DNA of 56,391 nucleotides. It comes from Micromonosporaceae bacterium (GTDB taxonomy: Bacteria; Actinomycetota; Actinomycetes; Mycobacteriales; Micromonosporaceae). Position 1 is the stretch's first letter. Each line of letters starts with the position of its first letter. The notes below the pieces were generated by a model, which saw only the letters and a program-made list of their open reading frames with translations, searched no databases and had not been told where the DNA came from. Where the stretch lies: assembly GCA_016926535.1 (NCBI GenBank), contig JAFGOK010000088.1, forward strand, positions 1 through 56,391, given 5' to 3'. The translations under genes and the position numbers were made by a program. This document shows positions 1 through 56,391 of the stretch, piece after piece.

Positions 1-2797
1 CAAGTGCCCGGCGGGGCTCGGGCTCACCTTCGGCGAGGGCGACGTGGGCGTCGATGATGTGCCGTCGGGTGGCTTCTCGGTAGCAGGGCAGCCATAGCCA
101 GCTGTGCCCGCTGGCGATGGCTCCGGTGTACAGGTCAATGGTCTGTCGGAGGGCAGCGACATGCTGCGCGGGCTCGACCGCAGTGGCGGCTTGGTCGATG
201 GTGGCGTTGAGGGTCCAGAGGTCGACCTCGACGAGACTCGGGTCGAGGTGGTAGCGCTCGTCAGTCCGTGCGATGGGGTCGGAGCCGACGGCTTCGGCCA
301 GCGTGTGGCGCAGTTCGGAGATGGTGGTGTGGAATCGGCCCCGCGAGTGGCGGGGACGGATTTCTGGCCAGAGCAGGGCCATGAGCTCGTCGCTGGTCGC
401 CCCGTCGGGGTTGACGGCGAGGTGGACCAGGATCTGGACGCCGTCGCTTCGTCGGATCCGCAGACCGGTCCGCTGGTCGCCGTCGATGGCCTCGACTGTG
501 GGCTTGCCGAGGACCGTGATGTGTAGCCGGCGCATGGCTGGCGCGGCTGGGGCAGCGGTGGCGGCCGATGAGGGTGCTGGGTCAGGTGTCGGCGGTTGGC
601 GGGCTGCCAGCGGCGTGTTGGCGCGGGTTCCAGGGGTGGACGGCCAGGGCTGGGCGGGCGGAAGGCCGTCGTCGGTGGGATGCGCCTGGTGAACCGTGTC
701 GAGGATGTCCACAGTGGCGATGGGGTCGAGGACGTTGAGCCGGGGCCCGGGGCGCTCGCCTGCCATCGTGCCGCCGTCAGCGTTGACGTGCCAGGTCTGG
801 CCAGCCGGCCATGCACCGAGCACGGTACCGACGAGGGCGAGCCGGGCGCCGACGGTGAGCACTGCGGCCAGGCGGGTTGCCAGCTTCCCGATCGGAGCGG
901 TGGTCAGGAACACAGCTGGCGCTGGTGCCATGTCGTCGTCGGATCCCAGCACCGTGACCAGGTCAGCGGTGTCACTGGCGAGCCTGGCCCGGAGTAGCAG
1001 GTGCCGTTCGAACTCGTCCAGGGCGTGCTCGACGCTGTCGGCCACGTGGAGCCGTTCCAGTTCCGGCACGGCATGCTCGGCGGTCGGGAGAAGCCGGCGC
1101 AGGTCGTCGGCGGTGGTGATGATCGTGGCCTCCGCGCCGGGGGCCCACGGGCCTCCGGCCGATAGTACGGAGGTGAGCAACCCGCGGGCGGCGCTGGTGG
1201 ACCCCGGACCGGTGAGTCCGACGCCGAGGGCGGGCAGGTCGGGAAGGCCCAGGGGCTTGCCCGCGTGGCTGCCGATAGAGGCGGTGGTCACCAGGGCGGC
1301 GTCGCGGGTCTGTGGCTCGGATGCGTCCATGTCGTCCTCGGTGGTGGAGGTGCGCCGGGCATGGGACAGCGCGGCGACGGCGCGCGGCAGTGGGGTCAGG
1401 TCCGGGTCGTCGCGCTTGGCGGGTCCTGGAGGCCGGGAACGGTAGCGCCGCCGGCGGTGAATCCAGACCAGCGCGGCGGCGGCGGCGACCGCGGCGGCGA
1501 CCTCGACGGTGACCCAGCCGTGGTCGCCGAGGTCGATTCCGGAGCCGTCCTGGTCATCAGCGGGTGGGGCGCCACCATGGGGTTCGATCGGCGTTCCGAC
1601 CTGGGTCGAGGCGGCCGGCAGCGGCGCCGTCGAGGTCGTGGCGGCTGGCGAGGGCGCGGATGGGGTGGTGGTGACGGTGGCCGATGGGGAAACGCTGGGC
1701 CGCGGTGGGGGAGAGGCGCTGCTGCTGGGACCCGGTTCGTCCTGCGTTGGGCCCGTGCCTCCGGGCGAGTCGCCGGCTGCTGGCGGCGGCGCCAGGTTGC
1801 CCACAGCACCAGTGGCATGCTCGCGTGATCCCCGGTCGCGGGCGTCAGCGGGCAGTCGCAGGGTGTCACCCGGTTCGATGTGGTCGGGGAAGGAGGCGCC
1901 GTACTTCTTGGCCAGGTGCGGGTTGAGCCTGGCGATGTCGGGGTAGCGCAGCGGGTCGCCGAGGAATCGTTCGGCCACGTACCAGACCCAGTCGCCGCGC
2001 CGGGTCTCATACACCATGGTTCCGGCTTGCGCGCTGGTGGCCGCTGGCGTGGCTGTGGGACGCACGCCCGTAGCCGGACCGGGGCCAGCCGTGGCGGCGA
2101 CCGGGATCCGCACTGTCCAGCCGGGGTAGAGGCGGGTCTGGCCAGGGCACAGTTGGCGCCCATCTGGTTGAGCGATGCCAGAGGTGGCTGCGGCGATGGC
2201 GTGCCACTGGTACTTGTCGCCGAGGAATCGTTCGGCCAGGGTCGTTAATTGCTCCCCGGGCTGCACGATGTGTTCGATGTAGCCGGTGGGGGCGGCGCGA
2301 GGCATCGCGCCGCCCGGGGTGTCCGCGAGTTCGGCAGCCGGGGCGGAAGCAGGACCAAGGGGTGCGACGGCGGCGGGGGCGGCACGTGCCGGTGCGGCAC
2401 GTACCGGGCTGGCGGTCGCGCTGACGACAGCGGGGGAGGCCAGCATTATGGCGATCGCACTGATCATGGCTGCGACGAGTCGTTGCTGCCAGGTCCAGGC
2501 CGGCAGGTGCCATCCGCGCCACTGAGCCAGGATCTCGGCGAGGATCGCCCAGATGAACGTGATCCAACCCGCCCAGCTGATGAGGCAGAGGACCCGCACG
2601 AACAGGGTGCCGTCGTCTGGGCCGGCTACGTCCTGCAGGGAGGGCAGAGGCGGGCCAAGATGGCGCCAGGCGGTCAGCAGGACCAGTGGTACCGCGACGA
2701 GGAAGGCGAGCATGCCGATCAGCGCGGCCAGGCCGAGCAGGAACCGTGAGGCCCGGCTGCCGGGCCGGCCTCCGGCGCGCGTGGTGCGAAGCGGCAT
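1..2797 (-). CDS. LysM-domain membrane protein with C-terminal BTAD/SARP-like domain (3' end runs off the window; not in supplied ORF track)
   Basis: Minus-strand frame opened by ATG 2795-2797 (GGAGGGAG SD 5 nt upstream, 33 nt after the TadG-like stop) stays open to position 1 in my hand translation (~932 codons). It has two LysM-like repeats (YIEHIVQPGEQLTTLAERFLGDKYQW; VYETRRGDWVWYVAERFLGDPLRYPDIARLN) and several hydrophobic helices. The C-terminal segment (RLHITVLGKPTVEA...SDELMALLWPE...YHLDPSLVEVDLW) is typical of OmpR/BTAD-type domains. Confidence 0.7.
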   Translation of the reverse strand, partial: MPLRTTRAGGRPGSRASRFLLGLAALIGMLAFLVAVPLVLLTAWRHLGPPLPSLQDVAGPDDGTLFVRVLCLISWAGWITFIWAILAEILAQWRGWHLPAWTWQQRLVAAMISAIAIMLASPAVVSATASPVRAAPARAAPAAVAPLGPASAPAAELADTPGGAMPRAAPTGYIEHIVQPGEQLTTLAERFLGDKYQWHAIAAATSGIAQPDGRQLCPGQTRLYPGWTVRIPVAATAGPGPATGVRPTATPAATSAQAGTMVYETRRGDWVWYVAERFLGDPLRYPDIARLNPHLAKKYGASFPDHIEPGDTLRLPADARDRGSREHATGAVGNLAPPPAAGDSPGGTGPTQDEPGPSSSASPPPRPSVSPSATVTTTPSAPSPAATTSTAPLPAASTQVGTPIEPHGGAPPADDQDGSGIDLGDHGWVTVEVAAAVAAAAALVWIHRRRRYRSRPPGPAKRDDPDLTPLPRAVAALSHARRTSTTEDDMDASEPQTRDAALVTTASIGSHAGKPLGLPDLPALGVGLTGPGSTSAARGLLTSVLSAGGPWAPGAEATIITTADDLRRLLPTAEHAVPELERLHVADSVEHALDEFERHLLLRARLASDTADLVTVLGSDDDMAPAPAVFLTTAPIGKLATRLAAVLTVGARLALVGTVLGAWPAGQTWHVNADGGTMAGERPGPRLNVLDPIATVDILDTVHQAHPTDDGLPPAQPWPSTPGTRANTPLAARQPPTPDPAPSSAATAAPAAPAMRRLHITVLGKPTVEAIDGDQRTGLRIRRSDGVQILVHLAVNPDGATSDELMALLWPEIRPRHSRGRFHTTISELRHTLAEAVGSDPIARTDERYHLDPSLVEVDLWTLNATIDQAATAVEPAQHVAALRQTIDLYTGAIASGHSWLWLPCYREATRRHIIDAHVALAEGEPEPRRAL

Positions 2798-2829
2798 GGT
2801 CGCTCCCTCCTCACCCCGTGGTGGTCTGG

Positions 2830-3258
2830 TCAGGTCGCCACGACCGCTGCGGTGGCCTGCCGGGTCGCGGTGAGGGTCTCGATGCCGACCAGCCCCAGGA
2901 ACACGGTCGGGTAGACGATCGTCACGGTGACGATGATGTGCTGCCGGTCCGGCGACACGCTGACAGTCCCGGTCACCCCGGCCGCAGCCAGGTAGTTCTG
3001 GGCTGCTGCGACGGCAGCAACCGGATCAACGATCTTGTCTCCGCCCTGAATGGCCTGCGGACCGTCGATGGCCTGCCCCGCGGCGCGGGCGGCCTCACTG
3101 GCGAGGTGGTCCGCGCGCTGCAGGGCGCGGATCTTGCCGCCGCCATCCACGGACAGTCCGATCATCGCGAGAACCGCGACAGCCAGGACGATGACCAGCA
3201 GCGCGACGCGGCCCTCGTCTCGGGGCGTGCGCCGATGCTGCTGGCTGATCCGTCTCAT
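2830..3258 (-). CDS. TadE/G-like (TadG-type) Flp pilus assembly protein
   Basis: Start taken at internal ATG 3258 of ORF 2830..3681, in ATGA overlap with the upstream stop at 3255. A basic N-terminus is followed by the helix RVALLVIVLAVAVLAMIGLSVDGG, typical of TadE/G-like proteins. Confidence 0.6.
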   Translation of the reverse strand: MRRISQQHRRTPRDEGRVALLVIVLAVAVLAMIGLSVDGGGKIRALQRADHLASEAARAAGQAIDGPQAIQGGDKIVDPVAAVAAAQNYLAAAGVTGTVSVSPDRQHIIVTVTIVYPTVFLGLVGIETLTATRQATAAVVAT

Positions 3259-3695
3259 GACCGGGTCCGAAATGTGTCGAGAGTGGAGACGAAGCTGGCC
3301 TGCAGGGTCTTCGATCCGGGTAAACCGTCGGCGACGAGGTCGGAGCAGTCGACGACGCACCTGATGGAGACCCCGACGGTGGCGGGCTGGCCGACCGGGA
3401 CCGAGAAACCGCTGGTGTCGACCGTGACGGTGAGCGTGGCGCAGTGCAGCCCTCGCTGGCCGAGCGTGGCAGCGGCGGCGGCGTGGGCGTCGGCCTGTGC
3501 CTGGCTGGCGGTGCGGGCGATCGAAGCAGCGCGGGAGGCGTCGTGGGCGGCGGCCTCGATGGCGCCGCCAGCGACCTGGATGCGGCCACCGACGATGGCC
3601 AGGCCGATGAGCGCCAGCAGGGGCGGGGCGAGGATGGCCGCTTCGATGGCGGCGGATCCACTGTCGCCCCTGATGCGCCAACCCCTGATCATCAT
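3255..3695 (-). CDS. TadE-like pseudopilin
   Basis: Start at internal ATG 3695 of ORF 3255..3779, overlapping the upstream stop at 3692. Has the TadE-type N-terminus GDSGSAAIEAAILAPPLLALIGLAIVGG. Confidence 0.7.
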   Translation of the reverse strand: MMIRGWRIRGDSGSAAIEAAILAPPLLALIGLAIVGGRIQVAGGAIEAAAHDASRAASIARTASQAQADAHAAAAATLGQRGLHCATLTVTVDTSGFSVPVGQPATVGVSIRCVVDCSDLVADGLPGSKTLQASFVSTLDTFRTRS

Positions 3696-4174
3696 GGGCT
3701 GGTCACCCGCTCGACGGTGCCGTGCGCGGTCGCCGTGACCTGGACGGCGTTGCAGAAGCCCGGGATGACCGCCAGGCAACGGCCGGTGACGGTGACCTGG
3801 ACCTGTTGCGTGTCGCTGGTCACAGTGACGGTGGAGTCGTTGAGGCTGTCGCCGGTGGAGGCGATGAACGCGGTGGCTTCGGTGACACCGGCGCCGGGAG
3901 CGGCGTTGTAGGCCCGCTGGGCATTGACCCCTTCCTGCGCGGCGGCCAGCGCGATGGACCGGGCCCAGTACCAGGTGGCAGCCTGGATCGCGGTGAACAT
4001 GAGGGCCATGACGGCCGTGGCGGTGATGGCGAACTCGATCGAAGCCGAGCCCCGGTCACGGCCGGGCAGGCGCGATCGGATGCGACGGAGGCGACAGGGG
4101 CGACAGGGCCGACGCGGGCGACGCGGGCGACAGAGGCGACGGGGGCGAATCTGCGGCATGGCTGCGGGGTTCAT
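3692..4174 (-). CDS. TadE-like pseudopilin with long Arg-rich repeat-containing leader
   Basis: ATG 4174 is in ATGA overlap with the flp stop (4171). Has the TadE motif RGSASIEFAITATAVMALMF. The leader is encoded by a 9-bp tandem repeat (4082-4144). Confidence 0.7.
   Translation of the reverse strand: MNPAAMPQIRPRRLCRPRRPRRPCRPCRLRRIRSRLPGRDRGSASIEFAITATAVMALMFTAIQAATWYWARSIALAAAQEGVNAQRAYNAAPGAGVTEATAFIASTGDSLNDSTVTVTSDTQQVQVTVTGRCLAVIPGFCNAVQVTATAHGTVERVTSP
4082..4144. repeat. Imperfect 9-bp tandem repeat GCGAC(R)(S)(R)G x7 inside the TadE leader-coding region
   Basis: Read directly: gcgacggag gcgacaggg gcgacaggg ccgacgcgg gcgacgcgg gcgacagag gcgacgggg. It is in frame (3 codons per unit) and encodes an RPRRLCRPRRPRRPCRPCRLRR-type stretch. 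Confidence 0.9.
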
Positions 4175-4356
4175 TGGATGCCGGGCAGGCGGTTGTTGAC
4201 AGCTGTGGTGATGGCGGCGGCGACCAGTCCGGCCATGGTAAGGGCGAGCAGGGCGAAGATGGCCCACTCGATGGCGGTGGCGCCGGCGTCGTCAGCGCGG
4301 GCGGCGCGCCAGCGCTGGCGCAGCAGCCCCGCGACGGATGTGATCAATGCGGTCAT
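4171..4356 (-). CDS. flp: Flp family type IVb pilin
   Basis: 61 aa. Flp-type processing motif G/ATAIEW followed by the hydrophobic helix AIFALLALTMAGLVAAAITTAV. AAAGGAGAA SD upstream. Sits between tadC and tadE. Confidence 0.75.
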   Translation of the reverse strand: MTALITSVAGLLRQRWRAARADDAGATAIEWAIFALLALTMAGLVAAAITTAVNNRLPGIQ

Positions 4357-4389
4357 GGCGGTTGGGTTCTCCTTTCCGCACGGTCGTGG

Positions 4390-5241
4390 TCAGGTGGTGA
4401 CGAGCCGCACCAGGAACGGGTAGGCGGCGATGATGAACAGCACGAACACCATCAGGCTGGTGGGGATGTACAGCACGGTGGTGGCGGTGTTGGCCCGTTC
4501 CTCGTCCTGGGCCAGGATTGCCGCGCGCAGGGATTCGGCGCGGCTGCGCAGGGTGTCGTAGACCTGGGCCCCCTCATCCCCGACCAGCGTCATGATGTCG
4601 CCGACGTCGCCGAGATCGGGTACACCGATCTCGGCGGCGACCTGTTTGAGGCCGTCCCAGGGCGGTTCCAGCCGCAGCCGGGAGGCGTGCAGGGTTTCGC
4701 GGATACGCCGGGAGACCCAGCCGCCCCCGACGGCGGCGGCCCGTTCGAGCGCCTCGGCGGGGCCGCGTGAGGCCGCCAGTTCCAGGGCGATCAGGTCCAG
4801 GTATACCGCGACGTGCCGGGAGAACTCCTCGCGGGCCTCCGCGGCCCGTTGCCGGACGGATACGTCGACGAGAACGAAGAACAGCATGGCCAAGCCGACC
4901 CCGGCAGCACCGGGGATGATCACGCCCAGATGGATGCCGGACAGGGCCAGGATGAGGGCGAACAGCGGGGGGAAGAGGAGTCCCACCAGGGCGAAGCCGA
5001 CCTTCTCTGCCACGTACCGCTCACTGCTGTGCCCGATCAGGGCCAGCTCACGCTGCGGGATGCGAAGCCGGCTGCCCAGCATCGTGAGCGGACCAGCCGG
5101 CGGTGCGTCCGAAGCGGCCCGCAGTTGGCGTAGCGCCGGGCCAAGGGCGGGAACGCCGGGCGTGGCCTCCCAGACCACGAGCCACACCCCCAGCCCAGCC
5201 GCGGCCCCGGCGAGGATGGCGACAATCACGACGGGGCTCAT
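4390..5241 (-). CDS. tadC: Type II secretion system F-family protein TadC
   Basis: 283-aa polytopic membrane protein. ATGA overlap with the tadB stop. Position and size fit TadC. Confidence 0.75.
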   Translation of the reverse strand: MSPVVIVAILAGAAAGLGVWLVVWEATPGVPALGPALRQLRAASDAPPAGPLTMLGSRLRIPQRELALIGHSSERYVAEKVGFALVGLLFPPLFALILALSGIHLGVIIPGAAGVGLAMLFFVLVDVSVRQRAAEAREEFSRHVAVYLDLIALELAASRGPAEALERAAAVGGGWVSRRIRETLHASRLRLEPPWDGLKQVAAEIGVPDLGDVGDIMTLVGDEGAQVYDTLRSRAESLRAAILAQDEERANTATTVLYIPTSLMVFVLFIIAAYPFLVRLVTT

Positions 5242-6176
5242 CGTGCCGCCCCCTGCCGCCCGATGCCAGCACCAGCCAGGTGGTCCTGGCCGGCTGCCGG
5301 AGCGGCTGGCCTGATGAGGAATCGCCGACGCTGCGGCGGCTGGGTCAGGTGCCTGATCCAGGCCAGCAGACCGACCAGCAGCAGCGTCGCGGCGAACAGC
5401 ACCAGCTGCCCGACGGCATCCCCGTACGGCGTGGCGTAGGCGCTGTTGGCGAAGACCACGACCAGCACCACGGCGATCAGCACGGTCATGAACCGGGTGA
5501 CAAACCTGGGCTCGGCGCGCTTGGCGGCCACCCCGCGACGCATCACCACCTCGCTGGCAGCCGACCGCGCGACCGATGTGAGTACATCGGACAGCCGCTG
5601 GCCGCGGTCGCTGGCGTGGAGCTTCAACGCGGCGATCACCTCGTCGGCCTCGAAGTCGGCGAGGGAGTCAGCGAAGCGGTCCAGTGCCACCTGCGGGTCC
5701 GTGCCGGCTTGCAGGGCCGCGGCCAGCTCGGACACCTCGCAGGCAATCGGGGCTGGCGCGGTGCGGGCGCTGGTGACGATGCCCGAGATCAGCCCGTGCC
5801 CGGTACGGACCAGGTCCTTCAGCCGCCGGGTCCAGGCCTCCACCGCTTCCAGGCGTGCGATCATCCGCCGCTCCGCCGCACCGACGGTCAGCAGCCATGG
5901 CCCGCCCAGCACGGCCAGCCCGGCGATGAGGCCGCCCACTGGCCAGCCGGTCAGCAACCACACGGCGGCGGTCGCGGCGACCGCGACAGCCAGCAAACCC
6001 TGCCTGGCCCGGCGGGCGCGAACCGGCAGTCCGACACCGGCCAGCACGGCCAGCCGGGCGGTGGAGGGTGCTGGCGGTCCGGCTGGTCGCCGCGTGCCGA
6101 CCAGGCCAGCGATGGCCAGCGTCATCCCTGCGGCCAGGGCGGCAGCGGCCAGGGACGCCAAGGCGGCGGGGCTCAT
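5238..6176 (-). CDS. tadB: Type II secretion system F-family protein TadB
   Basis: Start at internal ATG 6176 (MSPAALASLAAAAL...), in ATGA overlap with the tadA stop at 6173. Polytopic membrane protein. Confidence 0.75.
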   Translation of the reverse strand: MSPAALASLAAAALAAGMTLAIAGLVGTRRPAGPPAPSTARLAVLAGVGLPVRARRARQGLLAVAVAATAAVWLLTGWPVGGLIAGLAVLGGPWLLTVGAAERRMIARLEAVEAWTRRLKDLVRTGHGLISGIVTSARTAPAPIACEVSELAAALQAGTDPQVALDRFADSLADFEADEVIAALKLHASDRGQRLSDVLTSVARSAASEVVMRRGVAAKRAEPRFVTRFMTVLIAVVLVVVFANSAYATPYGDAVGQLVLFAATLLLVGLLAWIRHLTQPPQRRRFLIRPAAPAAGQDHLAGAGIGRQGAAR

Positions 6177-7606
6177 CGCCGACCTCCGACCAGCGTGGGT
6201 AGCGGCTGGTCCCACAGGCCGTCGCTGAGGTTGAGCCACTGGAGGTCAAACCCTGCGCGTTGCAGGTCAGCGCAGGTGCGCTGGGGTTGCAGGCGCGGCC
6301 GGGCGCGCCCGTCGGGACCGGGACCGAAGATGGTCTGGGTGGCCGGGGTCGCCCCGTCACCCAGACCGTCGATCTCGATGACGTGGGAGACGAACCGATG
6401 CCGGCGCCCGCCGATCGCGGTTTCGTTGATCATATCGATGTAGACGATGTAGTCCAGGGCGTTGACAATGGTCAGCCAGGCGCCGGTCAGCGTTCCGGCC
6501 GCGCCGTAGCGCATCAGCAACTCGGCCAGCCGCAGCAGCACACCGCCAGCATGGCGGACGTGCACTGTGCACATCGAGCCGCGCATCGTGTTCATCGCAT
6601 CGAACATCGGCACGATCTCCGCCGAGCGAACCTCACCGACCAGGACCCGGGTCATCGACAGCCGCAGCATGTCCGGGAAGATCCGTTCAAGGCTCACCTC
6701 GCCGGCCGGTCGCCCGTCCGGGCCGAGATCGCCGTGGCCTTCCCTGGACTCGACGGCCACGACCCAGTCGAACTCACCGGTCTCGTGCAGACCCAGCTCG
6801 TACTCGGTCTCCATCGTGGCAAACCACTCCCCGCGGGGAATCTCAGTGGCCATCGCGCGCATCAGGGTGGTCTTCCCGCTATTCGGCGGTCCGGTGATGA
6901 TGACGTTGAGGTCGGCGCGGACGAGGGCGGCCAGGAACTGGCGCAGCACCGCGTCGATGGCGCCGAGCGCCACCATGTCGTCGAGGTTGACCTTCCGGGT
7001 GCGATGGCGGCGGGTCACCACCACCGGGGCCGGAGTGACGACGTGCATCGCGGCGAGCCGGTTGCCGTTGGGCAGCCGCATGTTCAGCGTCGGCTTGGCG
7101 ACCGTGAGCGCGCGCTCGTTCTGCAGGCCGGTGGCAGCGATGCGCTGGATCATCTGGAGGAGTTCGTGGTCGCTGCCGGCCGCCATCGGGCCGTGCTCGA
7201 CGCGACCGTCGGCGTACTCCACCCGGACCCGATCGTGGCGCAGCACCATGACGTTCTCCACGTCCGGATCGTCGGTGATGGCCTGCAACCGGCCCAGGCC
7301 GAACAGGTATGCCAGCACCGCGTCGAGCAAGGTCCGCTCCTCGTCGTCGCTGATGCTGTCGCCGGCCACCCGGCGGGTGTCGACGTAGGCGCGCACCACC
7401 CGGGCGGCGATGTCCTCCCCGATGGCCTGCCGGTCGGCCGGCGTGGCGTCGGCACTGGTGCGGAACTCGGCGGCCAGCAGCTGCGCTGCCTGCTCGTGCA
7501 GCATCCGCACCGCGGCGTCGTCTGGCGGGACCGGTCGCGCCGGCCCCGGCACGGCACTTCGTTCAGGCATGAATCGCCATCCATTGATGGGTGGGTCAGC
7601 TGGCAT
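6173..7606 (-). CDS. tadA: CpaF/TadA family secretion ATPase
   Basis: Walker A ITGPPNSGKTTLMRAM and Walker B region RVLVGEVRSAE. Start chosen at ATG 7606 because GGGAGG lies 7 nt upstream; ATG 7570 is the alternative. Confidence 0.9.
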   Translation of the reverse strand: MPADPPINGWRFMPERSAVPGPARPVPPDDAAVRMLHEQAAQLLAAEFRTSADATPADRQAIGEDIAARVVRAYVDTRRVAGDSISDDEERTLLDAVLAYLFGLGRLQAITDDPDVENVMVLRHDRVRVEYADGRVEHGPMAAGSDHELLQMIQRIAATGLQNERALTVAKPTLNMRLPNGNRLAAMHVVTPAPVVVTRRHRTRKVNLDDMVALGAIDAVLRQFLAALVRADLNVIITGPPNSGKTTLMRAMATEIPRGEWFATMETEYELGLHETGEFDWVVAVESREGHGDLGPDGRPAGEVSLERIFPDMLRLSMTRVLVGEVRSAEIVPMFDAMNTMRGSMCTVHVRHAGGVLLRLAELLMRYGAAGTLTGAWLTIVNALDYIVYIDMINETAIGGRRHRFVSHVIEIDGLGDGATPATQTIFGPGPDGRARPRLQPQRTCADLQRAGFDLQWLNLSDGLWDQPLPTLVGGRR

Positions 7607-8450
7607 TGCGCACCTCCCTCGCCTCGGCAACCCGGTTGGTCTGCCCGCTGCTGACAGCCTGGCTGGTGGTTCCGTCGCGGGCGGCTCGCCCGGTGGCCAC
7701 CAGCCGCAGCACCGCCGCCTCGGCATGGGCGGCGGCCCGCAGCAACCGGCCCCGGTAGTGCTCCCCGCCACCGCTGAGCACCGCCGCAGCGCCCGGATCG
7801 TTGGGCACTACGGCTATCACCGGGGCGTGCAGCTGCGATGCGCACTCGTTCGGGCCATAGGGGCCAGCTCCCACCAGCATGAGACCGATCGGACCGGTGA
7901 CGCTCCGGTGCAGCGGCGGCAGGGCGACGGCGCTGGCGCGGATCGAGGGCAGGTCCGGGCGCAGCACCAGCAGCACCACATCCGCTGCGGCCAGCACGGG
8001 CATGGGCGGGTATCCGACCGCAAGCCGCCCGCAGTCCGCGATCACGTCGTATCCGGAGTGCCCCGATTCCAGGCTCCGAAACAGCTGGGCCAGCTGCTCC
8101 CAACCGGTGGGCTCTCGGAGGTCGTCTCGCTCAGCCCAGGTGCGTGCCTGCGCCGGCTCGGTCAGGCCAGGCAGCACCAGCCGAGTCATCGCGGTGCCCT
8201 TGCCGGGGGTGAGGTCGACCAGCTGGTTCCACAGGTCCTCGGCCAGGCGACCTCGCCGCAGCGCGGCTCCGAGGCGGGCCAGCCCCCGGTCGGCGAGGGG
8301 GATCTCCCGGAGGAATCCGGCTGCGATGTCCCCACCGGCTGGGTCGCACTCGGCGAGGATGATCCGTCTCCTCCAGGTCAGGGTGAGCGCGAGCGCGGAC
8401 ACGGTGACGCCTGGAGATCTCTTGGCCGAGCACACCACGATGAGCGCCAT
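7596..8450 (-). CDS. TadZ/CpaE-like ParA/MinD-fold protein with degenerate P-loop
   Basis: Start at ATG 8450 (MALIVVCSAKRSPGVTVSALAL) with AGGAGGTGAGG SD. The rest of the 527-aa ORF is an Arg-rich 5' extension overlapping cpaB. Position between cpaB and tadA. Confidence 0.55.
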   Translation of the reverse strand: MALIVVCSAKRSPGVTVSALALTLTWRRRIILAECDPAGGDIAAGFLREIPLADRGLARLGAALRRGRLAEDLWNQLVDLTPGKGTAMTRLVLPGLTEPAQARTWAERDDLREPTGWEQLAQLFRSLESGHSGYDVIADCGRLAVGYPPMPVLAAADVVLLVLRPDLPSIRASAVALPPLHRSVTGPIGLMLVGAGPYGPNECASQLHAPVIAVVPNDPGAAAVLSGGGEHYRGRLLRAAAHAEAAVLRLVATGRAARDGTTSQAVSSGQTNRVAEAREVRNAS

Positions 8451-8452
8451 CC

Positions 8453-9145
8453 TCACCTCCTGGTGGTCACGACGATGACGACGCGGCCGGCCGCGGCCAT
8501 CGACGCCACCGTCGGCCCGTCGGACTGGGACACGGCGACGTCGACCCGGACGTTGCCGTTGGTCTGCGGCGGCGCGCTTCCCTCCACCGTTGCGGGGATG
8601 GTCGATGGTCTGCTCGTGCCGCTGGGCTGCGAGTCCGGCACGCCGGCCAGGCTGCTGGGCGGCACGATGACCAGGATCACCGCGTCGCCCGGCCGGAGCG
8701 TGCGGGCCGGCAGCTGCCCGGGTTTGAGTTCGATGCCCACCAGCTGCTCGCCGGGTGCGGGGATCGTCAGGTCGGTCACCTGCGCGCGGGTCAGGAGCGT
8801 TCCCGCGAACAGATCCGCAGCCGCATGCTGGCCGATTACCTGGTCGCGCTCGCTGGCGGGGATGGGCGACAGCCCGGGAGCCGGGTTGACGTTGACCACG
8901 GTGAGATCCCCGGCTCCGATGGCCGAGCCGTACGGAACGTCGTGGGCGACCGCGAGGTACGGGCGGGTCACCCCTGCGGTCACCACCAGCAGGTAGGTGA
9001 CGATTGCGCCCAGTGCCACAAGCACCATTCCCAGGGCGAACAGCCCCCACCGGCGCCGCCGCGGCAGCCGCGCCAGCGGCGCGGTGATCGGCGCCGGCCT
9101 CGGCGGTGTCCCCTGGGCGGTCGTCCAGTTCGCGGTCGCGGTCAC
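8453..9145 (-). CDS. cpaB: CpaB/RcpC-like Flp pilus assembly protein (SAF domain)
   Basis: GTG 9145 overlaps the upstream stop (GTGA). Has an N-terminal TM (WGLFALGMVLVALGAIVTYLLVV) followed by a SAF-like region (YGSAIGAGDLTVVNV). Confidence 0.7.
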   Translation of the reverse strand: MTATANWTTAQGTPPRPAPITAPLARLPRRRRWGLFALGMVLVALGAIVTYLLVVTAGVTRPYLAVAHDVPYGSAIGAGDLTVVNVNPAPGLSPIPASERDQVIGQHAAADLFAGTLLTRAQVTDLTIPAPGEQLVGIELKPGQLPARTLRPGDAVILVIVPPSSLAGVPDSQPSGTSRPSTIPATVEGSAPPQTNGNVRVDVAVSQSDGPTVASMAAAGRVVIVVTTRR

Positions 9146-10032
9146 TGGGACACCACCTGGATCTCGCCGATCTCGACACTGGTCTGTGACTGGCTGGTCG
9201 GGGTCAGCACCCCGCTCTGGCCACCGCCTGACCAGGCCACCGTCCAGTGCGTCGTGGCGGTGACGGTGTAGCGACCGTGTGGATGATCTGCCGTGCTGCT
9301 CGGCCGGGGGTAGGTGTAGCCGCACGTGGGCGACGATGCGAACCCGAACCTCGCCTCGTACGCGGTTCCTGGGTTGTCACATGTCACCCGCTGGCCGTCG
9401 CCCATGTCCCACACGATGCGCGAGGCGTTCGCCTCGATCGTGACCGTGATCCCCCCGCCCGACGCGCTGGCCGCCAGCGGACCCCACGTACCCGGCGTGA
9501 CGGTCGTCCATAGCCACACTGGCAGGCCGACAGCACCGCTGCCGCCGGGCCGGGGAGCGATCCCGATCCGAGCACCGAGCAATTGGATCGTTGCGAGGGC
9601 CTGCTGCGCCAGCTCCTCTGGCGACGGGCGGCTTTGCGAGTCAACCATCCAGTAGTTGATCTGCGTGACCACGCCACTGCCCGGTGAGGTGTAGCAGGAC
9701 ATCGCGCCCCACAAGCCGTTGTCCGGGTCCTGGCCGTCCGGCGGCGGATGTATCGGTTGTGGATCATAGGCTTCCCAGTAGCAGCCCTCGCCGGTGTAAT
9801 AGCCGAAATCCGGATCGGTGCATGGCACTGTCTGACCCTGCCACGTGCATCCGCTTCCGGCGCCGCTTCCGCCGCTGTCGCCTGAGTCCCCTGGGCCCGA
9901 CCCGTCGACGCTGCACCATGGATTCGACGCCTGATCGCACTGCCCACCATCGGCTGGAGCGGCCGCCGGGGCGGCGAAGACCATCCCGGTGGCCAGCACG
10001 AGGATCGTCTGTACGCGATTGTGGATCAACAT
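9142..10032 (-). CDS. Secreted Cys/Gly/Pro-rich protein of the tad operon (function unknown)
   Basis: Signal peptide MLIHNRVQTILVLATGMVFAAPAAAPA. Overlaps the neighbouring genes on both sides. Confidence 0.5.
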   Translation of the reverse strand: MLIHNRVQTILVLATGMVFAAPAAAPADGGQCDQASNPWCSVDGSGPGDSGDSGGSGAGSGCTWQGQTVPCTDPDFGYYTGEGCYWEAYDPQPIHPPPDGQDPDNGLWGAMSCYTSPGSGVVTQINYWMVDSQSRPSPEELAQQALATIQLLGARIGIAPRPGGSGAVGLPVWLWTTVTPGTWGPLAASASGGGITVTIEANASRIVWDMGDGQRVTCDNPGTAYEARFGFASSPTCGYTYPRPSSTADHPHGRYTVTATTHWTVAWSGGGQSGVLTPTSQSQTSVEIGEIQVVSQ

Positions 10033-10613
10033 GGGTCGTTTCCCTGTTTCGTGTCATTGACCAGCCACTGGCCGGTCTGGTACAGCCACACGGTGGCGAT
10101 CGCCGAAACCCTTGGGTCCTTGATCTCACTGTTGGGGACCGGCGAGCGGTTTGACGCGTAGACCAGTTTGATCGAGCTGTAGTCCAGGCAGGCATGAACC
10201 GTCACAGCCGGTTGGGCGCTGGCGAGGTCAGCCTGGGTGCTCGTCACGGTCGCTGTCTGCGCGCCGATCTGCACTTGGCCGCGGTCCTTCATCGTTCGCA
10301 GGTTGTGGCGGGTCAGGCTGAGCAGCGGATCAGCAGCGTAACGCGAAAGATTGGGATCATCCGGGTCGGCTGTCTGCGCGGCTTGCCCGAATGCCTGGAT
10401 GTAGCCGTTGTACGCCGCGACGGCGGCCTCGGTCGCTGCGGCAACGCTTGAATCGGCCGCCGGGGTTGTCGCCGTCGAACTCGATGCGTTCCTGGACGGC
10501 GATCCGGCATCGTGGCCGTCATCTGTGCAGCCGAAAACCTGAGCCAAGAGCAACGCGCCCAGCACGCACATCACCAGAGTCGAGCCGGTTGTCCTCGTTC
10601 CCTGTGTCCGCAC
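10026..10613 (-). CDS. Lipoprotein, first gene of tad operon (function unknown)
   Basis: Lipobox LLLAQVFGC after a basic N-terminus. Its stop overlaps the next gene's start. Confidence 0.55.
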   Translation of the reverse strand: MRTQGTRTTGSTLVMCVLGALLLAQVFGCTDDGHDAGSPSRNASSSTATTPAADSSVAAATEAAVAAYNGYIQAFGQAAQTADPDDPNLSRYAADPLLSLTRHNLRTMKDRGQVQIGAQTATVTSTQADLASAQPAVTVHACLDYSSIKLVYASNRSPVPNSEIKDPRVSAIATVWLYQTGQWLVNDTKQGNDPC

Positions 10614-11004
10614 CCGCCACCTCCGCGAATTGATCGAGGACGATACTTATCCACACCAGCATTTTTCGCGCGGACTCGCGCCGCGTCCACGGTCATCCAA
10701 GTCCGTACCGGCAAGTCCGTACCGGCATGTTCGTGCCCTGTGCGTCGAAGCGTTCGCACGATTCTGCGCACATGGATGGAGAGCATTGTGTTGGGCAGCA
10801 TGCTCATCGACGTGTGAGGTCCGGTCCACAGGGGTCATTCTGTCGCCGTCGGCGCGGTGGACCGCTAGTTGCGGTTCGCATCTTGACACTCCTGCCCACA
10901 CTCTGTGAAGTGGGCTTACGCAACGTCAGACATCCGGTGGTTCTGGCTGGGTGCCAGACGGGTCGTGGCATTTCTTGGGGGGTGTCTGGGTGGATCAGCG
11001 CACC
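10614..11004. promoter_or_regulatory. Divergent, lower-GC intergenic region between the tad operon and hxlR (promoters not mapped)
   Basis: 391 bp without a credible ORF. It is visibly AT-richer than its flanks and separates two divergent operon starts. Confidence 0.35.
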
Positions 11005-11419
11005 ATGCGAGAGATTTTTGAGATCATCAGCCATAAATGGGATCTTGCCATTCTCACCAATCTTCGCGAGCGGCCGTTACGCTATACCGACCTCAGAGAT
11101 CAGATCGGGAGCGTCAACAGCGACCTTAGCGAGGGTGTCCTCAATAAGAATCTCAAGCGGCTCAAGACCGGCGGATTGGTCTGCCAGAGATCAACAGATG
11201 AACATCACCGCGTCTGGGCACTGACCCCGCGTGGCCGCCAGATGATTTCCGGCCTGGTCCAGGCCGCCGAGTTCCAGTCCGCAGACGACAGTCAATGTGG
11301 ACCACTGGCGGACAGTGATCCGGATCGTACGACCAGGGACGCGGACCCGCCACCAGGGCCACGGCACGACGGCGGGGCCAAGCGCGACGACCGGTCGGGC
11401 CCGAGTGACCACGACGCCG

Positions 11420-11430
<11 letters not shown>
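11005..11430 (+). CDS. HxlR-family winged-helix transcriptional regulator
   Basis: MREIFEIISHKWDLAILTNLRERPLRYTDLRDQI...LNKNLKRLKTGGLVCQR...VWALTPRG matches the HxlR pattern. The tail is acidic and disordered. Confidence 0.75.
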
Positions 11431-12253
<823 letters not shown>

Positions 12254-12567
12254 CAGGGCCATGGTCGGGACCTGAGACGGCCGAGAACGACTGGTCTGGC
12301 AACTGCACGACGAAGACGCCGCGCCGGATGTCACTGCAACGGGTGAAGACTCCATCAAGGCAGAAAACTAGACTGGTTCATAACTGGCCCAGGCTCGCGA
12401 CGATTCGTACCCAGAGTGGCGCAGCGGTGTCTTGAACGTGCCCACCTCTTTTCGACGATCTGGTCAACAGCTACGAACGAACCATGCGATAAGAATCCGT
12501 TGGGTACTGCGGCGGAGAATATGGCCCAGCATCGCCCAACGAGCCGCAACGCGCTTGGGGGAGTCTC

Positions 12568-15500
12568 GTGGGCTTGCTGCTACAAGCGACCAATGTGGTC
12601 GGTGCCCATCGGTGGCGATGGCTGCTCGTCGACGAGGATACCGGCGCTCCGCTTGCTGACCACGACGTGACGCTCGACCGAGAAAACGAGAGCGTCGAGG
12701 CGTTCGAGGATCTGTACCGGTTTGTTCAATCGCGGGCGGACCCGGCTCGACGAGTGGCGAGCGAAACCGAACTGGTCGGTTCTGTTGGCTCATGGATCGG
12801 GTCACACGCATTGGGCGAGCAGATCGGCCACGAGATCGTCAACGCTGCTCCGGTAACGGTGCGAATTCAGCTTCCGAAGAAGGCAGAATTCCTCGCGTTC
12901 CGACCGTGGGAACTCGCGCACGTGGACGGCCGATCGCTCGCAGCTCGCGGAAATATATCGTTGGTATTTGATTTCAGCAGCGATAGCACACGGGCAAAGG
13001 CCCCGATCGACGAGCGACTGCGGATGCTGGCTGTGTTCAGCCTGCCGGCCGGTGTCTCGACCTTGGGCCTGCGACGGGAACGCTACGAGCTGACCCGGCT
13101 GGTGCGTCGGACAGCCGCACGCAGCAGGCGGGTTGTCGAGGTGGAGGTCGCGCAGTACGGGGTGACTCGCGACCGGCTCAGGGACCTGGCGGCGTCGGGC
13201 AGGGGCTGGGACGTACTCCACCTGTCTGGTCACGGAAGCGCCGGGCAGTTCCTGCTGGAGCGGTCAGACGGGTCGATGGATTCGGTCACAGCAGGCGAAC
13301 TGGTCGAGTTGCTGGGTCCGCTGCGTCGGCGAGTCAAGCTGGCGGTCATTTCGGCCTGCCAGTCGGCTGCGACCGTCGCGGAGACCCTCCGCTGGCTCGA
13401 CCTGGGCGAGCTGTCCGCTGAGACGGAGGGGCACGCCGACGCCGAGACACAGCTGTTCAGGGATGGTCGGGGCGCCGCGAACCTGGCCCGCACGGTAATC
13501 TCGGAGCTGGGATGCGCCGTGGTCGCCATGCGTTACCCGGTGACCGACGAGTTCGCCATCTCGCTGGCTGACAGGTTGTACGACGGTCTATTCCGGCACG
13601 GGCAGTCGCTCGATGCGGCGCTGCCGTCTGCGGTGCGCGGTGCTGCTGGCGCCTGTCCCTCGGCGGGGCGGCCGGCACTGTCGATCGGCACCCCTGCGGT
13701 TTTCGGCGGTACGGCGATCGGGCTGTCGCTGACTCCGCCGGCAGGAAAACCGATGCTGGACCCGACCGCGGCGGTGATGACAGGGTTCCCATCCGAACCT
13801 GACCTGTTTGTCGGCCGCTCGGCGACTATGGTCGCCGCGAGCCGCGCGCTGGCTGCGGAGTCGGGCCGGACGGCGGTGGTGTTGCATGGGCCGGCTGGCG
13901 TCGGCAAGACCACGTGCGTGCTGGAGCTTGCCTACCGTCACGCGCGGACCTTCGAGGCAGCGGTGTTCTGGCGTGCGCCGCAGGATCCCGGCCAGTTCGG
14001 CACGGCCCTGGCCAGCCTCAGCGACAGGCTTGAGGCGCCGTGGTCGCGATTCGGGTTTGCCATGGCCAACCAGATCCGGACGAAGCGGGATTTCGACAGA
14101 TTCCTGCCCCAGCTGACGACACTGCTTCGTGAGACCGGTCTGCTTCTCGTCCTGGACAACCTGGAGTCCTTGCTCACCGCTGATGGGACTTGGCGTGATC
14201 CTCGGTGGGCGGCACTGATGCGGGCACTAACCGTTCACGATGGTGAGTCGCGTGTGCTGATCACCAGTCGAGTCCTGCCCGCTGATTGTGACCGCAGGCG
14301 GATGACCGCCGTTGCCGTGCCGGCACTCTCGCGCGATGAGTCGCTGCTGCTCGCCAAGGAACTGCCCAACCTGCGGCGGCTGTTGCACGCCGACGCCGAC
14401 ACCCCGTGCGAGCCGGGGGCCATCGCAGAAGATCGGGCCATCGCCCGCCGGGCCCTGCGCTTGGCGCAGGGGTACCCGCAACTGCTCATGCTCGCCAACG
14501 GGGCCGCCGGTGATCCAGCTCAACTCGCCGACCGCGTGTCGGCGACCGAGTCTGCTGCCGGCGTCGAAGAACCGAGGCTTGAGGAGTTTCTCAGACTCGG
14601 GCGCACCGTCCTTGATGACGAGCAGCTGGTCGAGCTGACGAGCGCGTGGACCCACAGCGCGACCGAGGCATTGGCAAGAGAACCGCGGGTGATGCTTCAG
14701 GCCTTCTGCCGCAGGGAGGAAGAAGATCGGGAAGCGGTTATCGCGGAGGACAACTGGGGTCAGCTGTGGCGACGCCTGGGCTATTCCGAAGATCCTCCGG
14801 CAGTCGCGGATGCGCTGGCTCCGCTGATCGCTGCTGACCTCGTTCGCGCCGAGCCCGTCAACTCTGTCGATCTCGACGACACCGTGGGTCTCTGCGACCC
14901 AGCCGAGTCGCCTGATGCGAACAGAGCGGGAACGACGGTACGGCTCAGCATCAATCCGGGCGTTGCCCAAGCCGTACACGCGGGGACGCCGCCTGAGGTC
15001 GCCGCCGTGATGGAGATGCTGGCAGAACAACAGCGCCGGGCTACCGTCCCACCCGGCCAGCGCTGGCGACGACGGGGATTCATCGTGGTCGCCTTGGGCC
15101 TTGCCATCCTGGTCGTCGCGGCGTCGGCGCTCGTGTCACTGTGGATCGTTCGTAGCGGCAACCGTGGCGTATCCAACGTCATCACTGCACCTATTGAGGC
15201 CAGTGGATCCGATCCGTTCATGCCACCGGTCGGGACCGACCAACCCGGTGTCCAGCCGCCGACGTCGAGCGGTGGAGTGGTTCCGGGCAGCCGCTCGGGG
15301 TTCTTCGGCGGAACCCTTGGCAAGTCGACCTGCGATCCAGATCAGATGGTGGCCGTCCTCAAGACCCGTCCCGCCCTCATGGCGGTCTGGACTGAAATCC
15401 TCGGGATCCGCCCGGAGGATCTCGACAGCTACGCCGCGACGCTGACCCCGGCGGTACTGCGGACGGACACCCTGGTGATGAACCACGGGTTCCGTCAGGG

Positions 15501-16788
15501 ACGTGCGACCTCGTTCCGCGCGGTGCTCCAGGCCGGGACAGCGGTGCTCCTTGACCGTTTTGGCTTTCCCGCTGTCAAGTGCTACTGCGGCAATCCCTTG
15601 ACCAGAGGAGAGCCTGTCGCCGAGGTTCGTTTCCAGGGCCCGGCATGGCCAGGCTTCTCAGCGAGCCGGATCGTCGATATCCAGCCCGTATCATCCCCGC
15701 TGACCGTTGTGATCATCATGGATCTGTCAACCGGCCGGCCCTTCCAGCGACCCGTCGGCAGCCGAGGTGACGATGACCGGCCATACCGTGCGGTCGACAC
15801 TGACTGGCGGAACACTCGCTATTCCACCAATTGCTGGGACCGTTCCGAGCAGGAACGGACTGTCGAGGTCCATGGCGGCCGGTACAGCGCCCGGGTCGGC
15901 GACAGCACCTACGACCTGCAGGTCGACCCGGTCGTCGAGGACCTGACCGGCGACGGTGTCCCCGAGGCCAGCGTGCTGCTGACCTGCACGCATCAGCCGT
16001 CGAACTACTTCCTGAACGAGATTCAGGTGTTCGGAGACGGACCGCGACGGCTCCAGGTCCTTCCCACGCCGCCCGATCGTCCGGAGCCGCAGTCTCTCGG
16101 TCCGTACTTCGAAGACCCCTTTGTGGTGCGGGACGCCCAGCTCATCACCGGCGCCGCCTACTACGTTGACGGCGACACCCACGCCTCCGGGCCCTCCTTG
16201 CACGCTGTGGTGTCCTGGCGCTGGAACGGCCACGAGTTCGTGTCGCACATCGACCAGACCACCCGAACCCCGGCAGAGCCCTCCTTGGAGCCTTCCCCCG
16301 CCGCCCCGAGCCCGACTCCGCCGCCCGTTTCATCGAGGACAACTACAGTCGTTGTCGACGCCACCGCTCCGTGGGTGGACACCGGCATCGACGTGCAGCG
16401 AGGAAACGGGCTGAAGATCACAGCGACCGGTGCGTGGTCAGACGGGACTGGTCCGTGGTCGCCGGATGGTCGACCGGAGCCGTGGGGTGACAGCTTCCTG
16501 AACCTGACCGATCTCGGCGTGTGCCCGACCTGCGCCGAGACCAAGGTTGGCCACTACGACGCGCTGGTGGGGTATGTCGGGGCCAAACCGCCGCAGCGAG
16601 GCAGCTATACCTCGACCGGCGTCCAATCGGAGGCGCGCAAGGTCTTCGTCGTCGGACAGCACTACTCGACCAGCGCCGCATCCCGGACCGGCAGGCTCTG
16701 GCTCATCATGAACTCGGACGCCTACAGCAGCTACACAACGGACAACAGCGGACACGTCACCGCCACCATCACGGCCAGCACAGGGTGA
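12568..16788 (+). CDS. CHAT (caspase-like) protease / STAND P-loop NTPase / single TM / extracytoplasmic lectin-like region, 1,406 aa
   Basis: His/Cys dyad motifs WDVLHLSGHG (aa 214-223) and ISACQS (C264). Walker A GPAGVGKTT (K447), Walker B LLLVLD (D530) and VLITSR. RWRRRG precedes the TM F838-V861 (nt 15079-15150). A 545-aa Cys-containing, beta-rich region follows. GGGGGAG SD before GTG 12568. Confidence 0.8.
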   Translation: MGLLLQATNVVGAHRWRWLLVDEDTGAPLADHDVTLDRENESVEAFEDLYRFVQSRADPARRVASETELVGSVGSWIGSHALGEQIGHEIVNAAPVTVRIQLPKKAEFLAFRPWELAHVDGRSLAARGNISLVFDFSSDSTRAKAPIDERLRMLAVFSLPAGVSTLGLRRERYELTRLVRRTAARSRRVVEVEVAQYGVTRDRLRDLAASGRGWDVLHLSGHGSAGQFLLERSDGSMDSVTAGELVELLGPLRRRVKLAVISACQSAATVAETLRWLDLGELSAETEGHADAETQLFRDGRGAANLARTVISELGCAVVAMRYPVTDEFAISLADRLYDGLFRHGQSLDAALPSAVRGAAGACPSAGRPALSIGTPAVFGGTAIGLSLTPPAGKPMLDPTAAVMTGFPSEPDLFVGRSATMVAASRALAAESGRTAVVLHGPAGVGKTTCVLELAYRHARTFEAAVFWRAPQDPGQFGTALASLSDRLEAPWSRFGFAMANQIRTKRDFDRFLPQLTTLLRETGLLLVLDNLESLLTADGTWRDPRWAALMRALTVHDGESRVLITSRVLPADCDRRRMTAVAVPALSRDESLLLAKELPNLRRLLHADADTPCEPGAIAEDRAIARRALRLAQGYPQLLMLANGAAGDPAQLADRVSATESAAGVEEPRLEEFLRLGRTVLDDEQLVELTSAWTHSATEALAREPRVMLQAFCRREEEDREAVIAEDNWGQLWRRLGYSEDPPAVADALAPLIAADLVRAEPVNSVDLDDTVGLCDPAESPDANRAGTTVRLSINPGVAQAVHAGTPPEVAAVMEMLAEQQRRATVPPGQRWRRRGFIVVALGLAILVVAASALVSLWIVRSGNRGVSNVITAPIEASGSDPFMPPVGTDQPGVQPPTSSGGVVPGSRSGFFGGTLGKSTCDPDQMVAVLKTRPALMAVWTEILGIRPEDLDSYAATLTPAVLRTDTLVMNHGFRQGRATSFRAVLQAGTAVLLDRFGFPAVKCYCGNPLTRGEPVAEVRFQGPAWPGFSASRIVDIQPVSSPLTVVIIMDLSTGRPFQRPVGSRGDDDRPYRAVDTDWRNTRYSTNCWDRSEQERTVEVHGGRYSARVGDSTYDLQVDPVVEDLTGDGVPEASVLLTCTHQPSNYFLNEIQVFGDGPRRLQVLPTPPDRPEPQSLGPYFEDPFVVRDAQLITGAAYYVDGDTHASGPSLHAVVSWRWNGHEFVSHIDQTTRTPAEPSLEPSPAAPSPTPPPVSSRTTTVVVDATAPWVDTGIDVQRGNGLKITATGAWSDGTGPWSPDGRPEPWGDSFLNLTDLGVCPTCAETKVGHYDALVGYVGAKPPQRGSYTSTGVQSEARKVFVVGQHYSTSAASRTGRLWLIMNSDAYSSYTTDNSGHVTATITASTG

Positions 16789-16847
16789 TGCCGCACCCGA
16801 CGAGGCGCTGGTTGAGATACCCTCGTCCTTCTTGAGGGAGGCAGCCA

Positions 16848-17363
16848 ATGCTGTTGGACGGTGATGCTTGGCGTGAGTTCTTCGACGCCTATGAGCGTTC
16901 AGCCTTCCGACTGGAGACCCTTCCCGTGTATGCGGTGCGGGAAGAGGAGGACGAATTCCGGCGCTTCCTGGCCGGCGAGAAGCCTCCGAAGGATTCGTAC
17001 TATCCGTGGCTCGACCGGGTGCGGCGGTTCCGCGCCACGGGCAGGATCATCCAGCGGGTGCATGTCGTCACCAGACCACTGTCGGACTATCTCAGATACG
17101 AGTTTGAATGGGCATACGCCTTCAACGTGAAGGCGGGCGAGGACATACGCATCCTCGACCTGACCGATCGACAGAACCCTGGCCTGCCGGATGAAGACTT
17201 CTGGATGTTCGACGAGTCCAGCATTGTCCGCATGATGTATCGGCCGGATGGTACGCAGATCGGTAGAGAATTGCTCACTAATCCGGATATCGACCTGTAC
17301 ATTCGGTATCGAGACATTGCTCTCGCTCATGCGGTCAGTTTCGAGGAGTACTGGGCGGGTTGA
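16848..17363 (+). CDS. DUF6879-like protein
   Basis: 171 aa. GAGGGAGG SD, 59 nt after the CHAT gene stop. The pattern AFRLETLPVY...RVHVVTRPLSDYLRYEF...GEDIRILD...DFWMFDE matches my recollection of the actinobacterial DUF6879 family. Confidence 0.6.
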   Translation: MLLDGDAWREFFDAYERSAFRLETLPVYAVREEEDEFRRFLAGEKPPKDSYYPWLDRVRRFRATGRIIQRVHVVTRPLSDYLRYEFEWAYAFNVKAGEDIRILDLTDRQNPGLPDEDFWMFDESSIVRMMYRPDGTQIGRELLTNPDIDLYIRYRDIALAHAVSFEEYWAG

Positions 17364-17400
17364 GTCGGGGCGGCAGGAGCGAGCGGCTCGTGGAGCGGTC

Positions 17401-18729
17401 CTACATCGGCTTGGACTGGTCGCTCATGTGTGGCTGGCTTTGCCGTTCGCCGCGTGGCGGCTCGACTATCAGGTGCTGACCGGGGCTCCGGAGACGGTGT
17501 CGGAAGTCAGCCAGTGTGGGGCGTCGACGTTCGGCAGCGGGAACCGCGGTGATGATGGCGCGTCCCATCTCGTAGAGCAGTTCGTTGTGATACGTGGCGT
17601 CGAGGTTGTCCAGGATCTGCGTGCCGTAGGCGAGTCCGTCGTCGAGGTGTCCGTCGATGACCAGGCAGCGTGCTCGGTGTAGTTGCAGCTGGGCTCGTTC
17701 TCTGGCCAGCTCCGGTGGGTACAGTGCGAGTGCCCGCTCCTGGGCGGCGTAGGCGGCGGTGGTGTCGCCGAGGTTGGTGTAGACGTAGCTTTCGGTGTAG
17801 CGCAGCCGGTACTCCGGCCACCCGAACATGGAGCAGTCGTCGTCAACGACGCTGGAGGGGAGCCGCTCGCAGGCGGTTGCCAGTTGCCGGAGCGTGGCAC
17901 GAGCGCTGTCTGCGTCACGCAGCGTGGACAGGGCCTGGGCCTTGCCAGCGAGGGTGCCAGTTGTGCCGGAACCCGTCCGGGTACCCGCGATGGCCAGGGA
18001 TTCGTCGGCCAGGGCGAGGAGCTCACTGATTGGCCTGCGCTCGTAGAGGCCGTTGACGACCTCCCATTTGCGCGTCCAGGCTTGGATCTCGGGGTCGTTG
18101 GCCTGGTCGGCGGCACGTCGGGCGGTGCGCCACCAGCGTCGGGCGGTGCGGGTCTGACCGAGGCTGGCGAAGGTCATCGCCATGACGACGCTGAGCTGAG
18201 CTGCGGCATGGCGCAAGTCGCGGTGAGCACGCTCGCAGGTCTCGGCTTCGATGGTCTGCTGGAGGACGATCAGGTCTGCGGTCAGTTCGCTGAGTAGGTT
18301 GGCGGGGGCTGTGGTGTAGAAGTCGCGGGCGTAGGCTGCCGCGATCGCTTCCCACTCGTCTGCTCCGGGAATATCCCCCAGCGCGGTCGCCATGCCCTGG
18401 CGGGCGGCTTCCGCCGATACCAGCGCGGCGCTGGTGGTGGCTCCGGTCGCGAGAGCGGTCAGTGCCGCGAGGATGGTTCGCCGTCGCATGGTGTCCGCAT
18501 CCCCTTCCCGGTCGCGGGGTGTGGGCTCGAACAACGCCACCAGGGCGCCGTTAGTGCCCAGAACGTCATCGCAGCGTTCGGCCAACGTGGGGGATCCGGG
18601 GCGTTGTCCTCGTTCGACCTGCGAGAGGTAGCTGAAGTCGTAGTTGACCTGCCGGGCAAGGTCGCGCAGGGACAGCCCTGCGTGTTGGCGGCGCTGGCGA
18701 AGTTCCTTTCCCATTGATGATGCGGTCAT
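17401..18729 (-). CDS. XRE-family HTH regulator with TPR-like helical C-terminal domain
   Basis: Start at ATG 18729. HTH LRQRRQHAGLSLRDLARQVNYDFSYLSQVERGQR is followed by a Tat-like RRRTILAALTALATG segment and a long helical-repeat region. Confidence 0.7.
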   Translation of the reverse strand: MTASSMGKELRQRRQHAGLSLRDLARQVNYDFSYLSQVERGQRPGSPTLAERCDDVLGTNGALVALFEPTPRDREGDADTMRRRTILAALTALATGATTSAALVSAEAARQGMATALGDIPGADEWEAIAAAYARDFYTTAPANLLSELTADLIVLQQTIEAETCERAHRDLRHAAAQLSVVMAMTFASLGQTRTARRWWRTARRAADQANDPEIQAWTRKWEVVNGLYERRPISELLALADESLAIAGTRTGSGTTGTLAGKAQALSTLRDADSARATLRQLATACERLPSSVVDDDCSMFGWPEYRLRYTESYVYTNLGDTTAAYAAQERALALYPPELARERAQLQLHRARCLVIDGHLDDGLAYGTQILDNLDATYHNELLYEMGRAIITAVPAAERRRPTLADFRHRLRSPGQHLIVEPPRGERQSQPHMSDQSKPM

Positions 18730-18962
18730 GGCCGACCTTTCGGCGAGTCTTGGGGGACGTGGGCTCGGCGTGGGCACACGGCCCACATCTAGCGATAGCC
18801 GAGAGTATCAATGAGACTACCCGCATTGGAGCGCATACACCGTCTCGCGAATGGTGGATGCGACATGCAGGTTGACACATCCATACGCCGCTCTGCGGTG
18901 CCGCCATCAGTGTTGTCGCTGCGCATAGAGTCGCATACTGTAGGCATAGGTACCAGTGGAGC

Positions 18963-19826
18963 TTGAGGAGCATCTCCGTGCTACGTCCTCGTGAACGACT
19001 CGGCCGGGAGCTTCGCAGCCTGCGCGTTCTGGCCGGGCTGACCGGACCCCAACTGGCCGAGCGCATGGGCGTCAGCCAGTCGCGGGTTTCCCGGACGGAA
19101 ACGGCGAAGTACCGGATCGACCTTGAGGTGGTTCGCCAGTGGCTGACCGCCACCGGAGCCGACGAACCCACCCGGCAACGCATCCTCAGCCTGGCCGAGC
19201 AGGCGGCCACCGAGATCGCCGAGTACCGGTCGATTTTCAGGGGCTCGCTGTTCAACGCCCAGCAAGCTCGGATCCAGGCCGAGGCGGCAGCTACCCGGCT
19301 GCGGCACTTCCAGCCGTTCCAGATCCCGGGTCCCTTCCAGACCCCGGCCTACGCTCGGGTGGCGCTGCAAACCGGCCGGGTTCAGGATCTCGCCGGTCTC
19401 GACGAGGCGATCGACGCCAGGATGCGTCGCGGCGAGCAGCTGCGCCAGCCCGGAGCCCCGGACTACCACGTCGTCCTGACCGAATTGGCACTGCGCTACC
19501 GGCCCGTGGGGATCAGCGACGCCGACCGCGAGCGGGCTTGGCGCAAACTCGTGGACGTCGCGGGCTGGCCGGCTGTCACGGTCCAGATCATCCCCGCCGA
19601 CGCTCCGATGCGGCAGGCGCCCATGTGCGCGTTCCTGATGACGGAGTTCGCCGATCCCCGCGAGTCGCCCATCGTGCAGGTTGAACTTCCCGCCGTCGAG
19701 ATGACTTTCAGCGGCGCCGACGACTTGGCTGCGTTCGAGATCGCCTGGCAACGCCTGGTCGATGCCGCCCTTGATCCAAAGGCTTCCCGTCAGCTCATCA
19801 CTGTCCTGCTCCACCCGGGTTCTTGA
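18963..19826 (+). CDS. XRE HTH + DUF5753 (WhiJ/Scr1-like) regulator
   Basis: LGRELRSLRVLAGLTGPQLAERMGVSQSRVSRTE plus the C-terminal pattern of DUF5753 regulators. A DUF397 gene follows immediately. Confidence 0.75.
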   Translation: MRSISVLRPRERLGRELRSLRVLAGLTGPQLAERMGVSQSRVSRTETAKYRIDLEVVRQWLTATGADEPTRQRILSLAEQAATEIAEYRSIFRGSLFNAQQARIQAEAAATRLRHFQPFQIPGPFQTPAYARVALQTGRVQDLAGLDEAIDARMRRGEQLRQPGAPDYHVVLTELALRYRPVGISDADRERAWRKLVDVAGWPAVTVQIIPADAPMRQAPMCAFLMTEFADPRESPIVQVELPAVEMTFSGADDLAAFEIAWQRLVDAALDPKASRQLITVLLHPGS

Positions 19827-19868
19827 CTCTCTCCCCAGTCCCAGCAGGAGACACAAAGGAGGAACATC

Positions 19869-20129
19869 ATGGCAAGCAGCAGGCACAACTACCCGCCCCC
19901 ACCGCCGTTGACCGAGTTCGGCGAGTTCCGGACCCACGACGGGCACATCTGGGACCGCACCGACGCCAACGAAACCATCGACAACAACTGCGTTGCTATC
20001 GCCAGGCACCCTGACGGATCGGTCTGCCTGGCCGACACGAAGCAGAACCTCGCCGACCAGCAGCCGCTGTTCTTCACTCCCGTCGAGTGGAGCGCCTTCG
20101 AGCACGCCCTTACGGAAGGGCGGATCTGA
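19869..20129 (+). CDS. DUF397 (BldB-like) small protein
   Basis: 86 aa with NNCVAIARHPDGSVCLADTK...LFFTPVEWSAFEHAL, the DUF397 signature. GGAGG SD upstream. Confidence 0.75.
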   Translation: MASSRHNYPPPPPLTEFGEFRTHDGHIWDRTDANETIDNNCVAIARHPDGSVCLADTKQNLADQQPLFFTPVEWSAFEHALTEGRI

Positions 20130-20130
20130 C

Positions 20131-21351
20131 ATGGCCACCGGCTCGCAGTCCACGGCAGTGCCCACGCGCATCGGGCATGGGCTGCGAGCCATCGTGGCCG
20201 CAGGTGGAATCTCCGCCATCGGCGATGGAGCGTTCCTGGCGGCAGCTCCGCTGGCGGCAGCAGCGATCACCCGCGACCCAGCCGGTGTTACCGTCGTCTC
20301 GGTTGCAGAGTATCTGCCGTGGCTGCTGGTCACGCCCTTCGCAGGGGTGTGGGTGGACCGCTGGCCCAGACGCTCTACGATGATCACCGCTGATCTGCTG
20401 CGGGGGATCGCCGTCGCTGCCCTCGCCGTGCTCGTTGGTACCGGGACCGCGACGATCCCCGCGATCGCCCTGTGCGCGGGGGGCATGGTCACCGGGATGG
20501 TGTTTCATTCGGCAGCGGCCGAGACGCTCATCGCCGATCTCACCGACCGCTCCGAATCCCAGCTCCCGAAGATCAATGGACGCCTGCAAGCGGCCAGCAC
20601 GACCGGACGGCAACTGGTCGGGCCTCCGGCGGGATCGTGGTCCTTCGCACTCGCTGGCTGGCTGCCCTTCGCCGCCGATGCACTGTCCTTCTTGGGATCG
20701 GCCATGATCCTCATCGCCGTCCCGCCCAGCCGCGCGGCCCGGGCCGCGCGGCAACGCATGTGGCCGGCCCTGCGCGAGGGTATGGCGTACCTGGCGGGGC
20801 ACCGTGAGTTGCGGACCCTGGCGCTGCTGACCGCAGCGGGCAACATCTCCGTGGCCGCAGGGATGGCCACCCTCGTGCTGTTCGCCACCGACCCGGGCGG
20901 CCTCGGTGTCACCACCAGCGCCTACGGGCTCTTGCTCGCGACCATGGCCGCGGGTGGCGTCCTGGGCGGGTTCATCGCAGCCCCGGTCATCCGGCGCTTC
21001 GGCGACCGGATGACCGTCCTCGCTGGCCTCAGCACCGAGATCGTCGGATGGCTCCTGCTCTCGGCCACCCACGAGCCGATACTGGCTGGAGCGCTGCTGG
21101 CGCTGCTCTGGATCTCCTTCTCAGTGCTGTCTGTCGTAATCATGGGCAGCAGGCAACGCCAGACACCTCCGGACCTGTTGGGCCGAGTCATCTCGGCGTT
21201 CCGAATCGTCGGCAACGGCACCTCGCCCCTGGGGGCCCTCGCTGCCGGAATCGCGGCCACCTGGTGGGGTCTGCGCGCCCCGATGCTCGTCGCCGCCGCA
21301 CTGCTCGCGGTGGCCGTTGTCCTCGCTGTCAGCGGCTTCCGCCGCCGCTGA
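20131..21351 (+). CDS. MFS transporter
   Basis: Start at ATG 20131, 2 nt after the DUF397 stop. About 12 hydrophobic helices, with an MFS loop motif FAGVWVDRWPRRS. Confidence 0.8.
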   Translation: MATGSQSTAVPTRIGHGLRAIVAAGGISAIGDGAFLAAAPLAAAAITRDPAGVTVVSVAEYLPWLLVTPFAGVWVDRWPRRSTMITADLLRGIAVAALAVLVGTGTATIPAIALCAGGMVTGMVFHSAAAETLIADLTDRSESQLPKINGRLQAASTTGRQLVGPPAGSWSFALAGWLPFAADALSFLGSAMILIAVPPSRAARAARQRMWPALREGMAYLAGHRELRTLALLTAAGNISVAAGMATLVLFATDPGGLGVTTSAYGLLLATMAAGGVLGGFIAAPVIRRFGDRMTVLAGLSTEIVGWLLLSATHEPILAGALLALLWISFSVLSVVIMGSRQRQTPPDLLGRVISAFRIVGNGTSPLGALAAGIAATWWGLRAPMLVAAALLAVAVVLAVSGFRRR

Positions 21352-21739
21352 ACTGTCCCAAGGAGGTTGTCGTGAGGTTGGTTGGTCATGCCGTAGTCAG
21401 TTTTGTGCACAGCAAACGATCATAAGGTTTCCTCCTCGTCGCAACGTTTCAATGCGGTCTTCCCGCACCGGGGAGCCGAGTTGGAAGCCGCACCTGCCGC
21501 TTGGCTCTGCGGCCACGCGCTGGCAGCGCACGCCGTGTTGATGTCTTCAAGGCGGATGTGCGGTCAGGCCCCGCCGGCCCCGGAGCAGTCCGGCTGACGG
21601 GACTCGGAGCGGCATGCAGATTTTGGTAGCCCGAGTGGTCGAACCGCATGTTGCTTGACAACTCAATACCGTTTGTAACGAGGCAGCGCGGTTTCGTCGC
21701 GCAGGAATCTGTTCAGAGACATGCTGCGGAGCCGGAGGG

Positions 21740-22702
21740 CTACCGAGCGATGTGGAGCAAGGCGATCAGGGTATCGGCCGGTGTGACACATCGAAAACCA
21801 GTATCGTCATCGGACATGTCGGCGGAAGCGTCATTGAACATAGCGGGTGGACACCGCAAGAAGGAACTGGTGAACGCGCTGCCCTTCAACTCGTATCGCC
21901 CTGGCTCGCTCTCAGCGGAGCACCATTCCCAGGTGTTGCCGCACAGGTCGTACACGCCGTACGGACTGACTCCACTCGCGTACCGGTCAACGGGTGTGGT
22001 GCTGCGGATCTCGTGTTCTCGGCAATTGCACTTCGCTGGCGTTCGCTGGCTGCCCCACGGATAGATCTCCCCGCGTGTCCCGCGGGCGGCTTTCTCCCAT
22101 TGCCGACTCGTCGGCAACGCCTTTGCAGACCATTGTGCGTAGGCGTTTGCCTCGTACCAGGTCACGAATACGACCGGATGGTTGAGGAGGCCGTCCGGTG
22201 GTACTGCGTGATTCCAATGCGGTGGAGGCTTGCCCTGGGTAGCCGTGACGAACCTGTCGTAGTCGGCGTTCGTGATCGGAAAAACATCGATATAGAAGGC
22301 GGGAAGATGGATCGGTTCGTCGTCCGGACCGGAAAAGAACATCCCTGCCTCGACCAGTGCCATGAGTTTTCCATCGACAGGATGACGGATCAGGTGTTCG
22401 TCACCAGCCAGTATGGGCGGTTCGTCGACTGACCCGGGACGCTCCCGCGATCCGCCAGGATCGTGTGATGCCAGGCCAAGTGCGTGCGCGAAGCGGGTCT
22501 GCTCCTCCGGGCTGCACGAGGTCAATGACGTGTCCAGCGCGAGTTGGTTGACTGGCCGTGGGACAACGTTCTCCCCTTCCCATTTGGAGACCATGCGTTC
22601 GCTCACACCGAGATGCCCGGCGAACGCATGCAGGGTCATTCGCCGGGCTTCCCGGAGCGCTCGAATCTCCCGGCCTGACCATCGTTGGATCGTCATCGCC
22701 AT
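21740..22702 (-). CDS. XRE-type HTH fused to formylglycine-generating-enzyme (FGE/SUMF1)-like domain
   Basis: Start at ATG 22702 (MAMTIQRW). HTH REARRMTLHAFAGHLGVSERMVSKWE. FGE-like motifs HPVVFVTWYEANAYAQW, YPWG, YGVYDLCGNTWEW, RGSAF-like, and GFRCV near the C-terminus. Confidence 0.7.
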   Translation of the reverse strand: MAMTIQRWSGREIRALREARRMTLHAFAGHLGVSERMVSKWEGENVVPRPVNQLALDTSLTSCSPEEQTRFAHALGLASHDPGGSRERPGSVDEPPILAGDEHLIRHPVDGKLMALVEAGMFFSGPDDEPIHLPAFYIDVFPITNADYDRFVTATQGKPPPHWNHAVPPDGLLNHPVVFVTWYEANAYAQWSAKALPTSRQWEKAARGTRGEIYPWGSQRTPAKCNCREHEIRSTTPVDRYASGVSPYGVYDLCGNTWEWCSAESEPGRYELKGSAFTSSFLRCPPAMFNDASADMSDDDTGFRCVTPADTLIALLHIAR

Positions 22703-22716
22703 GGTGGTCTCCGCTG

Positions 22717-23493
22717 TCACAGGATCTCCGCTGGGATCTCTTCGTATTCTTTGCGCAGCACGTGAAAGATCGGATGGTCGTCGGGGAACTCGGCATCGTC
22801 GACAGCCGCGATGGGTCGCACCCCCACGGTGGTATTGGTGGCGAACACGGCGCACATCCTGGCAAGGTCGCGCAGATGAACCGGTGCGACAGAGGTCCGA
22901 TCGTGGACCTGCTGCAGCAACCGCATGGTGATGCCGGGCAGGACTTCGGCGTTTGGCCATATCACCTGCTCGCCATCGAAGAAACCAACATTCCACGTTG
23001 GCCCTTCCGCGATATACGAGTCAGCGTCTGAGAAGACGGCGTCGTCGAATCCATTGAGCTGGGCGGTACGCCGATGCCACAGCGGGCCAAACAGGCCAAC
23101 GTGTTTGACCGCGGCGAAGTCACGAACGTAGGTGAACGACTGCACCCGCAACGGCGGTGGGGTGTTCATCGCCGGTCGGATGGTCACAAGCACCCTGGGA
23201 TCATCCGCCGCTGCCGGACGTCCTAGATCAACCGCAGGATCAAAGACCGTGACCCGAACGACAAACACACCGCCCCGTTCGCCCAGGGCATGACGGACAT
23301 GATCGCGCACCCGTTCACGATCGAGTTCCACCCCGAACAGCGTCCGGCAGTCCCGGACCAGACGCTCCAGATGATGCGACAAACCCCTGATCCGCAAGTC
23401 TTCGACGCGCATCGAAGTGAAGTGCCCGTAGTTCGTCAGCGCGAGCGCCTGCAACTCGTCGATGTGCACCGGGGCCCCGTCAAGTTCTGCCAT
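22717..23493 (-). CDS. Class IV aminotransferase-family protein (start uncertain: 23493, 23517 or 23574)
   Basis: MAELDGAPVHIDELQALALTNYGHFTSMRVED...GLSHHLERL...EGPTWNVGFF... resembles branched-chain/ADC-lyase fold-type IV enzymes. Confidence 0.65.
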   Translation of the reverse strand: MAELDGAPVHIDELQALALTNYGHFTSMRVEDLRIRGLSHHLERLVRDCRTLFGVELDRERVRDHVRHALGERGGVFVVRVTVFDPAVDLGRPAAADDPRVLVTIRPAMNTPPPLRVQSFTYVRDFAAVKHVGLFGPLWHRRTAQLNGFDDAVFSDADSYIAEGPTWNVGFFDGEQVIWPNAEVLPGITMRLLQQVHDRTSVAPVHLRDLARMCAVFATNTTVGVRPIAAVDDAEFPDDHPIFHVLRKEYEEIPAEIL

Positions 23494-23802
23494 GGACACC
23501 AGTGTGGCAGTACCCATGCCCTGAAACAGCCCGCGGTTCGGCAAGAGTTCGGTACTGAGACGGTCGCCGGACATGGGGAGAAACGTCGCTCCTTGAAACA
23601 CTCAATTTGGGTGGCAAGCCATACCCGCCAGGACACCGATCGACTCGACACGGCACTACACGTGTGGCCGGCGACGGACAACAGCTCGAACGGCAAGGCC
23701 AAGCACGGAACTGACGTCTCCGGGGCGGGTGTGCGATCAGACCCCGCCCGCCTCGGAGCAATTCCGCTGAATCACCCATACCCGAAGGGAGGTCGTGCGT
23801 CC

Positions 23803-24438
23803 ATGGCGCCAATGCTGGCGGACGAGTTCTTTCGCCTTGCTCACCACGACACGACGGGCAGGCCGTTGCTGCATCCGCGCGCCACCGGCCTCGGCTTGGC
23901 GGCGGCATTGCTCGGGGAGTTGCTCGCCGAGCGGAAGATCATCATTCAGGACGGGCGGCTGTATCCCTGGCAGCGCACCCCGCCGAGTGACGCGCTCGCC
24001 CACACCACCCTCGATCAGGTACTTGCGCAGCCCCAGCACACCGAGGTTCGCGTCTGGCTGGGGTTTCTGAGCGCCAGTGCGTACGGCTCGGTGGCCGATC
24101 GGTTGTGGCGGGCAGGCCATGTGCGGCCGGTGACCGGGCGGCGGCTGTTGCGGCGGGACACGGTGACCTACGTGCCGGTGGATCTGCTGACCGCCGCCGG
24201 GCCGTGGATCCACCTGACCTCGATCCTGCGCGGGGGTGAGCAGATCGGCTGGCCTGAGGGGTTCCTGCTGTGCCTGGCCGTCGCCACCGGCCTGGATGCC
24301 TTTCTGCTGCGCGACCTGCAGCCAGAGGCGGTCGACCACTGCCGGCGGCTGTGCGCGGCAGCTCCCGCCCAGATCGGGGAACTGATGGCGATCACGGCCG
24401 CCGCCGTCGGGGAAGCCGTTTTGGCCTACCGGACCTGA
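23803..24438 (+). CDS. GPP34/GOLPH3-family protein
   Basis: ATG 23803 with GAAGGGAGG SD. LADEFFRLAHHDTTGRPLL...LGLAAALLGELLAERKI is the typical GPP34 N-terminus. The upstream 170 codons of the ORF overlap the antisense aminotransferase gene. Confidence 0.6.
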   Translation: MAPMLADEFFRLAHHDTTGRPLLHPRATGLGLAAALLGELLAERKIIIQDGRLYPWQRTPPSDALAHTTLDQVLAQPQHTEVRVWLGFLSASAYGSVADRLWRAGHVRPVTGRRLLRRDTVTYVPVDLLTAAGPWIHLTSILRGGEQIGWPEGFLLCLAVATGLDAFLLRDLQPEAVDHCRRLCAAAPAQIGELMAITAAAVGEAVLAYRT

Positions 24439-24504
24439 TCGACCCGCCCGCTTGACCGGAGCCGATGTTCAGTGTCAATTCCTTCCACAAAGGAGATATT
24501 CCCG

Positions 24505-26082
24505 ATGCCAGCATCCGCACCAGCACCCCCGGCGTTCAGCCCGGTGGCCGATACTCTGGCAGCCGACCGGCTCGGCGTGCCGCAAGTCGTGTTCTTCGTG
24601 ATGTCGGCGGCCACGCCGCTGACCGTGGTGGCTGGGGTCGTCACCACGGCGTACGGTGCGACAGGCCTGCTGGGCCTGCCGATCGCCTTCGTCTGCGTGG
24701 GGCTTCTCCTCGCCCTATTCAGCGTCGGCTATGTCTCGATGGCACGGAAAGTAGGCAACTGCGGTGCTTTTTATTCATATTTATCGAAAGGTTTGGGACG
24801 GCCGGTTGGAGTCGCCGGCGCCTGGGTCGCGCTGCTCGCCTACAATGCCCTCCAAATCGGACTCTATGGGGCGATCGGGGCGGCGGCCTTGCCGCTGCTG
24901 GAGCAGTGGTTCGGGCTGGCCCCGCCCTGGTGGGTGATCGCCCTGATCGCGTGGGCGTTGACCGCCATGCTCGGGATGCTGCGAGTGGACGTCAACGGCG
25001 CGCTGCTGGCCGTGCTCCTGCTGACCGAGGTCGCCGTGATCGTCGTGTTCAGCGCCGCCGACCTCATCCATCCTGCCGGGGGAAGCATCAGCTTCACCGC
25101 CCTGTCGCCGGGCAATCTCTTCGGTCCCGGCGTGGGGGCCCTGCTGGTCCTGGCGGTGCTGGGCTCGGTGGGATTCGAGTCGGCCGTTGTCTTCAGCGAG
25201 GAGAGCAAGAACCCGCAAAGGACGGTCCCGGTGGCCACCTACCTGTCAGTCGGAGCCATCGCCGTGCTGTATACCTTCGCCTCCTGGGCGATGACCGTCG
25301 CGGTCGGCCCCGATCAGATTGTCGCCGTGGCCGGGGAGCAGGGGACCGAAGTCATCTTCAATCTCGCTGCTGCGCACCTCGGCGCGAGTGCCGCGACGAT
25401 TGGCCACACCCTCTTCACGACCTCGATCATCGCAGCCATGATCGCCTTTCATAACACGACAAGTCGGTACATGTATGCCTTGGGGAGGGAGGGGGTGCTG
25501 CCCCGGCGGTGGGGGCGCACCTCGACGGCGACCGGGTCCCCGCACGTGGCCTCCCTGACCCAGAGCACCCTCGGTCTGGGAGTGATCCTCCTGTATGCCC
25601 TGGCCGGCTGGGACCCGTTGGTGACCCTGTTCTATCGCGGGGGCACCAGCGGTGGGCTCGGGGTGCTACTGCTGATCGCCGCGACCTCCGTTGCCGTGGT
25701 GGTCCACTTCACCCGCCACCCTGGCGGCGAGTCCCTGTGGCGACGCCGGATCGCCCCCGTTACGGCGATGCTCACCCTCGCCGTGGTCGTCGCCTTGGCC
25801 CTGGACAACGTCGATGTGCTGCTCGGGGTACCACCAGATCATGCGCTGGTGTGGGCGGTGCCGGTGGCCTTCGTCGCAGCGGCTGGGCTCGGCGTCGGCT
25901 GGGGCCTGACTCTGCGTACCCTCCAGCCGGGGGTGTACGCCCGCATCGGGTTGGGCGCCAAGGCTGCCCTGGCCAAGGCCGTCGACGCGAGGACGCCGAA
26001 CCCTCGGCACGCTACCACCGACAGCGAGCAAACCGCTCGCAGCGCGCAGACCACCACGCCACCGAAGGAGCTGTGGCGATGA
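24505..26082 (+). CDS. APC-family amino acid permease
   Basis: ATG 24505 with AAAGGAG SD. About 12 TM helices, with the typical VFFVMSAATPLTVVAG and NCGAFYSYL motifs. Confidence 0.85.
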   Translation: MPASAPAPPAFSPVADTLAADRLGVPQVVFFVMSAATPLTVVAGVVTTAYGATGLLGLPIAFVCVGLLLALFSVGYVSMARKVGNCGAFYSYLSKGLGRPVGVAGAWVALLAYNALQIGLYGAIGAAALPLLEQWFGLAPPWWVIALIAWALTAMLGMLRVDVNGALLAVLLLTEVAVIVVFSAADLIHPAGGSISFTALSPGNLFGPGVGALLVLAVLGSVGFESAVVFSEESKNPQRTVPVATYLSVGAIAVLYTFASWAMTVAVGPDQIVAVAGEQGTEVIFNLAAAHLGASAATIGHTLFTTSIIAAMIAFHNTTSRYMYALGREGVLPRRWGRTSTATGSPHVASLTQSTLGLGVILLYALAGWDPLVTLFYRGGTSGGLGVLLLIAATSVAVVVHFTRHPGGESLWRRRIAPVTAMLTLAVVVALALDNVDVLLGVPPDHALVWAVPVAFVAAAGLGVGWGLTLRTLQPGVYARIGLGAKAALAKAVDARTPNPRHATTDSEQTARSAQTTTPPKELWR

Positions 26083-26912
26083 CCGGCGCTCTCGGCCCGA
26101 TCAGGCGGGCCACCCCCGACGACGTTCCAGCCATCGCCGTCGTGGTGGCCGAAGCGTTCCACCCGCTGCGCGCCAGCCAGTGGCTGGTACCCGACCCCGT
26201 GATTCGTCGGGTGACCATGGCCGCGCAGTTCGCGATCCTTATCGAACACGCGCTGGCCTTCGGCCACGTGGATCTGCTCGCCGACGGGTCAGCGGCGGCC
26301 GTGTGGTTCGACCGCACCAAGCCGATGCCGGCCCCACCCGACTACGACCGGCGCCTGACCGTCGGGTGCGGCGAGCACGCCGCCCAGTTCCGGGTGCTTG
26401 ACGCCCTTTTCGAGCAGCATCATCCGGCCGACCCGCACCACCACCTGGCCATGCTCGCCGTCGCGGGCGATCGCCAGGGCGGCGGGCGCGGCACCCTCCT
26501 GCTGCGCCACCACCACCACCAGGTCCTCGACGACCAGGGCATTCCCGCCTACCTGGAAGCCGCCAGCATCCGCAGCGCCCGGCTGTACTACCGGGAGGGC
26601 TATCGGCCCCGTGCTGAACCGTTCGCCCTGCCCAACGAAGCGTTCTTCTATCCCATGTGGCGAACCGCAGGGCAAGGGAGCGCCGAGACCGGCACGGCTT
26701 CCCCACCCGGCCATCTGATCACCGCCGCCCGGCTGTCCCCATCGGACTCCGGCGCTGACCTGAACCTAGCTCACCCGACTCACCGCACTGGCAGGCCATC
26801 CGTCACCCGGGTGCGTGCCGCGGCCCTGCGACTCCGGTGGCAGCGGCACGCACCCGGTCCCATCCATCCACCTCACCACGTGCGTCTTCAATCCGCAGGA
26901 AGGCGGCGATGA
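26079..26912 (+). CDS. GNAT-family N-acetyltransferase (long low-complexity tail)
   Basis: ATG 26079 in ATGA overlap with the permease stop. IRRATPDDVPAIAVVVAEAF...HLAMLAVAGDRQGGGRGTLLL...YLEAAS...LYYREGY is a GNAT core. Confidence 0.7.
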   Translation: MTGALGPIRRATPDDVPAIAVVVAEAFHPLRASQWLVPDPVIRRVTMAAQFAILIEHALAFGHVDLLADGSAAAVWFDRTKPMPAPPDYDRRLTVGCGEHAAQFRVLDALFEQHHPADPHHHLAMLAVAGDRQGGGRGTLLLRHHHHQVLDDQGIPAYLEAASIRSARLYYREGYRPRAEPFALPNEAFFYPMWRTAGQGSAETGTASPPGHLITAARLSPSDSGADLNLAHPTHRTGRPSVTRVRAAALRLRWQRHAPGPIHPPHHVRLQSAGRRR

Positions 26913-27481
26913 TGCTCTCCCCAGCATCCGGCCACGACCAGCTTCCACCGATCATCGATCCAGGCCGTTCCAGCCCTGCCCGGGTCGACAACGCGCTGCT
27001 GGGCGGTGGCCACAACTTCGCCGCCGACCGCCGGGCGGCCGCACGGTTGCTCGCCGCCGATCCGAGGGCCGCCATCCGGCTGTGGATCCGCCGGCGCCTG
27101 CTGCGGCGGGTCACCCGGCTGGCTCTGGACGCGGGGATCAGGCAGGTTGTCCACCTCGGGTGCGGCATCCCGTTCCCCGGCGGCATCCACACCGCCGTAT
27201 CAGATCCCCGGGCCGTCGACCGGATCGTCTACGTCGACGATGATCCGGTTGTCGTCGAGCTCATCGATCAGGCCACGAATGATTCGATGGTCACAGCGAT
27301 CGACGGCGACCCAGACAACCTCCCCGAGGTCCTCAACCAGTTGCACGCCCGTCAGGTCATCAGTACCGGCGAGCCCGTCCTGGTCATCCTGGCCTCCCGA
27401 ACTCCGGCCCGGGCGGCAACCCGATTCCCGCAGGCCGGCTGGTCATCATCGATTACCGAGGATTCTCAAGAACAGCGGTGA
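26909..27481 (+). pseudogene. DUF574-type SAM-dependent methyltransferase, apparently C-terminally truncated
   Basis: The hallmark N-terminus SPARVDNALLGGGHNFAADR and Rossmann motif VVHLGCGIP are present. The family pattern is lost after ...GEPVLVILAS (about nt 27397), and the ORF ends about 100 aa short of the usual length. Confidence 0.5.
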
Positions 27482-27522
27482 TTCTCTGGCCGCCGGGCGT
27501 GGGAATATTGGGGTTTGGGCAC

Positions 27523-27546
27523 AAAAAAGGACCCGCCGATGCGGGT
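27523..27546 (-). terminator. Candidate intrinsic terminator for the minus-strand ICE operon
   Basis: The minus strand reads ACCCGC-ATCG-GCGGGT followed by CCTTTTTTGT (6-bp GC stem, 4-nt loop, T6). It lies about 30 bp beyond the left copy of the target duplication. Confidence 0.4.
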
Positions 27547-27579
27547 ACGGTGTCCATCGTCCTGCCATGGGGAAATGGT

Positions 27580-27604
27580 TGTGACTTTCAGTTGTAGTTG
27601 GCAC
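27580..27604. repeat. Tn7-like left (tniQ-proximal) terminal inverted repeat
   Basis: tgtgactttcagttgtagttggca versus the reverse complement of the right end, tgtgactttcggccgtagttggca: 21 of 24 identical. Further GTTGGCA-like copies lie at about 27613-27625 and 27655-27668. Confidence 0.8.
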
Positions 27605-27724
27605 TTGTCAGCGGTAGATGGCACCGCACCTGTGGACCGTGATCAGGGGTGTTGCCGGCCAGAGAGATGGCGGCCGTTCGTCGTGGTGAGGTCGATTGCC
27701 TCGTCCGACAGTGGTATTCGCCGA

Positions 27725-29698
27725 CTACGGCTGGTGACTGCGGCGAGAGTCCGGGTTGTTGGTCGCGATGCTGCCGCTGCTTCGCGGGTGCGTCGCGGTC
27801 CAGGGGCCGGGCGGCGTCGCGCCGGTGGTGTCGATGGCGTGGATGAGCCATTGCGCGTATGCGGTGAGGAGTTGCTGGAGGGCGGTGTCGTCGCGGATGT
27901 GGGCGAACGTTTTGTGGGCGCGCTGGCGCCATTGCTCGGCGACGTCGGTGGGTTGCTGGTCGCGGATGGGGTGGGGCGCGTAGGCGCGTTCGGTGCCGGT
28001 GACCCGGGACCAGACGATGATCGAGGCGCAGTCCTGCTGGCGATCGCCGAGTTCGGGTTGATGCCCGCGGCCGTTGCCCGGCAGTTGGTCGATGATGGTG
28101 GTCCAGCTTGCGGAGTCGATGCACCAGTCGCGGAGCGCGGTGCGGCGGCGATGGTAGTCGATGGGCTGTGGCATGGCCTCGATCTGGTCGGCGATGTCGT
28201 GGACCGCGGCTTCGAACTCGTGCGGGTCGCTGCGTCGCCGCGCCCAGGCGTGCACGGCCGAGATGCTGGAGTAGCTGCGGTAGTACGCCGTGCGGGTGTC
28301 GGGCAGGCCGAGGCGGCCCGCGGCTTCCCGAACGGAGCCGCCCATGGCGGTCTGGCAGAGGTGCAGTGCGGCGGTTCGTCGTAGCTGTGCGGTGTTGATG
28401 CCGTCGAAGTGGGCGAGATACTGCTGGTACCAGTCGTCTTGGAGGAACTGCGGGATGTGTTCGGGTCCGAACGGGACCCGTCTGATCGCGGCGCCCAGGC
28501 CCCGGCCCCGGCCAGGCCGGGCGTAGGTCTGCAGGATCGGGGCGAAGGCGTGTCGCAGCCCTTCGGAGCAGTCCGGCCGGACGGTCACGAACTGCCGGGC
28601 CCAACTCTGGCGGCCGAGGCGACGTTGATCGTGGCCGAGCAGGTGCCGCAGGTGCGGGGTGAGCGTGCGCGGCGTTTCAAGGGTGAGTAGCCCGTCGGCG
28701 GTGGTCAGTAGCGCCGCGCATGCGACCGCGTCCAGAGGCGGTGCGCGGTGTTCGGTGCGGGGATGATGGTCGGAGGCGGTCATGACGCGCCGCCGCCGAG
28801 TGGTTTCCTGCGGCTGGGTGAGGTAGGTATCCAGCGCGTCGGCCACTGCGGGGCTCGGTGTCAGGTCCCGGGCCAGCGGCCACGACCGCCGGATGAGGTA
28901 GCTGAGCAGGATCAGGTCGGTGAAGTACCGGGCTGGGGTGGTGGACTGGCCGAGGCAGTGGACCTGGTCGGGGCCGGCGGAGTCCAACGCGGCGAGGATG
29001 CGCTGCTGGGTGGCCGATACGGTGCTGCATGGTCGTTGCCCCGGGCGGGCGTCGGTGAGCCACGCGCCGCACGCCCCGTGCCGTCCGGCCTCGTCGTTGG
29101 TGGACTGTTGGCTGGGGCGGGCCCGGCATTGCGTCGGGTGCAGGCCGCTGTCCCACCAGCGGGGTAGGTGCCCGTGATCACGTTGGTGCACCAGGCTGCC
29201 GCAGGTTGGGCATTGGTGCAGTAGGTAGCGCCTGTGGTGGGGACAGGTGAACACGACCGGCAGGCACCAGGTCCGCTGCCATGGGCCGCCGTGGCGGCGC
29301 TGGATCGTGGTGCGGTCGCCGATCAGGCATTGCGGACAGTAGCGGGTCGACGTTGTCAGTTGCCACCGTTCGAGGTGGGTCCGGCTGCCGTGACGGCCTG
29401 CCGGGTCCGGCCGTGGCGTCGCCGGTGGATACCGGGAGGCGAAGGTGCTGGGGAACAGGTCGGCGACCTCAGCCGGGCTCAAGTGGGTGGCGTGGGCGAA
29501 GTTCCGTAGGGCGGCGGGCTCGGGTTGCGTGAGCAGACGGCGGCTGGGGGTTGTTCGCGGCGACTCGTGCAGGCCGGTGACCACGAGCAGCCGGGCGGGC
29601 GAGGTGTCCAGTCGGTGAGCCAGGCGCAGCACATATCCGGTGATCGACTCGTCGGGGAGGGGTGCCAGGCTCCGTGGCAGTCCCGGGCCTGGGGTCAT
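27725..29698 (-). CDS. tniQ: TniQ/TnsD-like target-selection protein
   Basis: ATG 29698 in ATGA overlap with the tniB stop. N-terminus LPRSLAPLPDESITGYVLRLAHRL is the TniQ signature. Cys/His zinc-like motifs (CPQC, CPHH...CPTC) are present. 657 aa. Confidence 0.75.
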   Translation of the reverse strand: MTPGPGLPRSLAPLPDESITGYVLRLAHRLDTSPARLLVVTGLHESPRTTPSRRLLTQPEPAALRNFAHATHLSPAEVADLFPSTFASRYPPATPRPDPAGRHGSRTHLERWQLTTSTRYCPQCLIGDRTTIQRRHGGPWQRTWCLPVVFTCPHHRRYLLHQCPTCGSLVHQRDHGHLPRWWDSGLHPTQCRARPSQQSTNDEAGRHGACGAWLTDARPGQRPCSTVSATQQRILAALDSAGPDQVHCLGQSTTPARYFTDLILLSYLIRRSWPLARDLTPSPAVADALDTYLTQPQETTRRRRVMTASDHHPRTEHRAPPLDAVACAALLTTADGLLTLETPRTLTPHLRHLLGHDQRRLGRQSWARQFVTVRPDCSEGLRHAFAPILQTYARPGRGRGLGAAIRRVPFGPEHIPQFLQDDWYQQYLAHFDGINTAQLRRTAALHLCQTAMGGSVREAAGRLGLPDTRTAYYRSYSSISAVHAWARRRSDPHEFEAAVHDIADQIEAMPQPIDYHRRRTALRDWCIDSASWTTIIDQLPGNGRGHQPELGDRQQDCASIIVWSRVTGTERAYAPHPIRDQQPTDVAEQWRQRAHKTFAHIRDDTALQQLLTAYAQWLIHAIDTTGATPPGPWTATHPRSSGSIATNNPDSRRSHQP

Positions 29699-30957
29699 GC
29701 GGCGTCGTCGGATGCGACGCGGTCGGGGGTGCCGTGATCGTCGAAGACCGTGTTGCGGCCACGCCGTTGCTTCGGGGCGCAACGGGGTTGTGAGGTGGTG
29801 GGCACTGCTGGGATCTCGCCGGCTGCGGGGTCGCGGGTGGGGTCGTTGCCGAGGTTGATGGTGATGGTGTCCAACAGGTTCTCGGTCAGCGTCTCGGCCC
29901 CGGTGTCGAGAGCCTCGGTGCAGCCGTCCTCCACCAGTCGTTCCAGCAGGCCGACCACACCGGCGGTGCGGCGGAACAGGTACTCCGGCATGGCGCCGTC
30001 GGTGAGCGTGCCCGGGGCGGCCTTCAACAGCCGTAGGTGGTGTTCCAGCCCGGCCAGATGCGCGACCCAGGCGGCGATGTTCTGCGGGGTGTCGTAACGG
30101 AACGGTTCCAGGCGGATCAGGTCGAAGCGCCGCTCGGTCTGGGTGGACGCCTCATCGCCGGCCGGTGGTGGCAGGACCCACTGGCCGGTGCGGGGGTCGT
30201 GTCGGCCTTCGCGTAGCAGCCCGGAGCCGGGGATGTCGACGCCGATGAGGACCAGGGTGGTGTGCATGCTCATGAACGCCCGGAGCAGGTCGAGAGTGTC
30301 CTGGTCGTCGGCACGGTGCATCTTCAGGCGGGTGATGTCGTCGAGGAGGAGTGCCCGAACGCCGTGGTCGTGCAGTGAGCTGCGCACCGCCCGGGTCAGT
30401 TGGGGCAGGGTCATCTTGTGGTGGTCGGCGCCGAAGAAGTCCAGGATCGCCTCGCAGGTGCTTTTCGGTTTCGCGGTCACCGGGGTTTGCACGTAGGCGA
30501 CCGGGGCGTGCAGGTCGCGGGTGCCAGGGAGTGCGTTCGGGTTGAGGTGGTGGTGCAGGTCCAGCCAGGCATCCTCGAACGCGGCGGCGATCTCGCATGC
30601 GGTCTCGGTCTTGCCCTGGTACCCACCGCCGGTGATCATCAGTCCGGCCCGGGTGGTGGGCTTGTGTTTGAGGGCGTTGGTCTGCAGCCGGGATCGCATG
30701 ATCCGGGTGACCGCCAGGCTCATCGGCGTGTCCTGCAACGGCAGGTTGGCGTGGGTGGCGGCGCGGTGCAGGTCGTGCAGATGCCGCTTGCGGGGGCTCA
30801 GCCTCCGGTAGTCGGCGGTGCTCAGCCGCGGGGCGGGTACGAACGCGTGCCGGGTGCGCCGCCAGCGCTGCCAGCCCTCGACGGTCTCCCGGTCGGTGAT
30901 CGGCCCGGGCAGGATGAACGACGACGGCGCGTCGTCGCGTGCCGGGTCGATCCTCAC
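29695..30957 (-). CDS. tnsC: TniB/TnsC-like AAA+ ATPase
   Basis: Walker A ITGGGYQGKTE and Walker B ALLLDDITRL. Overlaps tnsB and tniQ. Confidence 0.8.
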   Translation of the reverse strand: MRIDPARDDAPSSFILPGPITDRETVEGWQRWRRTRHAFVPAPRLSTADYRRLSPRKRHLHDLHRAATHANLPLQDTPMSLAVTRIMRSRLQTNALKHKPTTRAGLMITGGGYQGKTETACEIAAAFEDAWLDLHHHLNPNALPGTRDLHAPVAYVQTPVTAKPKSTCEAILDFFGADHHKMTLPQLTRAVRSSLHDHGVRALLLDDITRLKMHRADDQDTLDLLRAFMSMHTTLVLIGVDIPGSGLLREGRHDPRTGQWVLPPPAGDEASTQTERRFDLIRLEPFRYDTPQNIAAWVAHLAGLEHHLRLLKAAPGTLTDGAMPEYLFRRTAGVVGLLERLVEDGCTEALDTGAETLTENLLDTITINLGNDPTRDPAAGEIPAVPTTSQPRCAPKQRRGRNTVFDDHGTPDRVASDDAA

Positions 30958-33287
30958 GACGCCTCCGGTGGATGCTCGCCGGTCGCCTGGTCGGAATCTG
31001 GGCCGGGGCCGGTGTTCTCGTCTGGCGGCAGCAGGAACAGGTTGCGCTGCCGGAACCCGTCTCCCAGCCGGGCCGGTGGGGTGACCGGGTGCCCGGCAAG
31101 GGCCTCGCGGCGGCGGTGTGCGCGGTCGCTGTCGACGGTCTGCTGCACCTGCTGGGCACGCTGGCGCCAGCCGGGCTGGCCGACCGTGGCCGCGGGGACC
31201 GCGCCCGCACCAGTGCCGCGGCCATTGGATCGGCGTGAACCGGTGGTCCGGGTCGCGTCGCCAGGCGGGCCGCCTGCTGCGTTGCCAGGGCGGTCGGTGG
31301 CCGCGGCCCGTGCCTGGGTGGCCTCGCGGGCGTGCGCGATGCGCTCGGTCTTGGCCATCTGGGTGGGCCAGGCATCGACTGGGATGTGCGCTCCGATCAG
31401 GTCCAGCAGCAGTGGCAGCAACTCGGCGTCCGAGCGGGGCCGCAGCCCGGCCTGGGCGGCTGCGGCGAGCAGATCACGGACCCTGGCGTCGTTGAACGCG
31501 GGTACCTCATCCTCGGGTGGTAGCCCGGCCCATCGCAGGGGATGCCAGTCGTGGGTGTTGGGGTCCTGGAAGAACACGGCGCGGGCATCGCGCGGGTCAC
31601 GGCGGATCACCCACTGGCGTTGGTGCCGGCCGCCCCGGGCCGACGGTTCGTTGCGGTAGGCGTCCAGCGCTGCCCCGTCGTACCACAGCCCGCGGATCTT
31701 CACCCCGCGCTGGCCGTGGATGCGCACGTGGTGCGCGGGCAGCAACTGGTAGTACAACTGTGGGGCGGGGATCTGGATCGCGAAGCCGCCCTGCGCCATC
31801 GCCGCGGCGAACAGCGTGTTCGGACTGTGGTCGCCCACCGGGTCCCAGCACGGCGCGTGTTCGCCCAACCGCCGGTTCTGCCAGATCTTGACCGTCCAGG
31901 TCGCGATCAGGTGCTCCATCGCGTCGATGGTCAACACCGCGTCGGCCTCCGGATCGACGCCACGGTCGGCCACGTCGACACCGCTGTAGCCGAGCAGGTG
32001 CTCGAACAGCAGCGACCGGATGCCGCCAAACGCCCGTTCGATCGCCTGCTTGTCGGTAGGACGCAGGACCCGGCTGGGCAGGATGTTGGCGCCCAGCACC
32101 CGCTGCACCTCGACGAGGTGGTGGTTGCGGTAGACGCTGCCGTGATCGGTGGTGATCGTCTCCGGGGCGAAAAACGGCAGGCCGGCCACCTCGTACCCGG
32201 CGAACTCGGCCACCATCGCGGTCGGCAGGCCCGGGTAGGGCCAGGCCATGTCCTCGCCCCAGTCGCCGCGCATCGGCAGCGGCATCGTCACGTCCCGCAA
32301 CAGCATCGCCACGTCCACCGCGCAGTCGGACACCAGCGTGAGTCGGAACGCCACCAGTGAATGCGTGTAGGCGTCCAGCGCCAGCGTCAGGTGCACCGAC
32401 ACCGGCTCACCGAACACCGTCTCGCGGACCTTGACCGGCAAGATCGTGGTGTCCAGGGCAACGACCTGCCCCGGCCGGTGCACCACCACATGCCCAGCGC
32501 TGGTCGGCAACTGCGCGGTGCGCGCGTAGCGTTGCCGGGCCCCTCCCGGCCCGAACCACTCCCGCCAGACCAGCCGCAGCGTGCCGTAACTCGGGATCGC
32601 CGCCTCGGCCTCGACACCATGGCGTTCCCGCACGTACTGATGCACCAGCCGTTCCCGGGTCCGCATACTCACCCGCGAGCGGTGCAACGTTTCCATGCGC
32701 ACCGCATGGATCGCTTCGCGGACCTGCTCGCCCACGCTCGGGTGCCCGGCCACGGCCCGTAGCCATCGGTCATCGGCGCAACCAATCGCGCCGAACTGGC
32801 GGCGACGAACCTCCCACCGTTGCAGGGTGCGGTAGCTGATGCGCCCCAGCCCCAGCAGGCGGGCCTGGTCAGCGTCCAACGCGGCCAGTTCGGCGGCCTT
32901 CGTCCGCCGCCGCTGGGTGCGGGTCGTGGTCGCCGGGTCGTAGCACCCCTGCGGCTCGCCCGGTCCTGGGCGCAGCGGGTCCCCGCTGCGGAAGCCGGTC
33001 TCCACCTCCAGCAGGTGCGCCACCCGCAGCGCCACCAACTCCCGCTGCCGCACGCTCAGATCGCCCATGCCCGCTGGCTGGCGTCCCCGATCCGCGGCCG
33101 GCACCGGCGTCTGCCGGGTCGACGGCCGGCAGCCGGGATGGTTGATCAGAAACCGGAACGTCGCTGGCATCCGGTCGCCGCCAACAGACACCAGCACCAC
33201 GCGGCCGCACTGCGGTTCGGCGTGCTCGACGACCCATTCCACACCGTCGAGGATCAACCGGGTCCCGGCAGACAGGTCCAACGCCAT
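30954..33287 (-). CDS. tnsB: TnsB-like DDE transposase (rve core + Mu-transposase C-terminal domain)
   Basis: Start taken at ATG 33287 (MALDLSAGTRLILDGVEWVV). N-terminal HTH regions, DDE core (VVALDTTILPV, TITTDHGSVY) and the C-terminal WVIRRDPRDARAVFFQDP motif. Confidence 0.85.
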   Translation of the reverse strand: MALDLSAGTRLILDGVEWVVEHAEPQCGRVVLVSVGGDRMPATFRFLINHPGCRPSTRQTPVPAADRGRQPAGMGDLSVRQRELVALRVAHLLEVETGFRSGDPLRPGPGEPQGCYDPATTTRTQRRRTKAAELAALDADQARLLGLGRISYRTLQRWEVRRRQFGAIGCADDRWLRAVAGHPSVGEQVREAIHAVRMETLHRSRVSMRTRERLVHQYVRERHGVEAEAAIPSYGTLRLVWREWFGPGGARQRYARTAQLPTSAGHVVVHRPGQVVALDTTILPVKVRETVFGEPVSVHLTLALDAYTHSLVAFRLTLVSDCAVDVAMLLRDVTMPLPMRGDWGEDMAWPYPGLPTAMVAEFAGYEVAGLPFFAPETITTDHGSVYRNHHLVEVQRVLGANILPSRVLRPTDKQAIERAFGGIRSLLFEHLLGYSGVDVADRGVDPEADAVLTIDAMEHLIATWTVKIWQNRRLGEHAPCWDPVGDHSPNTLFAAAMAQGGFAIQIPAPQLYYQLLPAHHVRIHGQRGVKIRGLWYDGAALDAYRNEPSARGGRHQRQWVIRRDPRDARAVFFQDPNTHDWHPLRWAGLPPEDEVPAFNDARVRDLLAAAAQAGLRPRSDAELLPLLLDLIGAHIPVDAWPTQMAKTERIAHAREATQARAAATDRPGNAAGGPPGDATRTTGSRRSNGRGTGAGAVPAATVGQPGWRQRAQQVQQTVDSDRAHRRREALAGHPVTPPARLGDGFRQRNLFLLPPDENTGPGPDSDQATGEHPPEAS

Positions 33288-33298
33288 AGCACCGGTCC

Positions 33299-34171
33299 TC
33301 ACCGCGACTCCTTCCCGGCACAGACCACGCTGGTCTCGCCCAGTGGCGAGCCGAGTTCGACACCCAACCGGCGTCGCCACAGAAGATGCAGCAGCCAGGC
33401 CCGCGCCACTGGCGGCGCCACCGTGGTCGCGGCCAACTCGCCGAACGGGCGCGGCCCCGCAGCCACCGCCGTCACCAACGCGTCCGCCATCCCCAGCCGG
33501 TCGGTCAACGGGCGCCGTTGTGCCGACAGTGTGTCCAACGTGGTCGTCATGTGCGGTTTCCAACCAGTCACCACGACATAGCGCCAGCCCAACATCAACG
33601 CCACCTCGGCTGATGCGGCGAATGCCACCCGGTCCTGCTGGGCAACCCGAGCGGCTGGCCGTACATCGATCAGCCACCGACCGGTCCGGGAGAACGCGAG
33701 GTAGTCCGGGATGTGCTCGTGCGGACCGCTGCGGGTCGAGTACCGCAGCCGCAACGGTTGCGCGAGCACATCCACCAGGTCACCGGCGAAGTCCAGCGCG
33801 AGCAGCAGCCGGGCTTCCTCCAACGACTCGAACCCGTGGTGGCGGCCGGTGCTCACCAGGAACTGCAGCCCCGACCGGTGCCGCTGGTTACGGCGCCAGG
33901 AAAAGTGGCGTACCGGCTCACACCCAGTCGCCGGCATCGACCCCAGGTCCCGTGCCGGGCAGGTGACCTCGTCGCCCGCATACCGCCACGTCGCGGTCCA
34001 GCGCCTCGCCCAATCCGGACCGAGTCCCAGCGCGCCGCGTACGTCATCGAACCCACCGCACGAAACGGCCAGGTCATCCCACCCACAGCGGTGCGACCAT
34101 ATCGCCGCCCGGCCAGGAGGCGCCTCTCGGCCATCGGCAGCACCCAACCGGCCCTTGATAGTCGTCACCAC
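33299..34171 (-). CDS. tnsA: TnsA-like endonuclease subunit
   Basis: GTG 34171. FESLEEARLLLALDF...HIPDYLAFSRTGRWLIDVRP fits the TnsA N-terminal PD-(D/E)xK-type domain. Lies immediately upstream of tnsB. Confidence 0.7.
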   Translation of the reverse strand: MVTTIKGRLGAADGREAPPGRAAIWSHRCGWDDLAVSCGGFDDVRGALGLGPDWARRWTATWRYAGDEVTCPARDLGSMPATGCEPVRHFSWRRNQRHRSGLQFLVSTGRHHGFESLEEARLLLALDFAGDLVDVLAQPLRLRYSTRSGPHEHIPDYLAFSRTGRWLIDVRPAARVAQQDRVAFAASAEVALMLGWRYVVVTGWKPHMTTTLDTLSAQRRPLTDRLGMADALVTAVAAGPRPFGELAATTVAPPVARAWLLHLLWRRRLGVELGSPLGETSVVCAGKESR

Positions 34172-34326
34172 ACCATCAAAGCCAACAACTGTGGTATCTA
34201 TTCGGCAACACGCCTAATTAGTGCCAACAACACTGAAAAGTATGATAGATGCCAAGTATGGCAAAAAAGCAGTGCCAACCATCGCTGGCCGAAGCGGTCG
34301 AGTTCGCAGCCCACCGTGTCGCGATG

Positions 34327-34351
34327 ATGCCAACTACGGCCGAAAGTCACA
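34327..34351. repeat. Tn7-like right (tnsA-proximal) terminal inverted repeat
   Basis: ...tgccaactacggccgaaagtcaca ends at 34351. Additional (T/C)GCCAA(C/G) copies lie at 34180, 34203, 34222, 34250 and 34273, denser than at the left end, as in Tn7. Confidence 0.8.
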
Positions 34352-34441
34352 ATGGTCTCCGATCCACCTGCGCTCGCGTTGGAGCACAGCTGTCTGGCCG
34401 CCGTGCGATGCGCGTTTCGCAGCTACACTTCGCAGACACAA

Positions 34442-35542
34442 TCATTTAGTGACAATCCGGCGTATTTTGGCTATACGATTAATCCATTTTGATATATCGC
34501 TAATTTTTACAGTATCACCCGTATGGGGTGCTTGTATTAAAAGTCCTTGTCCTATGTAGAGTCCGACGTGTCCTGGGCGGCTCATCGTGCCGTCGCTGCC
34601 GGGGATGAAGATGAGGTCTCCGGGGAGGATGCTGTCGAGGCTGGCGACGGCGATACCGGCGTACTGCTGCTCGCGGGTGGTGCGCGGCAGCCGGATCCCG
34701 GCGGCCTTGTAGGACTGCTGAATCAGCGACGAGCAGTCGCACTGGTGGGCTGGGTCGCCGGAGCGGGCAGCGGTGCAGTCGCCGCCGTAGGAGTATGGGG
34801 TGCCGAGCTGGGCCAGGGCCCAGGCGATGGCGGTGACCACAGCGGGTGGGGTGCTCGCTGGCAGGACGAACCCGGGCGGCAGCGAGAGGGACCCGCCGCC
34901 GGATTGCCCGTCGCCGCCGAGCCCGATGCAGACGCTCAGCCACTGGGCGAACTCGGCCGGCAGGATCCCGCTGAGCGTGGGGCCAACATGTGCCACGAGC
35001 AGGTACGCATCGTGTTCCCAGGCTGAGTATGCCGTCGGGTAGGCGCTGCGCTGCACGGCCTGTGCTGCCTGGGCCACGGGCAGATCCTGCCAGTGGGGTA
35101 CCTGCAGGAGGCGCTGGTAGAACCGGGTAGCGGCGTAGACCGGGTTGAGGATCTGGGCGGGGGTTCCCCAGCCTTGACTTGGGCGTTGCTGGAACAGGCC
35201 GAGGCTGTCATGGTCGTTGCGCGGCCCGAGGTCTCCGAGGTTGCGGAGGCTGGATTCCTGGATGGCGGTGGCGACGGCGATGACCCAGCCCCGGGGCGGT
35301 ATCCGCAGCCGCTGGCCGACGGCGACGATGGTGGCCGCGTTGGTGACCTGCTCGCCGCTCCAGTTTTCCACCGCCGGCCAGCCGCCCTCCGGGGCGCTGG
35401 AACCGCTGGGTGGGTCCGTGGTCGCGGGCGTCGCGCAGGTGGCCAGGGCGAGGCCGCCGCCCAGGAGGCCGAGTACCGCGACGCCTCCCAGGATGAGTAC
35501 GGCGATGATGCCGGCCAGGCCGGCGATGATCTTGCCGCTCAT
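34442..35542 (-). CDS. Conjugation-associated cell-wall hydrolase (N-terminal muramidase-like region + C-terminal NlpC/P60 C40 peptidase)
   Basis: ATG 35542 with GGAGGAAG SD. Signal/TM segment, DHDSLGLFQQRPSQGWG motif, and C40 motifs DCSSLIQQSY (Cys), GHVGLYIG and APHTGD (His). Confidence 0.8.
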   Translation of the reverse strand: MSGKIIAGLAGIIAVLILGGVAVLGLLGGGLALATCATPATTDPPSGSSAPEGGWPAVENWSGEQVTNAATIVAVGQRLRIPPRGWVIAVATAIQESSLRNLGDLGPRNDHDSLGLFQQRPSQGWGTPAQILNPVYAATRFYQRLLQVPHWQDLPVAQAAQAVQRSAYPTAYSAWEHDAYLLVAHVGPTLSGILPAEFAQWLSVCIGLGGDGQSGGGSLSLPPGFVLPASTPPAVVTAIAWALAQLGTPYSYGGDCTAARSGDPAHQCDCSSLIQQSYKAAGIRLPRTTREQQYAGIAVASLDSILPGDLIFIPGSDGTMSRPGHVGLYIGQGLLIQAPHTGDTVKISDISKWINRIAKIRRIVTK

Positions 35543-35634
35543 GGGCTTCCTCCAGAGTGGTCGGCGCTGTCGGGGCGGGTGCGACCATGCGGGCGCTTCC
35601 GTCCCGGCAGCGAGTGATCGGGATAGGTCAGAGG

Positions 35635-36381
35635 TCAGGTGGTGATGCCGCTCGCAGCGCTTCGGGGACCGGGGCGCGCGGGGCTGGCCGCGGGGGCGAT
35701 CGGACCGCTGGTGGAGGCCCTGGGGGGCGGACTGGGCGGGTCGAGGTGACCGTCTTCTCCGGCGGCGCGGATGAACTGCAGGGTGCGCAGCGATACGCCG
35801 TGCGCTGCTGCGGTTTCGGCGGTGGCGGCGTCGAGGTGCCTGGTGGCGTGCCAGATCTGCCGCCATCGGGCCAGGGCCGCTTCGCCGGTTGGGAGGCGTC
35901 GCGGGATGGTGCTGGCGTGGCGGGCTGCCATGCGTGCGGTGGGTACCTCGGCTCGGAAAGCGGCGGTCGCAGGGGAGGGCTGGGCGGGTTCGAAGAGATG
36001 GGCGAGCATCTTTGCCGCGGCGAGCAAGGCGATAGCCGACCAGCCGGAGATGGCGCGGGCGACGGCGTTGCCGGGCGCTACGGCGATGTTGGCGACGACG
36101 CTGGCCGCCGCGCCGATGCCGAGCACGGTCCAGGGCAGGGCTCCGCTGCGGCGGCCGGTACGGCGGTCGGCCAGCAGGACGAGGACGCCGATGAGGTCGA
36201 GGCCGTCAACGGTGAGCGGAAACGCGTGGGCGTCAATGCCCGAGTGGCCCGAGCGGCGGGCGAGCAGGACCATGTGCCGGTAGGAGATCCAGCCGGCGAG
36301 CCCGGCCAGGCCGGAGACAGTGAGTACCGCGATGGCGCGGGTGGCCTTGTCGGCGAGGGTGGTACGAGACGTGCGGGGCAT
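35635..36381 (-). CDS. DUF2637-domain membrane protein
   Basis: AIAVLTVSGLAGLAGWISYRHMVLLA...AFPLTVDGLDLIGVLVLL...VVANIAVAP is the DUF2637 pattern. GGAGGT SD. Confidence 0.65.
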   Translation of the reverse strand: MPRTSRTTLADKATRAIAVLTVSGLAGLAGWISYRHMVLLARRSGHSGIDAHAFPLTVDGLDLIGVLVLLADRRTGRRSGALPWTVLGIGAAASVVANIAVAPGNAVARAISGWSAIALLAAAKMLAHLFEPAQPSPATAAFRAEVPTARMAARHASTIPRRLPTGEAALARWRQIWHATRHLDAATAETAAAHGVSLRTLQFIRAAGEDGHLDPPSPPPRASTSGPIAPAASPARPGPRSAASGITT

Positions 36382-36534
36382 GTCGACCTCCGGATGTCAG
36401 CCGGCCGGACGCGTCGCGCACCACCTGCTGCCCGCACCCGCGTCCCGCAGGAGCGGAGTCGGCGGGCGCGCAGGGTGGCAGCGCGCGGGACCGGCACTGC
36501 GGGCAGGCTGGTGGCGCGGTGGGTGATGGTCAGG

Positions 36535-37284
36535 TCATGCGCCAGGCTCGGCGGCACAACCGCTGGCCGGTCGGCGCTGGTGATGATCGCGACGGCGGAC
36601 GCGTGGGCGCCGCGAGTCGTCGTCGACGGTCGGGGCATCCAGCCTGGCGTCGTAGACGGCCACGCCGTCGCCGCTGGCCTTGGCCCGGTACAGTGCCCGG
36701 TCGGCGCGGGAGAGCAGGTGCCGCCAGCCCGGGGCACCTCCTGCGGTCGTGGTCACGCCGATACAGGCCCGTGGCCGCAGCGTGGCCGCCCCGATCCGCA
36801 CGGGGTGAGCCAGCGTGGTCAGCACCGGAGCGGTCACGCTGGCCGGGTCGCCGCCGAGGTCAGGCAGCAGGAGCAGGAATTCGTCTCCGCCCAGCCGGGC
36901 GGCGAAGCCCTCTGGCGCGGTTGCGACGCTCAGCCGGGCCGCGACGATGGTGAGCAGGTCATCGCCGGTGGGGTGGCCGTAGATGTCGTTGACGGACTTG
37001 AACTGGTCGAGGTCGAGGAGCGCGAGCAGGAACGGGCGGCCACCGTCGAGGCGGCGAGTGACTTCGGCGAGGGCGGCCCGCCGGTTGGGTAGCCCGGTCA
37101 GCGGGTCGCGGAAAGCGTCTGAGCGCCAGGCCGCGGCCTCGGCCATGGCACTGGCCAGGTGGCGGCTGTGCCAGCGGCGGGTGACGGCGATCCCGGTGAG
37201 GGTGCCGGCAGCGTAGCCGATGACGAGGGCCGCCGGCACGGCTGGAAGCCGCTGGCGGTCGATGGGGTGCGCGTGGTGGAACAT
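36535..37284 (-). CDS. Membrane-anchored GGDEF diguanylate cyclase
   Basis: ATG 37284. One N-terminal TM. DPLTGLPNRRA, LDLDQFKSVNDIYGHPTGD and RLGGDEFLLLL motifs. No RxxD I-site at the canonical -5 position. Confidence 0.8.
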   Translation of the reverse strand: MFHHAHPIDRQRLPAVPAALVIGYAAGTLTGIAVTRRWHSRHLASAMAEAAAWRSDAFRDPLTGLPNRRAALAEVTRRLDGGRPFLLALLDLDQFKSVNDIYGHPTGDDLLTIVAARLSVATAPEGFAARLGGDEFLLLLPDLGGDPASVTAPVLTTLAHPVRIGAATLRPRACIGVTTTAGGAPGWRHLLSRADRALYRAKASGDGVAVYDARLDAPTVDDDSRRPRVRRRDHHQRRPASGCAAEPGA

Positions 37285-37369
37285 TGGGGTACTCCCTGTC
37301 TGTGAGGGAGACCGGGGGCCGGCGGGCCGGCCAAGGGCGCCTGCCCCCGGGCATCCGTGGAGATCGGGG

Positions 37370-38254
37370 TCAGGCGGTGAGGCTTGCCGGGGCAGGGCCC
37401 GGCTCGATCGATGCGGGCGGCAGGTTGAGGTCGTGCAGCAGCCTGCGCGCGGTGCGGATGACGGTTTCGGCGGTGTCGCGGATGAGCTGCTGGTCACCGC
37501 GCGCCCAGGTGCCGATGTAGTCCAGGGAGGCCGGCGCGGCATCCATGCCGGCGGCGGTGGTGATGATGTATGCCACGGATTCGGCCTGGATTTCCGCGGT
37601 ACTGCGGCGGGTATGGTCGCTGGTGTCGAGGTGGCCGCAGGCGATGTGCCCGAGTTCGTGGGCCAGGGTGAGCGCGTCCTGGGCTGGTGACTGGCCGGGC
37701 AGGATGGTGACGGTGCGGTCGGCGCGAGCGGTGATGCCGAACGCGGGCCGGCAGTCGCCGTAGCGCACCTGGTAGCCCAGCTTGGTGAGTTGTCTGGTCA
37801 ACGCGTCGCGCAGCCCGTCGGGGACGCATCCGTCGACGGCGGTGCTGGCTGGAATGGGCGGCCCGTCGGTCTGGCTGATGTCGAACACGGCCACCGCCCT
37901 GAAACCGACGATCTCGCTGCGGCCGCGGTCGGGCTCACCGAGGCTGGTCGCGTCGCCGGTGGCGGCGGGTCCAGTGGTGTCGTTGCTGCCCCGGCGTACC
38001 AGCGGGGCGAGGATGTAGATGCCGTGCTCGCCGCGGCGGACGTGCCGGCCGGCTTTGCGCCATGCCTGGTAGCCGGCCACCACCGTGGCATCCGGGCATT
38101 GCTGGCCGATGAGCAGGGTGTTGCCGAGCGAATATCGGCTGCCTGTTCTCGCCGACAGCGCCAGCAGGGCCCGCCACTGGGGGTCTCCGCCCAACGCGGC
38201 GATGCCGTCGGCGATCTGCTGGTGCAGGTGTGCTACCTGGTCGGTGCTGGTCAT
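37370..38254 (-). CDS. ArdC-like ssDNA-binding N-domain fused to HExxH metallopeptidase
   Basis: ATG 38254 with GAGGAGGA SD. YSLGNTLLIGQQCPDATVVAGYQAWRKAGRHVRRGEHGIYILAP (ArdC/DUF1738 pattern) and LAHELGHIACGH. Confidence 0.7.
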   Translation of the reverse strand: MTSTDQVAHLHQQIADGIAALGGDPQWRALLALSARTGSRYSLGNTLLIGQQCPDATVVAGYQAWRKAGRHVRRGEHGIYILAPLVRRGSNDTTGPAATGDATSLGEPDRGRSEIVGFRAVAVFDISQTDGPPIPASTAVDGCVPDGLRDALTRQLTKLGYQVRYGDCRPAFGITARADRTVTILPGQSPAQDALTLAHELGHIACGHLDTSDHTRRSTAEIQAESVAYIITTAAGMDAAPASLDYIGTWARGDQQLIRDTAETVIRTARRLLHDLNLPPASIEPGPAPASLTA

Positions 38255-38517
38255 TGGTCCTCCTCGGGACGGACAGGCCCCGGGCCGTGGTCGGCTTGGG
38301 AGCTCGGGAGAACCAGCACGCGACGCGGTGTCTCGCCCTCTCGGGGGCGGGACCACGGTCTGGTGTGGTTCCCCCGAGATCGGGGAGAGGTAAGGGAAAG
38401 TGGACGGTCGCACCAGTGCCCGGTGCGGGCCCATGGTGCGGACGATGCGGATGATGCGGATGGTGTTGCGATCAGCTGGTGTTGACGTCCGGGACCGGGC
38501 CGTCGACCACCGCGGGA

Positions 38518-39300
38518 CTACGAGTGCAGTGACCAGGTGCCGGGGCGTGCTGCCGCCAGCGGGTAGGAGGGGATGTGCTGGTGGTCACCTACTGCCGCAC
38601 CGGTGTGCGGCGGCCGAGCGGCGCCGTCATCAGCGATGAGAGCGTCACAGCCGTCGATGGTGCAGCGGCGGGTGACCTGGTGGAAGATGAGGCCGCAGGT
38701 CAGGCCGCTGCTGGCACGGACGAACAGTGACAGCGGCCCGTCCCCGCTGAGGCGGAGGTCACTGCCGGCGTTGATCGTCAGCAGGACGGTCAGGTTCCGG
38801 TGCCAGCTGTGCAGCGCGGTCTGGTAGACCTCGGATATGGGGCCGTAGTAGCGGTGCAGTTGGTCCAGGTGCGCCTCGCAGTTGGTGATCACATCGATCG
38901 CGTCGCGGGTGAGCGTGATCCGGAACTCGGCGGGCCGGTAGTCGGGCAGGCGAAGATCCGGTGCCGGCACGCTTGGGTCGTCGTACTGGCCGGGCAGCAG
39001 GCCGGTGGCCAGTGCCAGACCGATCTCGGCGGCGGTTCCCCAGGCCTCGGCCCGGCGGGTCATCGCGGTGAGGATTGCCTGCCACTGGCTGGAGGGGAGG
39101 GCATACCGGTCGGGGACGATCGGTTGTGCCGTCGGTCCGGAGCCCGGAGTGGCGAGCAGAGCGTCATACAGGACGCCGAGCGCCAGGACGAGCAACTGCC
39201 GGGTGTCGGCCGCATCGTGGATCATGGTGTGGATGCGGTGGAGCTCGTCAGGGCGGAGGACCCGGCGTATCGGGGTGGTGGAGTTGGCGAACGTGTCCAC
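38518..39300 (-). CDS. Hypothetical protein (ICE, unknown function)
   Basis: GTG 39300 preceded by AAGGAAAGGA. Normal amino-acid composition from VDTFANSTTPIRR onward, whereas the upstream part of the ORF is Arg/Pro-rich. Confidence 0.4.
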   Translation of the reverse strand: MDTFANSTTPIRRVLRPDELHRIHTMIHDAADTRQLLVLALGVLYDALLATPGSGPTAQPIVPDRYALPSSQWQAILTAMTRRAEAWGTAAEIGLALATGLLPGQYDDPSVPAPDLRLPDYRPAEFRITLTRDAIDVITNCEAHLDQLHRYYGPISEVYQTALHSWHRNLTVLLTINAGSDLRLSGDGPLSLFVRASSGLTCGLIFHQVTRRCTIDGCDALIADDGAARPPHTGAAVGDHQHIPSYPLAAARPGTWSLHS

Positions 39301-39358
39301 GGTGGTCCTTTCCTTGCGCCGTGGGCGCCGGTTGATGGTGAGCGATGTTCCTGGCCTG

Positions 39359-40003
39359 TCAGCCAGACAGCAGCGCGGTGACGGTGCCCGGGTCGATGCC
39401 CGCGGCGATGGCTGTGGCGAGTACGCTCGCCAGCCGGTCGGTGGGGTCGGCTCGCAGCGCCCGCCAGACGGCGCTCGCTGCCAGTGGGCTGTCACCGGCC
39501 TGCATCGCTGCGAGGGCGAGCATGACGGCCGGGCCGGCGGTGAAGTCGGGTTCTGCGCGACGGACCAGGTCGATCCACATATCGATCTCCCAAGAGGCCG
39601 CCGTGGTGCCCCGGGCGGCGAATTCGCGAACCTGGGACAGCTCCAGAAGGATTGTCACGAGGGCAGCCTCCTCGTCGTTGGCCACGGCGCCAGTGCGGTA
39701 CCGGTGCCTGACCTGCGTCAGGTAGGTGCGGGCGGCAGCCAGGAGCGCCCGGCCCAGTGGCGTGTCCAGTGACGGCTCCAGCGGCGCGTTCGGGTCAGGG
39801 CTGGCATCCTCGGTAGCGATCGTGACCAGTTCCAGGAGGAACTGCGCGGCTGCGGCGGTGGCGTTCACCATCCGGTCACGGGCCGCGCCGGTGACCGGTG
39901 CGAGACGGGCAGCGACCGCCCGCCATTCGGGCAGAGGGTGCGTGGCCCGCAGCCCGGCTGGGGAATTCCCTCGCGGGGTGGGGCGGTCGGATGGTGAGGT
40001 CAT
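39359..40003 (-). CDS. Hypothetical helical protein (ICE, unknown function)
   Basis: ATG 40003 in ATGA overlap with the GATase stop. AAAGGAAG SD. Confidence 0.4.
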   Translation of the reverse strand: MTSPSDRPTPRGNSPAGLRATHPLPEWRAVAARLAPVTGAARDRMVNATAAAAQFLLELVTIATEDASPDPNAPLEPSLDTPLGRALLAAARTYLTQVRHRYRTGAVANDEEAALVTILLELSQVREFAARGTTAASWEIDMWIDLVRRAEPDFTAGPAVMLALAAMQAGDSPLAASAVWRALRADPTDRLASVLATAIAAGIDPGTVTALLSG

Positions 40004-40839
40004 CGTGTCTTCCTTTCTCTGGGATCCCCTGCGGGAACTGGCCATGCCCGCCGCGGGTGACGGCTGCTGAGGCGTTGATCGGGGACGGCGGGGGTGTAGC
40101 ACTGGCAGTCCTCGGGCATCTGGCCGCAGTCGAGACACCAGCCGCAGTAGGGGCACGCGGTCGCGGCCCAGTCGAGGATGGCGTGGCAGAACGCGCACCG
40201 TTCCGCGGCGGGGTTGGCGTCATCCCAGAGCGGCCAGTCCCAGCCGATTTCGGTGGTGGTCTGCCAGCGGGCGGAGGGCTCGGAGAGGTAGCTGTCGTTG
40301 GAGTACCAGATGCCGTCGTCCCAGATCCCTGATTGTTCGTTGAGGATGTAGGAACGCTGTTTGAAGCGCCGGTCGACGGTGAGAATGACCATCAGGTTGT
40401 GCGGTGTCATCCACCGTTCGAAACGGCGGCGGACGTGCCGCAGGCGCAGCGACCCGAACCGGGGCAGGAAGTCCTCGGCCGTGATGCGGGTGTCCGAGCG
40501 GGGGTCTGCTCTACCTGGCCACACGACGGCTGGTAGCGAACCGTTGTGGGCGATCACGGTGCGAGGATCGGCACCGACAGCGAAGGGGTGGCAGTTGTCG
40601 ACGCTGCGCTCGCCGTGGGTTGCGAAGCGTGAGTGGAACAGCGCCGGACCCTGCGGGTGCTGATGGCGCAGCGCTGCGAACTGCTCGACCATGCATTGCC
40701 CGTCGAGCCCTCGCTGCACGATGAGTTGGTCGCCGTCAACGATGGCGAATCCGTGACCGTCGGGGTTGAGCAGAGCGCCAGCATGCAGTGCCGCGGTCTT
40801 CGCCGGAATCCCGGCGGGCAGGAACGTTAGCAGACACAT
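40000..40839 (-). CDS. Class-II (Ntn) glutamine amidotransferase-like thiol enzyme with C-terminal Cys-rich zinc-ribbon tail
   Basis: Begins MCLLTF, with Cys2 as the nucleophile as in Ntn/GAT-II enzymes. LNPDGHGFA, FHSRFATHG and NCHPF motifs. C-terminus CAFC...CPYCGWCLDC. Confidence 0.65.
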   Translation of the reverse strand: MCLLTFLPAGIPAKTAALHAGALLNPDGHGFAIVDGDQLIVQRGLDGQCMVEQFAALRHQHPQGPALFHSRFATHGERSVDNCHPFAVGADPRTVIAHNGSLPAVVWPGRADPRSDTRITAEDFLPRFGSLRLRHVRRRFERWMTPHNLMVILTVDRRFKQRSYILNEQSGIWDDGIWYSNDSYLSEPSARWQTTTEIGWDWPLWDDANPAAERCAFCHAILDWAATACPYCGWCLDCGQMPEDCQCYTPAVPDQRLSSRHPRRAWPVPAGDPRERKTR

Positions 40840-41975
40840 GACAGGTCCTTCAGTTGCCGGTGGAGGGGGGCGTAGATGGGTCGTTCGGCAAGCCAGCCGG
40901 CGAACGCCGGCCAGTTCCAGGCGCCCTGCCGGGTGACGGCCGGCACAGTGAGCTGGCCGGTGTATTCGATTGAGGCGGAGGCGAACCCCAGCGCGGCCTG
41001 GACCTCGACCGGGTCGAGGGAACTGGCGAAGACCCGCAACTCGAAGGTGTCCCGGTTGCCGGTGTTGATCGCCCGGTAACGTTCGCTGCGGGCGCCTTTG
41101 GCGTAGTCCTTGACCGCCCGCCGGTCGTCGGCGGTGAACGCAGCCCAGCAGGTGGCCGACCGACGGGCCAGTGTCTCGACCTGCTGCTGGTTGCGGTAGA
41201 TGAACTTCATCCATCGATAGGTGTGGCAGGGGGAGATGAAGGCGGCCCGGGAGACGTGCACGTGCAGTCCGGTGTTGTCGGTCGCCGAGGCCCCGCAGCT
41301 GCTGAGCTCGGTGAGCATCTGCCATGGGAAGTTCGCCATCGCCCAGGTGTAGGACATGGGGTGGGTGACGATTTCGAACCCGTTGAGCAGTGAGGCGTCG
41401 GTCTTCAGGTAGCCGAGGTCGCCCAGATGGGCGTGGGCGACCTCGACGCATTCCTCGGTGCGTGCGTAGGGAGTCTCCACCTCGATTTCGGGGCCGAGGA
41501 ACAGCGGTCCGCTGCCGTGGAAGATCGGGGTCGGCTTGTAGTCATAGTCGTAGACGGGGCCAGACCATCGGTTGTTGCGGCAGTCCTCGCAGTCGCAGTC
41601 GTAGTTGTCGGGGTCGTGGCAGTCGTTGCCGCAGCGGTAGCCGTCGCGGTTCCAGCCGTCACAGGCGGGGCATTGCCAGTAGCAGTCGCGCCGGCAGGCG
41701 TCGCAGATCGTTGATCCGCGGACCGTTTCGATGGCGTCGGTCTCCGGCACGGTGGCGTCACACCGGTCGCAGGTGACGCAGTCGGGGCAGTTCGAGCCGG
41801 CCGGGTGCCACTGGTCGCAGCCGGAGCAGCGGGTGTGGTACCGCGCGGCGCAGTCGTCGCAGATGAAGCTGTCGGCGTTCGTGGTGATGCTCGCTGGCCT
41901 GGCCATGCACTGTGCACATCGGATGGTGGCAACGAGATCGGCGGGTACGGACAGTCGTCGGTCGGGGGTAGGCAC
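40827..41975 (-). CDS. Glutamine-synthetase-like amidoligase (Amidoligase_2-type) with N-terminal multi-CxxC zinc-ribbon array
   Basis: GTG 41975 with GAGAGGAA SD. Eight CxxC pairs in the first ~130 aa, then FLGPEIEVE, GFEIVTHP, GLHVHVS and TFELRVF motifs that match my recollection of the amidoligase family. Confidence 0.6.
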   Translation of the reverse strand: MPTPDRRLSVPADLVATIRCAQCMARPASITTNADSFICDDCAARYHTRCSGCDQWHPAGSNCPDCVTCDRCDATVPETDAIETVRGSTICDACRRDCYWQCPACDGWNRDGYRCGNDCHDPDNYDCDCEDCRNNRWSGPVYDYDYKPTPIFHGSGPLFLGPEIEVETPYARTEECVEVAHAHLGDLGYLKTDASLLNGFEIVTHPMSYTWAMANFPWQMLTELSSCGASATDNTGLHVHVSRAAFISPCHTYRWMKFIYRNQQQVETLARRSATCWAAFTADDRRAVKDYAKGARSERYRAINTGNRDTFELRVFASSLDPVEVQAALGFASASIEYTGQLTVPAVTRQGAWNWPAFAGWLAERPIYAPLHRQLKDLSCVC

Positions 41976-42124
41976 TGCTGGGGTTCCTCTCAGACGGAAA
42001 CTCCCGGGCAGGGCCTGATGGCCGTGCCCGGGGTGCGCGGATGCGCGTGGTGGCCGGGCAACGGCCGATCGGTGCGGTGCACCGTGGATGGTGGTTGGCG
42101 CCTGGTGGGCACCGGGCGGCTACT

Positions 42125-42148
42125 GTGAGCCGGTGAGCCGGTGAGCCG
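42125..42148. repeat. (GTGAGCCG)x3 tandem repeat in a 630-bp non-coding region
   Basis: Read directly. A 13-bp direct repeat TGCGCGGATGCGC also occurs at 42034-42046 and 42164-42176. Confidence 0.85.
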
Positions 42149-42604
42149 GTGGCGTCCTCCGACTGCGCGGATGCGCTGGGCGGTCCCTACGCGAACGGCG
42201 CGATGCGTTGGCATGCGTGCCTGACGGCAGATATGCGGGACAACGCGGGTGATGGAGGGTCCGTGCCGGAGTGCGGTGTGCTGGGGTGGTGGCGGGCGCC
42301 GGGATTGACTCGGCGCATGTGGCAGGTCCGCTGTGGCGGCAGTCCGGGAAGGACGGTGTCGGGTGGTGCCGTGGTCGACCGGCCGAGATGGCGGGTGGGC
42401 CGTGCTTCGGCGCCGACGTGCCCTCCGTGACGTGTCTGGGCGAGCGTGCCGGATTGGCTCAGGAAGATAAGCGGTGTGTGAGCCTCTGACGGTAAGGGCG
42501 CCAGCCAGCGCATGCCAGCGCCGCGCGGGCTGCTGTGAGCACATGTGACGGCGTGTGATCCGCGACCGACGGCGCATGGCGCTGTCCTGCGGGAGGGCGG
42601 CGGC

Positions 42605-43555
42605 CTACTGCTGCGAGCCGGACCCAGACTCAAGCTCGTGGTCGAGTGCCGGGTCGTTCAGGTTGGGGGCGAGTTGGAACAGGTCGCCGTGGTCGAAGGG
42701 GAGTTCCGCCAGCCTCTGGCGCGGTTCTGGGGCGGCGATGAGTGCCCACACCCGACCGCCGGGCCCGGGGCCGGTGGGATCGCAGACGGCAGTGGCCACT
42801 GGTACTGGGCCGGTGGGGCGCCGGCGGGCGAACTCGGCGTGCAAGTTGGCCTCGCGACTGCGGCTGGGCAGCCAGAACAGCACCGGGTAGCAGGCACCTC
42901 CCTCGGCGGCGATCTGGTCGTAGGCGGCCAGCTTGCGTACCAGCCGCCACAGGTCTTCGGTGCCCCGGTCGTACTCGACGAAGATCCCGATGACGACGTC
43001 GCGGTCGCGCCAGAGCGCGTGCCCGTCGGGGTGGATGCGCCCGTGGTACCGGCGGGCGGTGTCGTGCTCGGACCACCAGCGCACGAGCCGGGTGTCCGGA
43101 TGGCGGCGGGTGTGGACATGCAGGTCGATGAAGAACTGGTTGGCGCCCAGCCGGTGCGGCAGGGTGGGGCTGTCAGTCAGCTTGTCGTGGCGGGCTCGCA
43201 GCACTCTGGGAGTCGGCGGCTTGGTGTCGCGGCCAGCGGCGGCGATACGCGCGCCGAGCGACCCGATGACCCAGTGCCAGGGCCCGAAGCCGCCGGTGGG
43301 CGTGGGACGGTGGAACCGGTCGACCACGCCCATGGTGTGCAATGTGGCCAGCCGGTGGCTGGCGGTGATGGGGCTGGTGAAGAACGCGGCGGCCAGCTGT
43401 GCGGTGGTCAGTACTCCGTGCTGATCGAGCCATTCGATGATGGTCCGGTCCCGGTTGGTGAGTCGGGACTGAACCGCCAGGATGTCCAGTGACGTTGGCT
43501 GCGGGCCGGGGGGATCCCCCAGAGGGGGATGTCGTGGCGGGCGCGGTTGGCGCAT
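42605..43555 (-). CDS. Replication-relaxation (Replic_Relax) family protein, putative relaxase/initiator
   Basis: ATG 43555 with AAGGAG SD. LTNRDRTIIEWLDQHGVLTTAQLAAAFF...RLATLHTMGVVDRF...HRLGANQFFIDL...PDGHALW...FVEYDRGTE is the family pattern. Confidence 0.65.
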   Translation of the reverse strand: MRQPRPPRHPPLGDPPGPQPTSLDILAVQSRLTNRDRTIIEWLDQHGVLTTAQLAAAFFTSPITASHRLATLHTMGVVDRFHRPTPTGGFGPWHWVIGSLGARIAAAGRDTKPPTPRVLRARHDKLTDSPTLPHRLGANQFFIDLHVHTRRHPDTRLVRWWSEHDTARRYHGRIHPDGHALWRDRDVVIGIFVEYDRGTEDLWRLVRKLAAYDQIAAEGGACYPVLFWLPSRSREANLHAEFARRRPTGPVPVATAVCDPTGPGPGGRVWALIAAPEPRQRLAELPFDHGDLFQLAPNLNDPALDHELESGSGSQQ

Positions 43556-43665
43556 CGGGTGCTCCTTGCTGCTGTTCTCCTGCTGCTGGGGCCGGCAGCG
43601 GGGTCGGCGGTCGGGGACCGGCCCCGCTGCTGATCCGAGGGCTGTCCCAGCCGCCGGGGCGGTCG

Positions 43666-46209
43666 CTAGTTCTGCTGGTCGTCGCGGACCGGGCGCAGGT
43701 TCGGGCGCTGCCCGTCGCGTTTCCGCCCGCCGGGGCGGCGGCGTTGGCTGCCGTCGGCCGGGAGGCCGGCGCGCTGGGCGTTGGCCGGTTGGGTGGTCGG
43801 CAGGGTGGCACGGGTCAGCTGCGCGCAGCGGGCCCGGATCGCGGGGGCCTTGCCCATAGGGTCGCCAGCGGGCTGGGTACGCAGGCTGAACGCCGCGGTT
43901 TCCGCCCCGTCGATGACCAGCCGGGTCGCGGCGGTGTAGCGGTCGAGGTGGCTCAGGTCGTGCTCGTCGAGTTCTGGCCAGGTATGGCGGGCCAGGATTC
44001 GCGCATCCTCTGGGGAACAGTTGAACACGATCTTGTTGCGGCAGTTGGCGCTGATGGCCGCTGCGGTCTCTCTGGGCAGCTGGGTGAGGTCCTGGTGGGC
44101 CAGGATGAGCGAGAGCCGGTAGCCGCGGGCCTCGGCGCAGATCTCGTCGATGGATCGGGGGAGGTTGAGGAAGTTCTGGCACTCGTCGATGACGAGGACC
44201 GCGTCCCGGCGGGTGGATTCCGGTTGGCGGCTGCGGGCGGTGGCGGCCTGCCAGACCGAGGCGACCACGAACGAGCCGAGCAGGCGGGCGGTCTCGTCGC
44301 CGAGAATGCCCTTGGGGAGCCGGCACAGCAGAATCCCGCCGTCGAGGACCGTCGACATGGTGAACGACGAGGTGGGTTGCCCGACGACCCGTCGGACGAA
44401 CCTGCGCGTGAGGATTTTGCGGAGCCGTCCGAGGACGGGTCCGCTGGCCTGAGCCCGGACCCCCTCTGGCAGGGAGTCGAACCAGGTCCAGAACCCGCCG
44501 AGGCCAGCTGGGTCGTGCAGGTCGGCGGTGACTGCGGCGCGGCCCTGCTTGTCGATGAGCAGCGGCGGGACCATGGTGAGCATCGGGTGGGCGTGCGCCA
44601 TGAGGGTCAGCAGCGCCGAGCGCAGGATGTCGTCGATGCGTGGCCCCCAGTGCTGGGAGAAGATCTTCCCGAAGATGGACACGATGTTGTCGACGACGAG
44701 GTCGTCGTCATCGCCGTCGAGGGGGTTGAACGCTGGTGGGGGGTCCTGCTCGGGGTCCAGCAGCACGAGCCGGTCGGCGGCCTCGAACGGCAGCCGGTCG
44801 AGGACGTCGCAGACCAGGTCGCCCTTTGGGTCGATGACGATCACGCCGCGGCCGGCCCGGATGTGCGTCAGGATCAGGTTGAGTAGCAGGGTGGTTTTGC
44901 CAGAACCGGTGGAGCCGATGACGTGCAGGTGGTGGCGGGCGTCGGCCACGGGCAGGGCGACGGCGTGCCCGCCGACCTGGGCGCGGCCGAGGGCGAGGGT
45001 GCCCCGGCCGCCGGTGGGGACCTGGACCGGGGCGGGGACGGCCTTGGCCCGGGCTCGCGCCAGGCCGGGCACGGCGACGTCGGTGGGCAGTCCGGCCAGG
45101 GCGGCCAGTTCCGGGGTAGATACCAGGAACCCCCAGCTGAGCCTGCGGCGGGTCAGGACCTTCACCGGGTGGCGAAGTCCGGTGCTGCGCAGCCGGTTGG
45201 GGCCGGTGTAGACGGCGTACGCGCTGCCCAGCCCGCCGTTGACGCCTGCCAGCCGGGCGGCGGTGTCGCGGTGATCTGCGGCGCGGTCGCCGGTGCTGGC
45301 GACCGCCGTGCGGATGGAGATCTCCCAGTGCGGGCCAGCCGTGGCCTTGTCGACGCAGGGGCGCAGGTGGCGTTCGCGTACCGGGTCGCTCCTGGTCGGC
45401 GGCGAGGCCGCCGGCCGTCCTCGCCGCTGGGATGGGCCTGGGGTGGCCAGGTCGAGCAGGGCCCGCAGCGGCGCTGCCGGATGCAGGGCCCGCCCAAGCC
45501 CGGGATCCCGCAGGGCCGCCGGGGTCCGCCTCAGCCGGGTCAGGCGGCCAGTGGCGGCTGGTCGGGTCAGGATCTGCACGCAGGCGTACTCGTGGTGGCG
45601 CAGCCCGGCGCCCGCGCCGAGGACCTGCCGCAGCGGATCAGCGTCGTGATCGGTGCGCAGCGGGTACGCCTCGGGCAGCACCGGCCACAGCGCGCCGCCG
45701 CAGGCGGCGGCCACCCGAGAGGGGATCGGGTCGGTGGCTTCGGTGATCGTGACGATGGAGGCTGGCCATGCCGCCCGTGCGGCGGCGGCGACCGCCCTGG
45801 CCGGCACGGGGCCGGGCACCCACACCACCACCGACAGCGCGCGCCCCGCCCACCGGTACTCATAGGACAGGTGCGGCGTTCCGCGTCGCAGCCGTTGCCA
45901 GCGGCGCCGGCGCAGGGCGCCGGAGACGGTGGTCCAGAACTGGGCGGCGCCAGCGGCGTCGACCTGGGGTGGGGCAGTGATGACGATTTCCTGGGCGCCG
46001 CGGGCGAGCCGGTGCTGCCGCCACCGGATCACGGCGGCCCGGGCCGCCGCCCAGGCCACCAGCAGCCCGCCGACCACCGCGACCAGCCAGGGCCGCGCGA
46101 TGATCCACGAGGTGAGATGGTCGAACCACGGCCCGGGACGCGGCGGTGGCAGCCCTGGCTGCGGCAGCGATGAGGGGAGCGGGGACGGTGCTGGCATGGC
46201 TGGTGTCAT
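43666..46209 (-). CDS. VirD4/TraG-like type IV coupling protein
   Basis: N-terminal TM, Walker A VIGSTGSGKTTLLLNL, Walker B VLVIDECQNF. GGGAGGA SD. Confidence 0.8.
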   Translation of the reverse strand: MTPAMPAPSPLPSSLPQPGLPPPRPGPWFDHLTSWIIARPWLVAVVGGLLVAWAAARAAVIRWRQHRLARGAQEIVITAPPQVDAAGAAQFWTTVSGALRRRRWQRLRRGTPHLSYEYRWAGRALSVVVWVPGPVPARAVAAAARAAWPASIVTITEATDPIPSRVAAACGGALWPVLPEAYPLRTDHDADPLRQVLGAGAGLRHHEYACVQILTRPAATGRLTRLRRTPAALRDPGLGRALHPAAPLRALLDLATPGPSQRRGRPAASPPTRSDPVRERHLRPCVDKATAGPHWEISIRTAVASTGDRAADHRDTAARLAGVNGGLGSAYAVYTGPNRLRSTGLRHPVKVLTRRRLSWGFLVSTPELAALAGLPTDVAVPGLARARAKAVPAPVQVPTGGRGTLALGRAQVGGHAVALPVADARHHLHVIGSTGSGKTTLLLNLILTHIRAGRGVIVIDPKGDLVCDVLDRLPFEAADRLVLLDPEQDPPPAFNPLDGDDDDLVVDNIVSIFGKIFSQHWGPRIDDILRSALLTLMAHAHPMLTMVPPLLIDKQGRAAVTADLHDPAGLGGFWTWFDSLPEGVRAQASGPVLGRLRKILTRRFVRRVVGQPTSSFTMSTVLDGGILLCRLPKGILGDETARLLGSFVVASVWQAATARSRQPESTRRDAVLVIDECQNFLNLPRSIDEICAEARGYRLSLILAHQDLTQLPRETAAAISANCRNKIVFNCSPEDARILARHTWPELDEHDLSHLDRYTAATRLVIDGAETAAFSLRTQPAGDPMGKAPAIRARCAQLTRATLPTTQPANAQRAGLPADGSQRRRPGGRKRDGQRPNLRPVRDDQQN

Positions 46210-46238
46210 GTGGTCCTCCCAGGGATTTGTCCGGGTTC

Positions 46239-48125
46239 CTAGAACGCGTCGGGCTCCTCGTCGAGGACGCTGGCGCTGCCGGCGGTGGGTTGATCTCCGG
46301 CCGGGTGTGGGTGGGTCGGCGGACCGGCCAGGGCGTGTTCCTCGGCCGAGGCCACCACCTCGAACCGGACCCGGTGGGCGCCTGCGACCAGGAGCGCCTC
46401 GCCCCGGCGCGCGGACAGCAGCAGGTGGCGTTCGGCGTCGGTCAGGCCGAAGGCCGCAGCGATCTGGTCAATGGCCTGCGGGGCCTGGCGCAGGAGGATC
46501 TGGGTGGCGCTGTTGGCGATGACGGCCTGCCCCAGGTCGGTGGCGAGGACGTCGGCGGCGTCCTGGGTGATGACCGCCAGCCCGGCGTCGCGTTTCCTGG
46601 CGGCCTTGGCCATCTTGAACAGCCAGGTCGCCGCGGCTGCGTCGCGCAGCATCATCCACGCCTCGTCGACCACGACGAGGTGGCGGCGCAGGGCGCGGGG
46701 TCGGAGGCCGCCGGCTGGTGGTGGGGTGTCGATGGTGCGCCAGATGTGGTCGAGGGCCAGGAGCGTGCCGATGGTCTTGACCTCGTCGGCGAGGTGGCGC
46801 AGTGACCAGACGACCAGGTGGCCGTCGGGGCGGTGGGTGGTCGGCCCGTCGAACAGGCCCCGGAACGAGCCGGTGACCCAGGGCGCCAGCCGGGTGGCCA
46901 GCCGGACGGCCGCCGGATCGGCGGCGGCCTGCAGGGTGCTGGCGAGGTCGCCCAGCAGCGGGGCCGGGGTGTCCCAGCTGGCCGGGTCGGCGGTGACGCC
47001 CGCCTGGTGGTAGGTGTCGATGATGGCCTTGTCCAGGGCCGCGGTCTCCTCCGGTCCGAGGGTGGAGCCCTGGCCGGGACGCTGCCCGGCGGTGCCGGCG
47101 AGAACCGCGATGACGGTGTGCAGGAACAGCGCACGTCGCGTCAGGGCGTCAGGGCGTCGGTCGGCAGCGGGCAGGTCGAAGGGATTCAGCCGAACCCCGC
47201 AGGCTCCGAGTTGGACGGTTGTCGCGCCGACGTGTTCGGCCAGGCGGGTGTACTCGTCTTCGGGGTCGACGACCGCGACCTGGACCCCGTGGTAGAGGTT
47301 GCGGAGGACTTCCAGCTTGACCAGGTACGACTTGCCGGCGCCGGAGCGGGCCAGGACCACGGAGTTGTGGTTGTCCTGGATCCAGCGGTCCCAGATGACC
47401 ACGCCGGCTCCGGCCAGGTTGACCCCGTAGAGCACTCCGGTCGCCGGTGGTGGGTCGCCGGGCAGGCCGGCGGGGAGGTCCGGGGAGGCCAGGGGGAACG
47501 CGGCGGCCAGGGCGTCGGTGTCCAGGGTTCGGCGCATCCGGATGGCGTCGCACCCCAGCGGCAGGGTGGTGGTCCAGCCGTGCAGGTGGCGGTGGGTGAC
47601 CGGTTGCAGGTCCAGCATGACCGAGGCGGCTGCGGCATGGACCTGCGTGCATGCCTCGGCCAGGGCGTCGATGCTGGCGGCGTGCACGGTGATGTACACC
47701 CCGGTGCGAAACAGCCGGGCGGCCCCGCGGGTAAGGCGGTCGGCGAGGTCCGTGGCATCCTCGGCGGCTGCCTCGATGCTGGGGTCAGCGAGTTTGCCCC
47801 GGTCGGCGTCGATGCGGCGGCTGGACTCCAGCCTGGCGCGCTGCCGGCGCAGTTGGGCGGCGGCCACCTCGGCCCGGATCGGTTCGATGTGCAGGGCGAG
47901 GTCCAGGCGCCCTGGCCAGGCCAGGATCGGCTCCAGCCACGGGGCGGTGACGGTGGCCGGGTAGCCGGTCACGGCGAAGGTCGTCGCGTATCCCAGGCCC
48001 AGGCGCAGCCAGCGCGGGGTGATCTCTACGCTGTCGGGTCCGACCGCAGCGGCAACCAGGTGCGCCCCGGGGGTGTCTGTGGGCGGTGACGCCGCGGTGC
48101 GGCGGGTACGCCAACCCAGTCGCAT
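46239..48125 (-). CDS. VirB4-like conjugation ATPase
   Basis: Start at ATG 48125 (TGATG junction with the upstream stop). Walker A VVLARSGAGKSYLVK, Walker B HLVVVDEAWMML. Confidence 0.8.
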   Translation of the reverse strand: MRLGWRTRRTAASPPTDTPGAHLVAAAVGPDSVEITPRWLRLGLGYATTFAVTGYPATVTAPWLEPILAWPGRLDLALHIEPIRAEVAAAQLRRQRARLESSRRIDADRGKLADPSIEAAAEDATDLADRLTRGAARLFRTGVYITVHAASIDALAEACTQVHAAAASVMLDLQPVTHRHLHGWTTTLPLGCDAIRMRRTLDTDALAAAFPLASPDLPAGLPGDPPPATGVLYGVNLAGAGVVIWDRWIQDNHNSVVLARSGAGKSYLVKLEVLRNLYHGVQVAVVDPEDEYTRLAEHVGATTVQLGACGVRLNPFDLPAADRRPDALTRRALFLHTVIAVLAGTAGQRPGQGSTLGPEETAALDKAIIDTYHQAGVTADPASWDTPAPLLGDLASTLQAAADPAAVRLATRLAPWVTGSFRGLFDGPTTHRPDGHLVVWSLRHLADEVKTIGTLLALDHIWRTIDTPPPAGGLRPRALRRHLVVVDEAWMMLRDAAAATWLFKMAKAARKRDAGLAVITQDAADVLATDLGQAVIANSATQILLRQAPQAIDQIAAAFGLTDAERHLLLSARRGEALLVAGAHRVRFEVVASAEEHALAGPPTHPHPAGDQPTAGSASVLDEEPDAF

Positions 48126-49057
48126 CACCGGTCTCCGCCCGTGTCGCTGGTGATCACCGCGTGGGGGATGGTCCGGCCGGTGCCGACGTTGCGCCACGGG
48201 TCGCAGGCGCCGACCAGGGCGTCGGTGACTTCGCCGCCGTCAAGGACCCGGGTGCTCGCGCCGAGCCCGGTCAGCGCGCGGGCGGTGTGCTCGGCGGCCC
48301 GGCGGGCGGCGCTGGGGTCGGTGGGTGCGCCGACCTGGTGGGCGATGAGGAGATGCCGGTCGAGTGGGTCGCGTTCCACGGCCAGGTCGCGGAGGAACTG
48401 GGCGTATCCGGCGGCGGCGTCGGCCAGTGCTGGGTGCGGCAGCTGGTCGAGGCGGTTGTCGATCCGGTCGGCGTGGATGCCCAGGTCGGCTCGGCGGGTG
48501 GAGATCACGATCTGCACCGGTTGGGACAGCGAGTTCAGCCACCGGCCCATCGCGTCAACGAGGGCGTGCTGTTCACCGGTTGCGCGCAGGTCGAAGTTGA
48601 CGGTGGTGGCTGCGGTCAGTGCCACCCGGCCGCCGTCGAGGTCGATGACACCGGTGTCGCCGATGGCGCAGGCGGGCAGCCGTAGCGGCAGCACCGGTAC
48701 CCCAACGTGGCGTGCGGGTGGCGCCCAGGGAGGGGCGGCTGGGATCTCCTCGGGGGCGGCCACCAGCCGGTGGGGCGAGCGCCAGGCCCGCACCGCGGCG
48801 GCGATCCAGCGATCCATGCTGATGCCGTCGCGGCGTCCCAGGGCGATCGCCGTGGCGATCGCGCCCACCGGCAGGGCCGCGACCGCGAATCCGGTCGCCG
48901 GCACGGTCGGGGTTACCGCCTGGTAGGCCAGCCACAGCACGGTTCCTGTCGCGGCGAGGAGGGCGACCTGGTGGGCGGTCAGGCCGTAGAGCACCCGGTC
49001 GGGGGCGTCGATATCGGCGAGCATTCGTGCCTGGACCGGCTGGCTGTCGAGGCTCAT
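48125..49057 (-). CDS. PrgI/SCO6880-like T4SS membrane protein (VirB3-like role inferred)
   Basis: Two N-terminal TM helices. Lies directly upstream of, and coupled to, the VirB4-like gene. GGAGGT SD. Confidence 0.5.
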   Translation of the reverse strand: MSLDSQPVQARMLADIDAPDRVLYGLTAHQVALLAATGTVLWLAYQAVTPTVPATGFAVAALPVGAIATAIALGRRDGISMDRWIAAAVRAWRSPHRLVAAPEEIPAAPPWAPPARHVGVPVLPLRLPACAIGDTGVIDLDGGRVALTAATTVNFDLRATGEQHALVDAMGRWLNSLSQPVQIVISTRRADLGIHADRIDNRLDQLPHPALADAAAGYAQFLRDLAVERDPLDRHLLIAHQVGAPTDPSAARRAAEHTARALTGLGASTRVLDGGEVTDALVGACDPWRNVGTGRTIPHAVITSDTGGDR

Positions 49058-49080
49058 CGCCTACCTCCGCTTGTCTCGTG

Positions 49081-49140
49081 TGGTCAGTTGGTCGGCGGTG
49101 TGGTCAGTTGGTCTGCGGTGTGGTCAGTTGGTCGGCGGTG
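49081..49140. repeat. 20-bp tandem repeat x3 (tggtcagttggtcggcggtg) plus a degenerate fourth copy, filling the virB6-like/prgI-like intergenic spacer
   Basis: Read directly. Copy 2 differs by one base (c to t). Each copy carries TGA on the minus strand, and the 20-nt period places a stop in all three frames. Confidence 0.9.
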
Positions 49141-49143
49141 GGG

Positions 49144-50364
49144 TCAGCTCGGACCGATCGCGCGTCGGGCCGGTGGCAGTGGTGGGACCGGCCGGCTCTC
49201 CAGGGCCAGCGGCGGGCGGCCCGCCGCTGGCCGGCCGGTGGGCTGCCCCACCCAGGAGGGCACCCGCAGTGGCCGCTGCCCACCCGACGATCGACGGCTG
49301 CCTGGTTGCGGCTGCCGATCCCGGGGTGGATGGACGTGCAGGTGCTGGTGCACGTGCTGGTGGCCGCCGGTGTGCTGGTGGTCGTGCTGGTGGCGGGCTG
49401 GTGGTCGGGGAGCGGCGGTGGTGGGGTGCCGGAGCGGCACGCGGCGCCCGCCGCGAAGACCGAGGGTCCCCAGCAGGCGCTGCACGACCACGACGCGCAC
49501 GACCGAACCGAGGACGCCCACCCCCCGACCAGGGCTGCCGCCGATGGTGCGGGCGACCCAGGCGGGGATCCGGATGACCAGCCACAGTACGAAGCAGGTG
49601 ATGAGGATGTTGAGCAGGCCGGTGGGGTCGTGGGGCAGACCGAGGGCGGGCAGGTTGGCGTCGGGCGCGAGCAGGGTCGCCACGGCCAGGTGCAGGGTGA
49701 GGGCCTGGAGAACCTGGGTTGCCAGGGCGCCGAGCAGCGACCGCCACCACAGCTGGGTCACCAGCTCGGTCTGCGGCAGGGCGTAGCACAGCAGCGCGAC
49801 CGGGGCGGTGCCTGCCGTCACCAGCAGTACTGTCAGCCGCCCCAGCCAGGTGACGATCAGCGCGAGGAGCATTGCCAGGGCCAGGGTTCGCAGCACTGCG
49901 GCGAGGATGGCCGTGGCCGGGTCGCTGAGGTTGCCGACGATCACCCTCCGGAGCTGGGCGAAGGCGTCGGAGGAGGCGAAGGTGTCCGCGGTCAGGGCGA
50001 CGGTCAGGGCATTGGCGCTGGTGAGGATGACCCGGACCAGCGGGGTGGCCATGTTCGCGGCGAGGAACGCGGTGAGCATCCGCGGGAGCAGTGCCTTGAG
50101 GGAGTACCGCTGCTGGGGGCCGCCGCCGGTCATCGCGAGCATGCCCGCGACCGTGACGATGAGGACCAGGCAGGCGTTGGCCACCAGCTGCGCCCGGGTG
50201 GCCACGAAGGACACCTGGGGCAGGGCGGTGACGTCGGGGCTGGAGAACACCGAGGCCGACAGCAGGCCCAGGATCCAGTTCAGCCCCGCCATGGTTGCCG
50301 AGGTCAACGCGCCCACGATCGCCTCGAACAGTGAGCCGGTCAGGTCGGTGATCCAGCCGCCCAT
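49144..50364 (-). CDS. VirB6/TrbL-like polytopic T4SS protein with His-rich C-terminal tail
   Basis: At least 6 hydrophobic helices. Located between the VirB2-like and PrgI-like genes. Tail HQHDHQHTGGHQHVHQHLHVH. Confidence 0.55.
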   Translation of the reverse strand: MGGWITDLTGSLFEAIVGALTSATMAGLNWILGLLSASVFSSPDVTALPQVSFVATRAQLVANACLVLIVTVAGMLAMTGGGPQQRYSLKALLPRMLTAFLAANMATPLVRVILTSANALTVALTADTFASSDAFAQLRRVIVGNLSDPATAILAAVLRTLALAMLLALIVTWLGRLTVLLVTAGTAPVALLCYALPQTELVTQLWWRSLLGALATQVLQALTLHLAVATLLAPDANLPALGLPHDPTGLLNILITCFVLWLVIRIPAWVARTIGGSPGRGVGVLGSVVRVVVVQRLLGTLGLRGGRRVPLRHPTTAAPRPPARHQHDHQHTGGHQHVHQHLHVHPPRDRQPQPGSRRSSGGQRPLRVPSWVGQPTGRPAAGRPPLALESRPVPPLPPARRAIGPS

Positions 50365-50365
50365 G

Positions 50366-50725
50366 TCAGTTCACCCCGAGGATGCCCTTGATGATGGCCA
50401 CGACGATCGGGGCGAGGGCGGCCAGGGCGTAGCCCATCCCGGCGGACTTGAACGCCCCCTTGGCTTTTTCGATCTCCCCGGAGTCGCCGCCGGCGAGGAC
50501 ATAGCGGACTCCGCCGATGGTCAGCAACAGGGTCGCGACCGCCGCGAGGATGCCCACGAGCCAGGTGGTGGCGTTGCCCAGGATCGTCTTCAGCTGGGCG
50601 GTGGGGTCCTCGTCGTCGGCGTAGGCCGGCGAGGCCGCCGCCACGGCGAGGACCACGGCGGTCACCGCCGTGGCGAGTATCCCGATCGCGTGCCGGACTC
50701 GGCGGCGCCACCTGGTGGGGTACAT
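50366..50725 (-). CDS. VirB2/TrbC-like conjugative pilin-type protein
   Basis: 119 aa. Signal peptide ending SPAYA, then two hydrophobic helices. Its stop lies 1 nt from the virB6-like start. Confidence 0.5.
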   Translation of the reverse strand: MYPTRWRRRVRHAIGILATAVTAVVLAVAAASPAYADDEDPTAQLKTILGNATTWLVGILAAVATLLLTIGGVRYVLAGGDSGEIEKAKGAFKSAGMGYALAALAPIVVAIIKGILGVN

Positions 50726-50865
50726 CGGAGATCACCTCCATGGTTTTGCGGCGGGGGTGTCCGGCCGCGACGACGGATGGATGGGCGGGGTGCCGGCGCG
50801 CGGGGCGGGCGGTGGGGGAGCCGTCCTCCCTTCCCTCGGGGCGGTTGGCTGCATGCGTGACCGCG

Positions 50866-51837
50866 TCAGCTGGGCCGCCCGCTCCGCGAGCCGGACGAGA
50901 CCCCGCCGGCGGTCGGATGATCCGGGGGCCGCGCGGGGGATCTCGCACCCTCGAACGGCGCCCGTGTGAGTCGGCGATGACTGGCTGGTCGGCTCACCCC
51001 GGATGACTCGGGCGCACATCCCGGCGTGCCCTCCGGAAGGCAGGCTGCTGGGGCCAGGAGCGTGGCGGTGTGCGCGTCCAGATCAGCGCCGCAGGTCACG
51101 GTCCCGGCGAGGATCGCCTCGCGCAGGTGCCGCTCGGCGCGGTGGCGGCGAGCCACGACGGTGTTGGTGCGCTCGCCCAGGCCGGCGGCCACCTCGCCGA
51201 TGCCGACGCCCTCCAGCCGGGTGATCCCGATCAGCCACGCTTCCCGCGGCCTGATGATGCCGGTGCGGACGGCGTCCAGGAGGACGAAATCCGGATGCCC
51301 CCATGGGGCCCGGGGGGCGCACGAGGCGAACTGGGACCAGGCCGCCCCCCGGGCCGCTGCGTCCTGGTAGACCTGCCGCACCCCGGCGCGGTGCGCGGCG
51401 CGCAGCAGTCGCGCGCACAGGGCCGTGGCACTGGTGTCCACCCGGTTCACCTCGCAGACGAATCCCTCGACGAGTGCGGATTCCAGATCCTCGCGATCGC
51501 CGCTACGCTGCGCCGACAGGGTGCGTACCTCGCGGCGCAGCCCCGGCATCGCCATGCCCAGGGCCATCACCAGCCAGGTCGATCGGTCGGCGCGGGCCCG
51601 GTCGATCAGCTCCCGCCACACCGCGTCCCGGACGGTCAGGGGGGTCTGGCGGGCCAGGAGCAGATCCCGCAGGGGCCGCAGCAGCATCCGGTCCGCCGGC
51701 AGGTACTGGTGGACCTCTGCGGGGAGGTCGTGCCGGTAGAGGACCAGGTTGGTTGGTTCCGCTGTCGCGGCGGTGAACACCCGCTGCGTCACGCGCAGCG
51801 CCGAGGTCGACTCATCTGATCCTGATCGTCGTGCCAT
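50866..51837 (-). CDS. Sigma-70 region-4-like (ECF-type) transcription regulator
   Basis: Start at ATG 51837. IGITRLEGVGIGEVAAGLGERTNTVVARRHRAERHLREAI resembles sigma region 4.2. The C-terminal 80 aa are low complexity. Confidence 0.45.
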   Translation of the reverse strand: MARRSGSDESTSALRVTQRVFTAATAEPTNLVLYRHDLPAEVHQYLPADRMLLRPLRDLLLARQTPLTVRDAVWRELIDRARADRSTWLVMALGMAMPGLRREVRTLSAQRSGDREDLESALVEGFVCEVNRVDTSATALCARLLRAAHRAGVRQVYQDAAARGAAWSQFASCAPRAPWGHPDFVLLDAVRTGIIRPREAWLIGITRLEGVGIGEVAAGLGERTNTVVARRHRAERHLREAILAGTVTCGADLDAHTATLLAPAACLPEGTPGCAPESSGVSRPASHRRLTRAPFEGARSPARPPDHPTAGGVSSGSRSGRPS

Positions 51838-52341
51838 CACCGGGCTCCTGTCGCCGGTGGCCGTGACCCTCTGGCGGTGCGCGGCCTCTGGGACCATGAC
51901 CGCACTGGCGCTGTTCCATCCGGCTCACCTGGCCGCCGGGCGCCGCAGGTGGGCCCAGGCCGGGCGGTGGGGACGCCGCTGCTGGTCACTGGCGTCACAG
52001 CTGGGGCGGGAGCCGGAGGTGTGATTCGGCGACCGTCTCGGCCGGGTGGGGATCTGACCGCTCACATGGGCTGGTCGGCGGGGCTGTTGGTCGATGCGAG
52101 CCGGTGTCGGATGCCGAGGCCACAGCAGGGGCGTCGGGGGTCGGGGCCGGTGTGAGTTCGTGTGAGTTCGTGTGCGTCGGCGGCCTCGGGTGACTGTCAC
52201 ACGCGCGCACCTACGGTGGCCTGGACGGGCCGCAGCCGATCCGTGCCGTGCCGGGCCGTGAGTATCACAAGCCCGCCAGCCGGCATCGCACCCGCCGCCC
52301 GTGTCCAGGTGAGCGTGGAACCGGAAGGGGAAGGGGTTGTG
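51838..52341. promoter_or_regulatory. Divergent control region of the ICE (sigma-like/T4SS operon versus DUF2637-integrase operon)
   Basis: 504 bp non-coding. Contains tgtgagttcg x2 (52151-52170, plus a partial third copy) and the palindrome GTGACTGTCAC (52190-52200). Confidence 0.35.
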
Positions 52342-53142
52342 ATGGTTGGCGGGAAGAGCAGGGCACTGCGGAACCTGTCGGCCGGCATGGTTGCCGCCAT
52401 CGCAGCGTGGTCGTCGTATTCCCATATGGTGCATGTGGCGTTGGCGTTTGGTGAACGTCCGGAGGTTGCTTACGCCCTGCCGTTCAGCGTCGATGGGATG
52501 CTGGTCGTATCCAGCGTCGTGATGGTTGACGACAAGGGCCGCGGCCTGCGGGTGCGGCCGGTGGCCCGGCTCGCGTTCACCGCCGGTGTTCTGGCGTCGG
52601 TGGCCGCCAACATCGCCGCCGCCCATCCCAGTGTCGGGGCCCGGGCCGTGGCGGCGTGGCCGGCGATCGCGCTGCTGCTGGTCGTGGAGATGCTGGCCAG
52701 ACCGCCGGGTCCGGCCACAGCGGTCGCCGAGCCCGTCGCCCGTCGCCCGGCGGTGCGACCGGCGGCAACGCCGCCGGTGCGGCGGGTTCCGGCGGGGTCT
52801 GCGTCGCAGGCGGCCACGCGGGTTCCGGTTCCTCCGGTTCCGCTGGCCGCGGTTGCGGGCCAGGGTGCGCCGGAAGTTGTGGCGCCACGCGTTCCGCCGG
52901 CGGCTGCGGCGGGAGTTCCGCCTGGAAGTACGCCAGCCGGTCTGGCGGTGGTCGGCGGCGGTGGTCGGGTCGAGGAGGCGGATGCGGTGGTCGCCGCCGG
53001 GCGGCGCCGGCCCACCGCCGCCACCCGGCGGTTGGCGTGCCAGATCATCGAGGCGGAACCACAGCTGTCGCGCAGCGAGGTCGCCGCGCGTCTGGGGGTG
53101 TCCACCCGGAGGCTGCGCGAGGTCCTTGCCACCCCTGCCTGA
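52342..53142 (+). CDS. DUF2637-domain membrane protein (second copy) with C-terminal HTH-like tail
   Basis: ATG 52342 after a GGAAGGGGAAGGGG purine tract. MVAAIAAWSSYSHMVHVAL...ALPFSVDGMLVVSSVV...VAANIAAAHP. Pro/Ala-rich linker, then LSRSEVAARLGVSTRRLREVL. Confidence 0.6.
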   Translation: MVGGKSRALRNLSAGMVAAIAAWSSYSHMVHVALAFGERPEVAYALPFSVDGMLVVSSVVMVDDKGRGLRVRPVARLAFTAGVLASVAANIAAAHPSVGARAVAAWPAIALLLVVEMLARPPGPATAVAEPVARRPAVRPAATPPVRRVPAGSASQAATRVPVPPVPLAAVAGQGAPEVVAPRVPPAAAAGVPPGSTPAGLAVVGGGGRVEEADAVVAAGRRRPTAATRRLACQIIEAEPQLSRSEVAARLGVSTRRLREVLATPA

Positions 53143-53311
53143 GCGCAGCGCCCAGAGCACCGGCCGCCCGGATCGGCGGGGCCAATCGTCACGAAGCGAC
53201 GACGGCTGGCACACGGGGTCACAGGGCGCCGTCATCCGGTCATCTCAGGGGCCGATCCGGGCCTTTTCCAGGGTGCATGCGTGGCCGGGCGGCGTGGGAG
53301 CCGAACCCGCC

Positions 53312-53917
53312 ATGGACCCACAGCACCCTGATCCGATCCGCTTCGCCCAGGCCGAGGCCGGGCTGAGCAAGGACCGCCCGAACCACCCCGCCGCCCCCGA
53401 GGGGCAGCGATGCGTCCTGTGGGGTATCCCACCGACCGAGCAGCCCGGTTGCCTGCCGCAGCCGCTGGCCAGGTGGCTGCTGGAGGCCTACACCCAGGAC
53501 GGCGATGTCATTGTGGACATCGACGACGACATGACCTGCGCGGGGGTCGCCGCAGCGATGGGGCGCCGCCATCACGCGCTGGGGGGCGAGCAGCATCTGG
53601 CCGCCATGAGCCACGCCGCTGGTGGTGTCGATCTGGTCCTGCTGCACTGGCCCCGGGCGGCGGTCAACCCGAACTGGTTGCTGCGCGCCTGCCGGTCCCT
53701 GCTGGGCGACGGTGGTCGGGTCGTGATCGCGGTCATGGTCGACGCCGATGCGCGGGTGGCGCATCTGAGTGCCCTGACCGGCGCCGCGTCCACCGCCGGG
53801 TTGGCCCCTGTCCGGCATGTGGTCGTCGCGAGTCAGCTGGCGGCCACACCCGCGGCGGTCATGGCTTCCCATGCCGACCTGCTGGTGTTCGAGCGGGCGG
53901 TGGCCGACGATGGGTGA
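53312..53917 (+). CDS. Hypothetical protein (weak Rossmann/methyltransferase-like pattern)
   Basis: ATG 53312. GDVIVDIDDD...VDLVLLHWP...GGRVVIAV suggests a Rossmann-like fold. No catalytic motif recognised. Confidence 0.3.
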   Translation: MDPQHPDPIRFAQAEAGLSKDRPNHPAAPEGQRCVLWGIPPTEQPGCLPQPLARWLLEAYTQDGDVIVDIDDDMTCAGVAAAMGRRHHALGGEQHLAAMSHAAGGVDLVLLHWPRAAVNPNWLLRACRSLLGDGGRVVIAVMVDADARVAHLSALTGAASTAGLAPVRHVVVASQLAATPAAVMASHADLLVFERAVADDG

Positions 53918-54545
53918 GCACACCAGCGTCCCGGTTCGCCCGGGTGGCGGCCACACCCCCGCTTCGGTGGCCACACCGTCCCCAGTGGCGGCTGCACTAC
54001 CCCGGCAGGCGGCCACGCCGTCCGCAGTGGCGGCCACAGCCGGCTGGATTCCTCGGCCGGCGCCATCAGCGGCCGGCAGACCGTCGGGGAGCCGGCCGGG
54101 GCTGGAGGAGGTGCTGTGGGCGGCGGTGGTCGCCCCGGCGGAGGGTGTGACCGCAGGGCATCGCGGTCTGCCGCTGCCCGGGGTTCTGTGTCGGGAGCGG
54201 CTGGGCGCGATCCACTATGCGGTGACCACAATGGATGCTAGTGGGCGCCTGGCCGACCGGTCGGCCGTCGGGTGTCTGGGCTGGGCCTCGGGGCATCCCG
54301 TCGGCGTCAGGGTGGCAGCTGGGCTGATCGCGGTCACCACCACCCGCGAGGGTGGCCGGGTGTTGGGGGTCGGCGGGCGGGTGCGGTTGCCGGCCGCGGT
54401 GCGGTGGGCCCTGCGGCTGGAGCCGGGGTGTCGGCTGCTGCTGGCTGCCTGCCCCAGCCGGCGTCTGCTGGTGGCCTATCCCCTTGCGGTCGTGGATGCG
54501 ATGGTCGCCGGCTATCACGAGAGCGTCCTGGCGGTGGGGTCATGA
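53909..54545 (+). CDS. Putative SpoVT/AbrB-like DNA-binding protein (possible excision/regulatory factor)
   Basis: Two swapped-hairpin-like segments (DASGRLADRSAVGCLGWASGHPVGVRV; GGRVRLPAAVRWALRLEPGCRLLL). ATGA-coupled to the integrase. Confidence 0.4.
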
Positions 54546-55627
54546 CCATGATGTCCGGGCCGGGGTCGCTGCCCCCAGGGGCCCTGGAGGCGGTTCGGGC
54601 GCTGCTGGCCAGCATGGGGCTGCGGCCCGACCAGGTGTGGGGGCCCATGCCACCGGTGCGGGCGATGCCGACGTTCGATGAGTACCTCGATCGGGTCGCC
54701 CAGGCGGTGGGGGCGGGCACCCGGAAGGTCTACGACAGCTACTGGCAGCGGGTACGGCGGGTGTGGGGTCAGCGGCGCCTGGATGAGCCGACCCCGTTGG
54801 AGATCACCCAGTTGGCCGAGCGGGTCAAGGCCGAGGCGGTGGTCCGGCGCAACAGCCGGGGTGGGCGGACGGCCGCCGAGCACCTGATCGCCGCGCTGCG
54901 GTGCGTGTACCGGTTCGCGGTGGCCGACGGGTTGGTGGCCGAGGCCGCCAACCCGGCCGCCCGGGTGGCCAAGCCGCGCAGGCTGGCCTCGGTGCGCCAC
55001 GCCCTGAGCCCCGCCCAGCTGGCTGAGATCAACCGGGTGGTCGCGGGGACCGGTGGTGATCCGGATCTGGACAGTCTGCTGATCCGGTTGCACACCGAGA
55101 CCGCCTGCCGGCGGGGTGGTGCCCTGGCCCTGCGTATCGATGATCTGGATGCGCGGCAGTGCCTGATCCGGTTGCGGGAGAAGGGCGACACGATCCGGTG
55201 GCAGCCGGTGTCTCCGACGCTGATGCGGCTGCTGCTCGACCACCATGACCGCCGCGGTGGTGGGCTGGGCCCGGGGCTGTTGCGCTACCGTGACGGGCGC
55301 CCGATCACCGCCCGCCGCTACGACCACCTGTGGCACCGCGTCGGCCGGCACCTGCCGTGGGTGGCCACCCAGCAGATCAGCACCCACTGGTTGCGGCACA
55401 CCACGCTGACGTGGGTGGAGCGTGCCTGCGGCTACGCGGTGGCCCGCGCCTACGCCGGGCACCGGGGCAGGGCTGATGCCGGGACGACCGTGACCTACGT
55501 GCGGGCCAACCTCACCGAGGTCGCCGATGCGCTGACCGCCCTGACCGGCGAACCGCATCCCCTGGCCACCCACACCGTTGCGGCTGCGGCCACCGTTGGC
55601 GAGCCTCCGGAGGCCGCCGGGCGATGA
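54542..55627 (+). CDS. Tyrosine recombinase/integrase
   Basis: ETACRRGGAL (Arg), HWLRHT (HxxR), YAGH and TYVRA (Tyr). N-terminal SAM-like core-binding domain. Confidence 0.85.
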   Translation: MTMMSGPGSLPPGALEAVRALLASMGLRPDQVWGPMPPVRAMPTFDEYLDRVAQAVGAGTRKVYDSYWQRVRRVWGQRRLDEPTPLEITQLAERVKAEAVVRRNSRGGRTAAEHLIAALRCVYRFAVADGLVAEAANPAARVAKPRRLASVRHALSPAQLAEINRVVAGTGGDPDLDSLLIRLHTETACRRGGALALRIDDLDARQCLIRLREKGDTIRWQPVSPTLMRLLLDHHDRRGGGLGPGLLRYRDGRPITARRYDHLWHRVGRHLPWVATQQISTHWLRHTTLTWVERACGYAVARAYAGHRGRADAGTTVTYVRANLTEVADALTALTGEPHPLATHTVAAAATVGEPPEAAGR

Positions 55628-55654
55628 CCAGCGGCACCCCCTGGCACGGGGTCA

Positions 55655-55708
55655 CCACAGTGGTGGGTGCGGCCTCCAGACCCCCAGCGGCCGCACCCAC
55701 CACTGTGG
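55655..55708. terminator. Perfect 20-bp inverted repeat with 14-nt spacer between the convergent integrase genes (bidirectional hairpin terminator and/or recombination site)
   Basis: ccacagtggtgggtgcggcc (55655-55674) / tccagacccccagc / ggccgcacccaccactgtgg (55689-55708). The arms are exact reverse complements. Confidence 0.6.
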
Positions 55709-55715
55709 GGGTCGA

Positions 55716-56391
55716 TCAGGCCAGGGGGTGTGGCTCGCCGGTGAGCGTGGCCAGGGCACCGGCGACCTCCGCCAGGCTCGCGCGGACGTAGGTTGTGGTC
55801 GCCCCCGCCTCGCGGGCGCCTCCACGGTCGGTGTGCCCGGCGTAGGCGCGGGCCACCGCGTAGCCGAACGTGCGCTCCACCCACGTCAGCGTGGTGTGCC
55901 GCAACCAGTGGGTGCTGATCTGCTGGGTGGCCACCCACGGCAGGTACTGGCCCAGGCGGTGCCAAAGGTGGTCGTAGCGGCGGGTGGTCAGCGGCCGGCC
56001 GTTGCGGTAGCGCAGCAGCGGCCCCTGGGGTGGGGCGCCGCGCTGGTCGGCATGCCGCAGCAGATGATCCATCAGGGTTGGGGATACCGGCTGCCATCGG
56101 GCGGTGCCGCCCTTCTCCCGCAGCAGGATGAGACACTGCTGCCGGTCCAGGTCCACCGGCCGCAGGGCCAGGGCACCACCCCGGCGGCAGGCGGTCTCGG
56201 TGTGCAGCCGCAGCAGCAGCGCGTCCAGGGCGGGATCGTTGCCGGTGGCGGACGCCACCTGGGAGATCTCGGCCAGCCGGTCGTCGGGGACCGCCCGGCG
56301 GGTCGAGGGCAGGCGCCGGGGTTTGGCCACCCGCACCGCGGGGTTGTCGGCCTGGCGGATGAGCCCGTCGGCCACCGCGTGCCGGTAGACA
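55716..56391 (-). CDS. Second tyrosine integrase, paralogous to 54542..55627 (5' end beyond window)
   Basis: The same catalytic motifs and the identical C-terminus LTGEPHPLA. The frame stays open upstream of the listed Met to the window edge (VYRHAVADGLIRQ parallels CVYRFAVADGLVAEA). Confidence 0.85.
   Translation of the reverse strand, partial: VYRHAVADGLIRQADNPAVRVAKPRRLPSTRRAVPDDRLAEISQVASATGNDPALDALLLRLHTETACRRGGALALRPVDLDRQQCLILLREKGGTARWQPVSPTLMDHLLRHADQRGAPPQGPLLRYRNGRPLTTRRYDHLWHRLGQYLPWVATQQISTHWLRHTTLTWVERTFGYAVARAYAGHTDRGGAREAGATTTYVRASLAEVAGALATLTGEPHPLA

Follow-up and report, generated by a model that had tools for sequence, protein, structure and literature searches.

A cargo-free Tn7-like transposon beside a conjugation-module hydrolase gene in a Micromonosporaceae metagenome contig

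INTRODUCTION

Tn7 of E. coli combines the TnsABC proteins with the target selectors TnsD and TnsE, and its attachment site, attTn7, lies downstream of glmS. As a rule, transposases of the Tn7 family show no activity unless a target selector is present (Hsieh et al. 2024, bioRxiv 10.1101/2024.11.13.623437), and 96% of Tn7-like elements carry cargo (PMC8649781). An Actinobacteria-dominated Tn7-like clade, which is not known to have been characterised experimentally, appears as clade 2 in Benler et al. 2021 (PMC8649781); the Tn7-like elements of Streptomyces were surveyed by Hsieh et al. 2024 (bioRxiv 10.1101/2024.11.13.623437). Here we analysed a 56,391-bp stretch of a Micromonosporaceae metagenome contig, referred to below as the window, which carries a Tn7-like element next to the conjugation genes of a putative mobile island.

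RESULTS

Ends of the element and target-site duplication

The element is 6,772 bp long and has base-precise ends (27580-34351). Its features and those of its immediate flanks are as follows.

27521..27546, minus strand: intrinsic-terminator-like hairpin ACCCGCATCGGCGGGT followed by TTTTTT (consensus scan and direct reading)
27575..27579, no strand: left copy of the target-site duplication, ATGGT (read directly; same as 34352-34356)
27580..27624, plus strand: left (tniQ-proximal) end; terminal inverted repeat TGTGAC... plus two strong TnsB-type sites of 20 bp that abut each other
27725..29698, minus strand: tniQ, 657 aa, long TnsD-like target selector (Pfam TniQ PF06527)
29695..30957, minus strand: tnsC, 420 aa, AAA+ regulator (Pfam TniB PF05621 and AAA_22)
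30954..33302, minus strand: tnsB, 782 aa, DDE transposase (phmmer against PDB)
33299..34171, minus strand: tnsA, endonuclease subunit (NCBIfam NF033179); the range is that of the longest ORF, 290 aa
34221..34351, minus strand: right (tnsA-proximal) end; terminal inverted repeat plus four TnsB-type sites with strong scores
34274..34292, minus strand: terminator-like hairpin and T-run (consensus scan), inside the right end and overlapping one TnsB-type site
34352..34356, no strand: right copy of the target-site duplication, ATGGT (read directly)
34442..35542, minus strand: NlpC/P60 (C40) cell-wall hydrolase gene, 366 aa (P0121; Pfam NLPC_P60, E 5.6e-21)

The terminal inverted repeats, TGTGACTTTCAGTTGTAGTTGGCA (27580-27603) and TGCCAACTACGGCCGAAAGTCACA (34328-34351), match at 21 of 24 positions in the form TGTGAC...GTCACA, and ATGGT stands outside both of them, as the preliminary description of this DNA had reported. 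Shuffling of both 1.2-kb end regions (n=40) gave best inverted matches of 17-20 of 24, and the analytic expectation for at least 21/24 anywhere in the two 1.2-kb regions is 0.0017. The chance of a matching 5-mer (5/5) is 0.0016, or about 3e-6 jointly with the 21/24 repeats.

Scanning with a 20-bp weight matrix placed strong TnsB-type sites at 27585-27604 and 27605-27624 on the plus strand of the left end (28.6 and 24.5 bits) and at 34327-34346, 34272-34291, 34249-34268, and 34221-34240 on the minus strand of the right end (26.3, 18.3, 25.9, and 23.2 bits). The six strong sites score 18-29 bits and the best match outside the ends 14 bits; the matrix was seeded from five of them, which leaves the site at 34249 as the sole independent recovery. 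The putative TnsB sites are thus arranged asymmetrically, two strong on the left and four strong on the right, all oriented inward. Weaker GTTGCC/GATGGC-type candidates, two per end, extend to about 27675 on the left and about 34175 on the right and bring the total near the counts of about three and about six motifs given earlier. GTTGGCA has five copies in the window, four of them in the element ends and all four pointing inward. At the right end, the GC content drops to 0.55, and the hairpin located there could, from its sequence, stop read-through from the hydrolase gene into tnsA.

Assembly support and copy number

Only one public run contains the element or either flank. Logan contigs of that run span the junctions on the left (26500-32493) and on the right (32467-34838) with zero mismatches, and contig depth is about 13 in element and flanks alike. 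Judging by this single-copy depth, the element landed once in this genome. Since the window is a metagenome contig held by a single run, the junctions could in principle be an assembly chimera with no transposon inserted at this place. We give this explanation almost no credence: in an independent assembly of the run, both junctions are spanned without mismatch and at the depth of the flanks, and a perfect 5-bp duplication exactly at the ends of 21/24 inverted repeats is a signature of transposition and not of misassembly.

Operon and encoded proteins

The genes tnsA-tnsB-tnsC-tniQ all lie on the minus strand (27725-34171) and are joined by 4-nt overlaps, GTGA for tnsA/tnsB and tnsB/tnsC and ATGA for tnsC/tniQ. 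The non-genic remainder of the element amounts to 145 bp and 180 bp, and both stretches are taken up by end repeats, which leaves no space for passenger genes. The overlapping four-gene arrangement and the lack of passengers described earlier are therefore borne out.

TnsA scored 147.7 bits against the NCBIfam model NF033179 TnsA_like_Actin (cut-off 110, residues 76-283) and weakly against Pfam Tn7_TnsA-like_N (E 0.006); its true start probably lies further in than that of the longest ORF. In its motif E115...D156...D169-V-R171, the E and D residues are conserved and R replaces the canonical K of (E/Q)-x-K, as it does in 69/70 relatives, and because D-x-R is conserved across the family it is probably tolerated. 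Comparison of TnsB with PDB sequences by phmmer revealed the catalytic core of V-K CAST TnsB (8rdu, 7svw; E 2e-7), with the second D and the E aligned, while the Pfam Mu-transpos_C and rve matches were weak and below their cut-offs. The D..D..E candidates lie in ALDTT, TTDHG, and AIERAF. The tnsB start was placed from its overlap (GTGA) with the stop of tnsA and from a GGAAGGAG ribosome-binding site, and the resulting length fits the 750-780 aa called in relatives. TnsC matched Pfam TniB PF05621 with 30.5 bits (cut-off 22.4) and AAA_22 with 33.2 bits (cut-off 27), its translation carries Walker A GGGYQGKT and Walker B LLLDD, and it is 88% identical to the TnsC of L001, the locus with the closest TniQ.

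TniQ matched PF06527 with E 3.6e-19 (70.3 bits, cut-off 27), and an alignment of 40 sequences shows no variation in its zinc-finger motifs CxxC...CxxH and CxxC...HxxxC. An AlphaFold model with a mean pLDDT of 86 had as its best PDB fold match the Tn7 TnsD-TnsC-DNA complex (8v32_J, E 3.5e-4), with a low TM-score of 0.24-0.32, and a TniQ profile searched against PDB sequences found Tn7 TnsD at the zinc finger (E 0.013). The predicted fold of TniQ is thus most like that of Tn7 TnsD. Its closest relatives are 79%, 56%, and 51% identical.

Comparison with known systems

The Tn7-like identity first proposed for this element stands, as TnsA, TnsB, TnsC/TniB, TniQ, TGT...ACA ends, and a 5-bp duplication are all present. 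Like Tn7, the element has a heteromeric TnsA/TnsB transposase, an AAA+ TnsC, a selector that combines a TniQ domain with a long helical C-terminal region, several TnsB sites that are more numerous at the tnsA-proximal end, and a right end that faces the 3' end of a gene. It differs from Tn7 in its very distant proteins (the TniQ/TnsD profile match has E 0.013 and the fold match a low TM-score), in having neither TnsE or a second selector nor cargo, in the D-x-R of TnsA where Tn7 has a catalytic lysine, and in the distance from the stop codon, 86 bp here and about 25 bp in Tn7. No conserved attachment gene was found for the lineage of the window element.

By sequence similarity, the element belongs to the known actinobacterial Tn7-like clade. 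Its TnsA lies above the NF033179 cut-off, and its gene order is common to 80 genome loci, which come from Streptomyces, Micromonospora, Nocardia, Actinoplanes, and Amycolatopsis, among others. Twenty of the relatives that were examined have the TGTGAC-N-TAGTTGGC/GTCAC terminus and perfect 5-bp duplications that differ in sequence. Within this clade the window TniQ is set apart in that no known sequence exceeds 79% identity to it; no TniQ copy above that value is present in the protein collection searched, and the search for further copies of the element thus returned none. The lack of cargo distinguishes the element from Tn7-like elements generally, and several actinobacterial relatives are equally minimal, with cargo-free elements of 6.6-6.8 kb (lengths from end coordinates) recurring in the family. 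The window element has a single TniQ, whereas many Streptomyces members have two or three. It is not linked to telomere-maintenance genes.

The Tn5053/Tn402 elements (TniA-TniB-TniQ-TniR) share a TniB-type AAA+ protein, TniQ, a DDE transposase, and 5-bp duplications with the window element; membership was rejected on the presence of TnsA and the lack in the element of a fifth gene, a TniR resolvase, and a res site. Because TnsA is present and the resolvase and res site are absent, cut-and-paste rather than replicative transposition is expected. A CRISPR-associated transposon (CAST) was likewise rejected, as the four genes and the end repeats fill the 6,772 bp and the element holds no cas genes or array.

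Insertion site

The NlpC/P60 gene is the final gene of a T4SS conjugation module that comprises a PrgI-family protein, VirB4, a coupling protein, a Replic_Relax relaxase, ArdC, DUF2637, and NlpC/P60. Its product is 74% identical to an orthologue in a Micromonospora globbae ICE, in which the ArdC-GGDEF-DUF2637-P60 synteny is kept. The stop codon (34442-34444) lies 86 bp from the ATGGT duplication, and the 3' end of the gene faces the right end of the transposon, in agreement with the preliminary description. The target is a spacer of about 175 bp between two convergent genes, NlpC/P60 and a methyltransferase gene fragment, with a GC content of 0.55-0.58 at the insertion site against 0.70 in the surrounding sequence. 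The hairpin at 27521..27546, mapped with its T-run to 27546-27531 in the scan of the minus strand, now follows tniQ at about 29 bp from the duplication and was presumably the terminator of the hydrolase gene; the proposed separation of that gene from its candidate terminator is thus supported by the hairpin and T-run found there.

Similarity to related ICEs ends at about the P60 stop codon, and in the closest ICE it ends 13 nt before the stop. The order P60, variable region, A24 peptidase, orf9142, SAF, T2SSE, and T2SSF is common to the window and the related locus L086. On this synteny, the spacer appears to be the start of the variable region in a larger island that also has a Tad-type pilus module, and as the spacer opens this region the element very probably travels with the island. 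The placement inside a mobile island is drawn from synteny with a single related contig, because the ICE or island boundaries lie outside the window.

Target sites of relatives

Elements L004 and L128 are 92% identical and occupy the same position, and their flanks are only 75-79% identical. In nine Streptomyces elements, the left end is 21-25 nt from one conserved palindrome, and the right side is variable. The two subclades reuse one site each, and therefore sequence-specific targeting exists in the family. Among the right flanks of 35 family members there is no common gene, the similarities amounting to one clear pair (L004/L128) and two weak pairs, and the family flanks compared share no gene or motif. 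L001 lies 57 bp after a prepilin-peptidase gene, its flank has no similarity to the window flank, its tniQ is frameshifted, and its contig contains no left end.

DISCUSSION

The element very likely represents a Tn7-like transposon of the actinobacterial clade that is intact and carries no cargo. By homology with Tn7 and CAST systems, TnsB would bind the repeated 20-bp sites, two and four in the two ends, and TnsA and TnsB would jointly cleave the two strands at the TGT...ACA termini, so that the element would move by cut-and-paste. The AAA+ protein TnsC would connect the transposase to the TnsD-like TniQ, which would select the target, and joining across a 5-bp stagger would produce the ATGGT duplication. 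For the site choice, the most plausible of the candidate accounts is TniQ-guided recognition of a short, local, lineage-specific sequence where insertion is harmless, and not of a conserved hydrolase-linked site. Two observations weigh against this overall reading of the element: TnsA has D-x-R in place of the Tn7 catalytic lysine, and the closest relative, L001, sits in unrelated sequence, which is unexpected under strict specificity, although the tniQ of that copy is frameshifted and its contig lacks a left end.

The preliminary description had read the locus as TniQ-directed homing, in which TniQ recognises a fixed site linked to the hydrolase gene's 3' end on the ICE, in the manner of TnsD at glmS, and the element spreads with conjugative elements. 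We now consider this improbable. The orientation itself is as described, with the right end facing the 3' end of a conserved gene and the insertion intergenic and before the terminator, and the TnsD-like fold of TniQ and the one-site reuse in two subclades are in line with homing. However, the argument from the canonical Tn7/glmS orientation does not transfer to the family, because the clearest attachment site, that of the Streptomyces subclade, adjoins the left end and not the right. Two relatives are also found, with the orientation seen in the window, downstream of ICE P60 genes (L004 by 1.6 kb and L079 by 3.0 kb), but other genes intervene between P60 and their right ends. Conjugation or Tad genes are close to L001, L010, L019, L040/41, and L057, and in the M. 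globbae ICE the P60 stop is closely followed by two small insertions, from another family, that end in TGT...ACA. On the other side, none of 43 P60-relative loci (34-74% identity) has Tn7-like genes downstream, the three closest TniQ relatives are in unrelated sequence, and comparison of the right flanks of the window element, L001, and L004 gave no more similarity than shuffled controls did. An exact junction scan for the empty site gave 0 matches in metagenome contigs, which drop rare variants, and the single run holding the element likewise yielded no contig that skips it; no second occupied copy of the site was found in these searches or among the 43 loci. Because the insertion is 86 bp and not about 25 bp from the stop, a TnsD-like footprint (+23 to +58 at Tn7-like spacing) would fall in the spacer and not in hydrolase coding sequence, and this spacer is not conserved even in the closest ICE.

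Insertion with little or no sequence specificity, or steered by AT-richer intergenic DNA or a palindrome, with survival in a neutral spacer between convergent genes, is a possible but less favoured reading of the same data. It fits the variable duplications, the lack of a common gene or motif in the flanks, and the lower GC content of the site. It also fits an identical Micromonospora element found at two sites in two strains (duplications CCGCC and CCGGC), two Nocardia elements that follow one and the same stop codon at 15-22 bp but point in opposite directions, and three copies in one MAG (L028, L029, and L082), although L029 and L082 may be a single insertion because they share a 94% identical flank. 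Among the precisely bounded family insertions, 20/21 are outside coding-like ORFs, in both orientations relative to neighbouring genes; this intergenic bias does not discriminate between the models, because selection alone can produce it. Against low specificity stand the normal inactivity of Tn7-family transposases without a target selector (Hsieh et al. 2024, bioRxiv 10.1101/2024.11.13.623437), the long, intact, TnsD-like TniQ, and the fixed-distance reuse of one site in two subclades. Palindromes centred 30-44 bp outside the left end at 5/21 sites, against 1.8 expected by our own estimate, point the same way but are marginal.

Two further, related ideas are, in our view, quite doubtful. The lineage may insert, via its single TnsD-like TniQ, at the border between conjugation module and variable region of conjugative islands, or TniQ may read a palindrome, either an operator or a terminator, that lies some 20-50 bp beyond the left end. 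The former would allow horizontal spread with one selector and no TnsE-type protein, and the latter would be the opposite of all characterised Tn7 and CAST systems, whose geometry is right-end-proximal. As hints toward these ideas, the window, L004, and L079 are all downstream of ICE P60 genes in one orientation, and other family elements adjoin Tad, relaxase, or PrgI genes. In addition, the nine Streptomyces left ends keep their 21-25 nt distance from a conserved palindrome, and the window hairpin lies 33-48 bp outside its own left end.

Structure of the transposon and its termini

The Tn7-like transposon spans positions 27580–34351 of a window with a GC content of about 70%, typical of actinobacteria. 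All the features of the preliminary description were found at their coordinates: the inverted-repeat termini read as it had given them and pair at 21 of 24 positions, with the ATGGT duplication directly outside both (27575–27579 and 34352–34356). Shuffled end regions paired at 20 of 24 positions at most, and the joint chance of a 21/24 repeat together with a matching 5-mer is approximately 3e-6. A 20-bp weight matrix, seeded with five of the repeats, was used to locate TnsB sites. It returned six putative transposase sites with scores of 18–29 bits, against 14 for the best score elsewhere in the 56 kb, two of them abutting in the left (tniQ-proximal) end and four lying in the right (tnsA-proximal) end, all pointing inward; the site at 34249–34268 was outside the seed, yet was recovered. 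With weaker GTTGCC/GATGGC-type copies included, the totals come near the roughly three left and six right motif copies originally described. Four minus-strand genes occupy 27725–34171, joined by GTGA, GTGA, and ATGA overlaps, and fill the element with no space over, which bears out the reported absence of passenger genes.

A search of the SRA word index with the element and each flank revealed the window's DNA in one public run only, a sediment metagenome (X1). Independently built contigs of this run cross both junctions with zero mismatches and at a depth of about 13, equal to that of the flanks, so the insertion is real and single-copy. The precise Tn7-like insertion is thereby confirmed.

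The four transposition proteins

The proteins and the evidence for their assignment are as follows.

TnsA (33299–34171, minus strand): passes NCBIfam TnsA_like_Actin, 147.7 bits against a cut-off of 110
TnsB (minus strand): matches the catalytic core of solved CAST TnsB structures, E 2e-7, with D, D, and E present
TnsC (minus strand): passes Pfam TniB and AAA_22, with Walker A and B motifs present
TniQ (minus strand): passes Pfam TniQ, 70 bits

By homology, all four match the expected Tn7-family components. TniQ comprises 657 amino acids, and its structure model has a mean pLDDT of 86. Comparison of the model with solved structures revealed the Tn7 TnsD-TnsC-DNA complex as the top match (E 3.5e-4), although the TM-score is low, which a flexible protein of several domains would be expected to give. 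Because this best match is the Tn7 TnsD complex, the TniQ model is assigned as a long TnsD-type selector, a type associated with protein-guided targeting (Faure et al. 2023, PMC10293859). TnsA differs from its Tn7 counterpart in the third motif, which is D-V-R in the window, whereas Tn7 has the catalytic lysine; in the motif E...D...D-V-R, arginine occupies the lysine position in 69 of 70 relatives.

Relatives of the transposon

Tn7-like elements are studied for their target choice and as programmable insertion tools. Homologues of TniQ are common in Streptomyces, Micromonospora, Nocardia, Actinoplanes, Amycolatopsis, and others, each with at most 79% identity to the window's protein, and a scan of species-representative genomes yielded 80 loci with the tnsA-tnsB-tnsC-tniQ order. 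Their ends were called by searching for TGT/ACA plus a perfect 5-bp duplication; a generic inverted-repeat finder gave GC-rich noise. Twenty relatives were bounded precisely, all with termini of the form TGTGAC-N-TAG(T/A)TG(G/T)C like those of the window, and several are as minimal as its element (6.6–6.8 kb). The plasmid collection contained relatives only, whose DNA matches segments of tnsB and tnsC at 74–79% identity. The element and its relatives match an Actinobacteria-dominated, experimentally uncharacterised Tn7-like clade (Benler et al. 2021, PMC8649781), of which the element is a new member. Hsieh et al. (2024, bioRxiv 10.1101/2024.11.13.623437) report that 40% of Streptomyces genomes contain Tn7-like elements.

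The window holds a minimal specimen, with four intact genes, base-precise ends, six predicted transposase sites, and a single clear duplication; its target can be reconstructed in silico. Since the copy is clean and minimal, it is a convenient start for a first transposition assay in the clade, and its main value is as the minimal substrate for such a functional assay.

Genomic surroundings

The right side of the transposon carries a T4SS conjugation module consisting of an integrase, a PrgI-family protein, VirB4, a coupling protein, a Replic_Relax relaxase, ArdC, GGDEF, DUF2637, and NlpC/P60 proteins. The hydrolase shares 74% identity with its counterpart in an ICE of Micromonospora globbae, where the order ArdC-GGDEF-DUF2637-P60 recurs, and the DNA similarity to this ICE ends 13 nt before the hydrolase stop codon. 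The left side carries a methyltransferase fragment, a permease, regulators, and a CHAT-STAND protein, with a Tad-type pilus module farther out. The left-side features are as follows.

5238–12253: Tad-type pilus module (T2SSF, T2SSE, SAF/CpaB-like, A24 prepilin peptidase), syntenic with the P60-bearing contig L086
12568–19826: a 1,406-aa CHAT-STAND NTPase with DUF6777, then DUF6879, then HTH_31/DUF5753 regulators
26837–27481, plus strand: Methyltransf_19 ORF, truncated, covering only positions 5–158 of the 268-position model

Contig L086 has the order seen in the window: P60, a different 6-kb stretch, the A24 peptidase, orf9142, and SAF. Because both modules are kept there with a different stretch between them, the transposon sits where a variable region between two conserved modules begins, very probably inside a mobile island. 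A precise, intact, cargo-free Tn7-like transposon within a conjugative island is well supported, and it offers one example of how such elements can ride on ICEs. The stretch 12568–19826 resembles accessory or defence-type cargo carried by the variable region. In the rebuilt site, a spacer of about 175 bp separates convergent genes, and the hydrolase's terminator-like hairpin is now displaced past tniQ. Insertion of the transposon was considered as the cause of the Methyltransf_19 truncation; the ORF stops 94 bp short of the duplication, so the truncation has another cause. The ORF running into the left end had no Pfam match.

In the relative L010, a Tad-type module like that of the window is found just beyond tniQ, and in L001 the right end directly adjoins an A24 peptidase gene. 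Over its final 35 or so codons (34445–34550, minus strand), the NlpC/P60 gene encodes the conserved C-terminus in AT-rich codons, with a GC fraction of 0.48 against 70% for the contig; the M. globbae orthologue is far less AT-extreme at its 3' end. This tract could reflect recombination or an overlapping DNA signal. Directly past the P60 stop of the M. globbae ICE (L084:11106–13188, also L085) are two TGTAGGTTCTC...GAGAACCTACA-ended elements of another kind, one a 212-bp miniature flanked by ATAAT/ATAAT and the other 1.86 kb long with two small ORFs. The same terminus is present in L034 and L048, and in L016 and L018 it is found 60–70 bp beyond the left end of the Tn7-like element; the TGTAGGTTCTC end motif is absent from the window.

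Proposed target selection at the hydrolase flank

The right end faces the 3' end of the NlpC/P60 gene (34442–35542, minus strand), and the preliminary description proposed TniQ-directed homing to this flank. The empty site, with 27579 joined to 34357, gave 0 matches in an exact 26-mer scan of metagenome contigs, and blastn of the rebuilt 3.2-kb site against 86 loci matched the P60 coding part and nothing else; no unoccupied copy was found among the run X1 contigs or through the SRA index either. No further copy of the element was found, with run X1 as its sole hit in the SRA word index. In the nearest relative, L001 (TniQ 79%, TnsC 88%), the right end lies 57 bp past a prepilin-peptidase gene, and local alignments of the right flanks of L001 and L004 with that of the window scored no better than shuffles. 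An element with an identical TniQ is inserted at two separate positions in two Micromonospora strains, flanked by CCGCC in one and CCGGC in the other. Comparison of 35 right flanks revealed no common gene, except that L004 and L128 clearly pair and two further pairs match weakly, and 21 aligned insertion sites (70 bp each side) contained no common motif or informative column. All-against-all blastn and tblastx of the flanks gave almost nothing, and the 43 loci with P60 relatives contained zero Tn7-like genes. Tn7-like spacing would moreover put the selector footprint in the non-conserved spacer, not in the hydrolase coding sequence.

Together, the relatives, flanks, and P60 loci show unrelated contexts, which is the outcome that the preliminary description had itself named as arguing against site-specific targeting. 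No comparative evidence supports homing to the hydrolase 3' flank, which we retain as a minority possibility, and the position in a conjugative island does not speak for a dedicated ICE-homing pathway.

Site reuse elsewhere in the family

Judging from flank comparisons, sequence-specific targeting does occur in the family. The elements of L004 and L128 are 92% identical over 6.6 kb and occupy the same position, with flanks only 75–79% identical. In nine Streptomyces loci (L044, L056, L058, L060, L068, L071, L073, L074, and L083; e.g., L073:13772–13830), the tniQ-proximal (left) end is 21–25 nt away from the conserved palindrome CACT(T/A)TTGCAAGC-N4-GCTTGCAA(T/A)AGT (site CACTTTTGCAAGC-N4-GCTTGCAAAAGT), which is located upstream of a regulator gene of the XRE family. 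Some of these elements are pairwise 94–96% identical, against 72–85% for their flanks, and the right-end side is not conserved. The palindrome site thus looks like a true attachment site proximal to the left end; an Rfam search of the attachment block found no RNA family. In this subclade the conserved target side adjoins the left end, the reverse of Tn7, so the rule that the right end faces the target gene is not assumable for the clade. About 3.4 kb beyond the palindrome and regulator there is a RipC-like NlpC/P60 gene.

The L004 and L079 elements, oriented as in the window, lie downstream of ICE P60 genes at distances of 1.6 and 3.0 kb, with other genes between. Conjugation or Tad genes occur within 10 kb at six or more further loci, which hints at a possible association of the family with conjugative islands. 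Among 21 duplications, GCCGG appears three times, and several of the rest closely resemble it. At 5 of the 21 sites, one of them that of the window with its terminator hairpin, a palindrome with a stem of 6 bp or more has its centre 30–44 bp outside the left end, against about 1.8 expected, a marginal enrichment.

The shared flank of L004 and L128 (L004:3900–5294, L128:120–2963) consists of a RAMA-domain gene and a 112-bp block adjoining the right end, with an extra 1.4-kb gene between the two in L128; neither left end was found within 10 kb, and the DNA past tniQ is unrelated. The Micromonospora elements with identical TniQ (L002 and L003, 1077–13979 in both) are the same 12.9-kb element at different loci in two Micromonospora tulbaghiae assemblies. 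It carries two tniQ genes and, separating tnsA from the right end, an ABC-transporter cargo; the CCGCC copy lies inside an LtrA-like gene, within its final 44 nt. Two related Nocardia elements (L014:12060 and L017:4211) lie 15–22 bp past the same gene's stop codon in opposite orientations, each within a small palindrome. Several minimal 6.7-kb copies are found per MAG, L028, L029, and L082 in one and L050 and L057 in another; L029 and L082 have a 94% identical flank with a 1-bp offset and may be one locus assembled twice.
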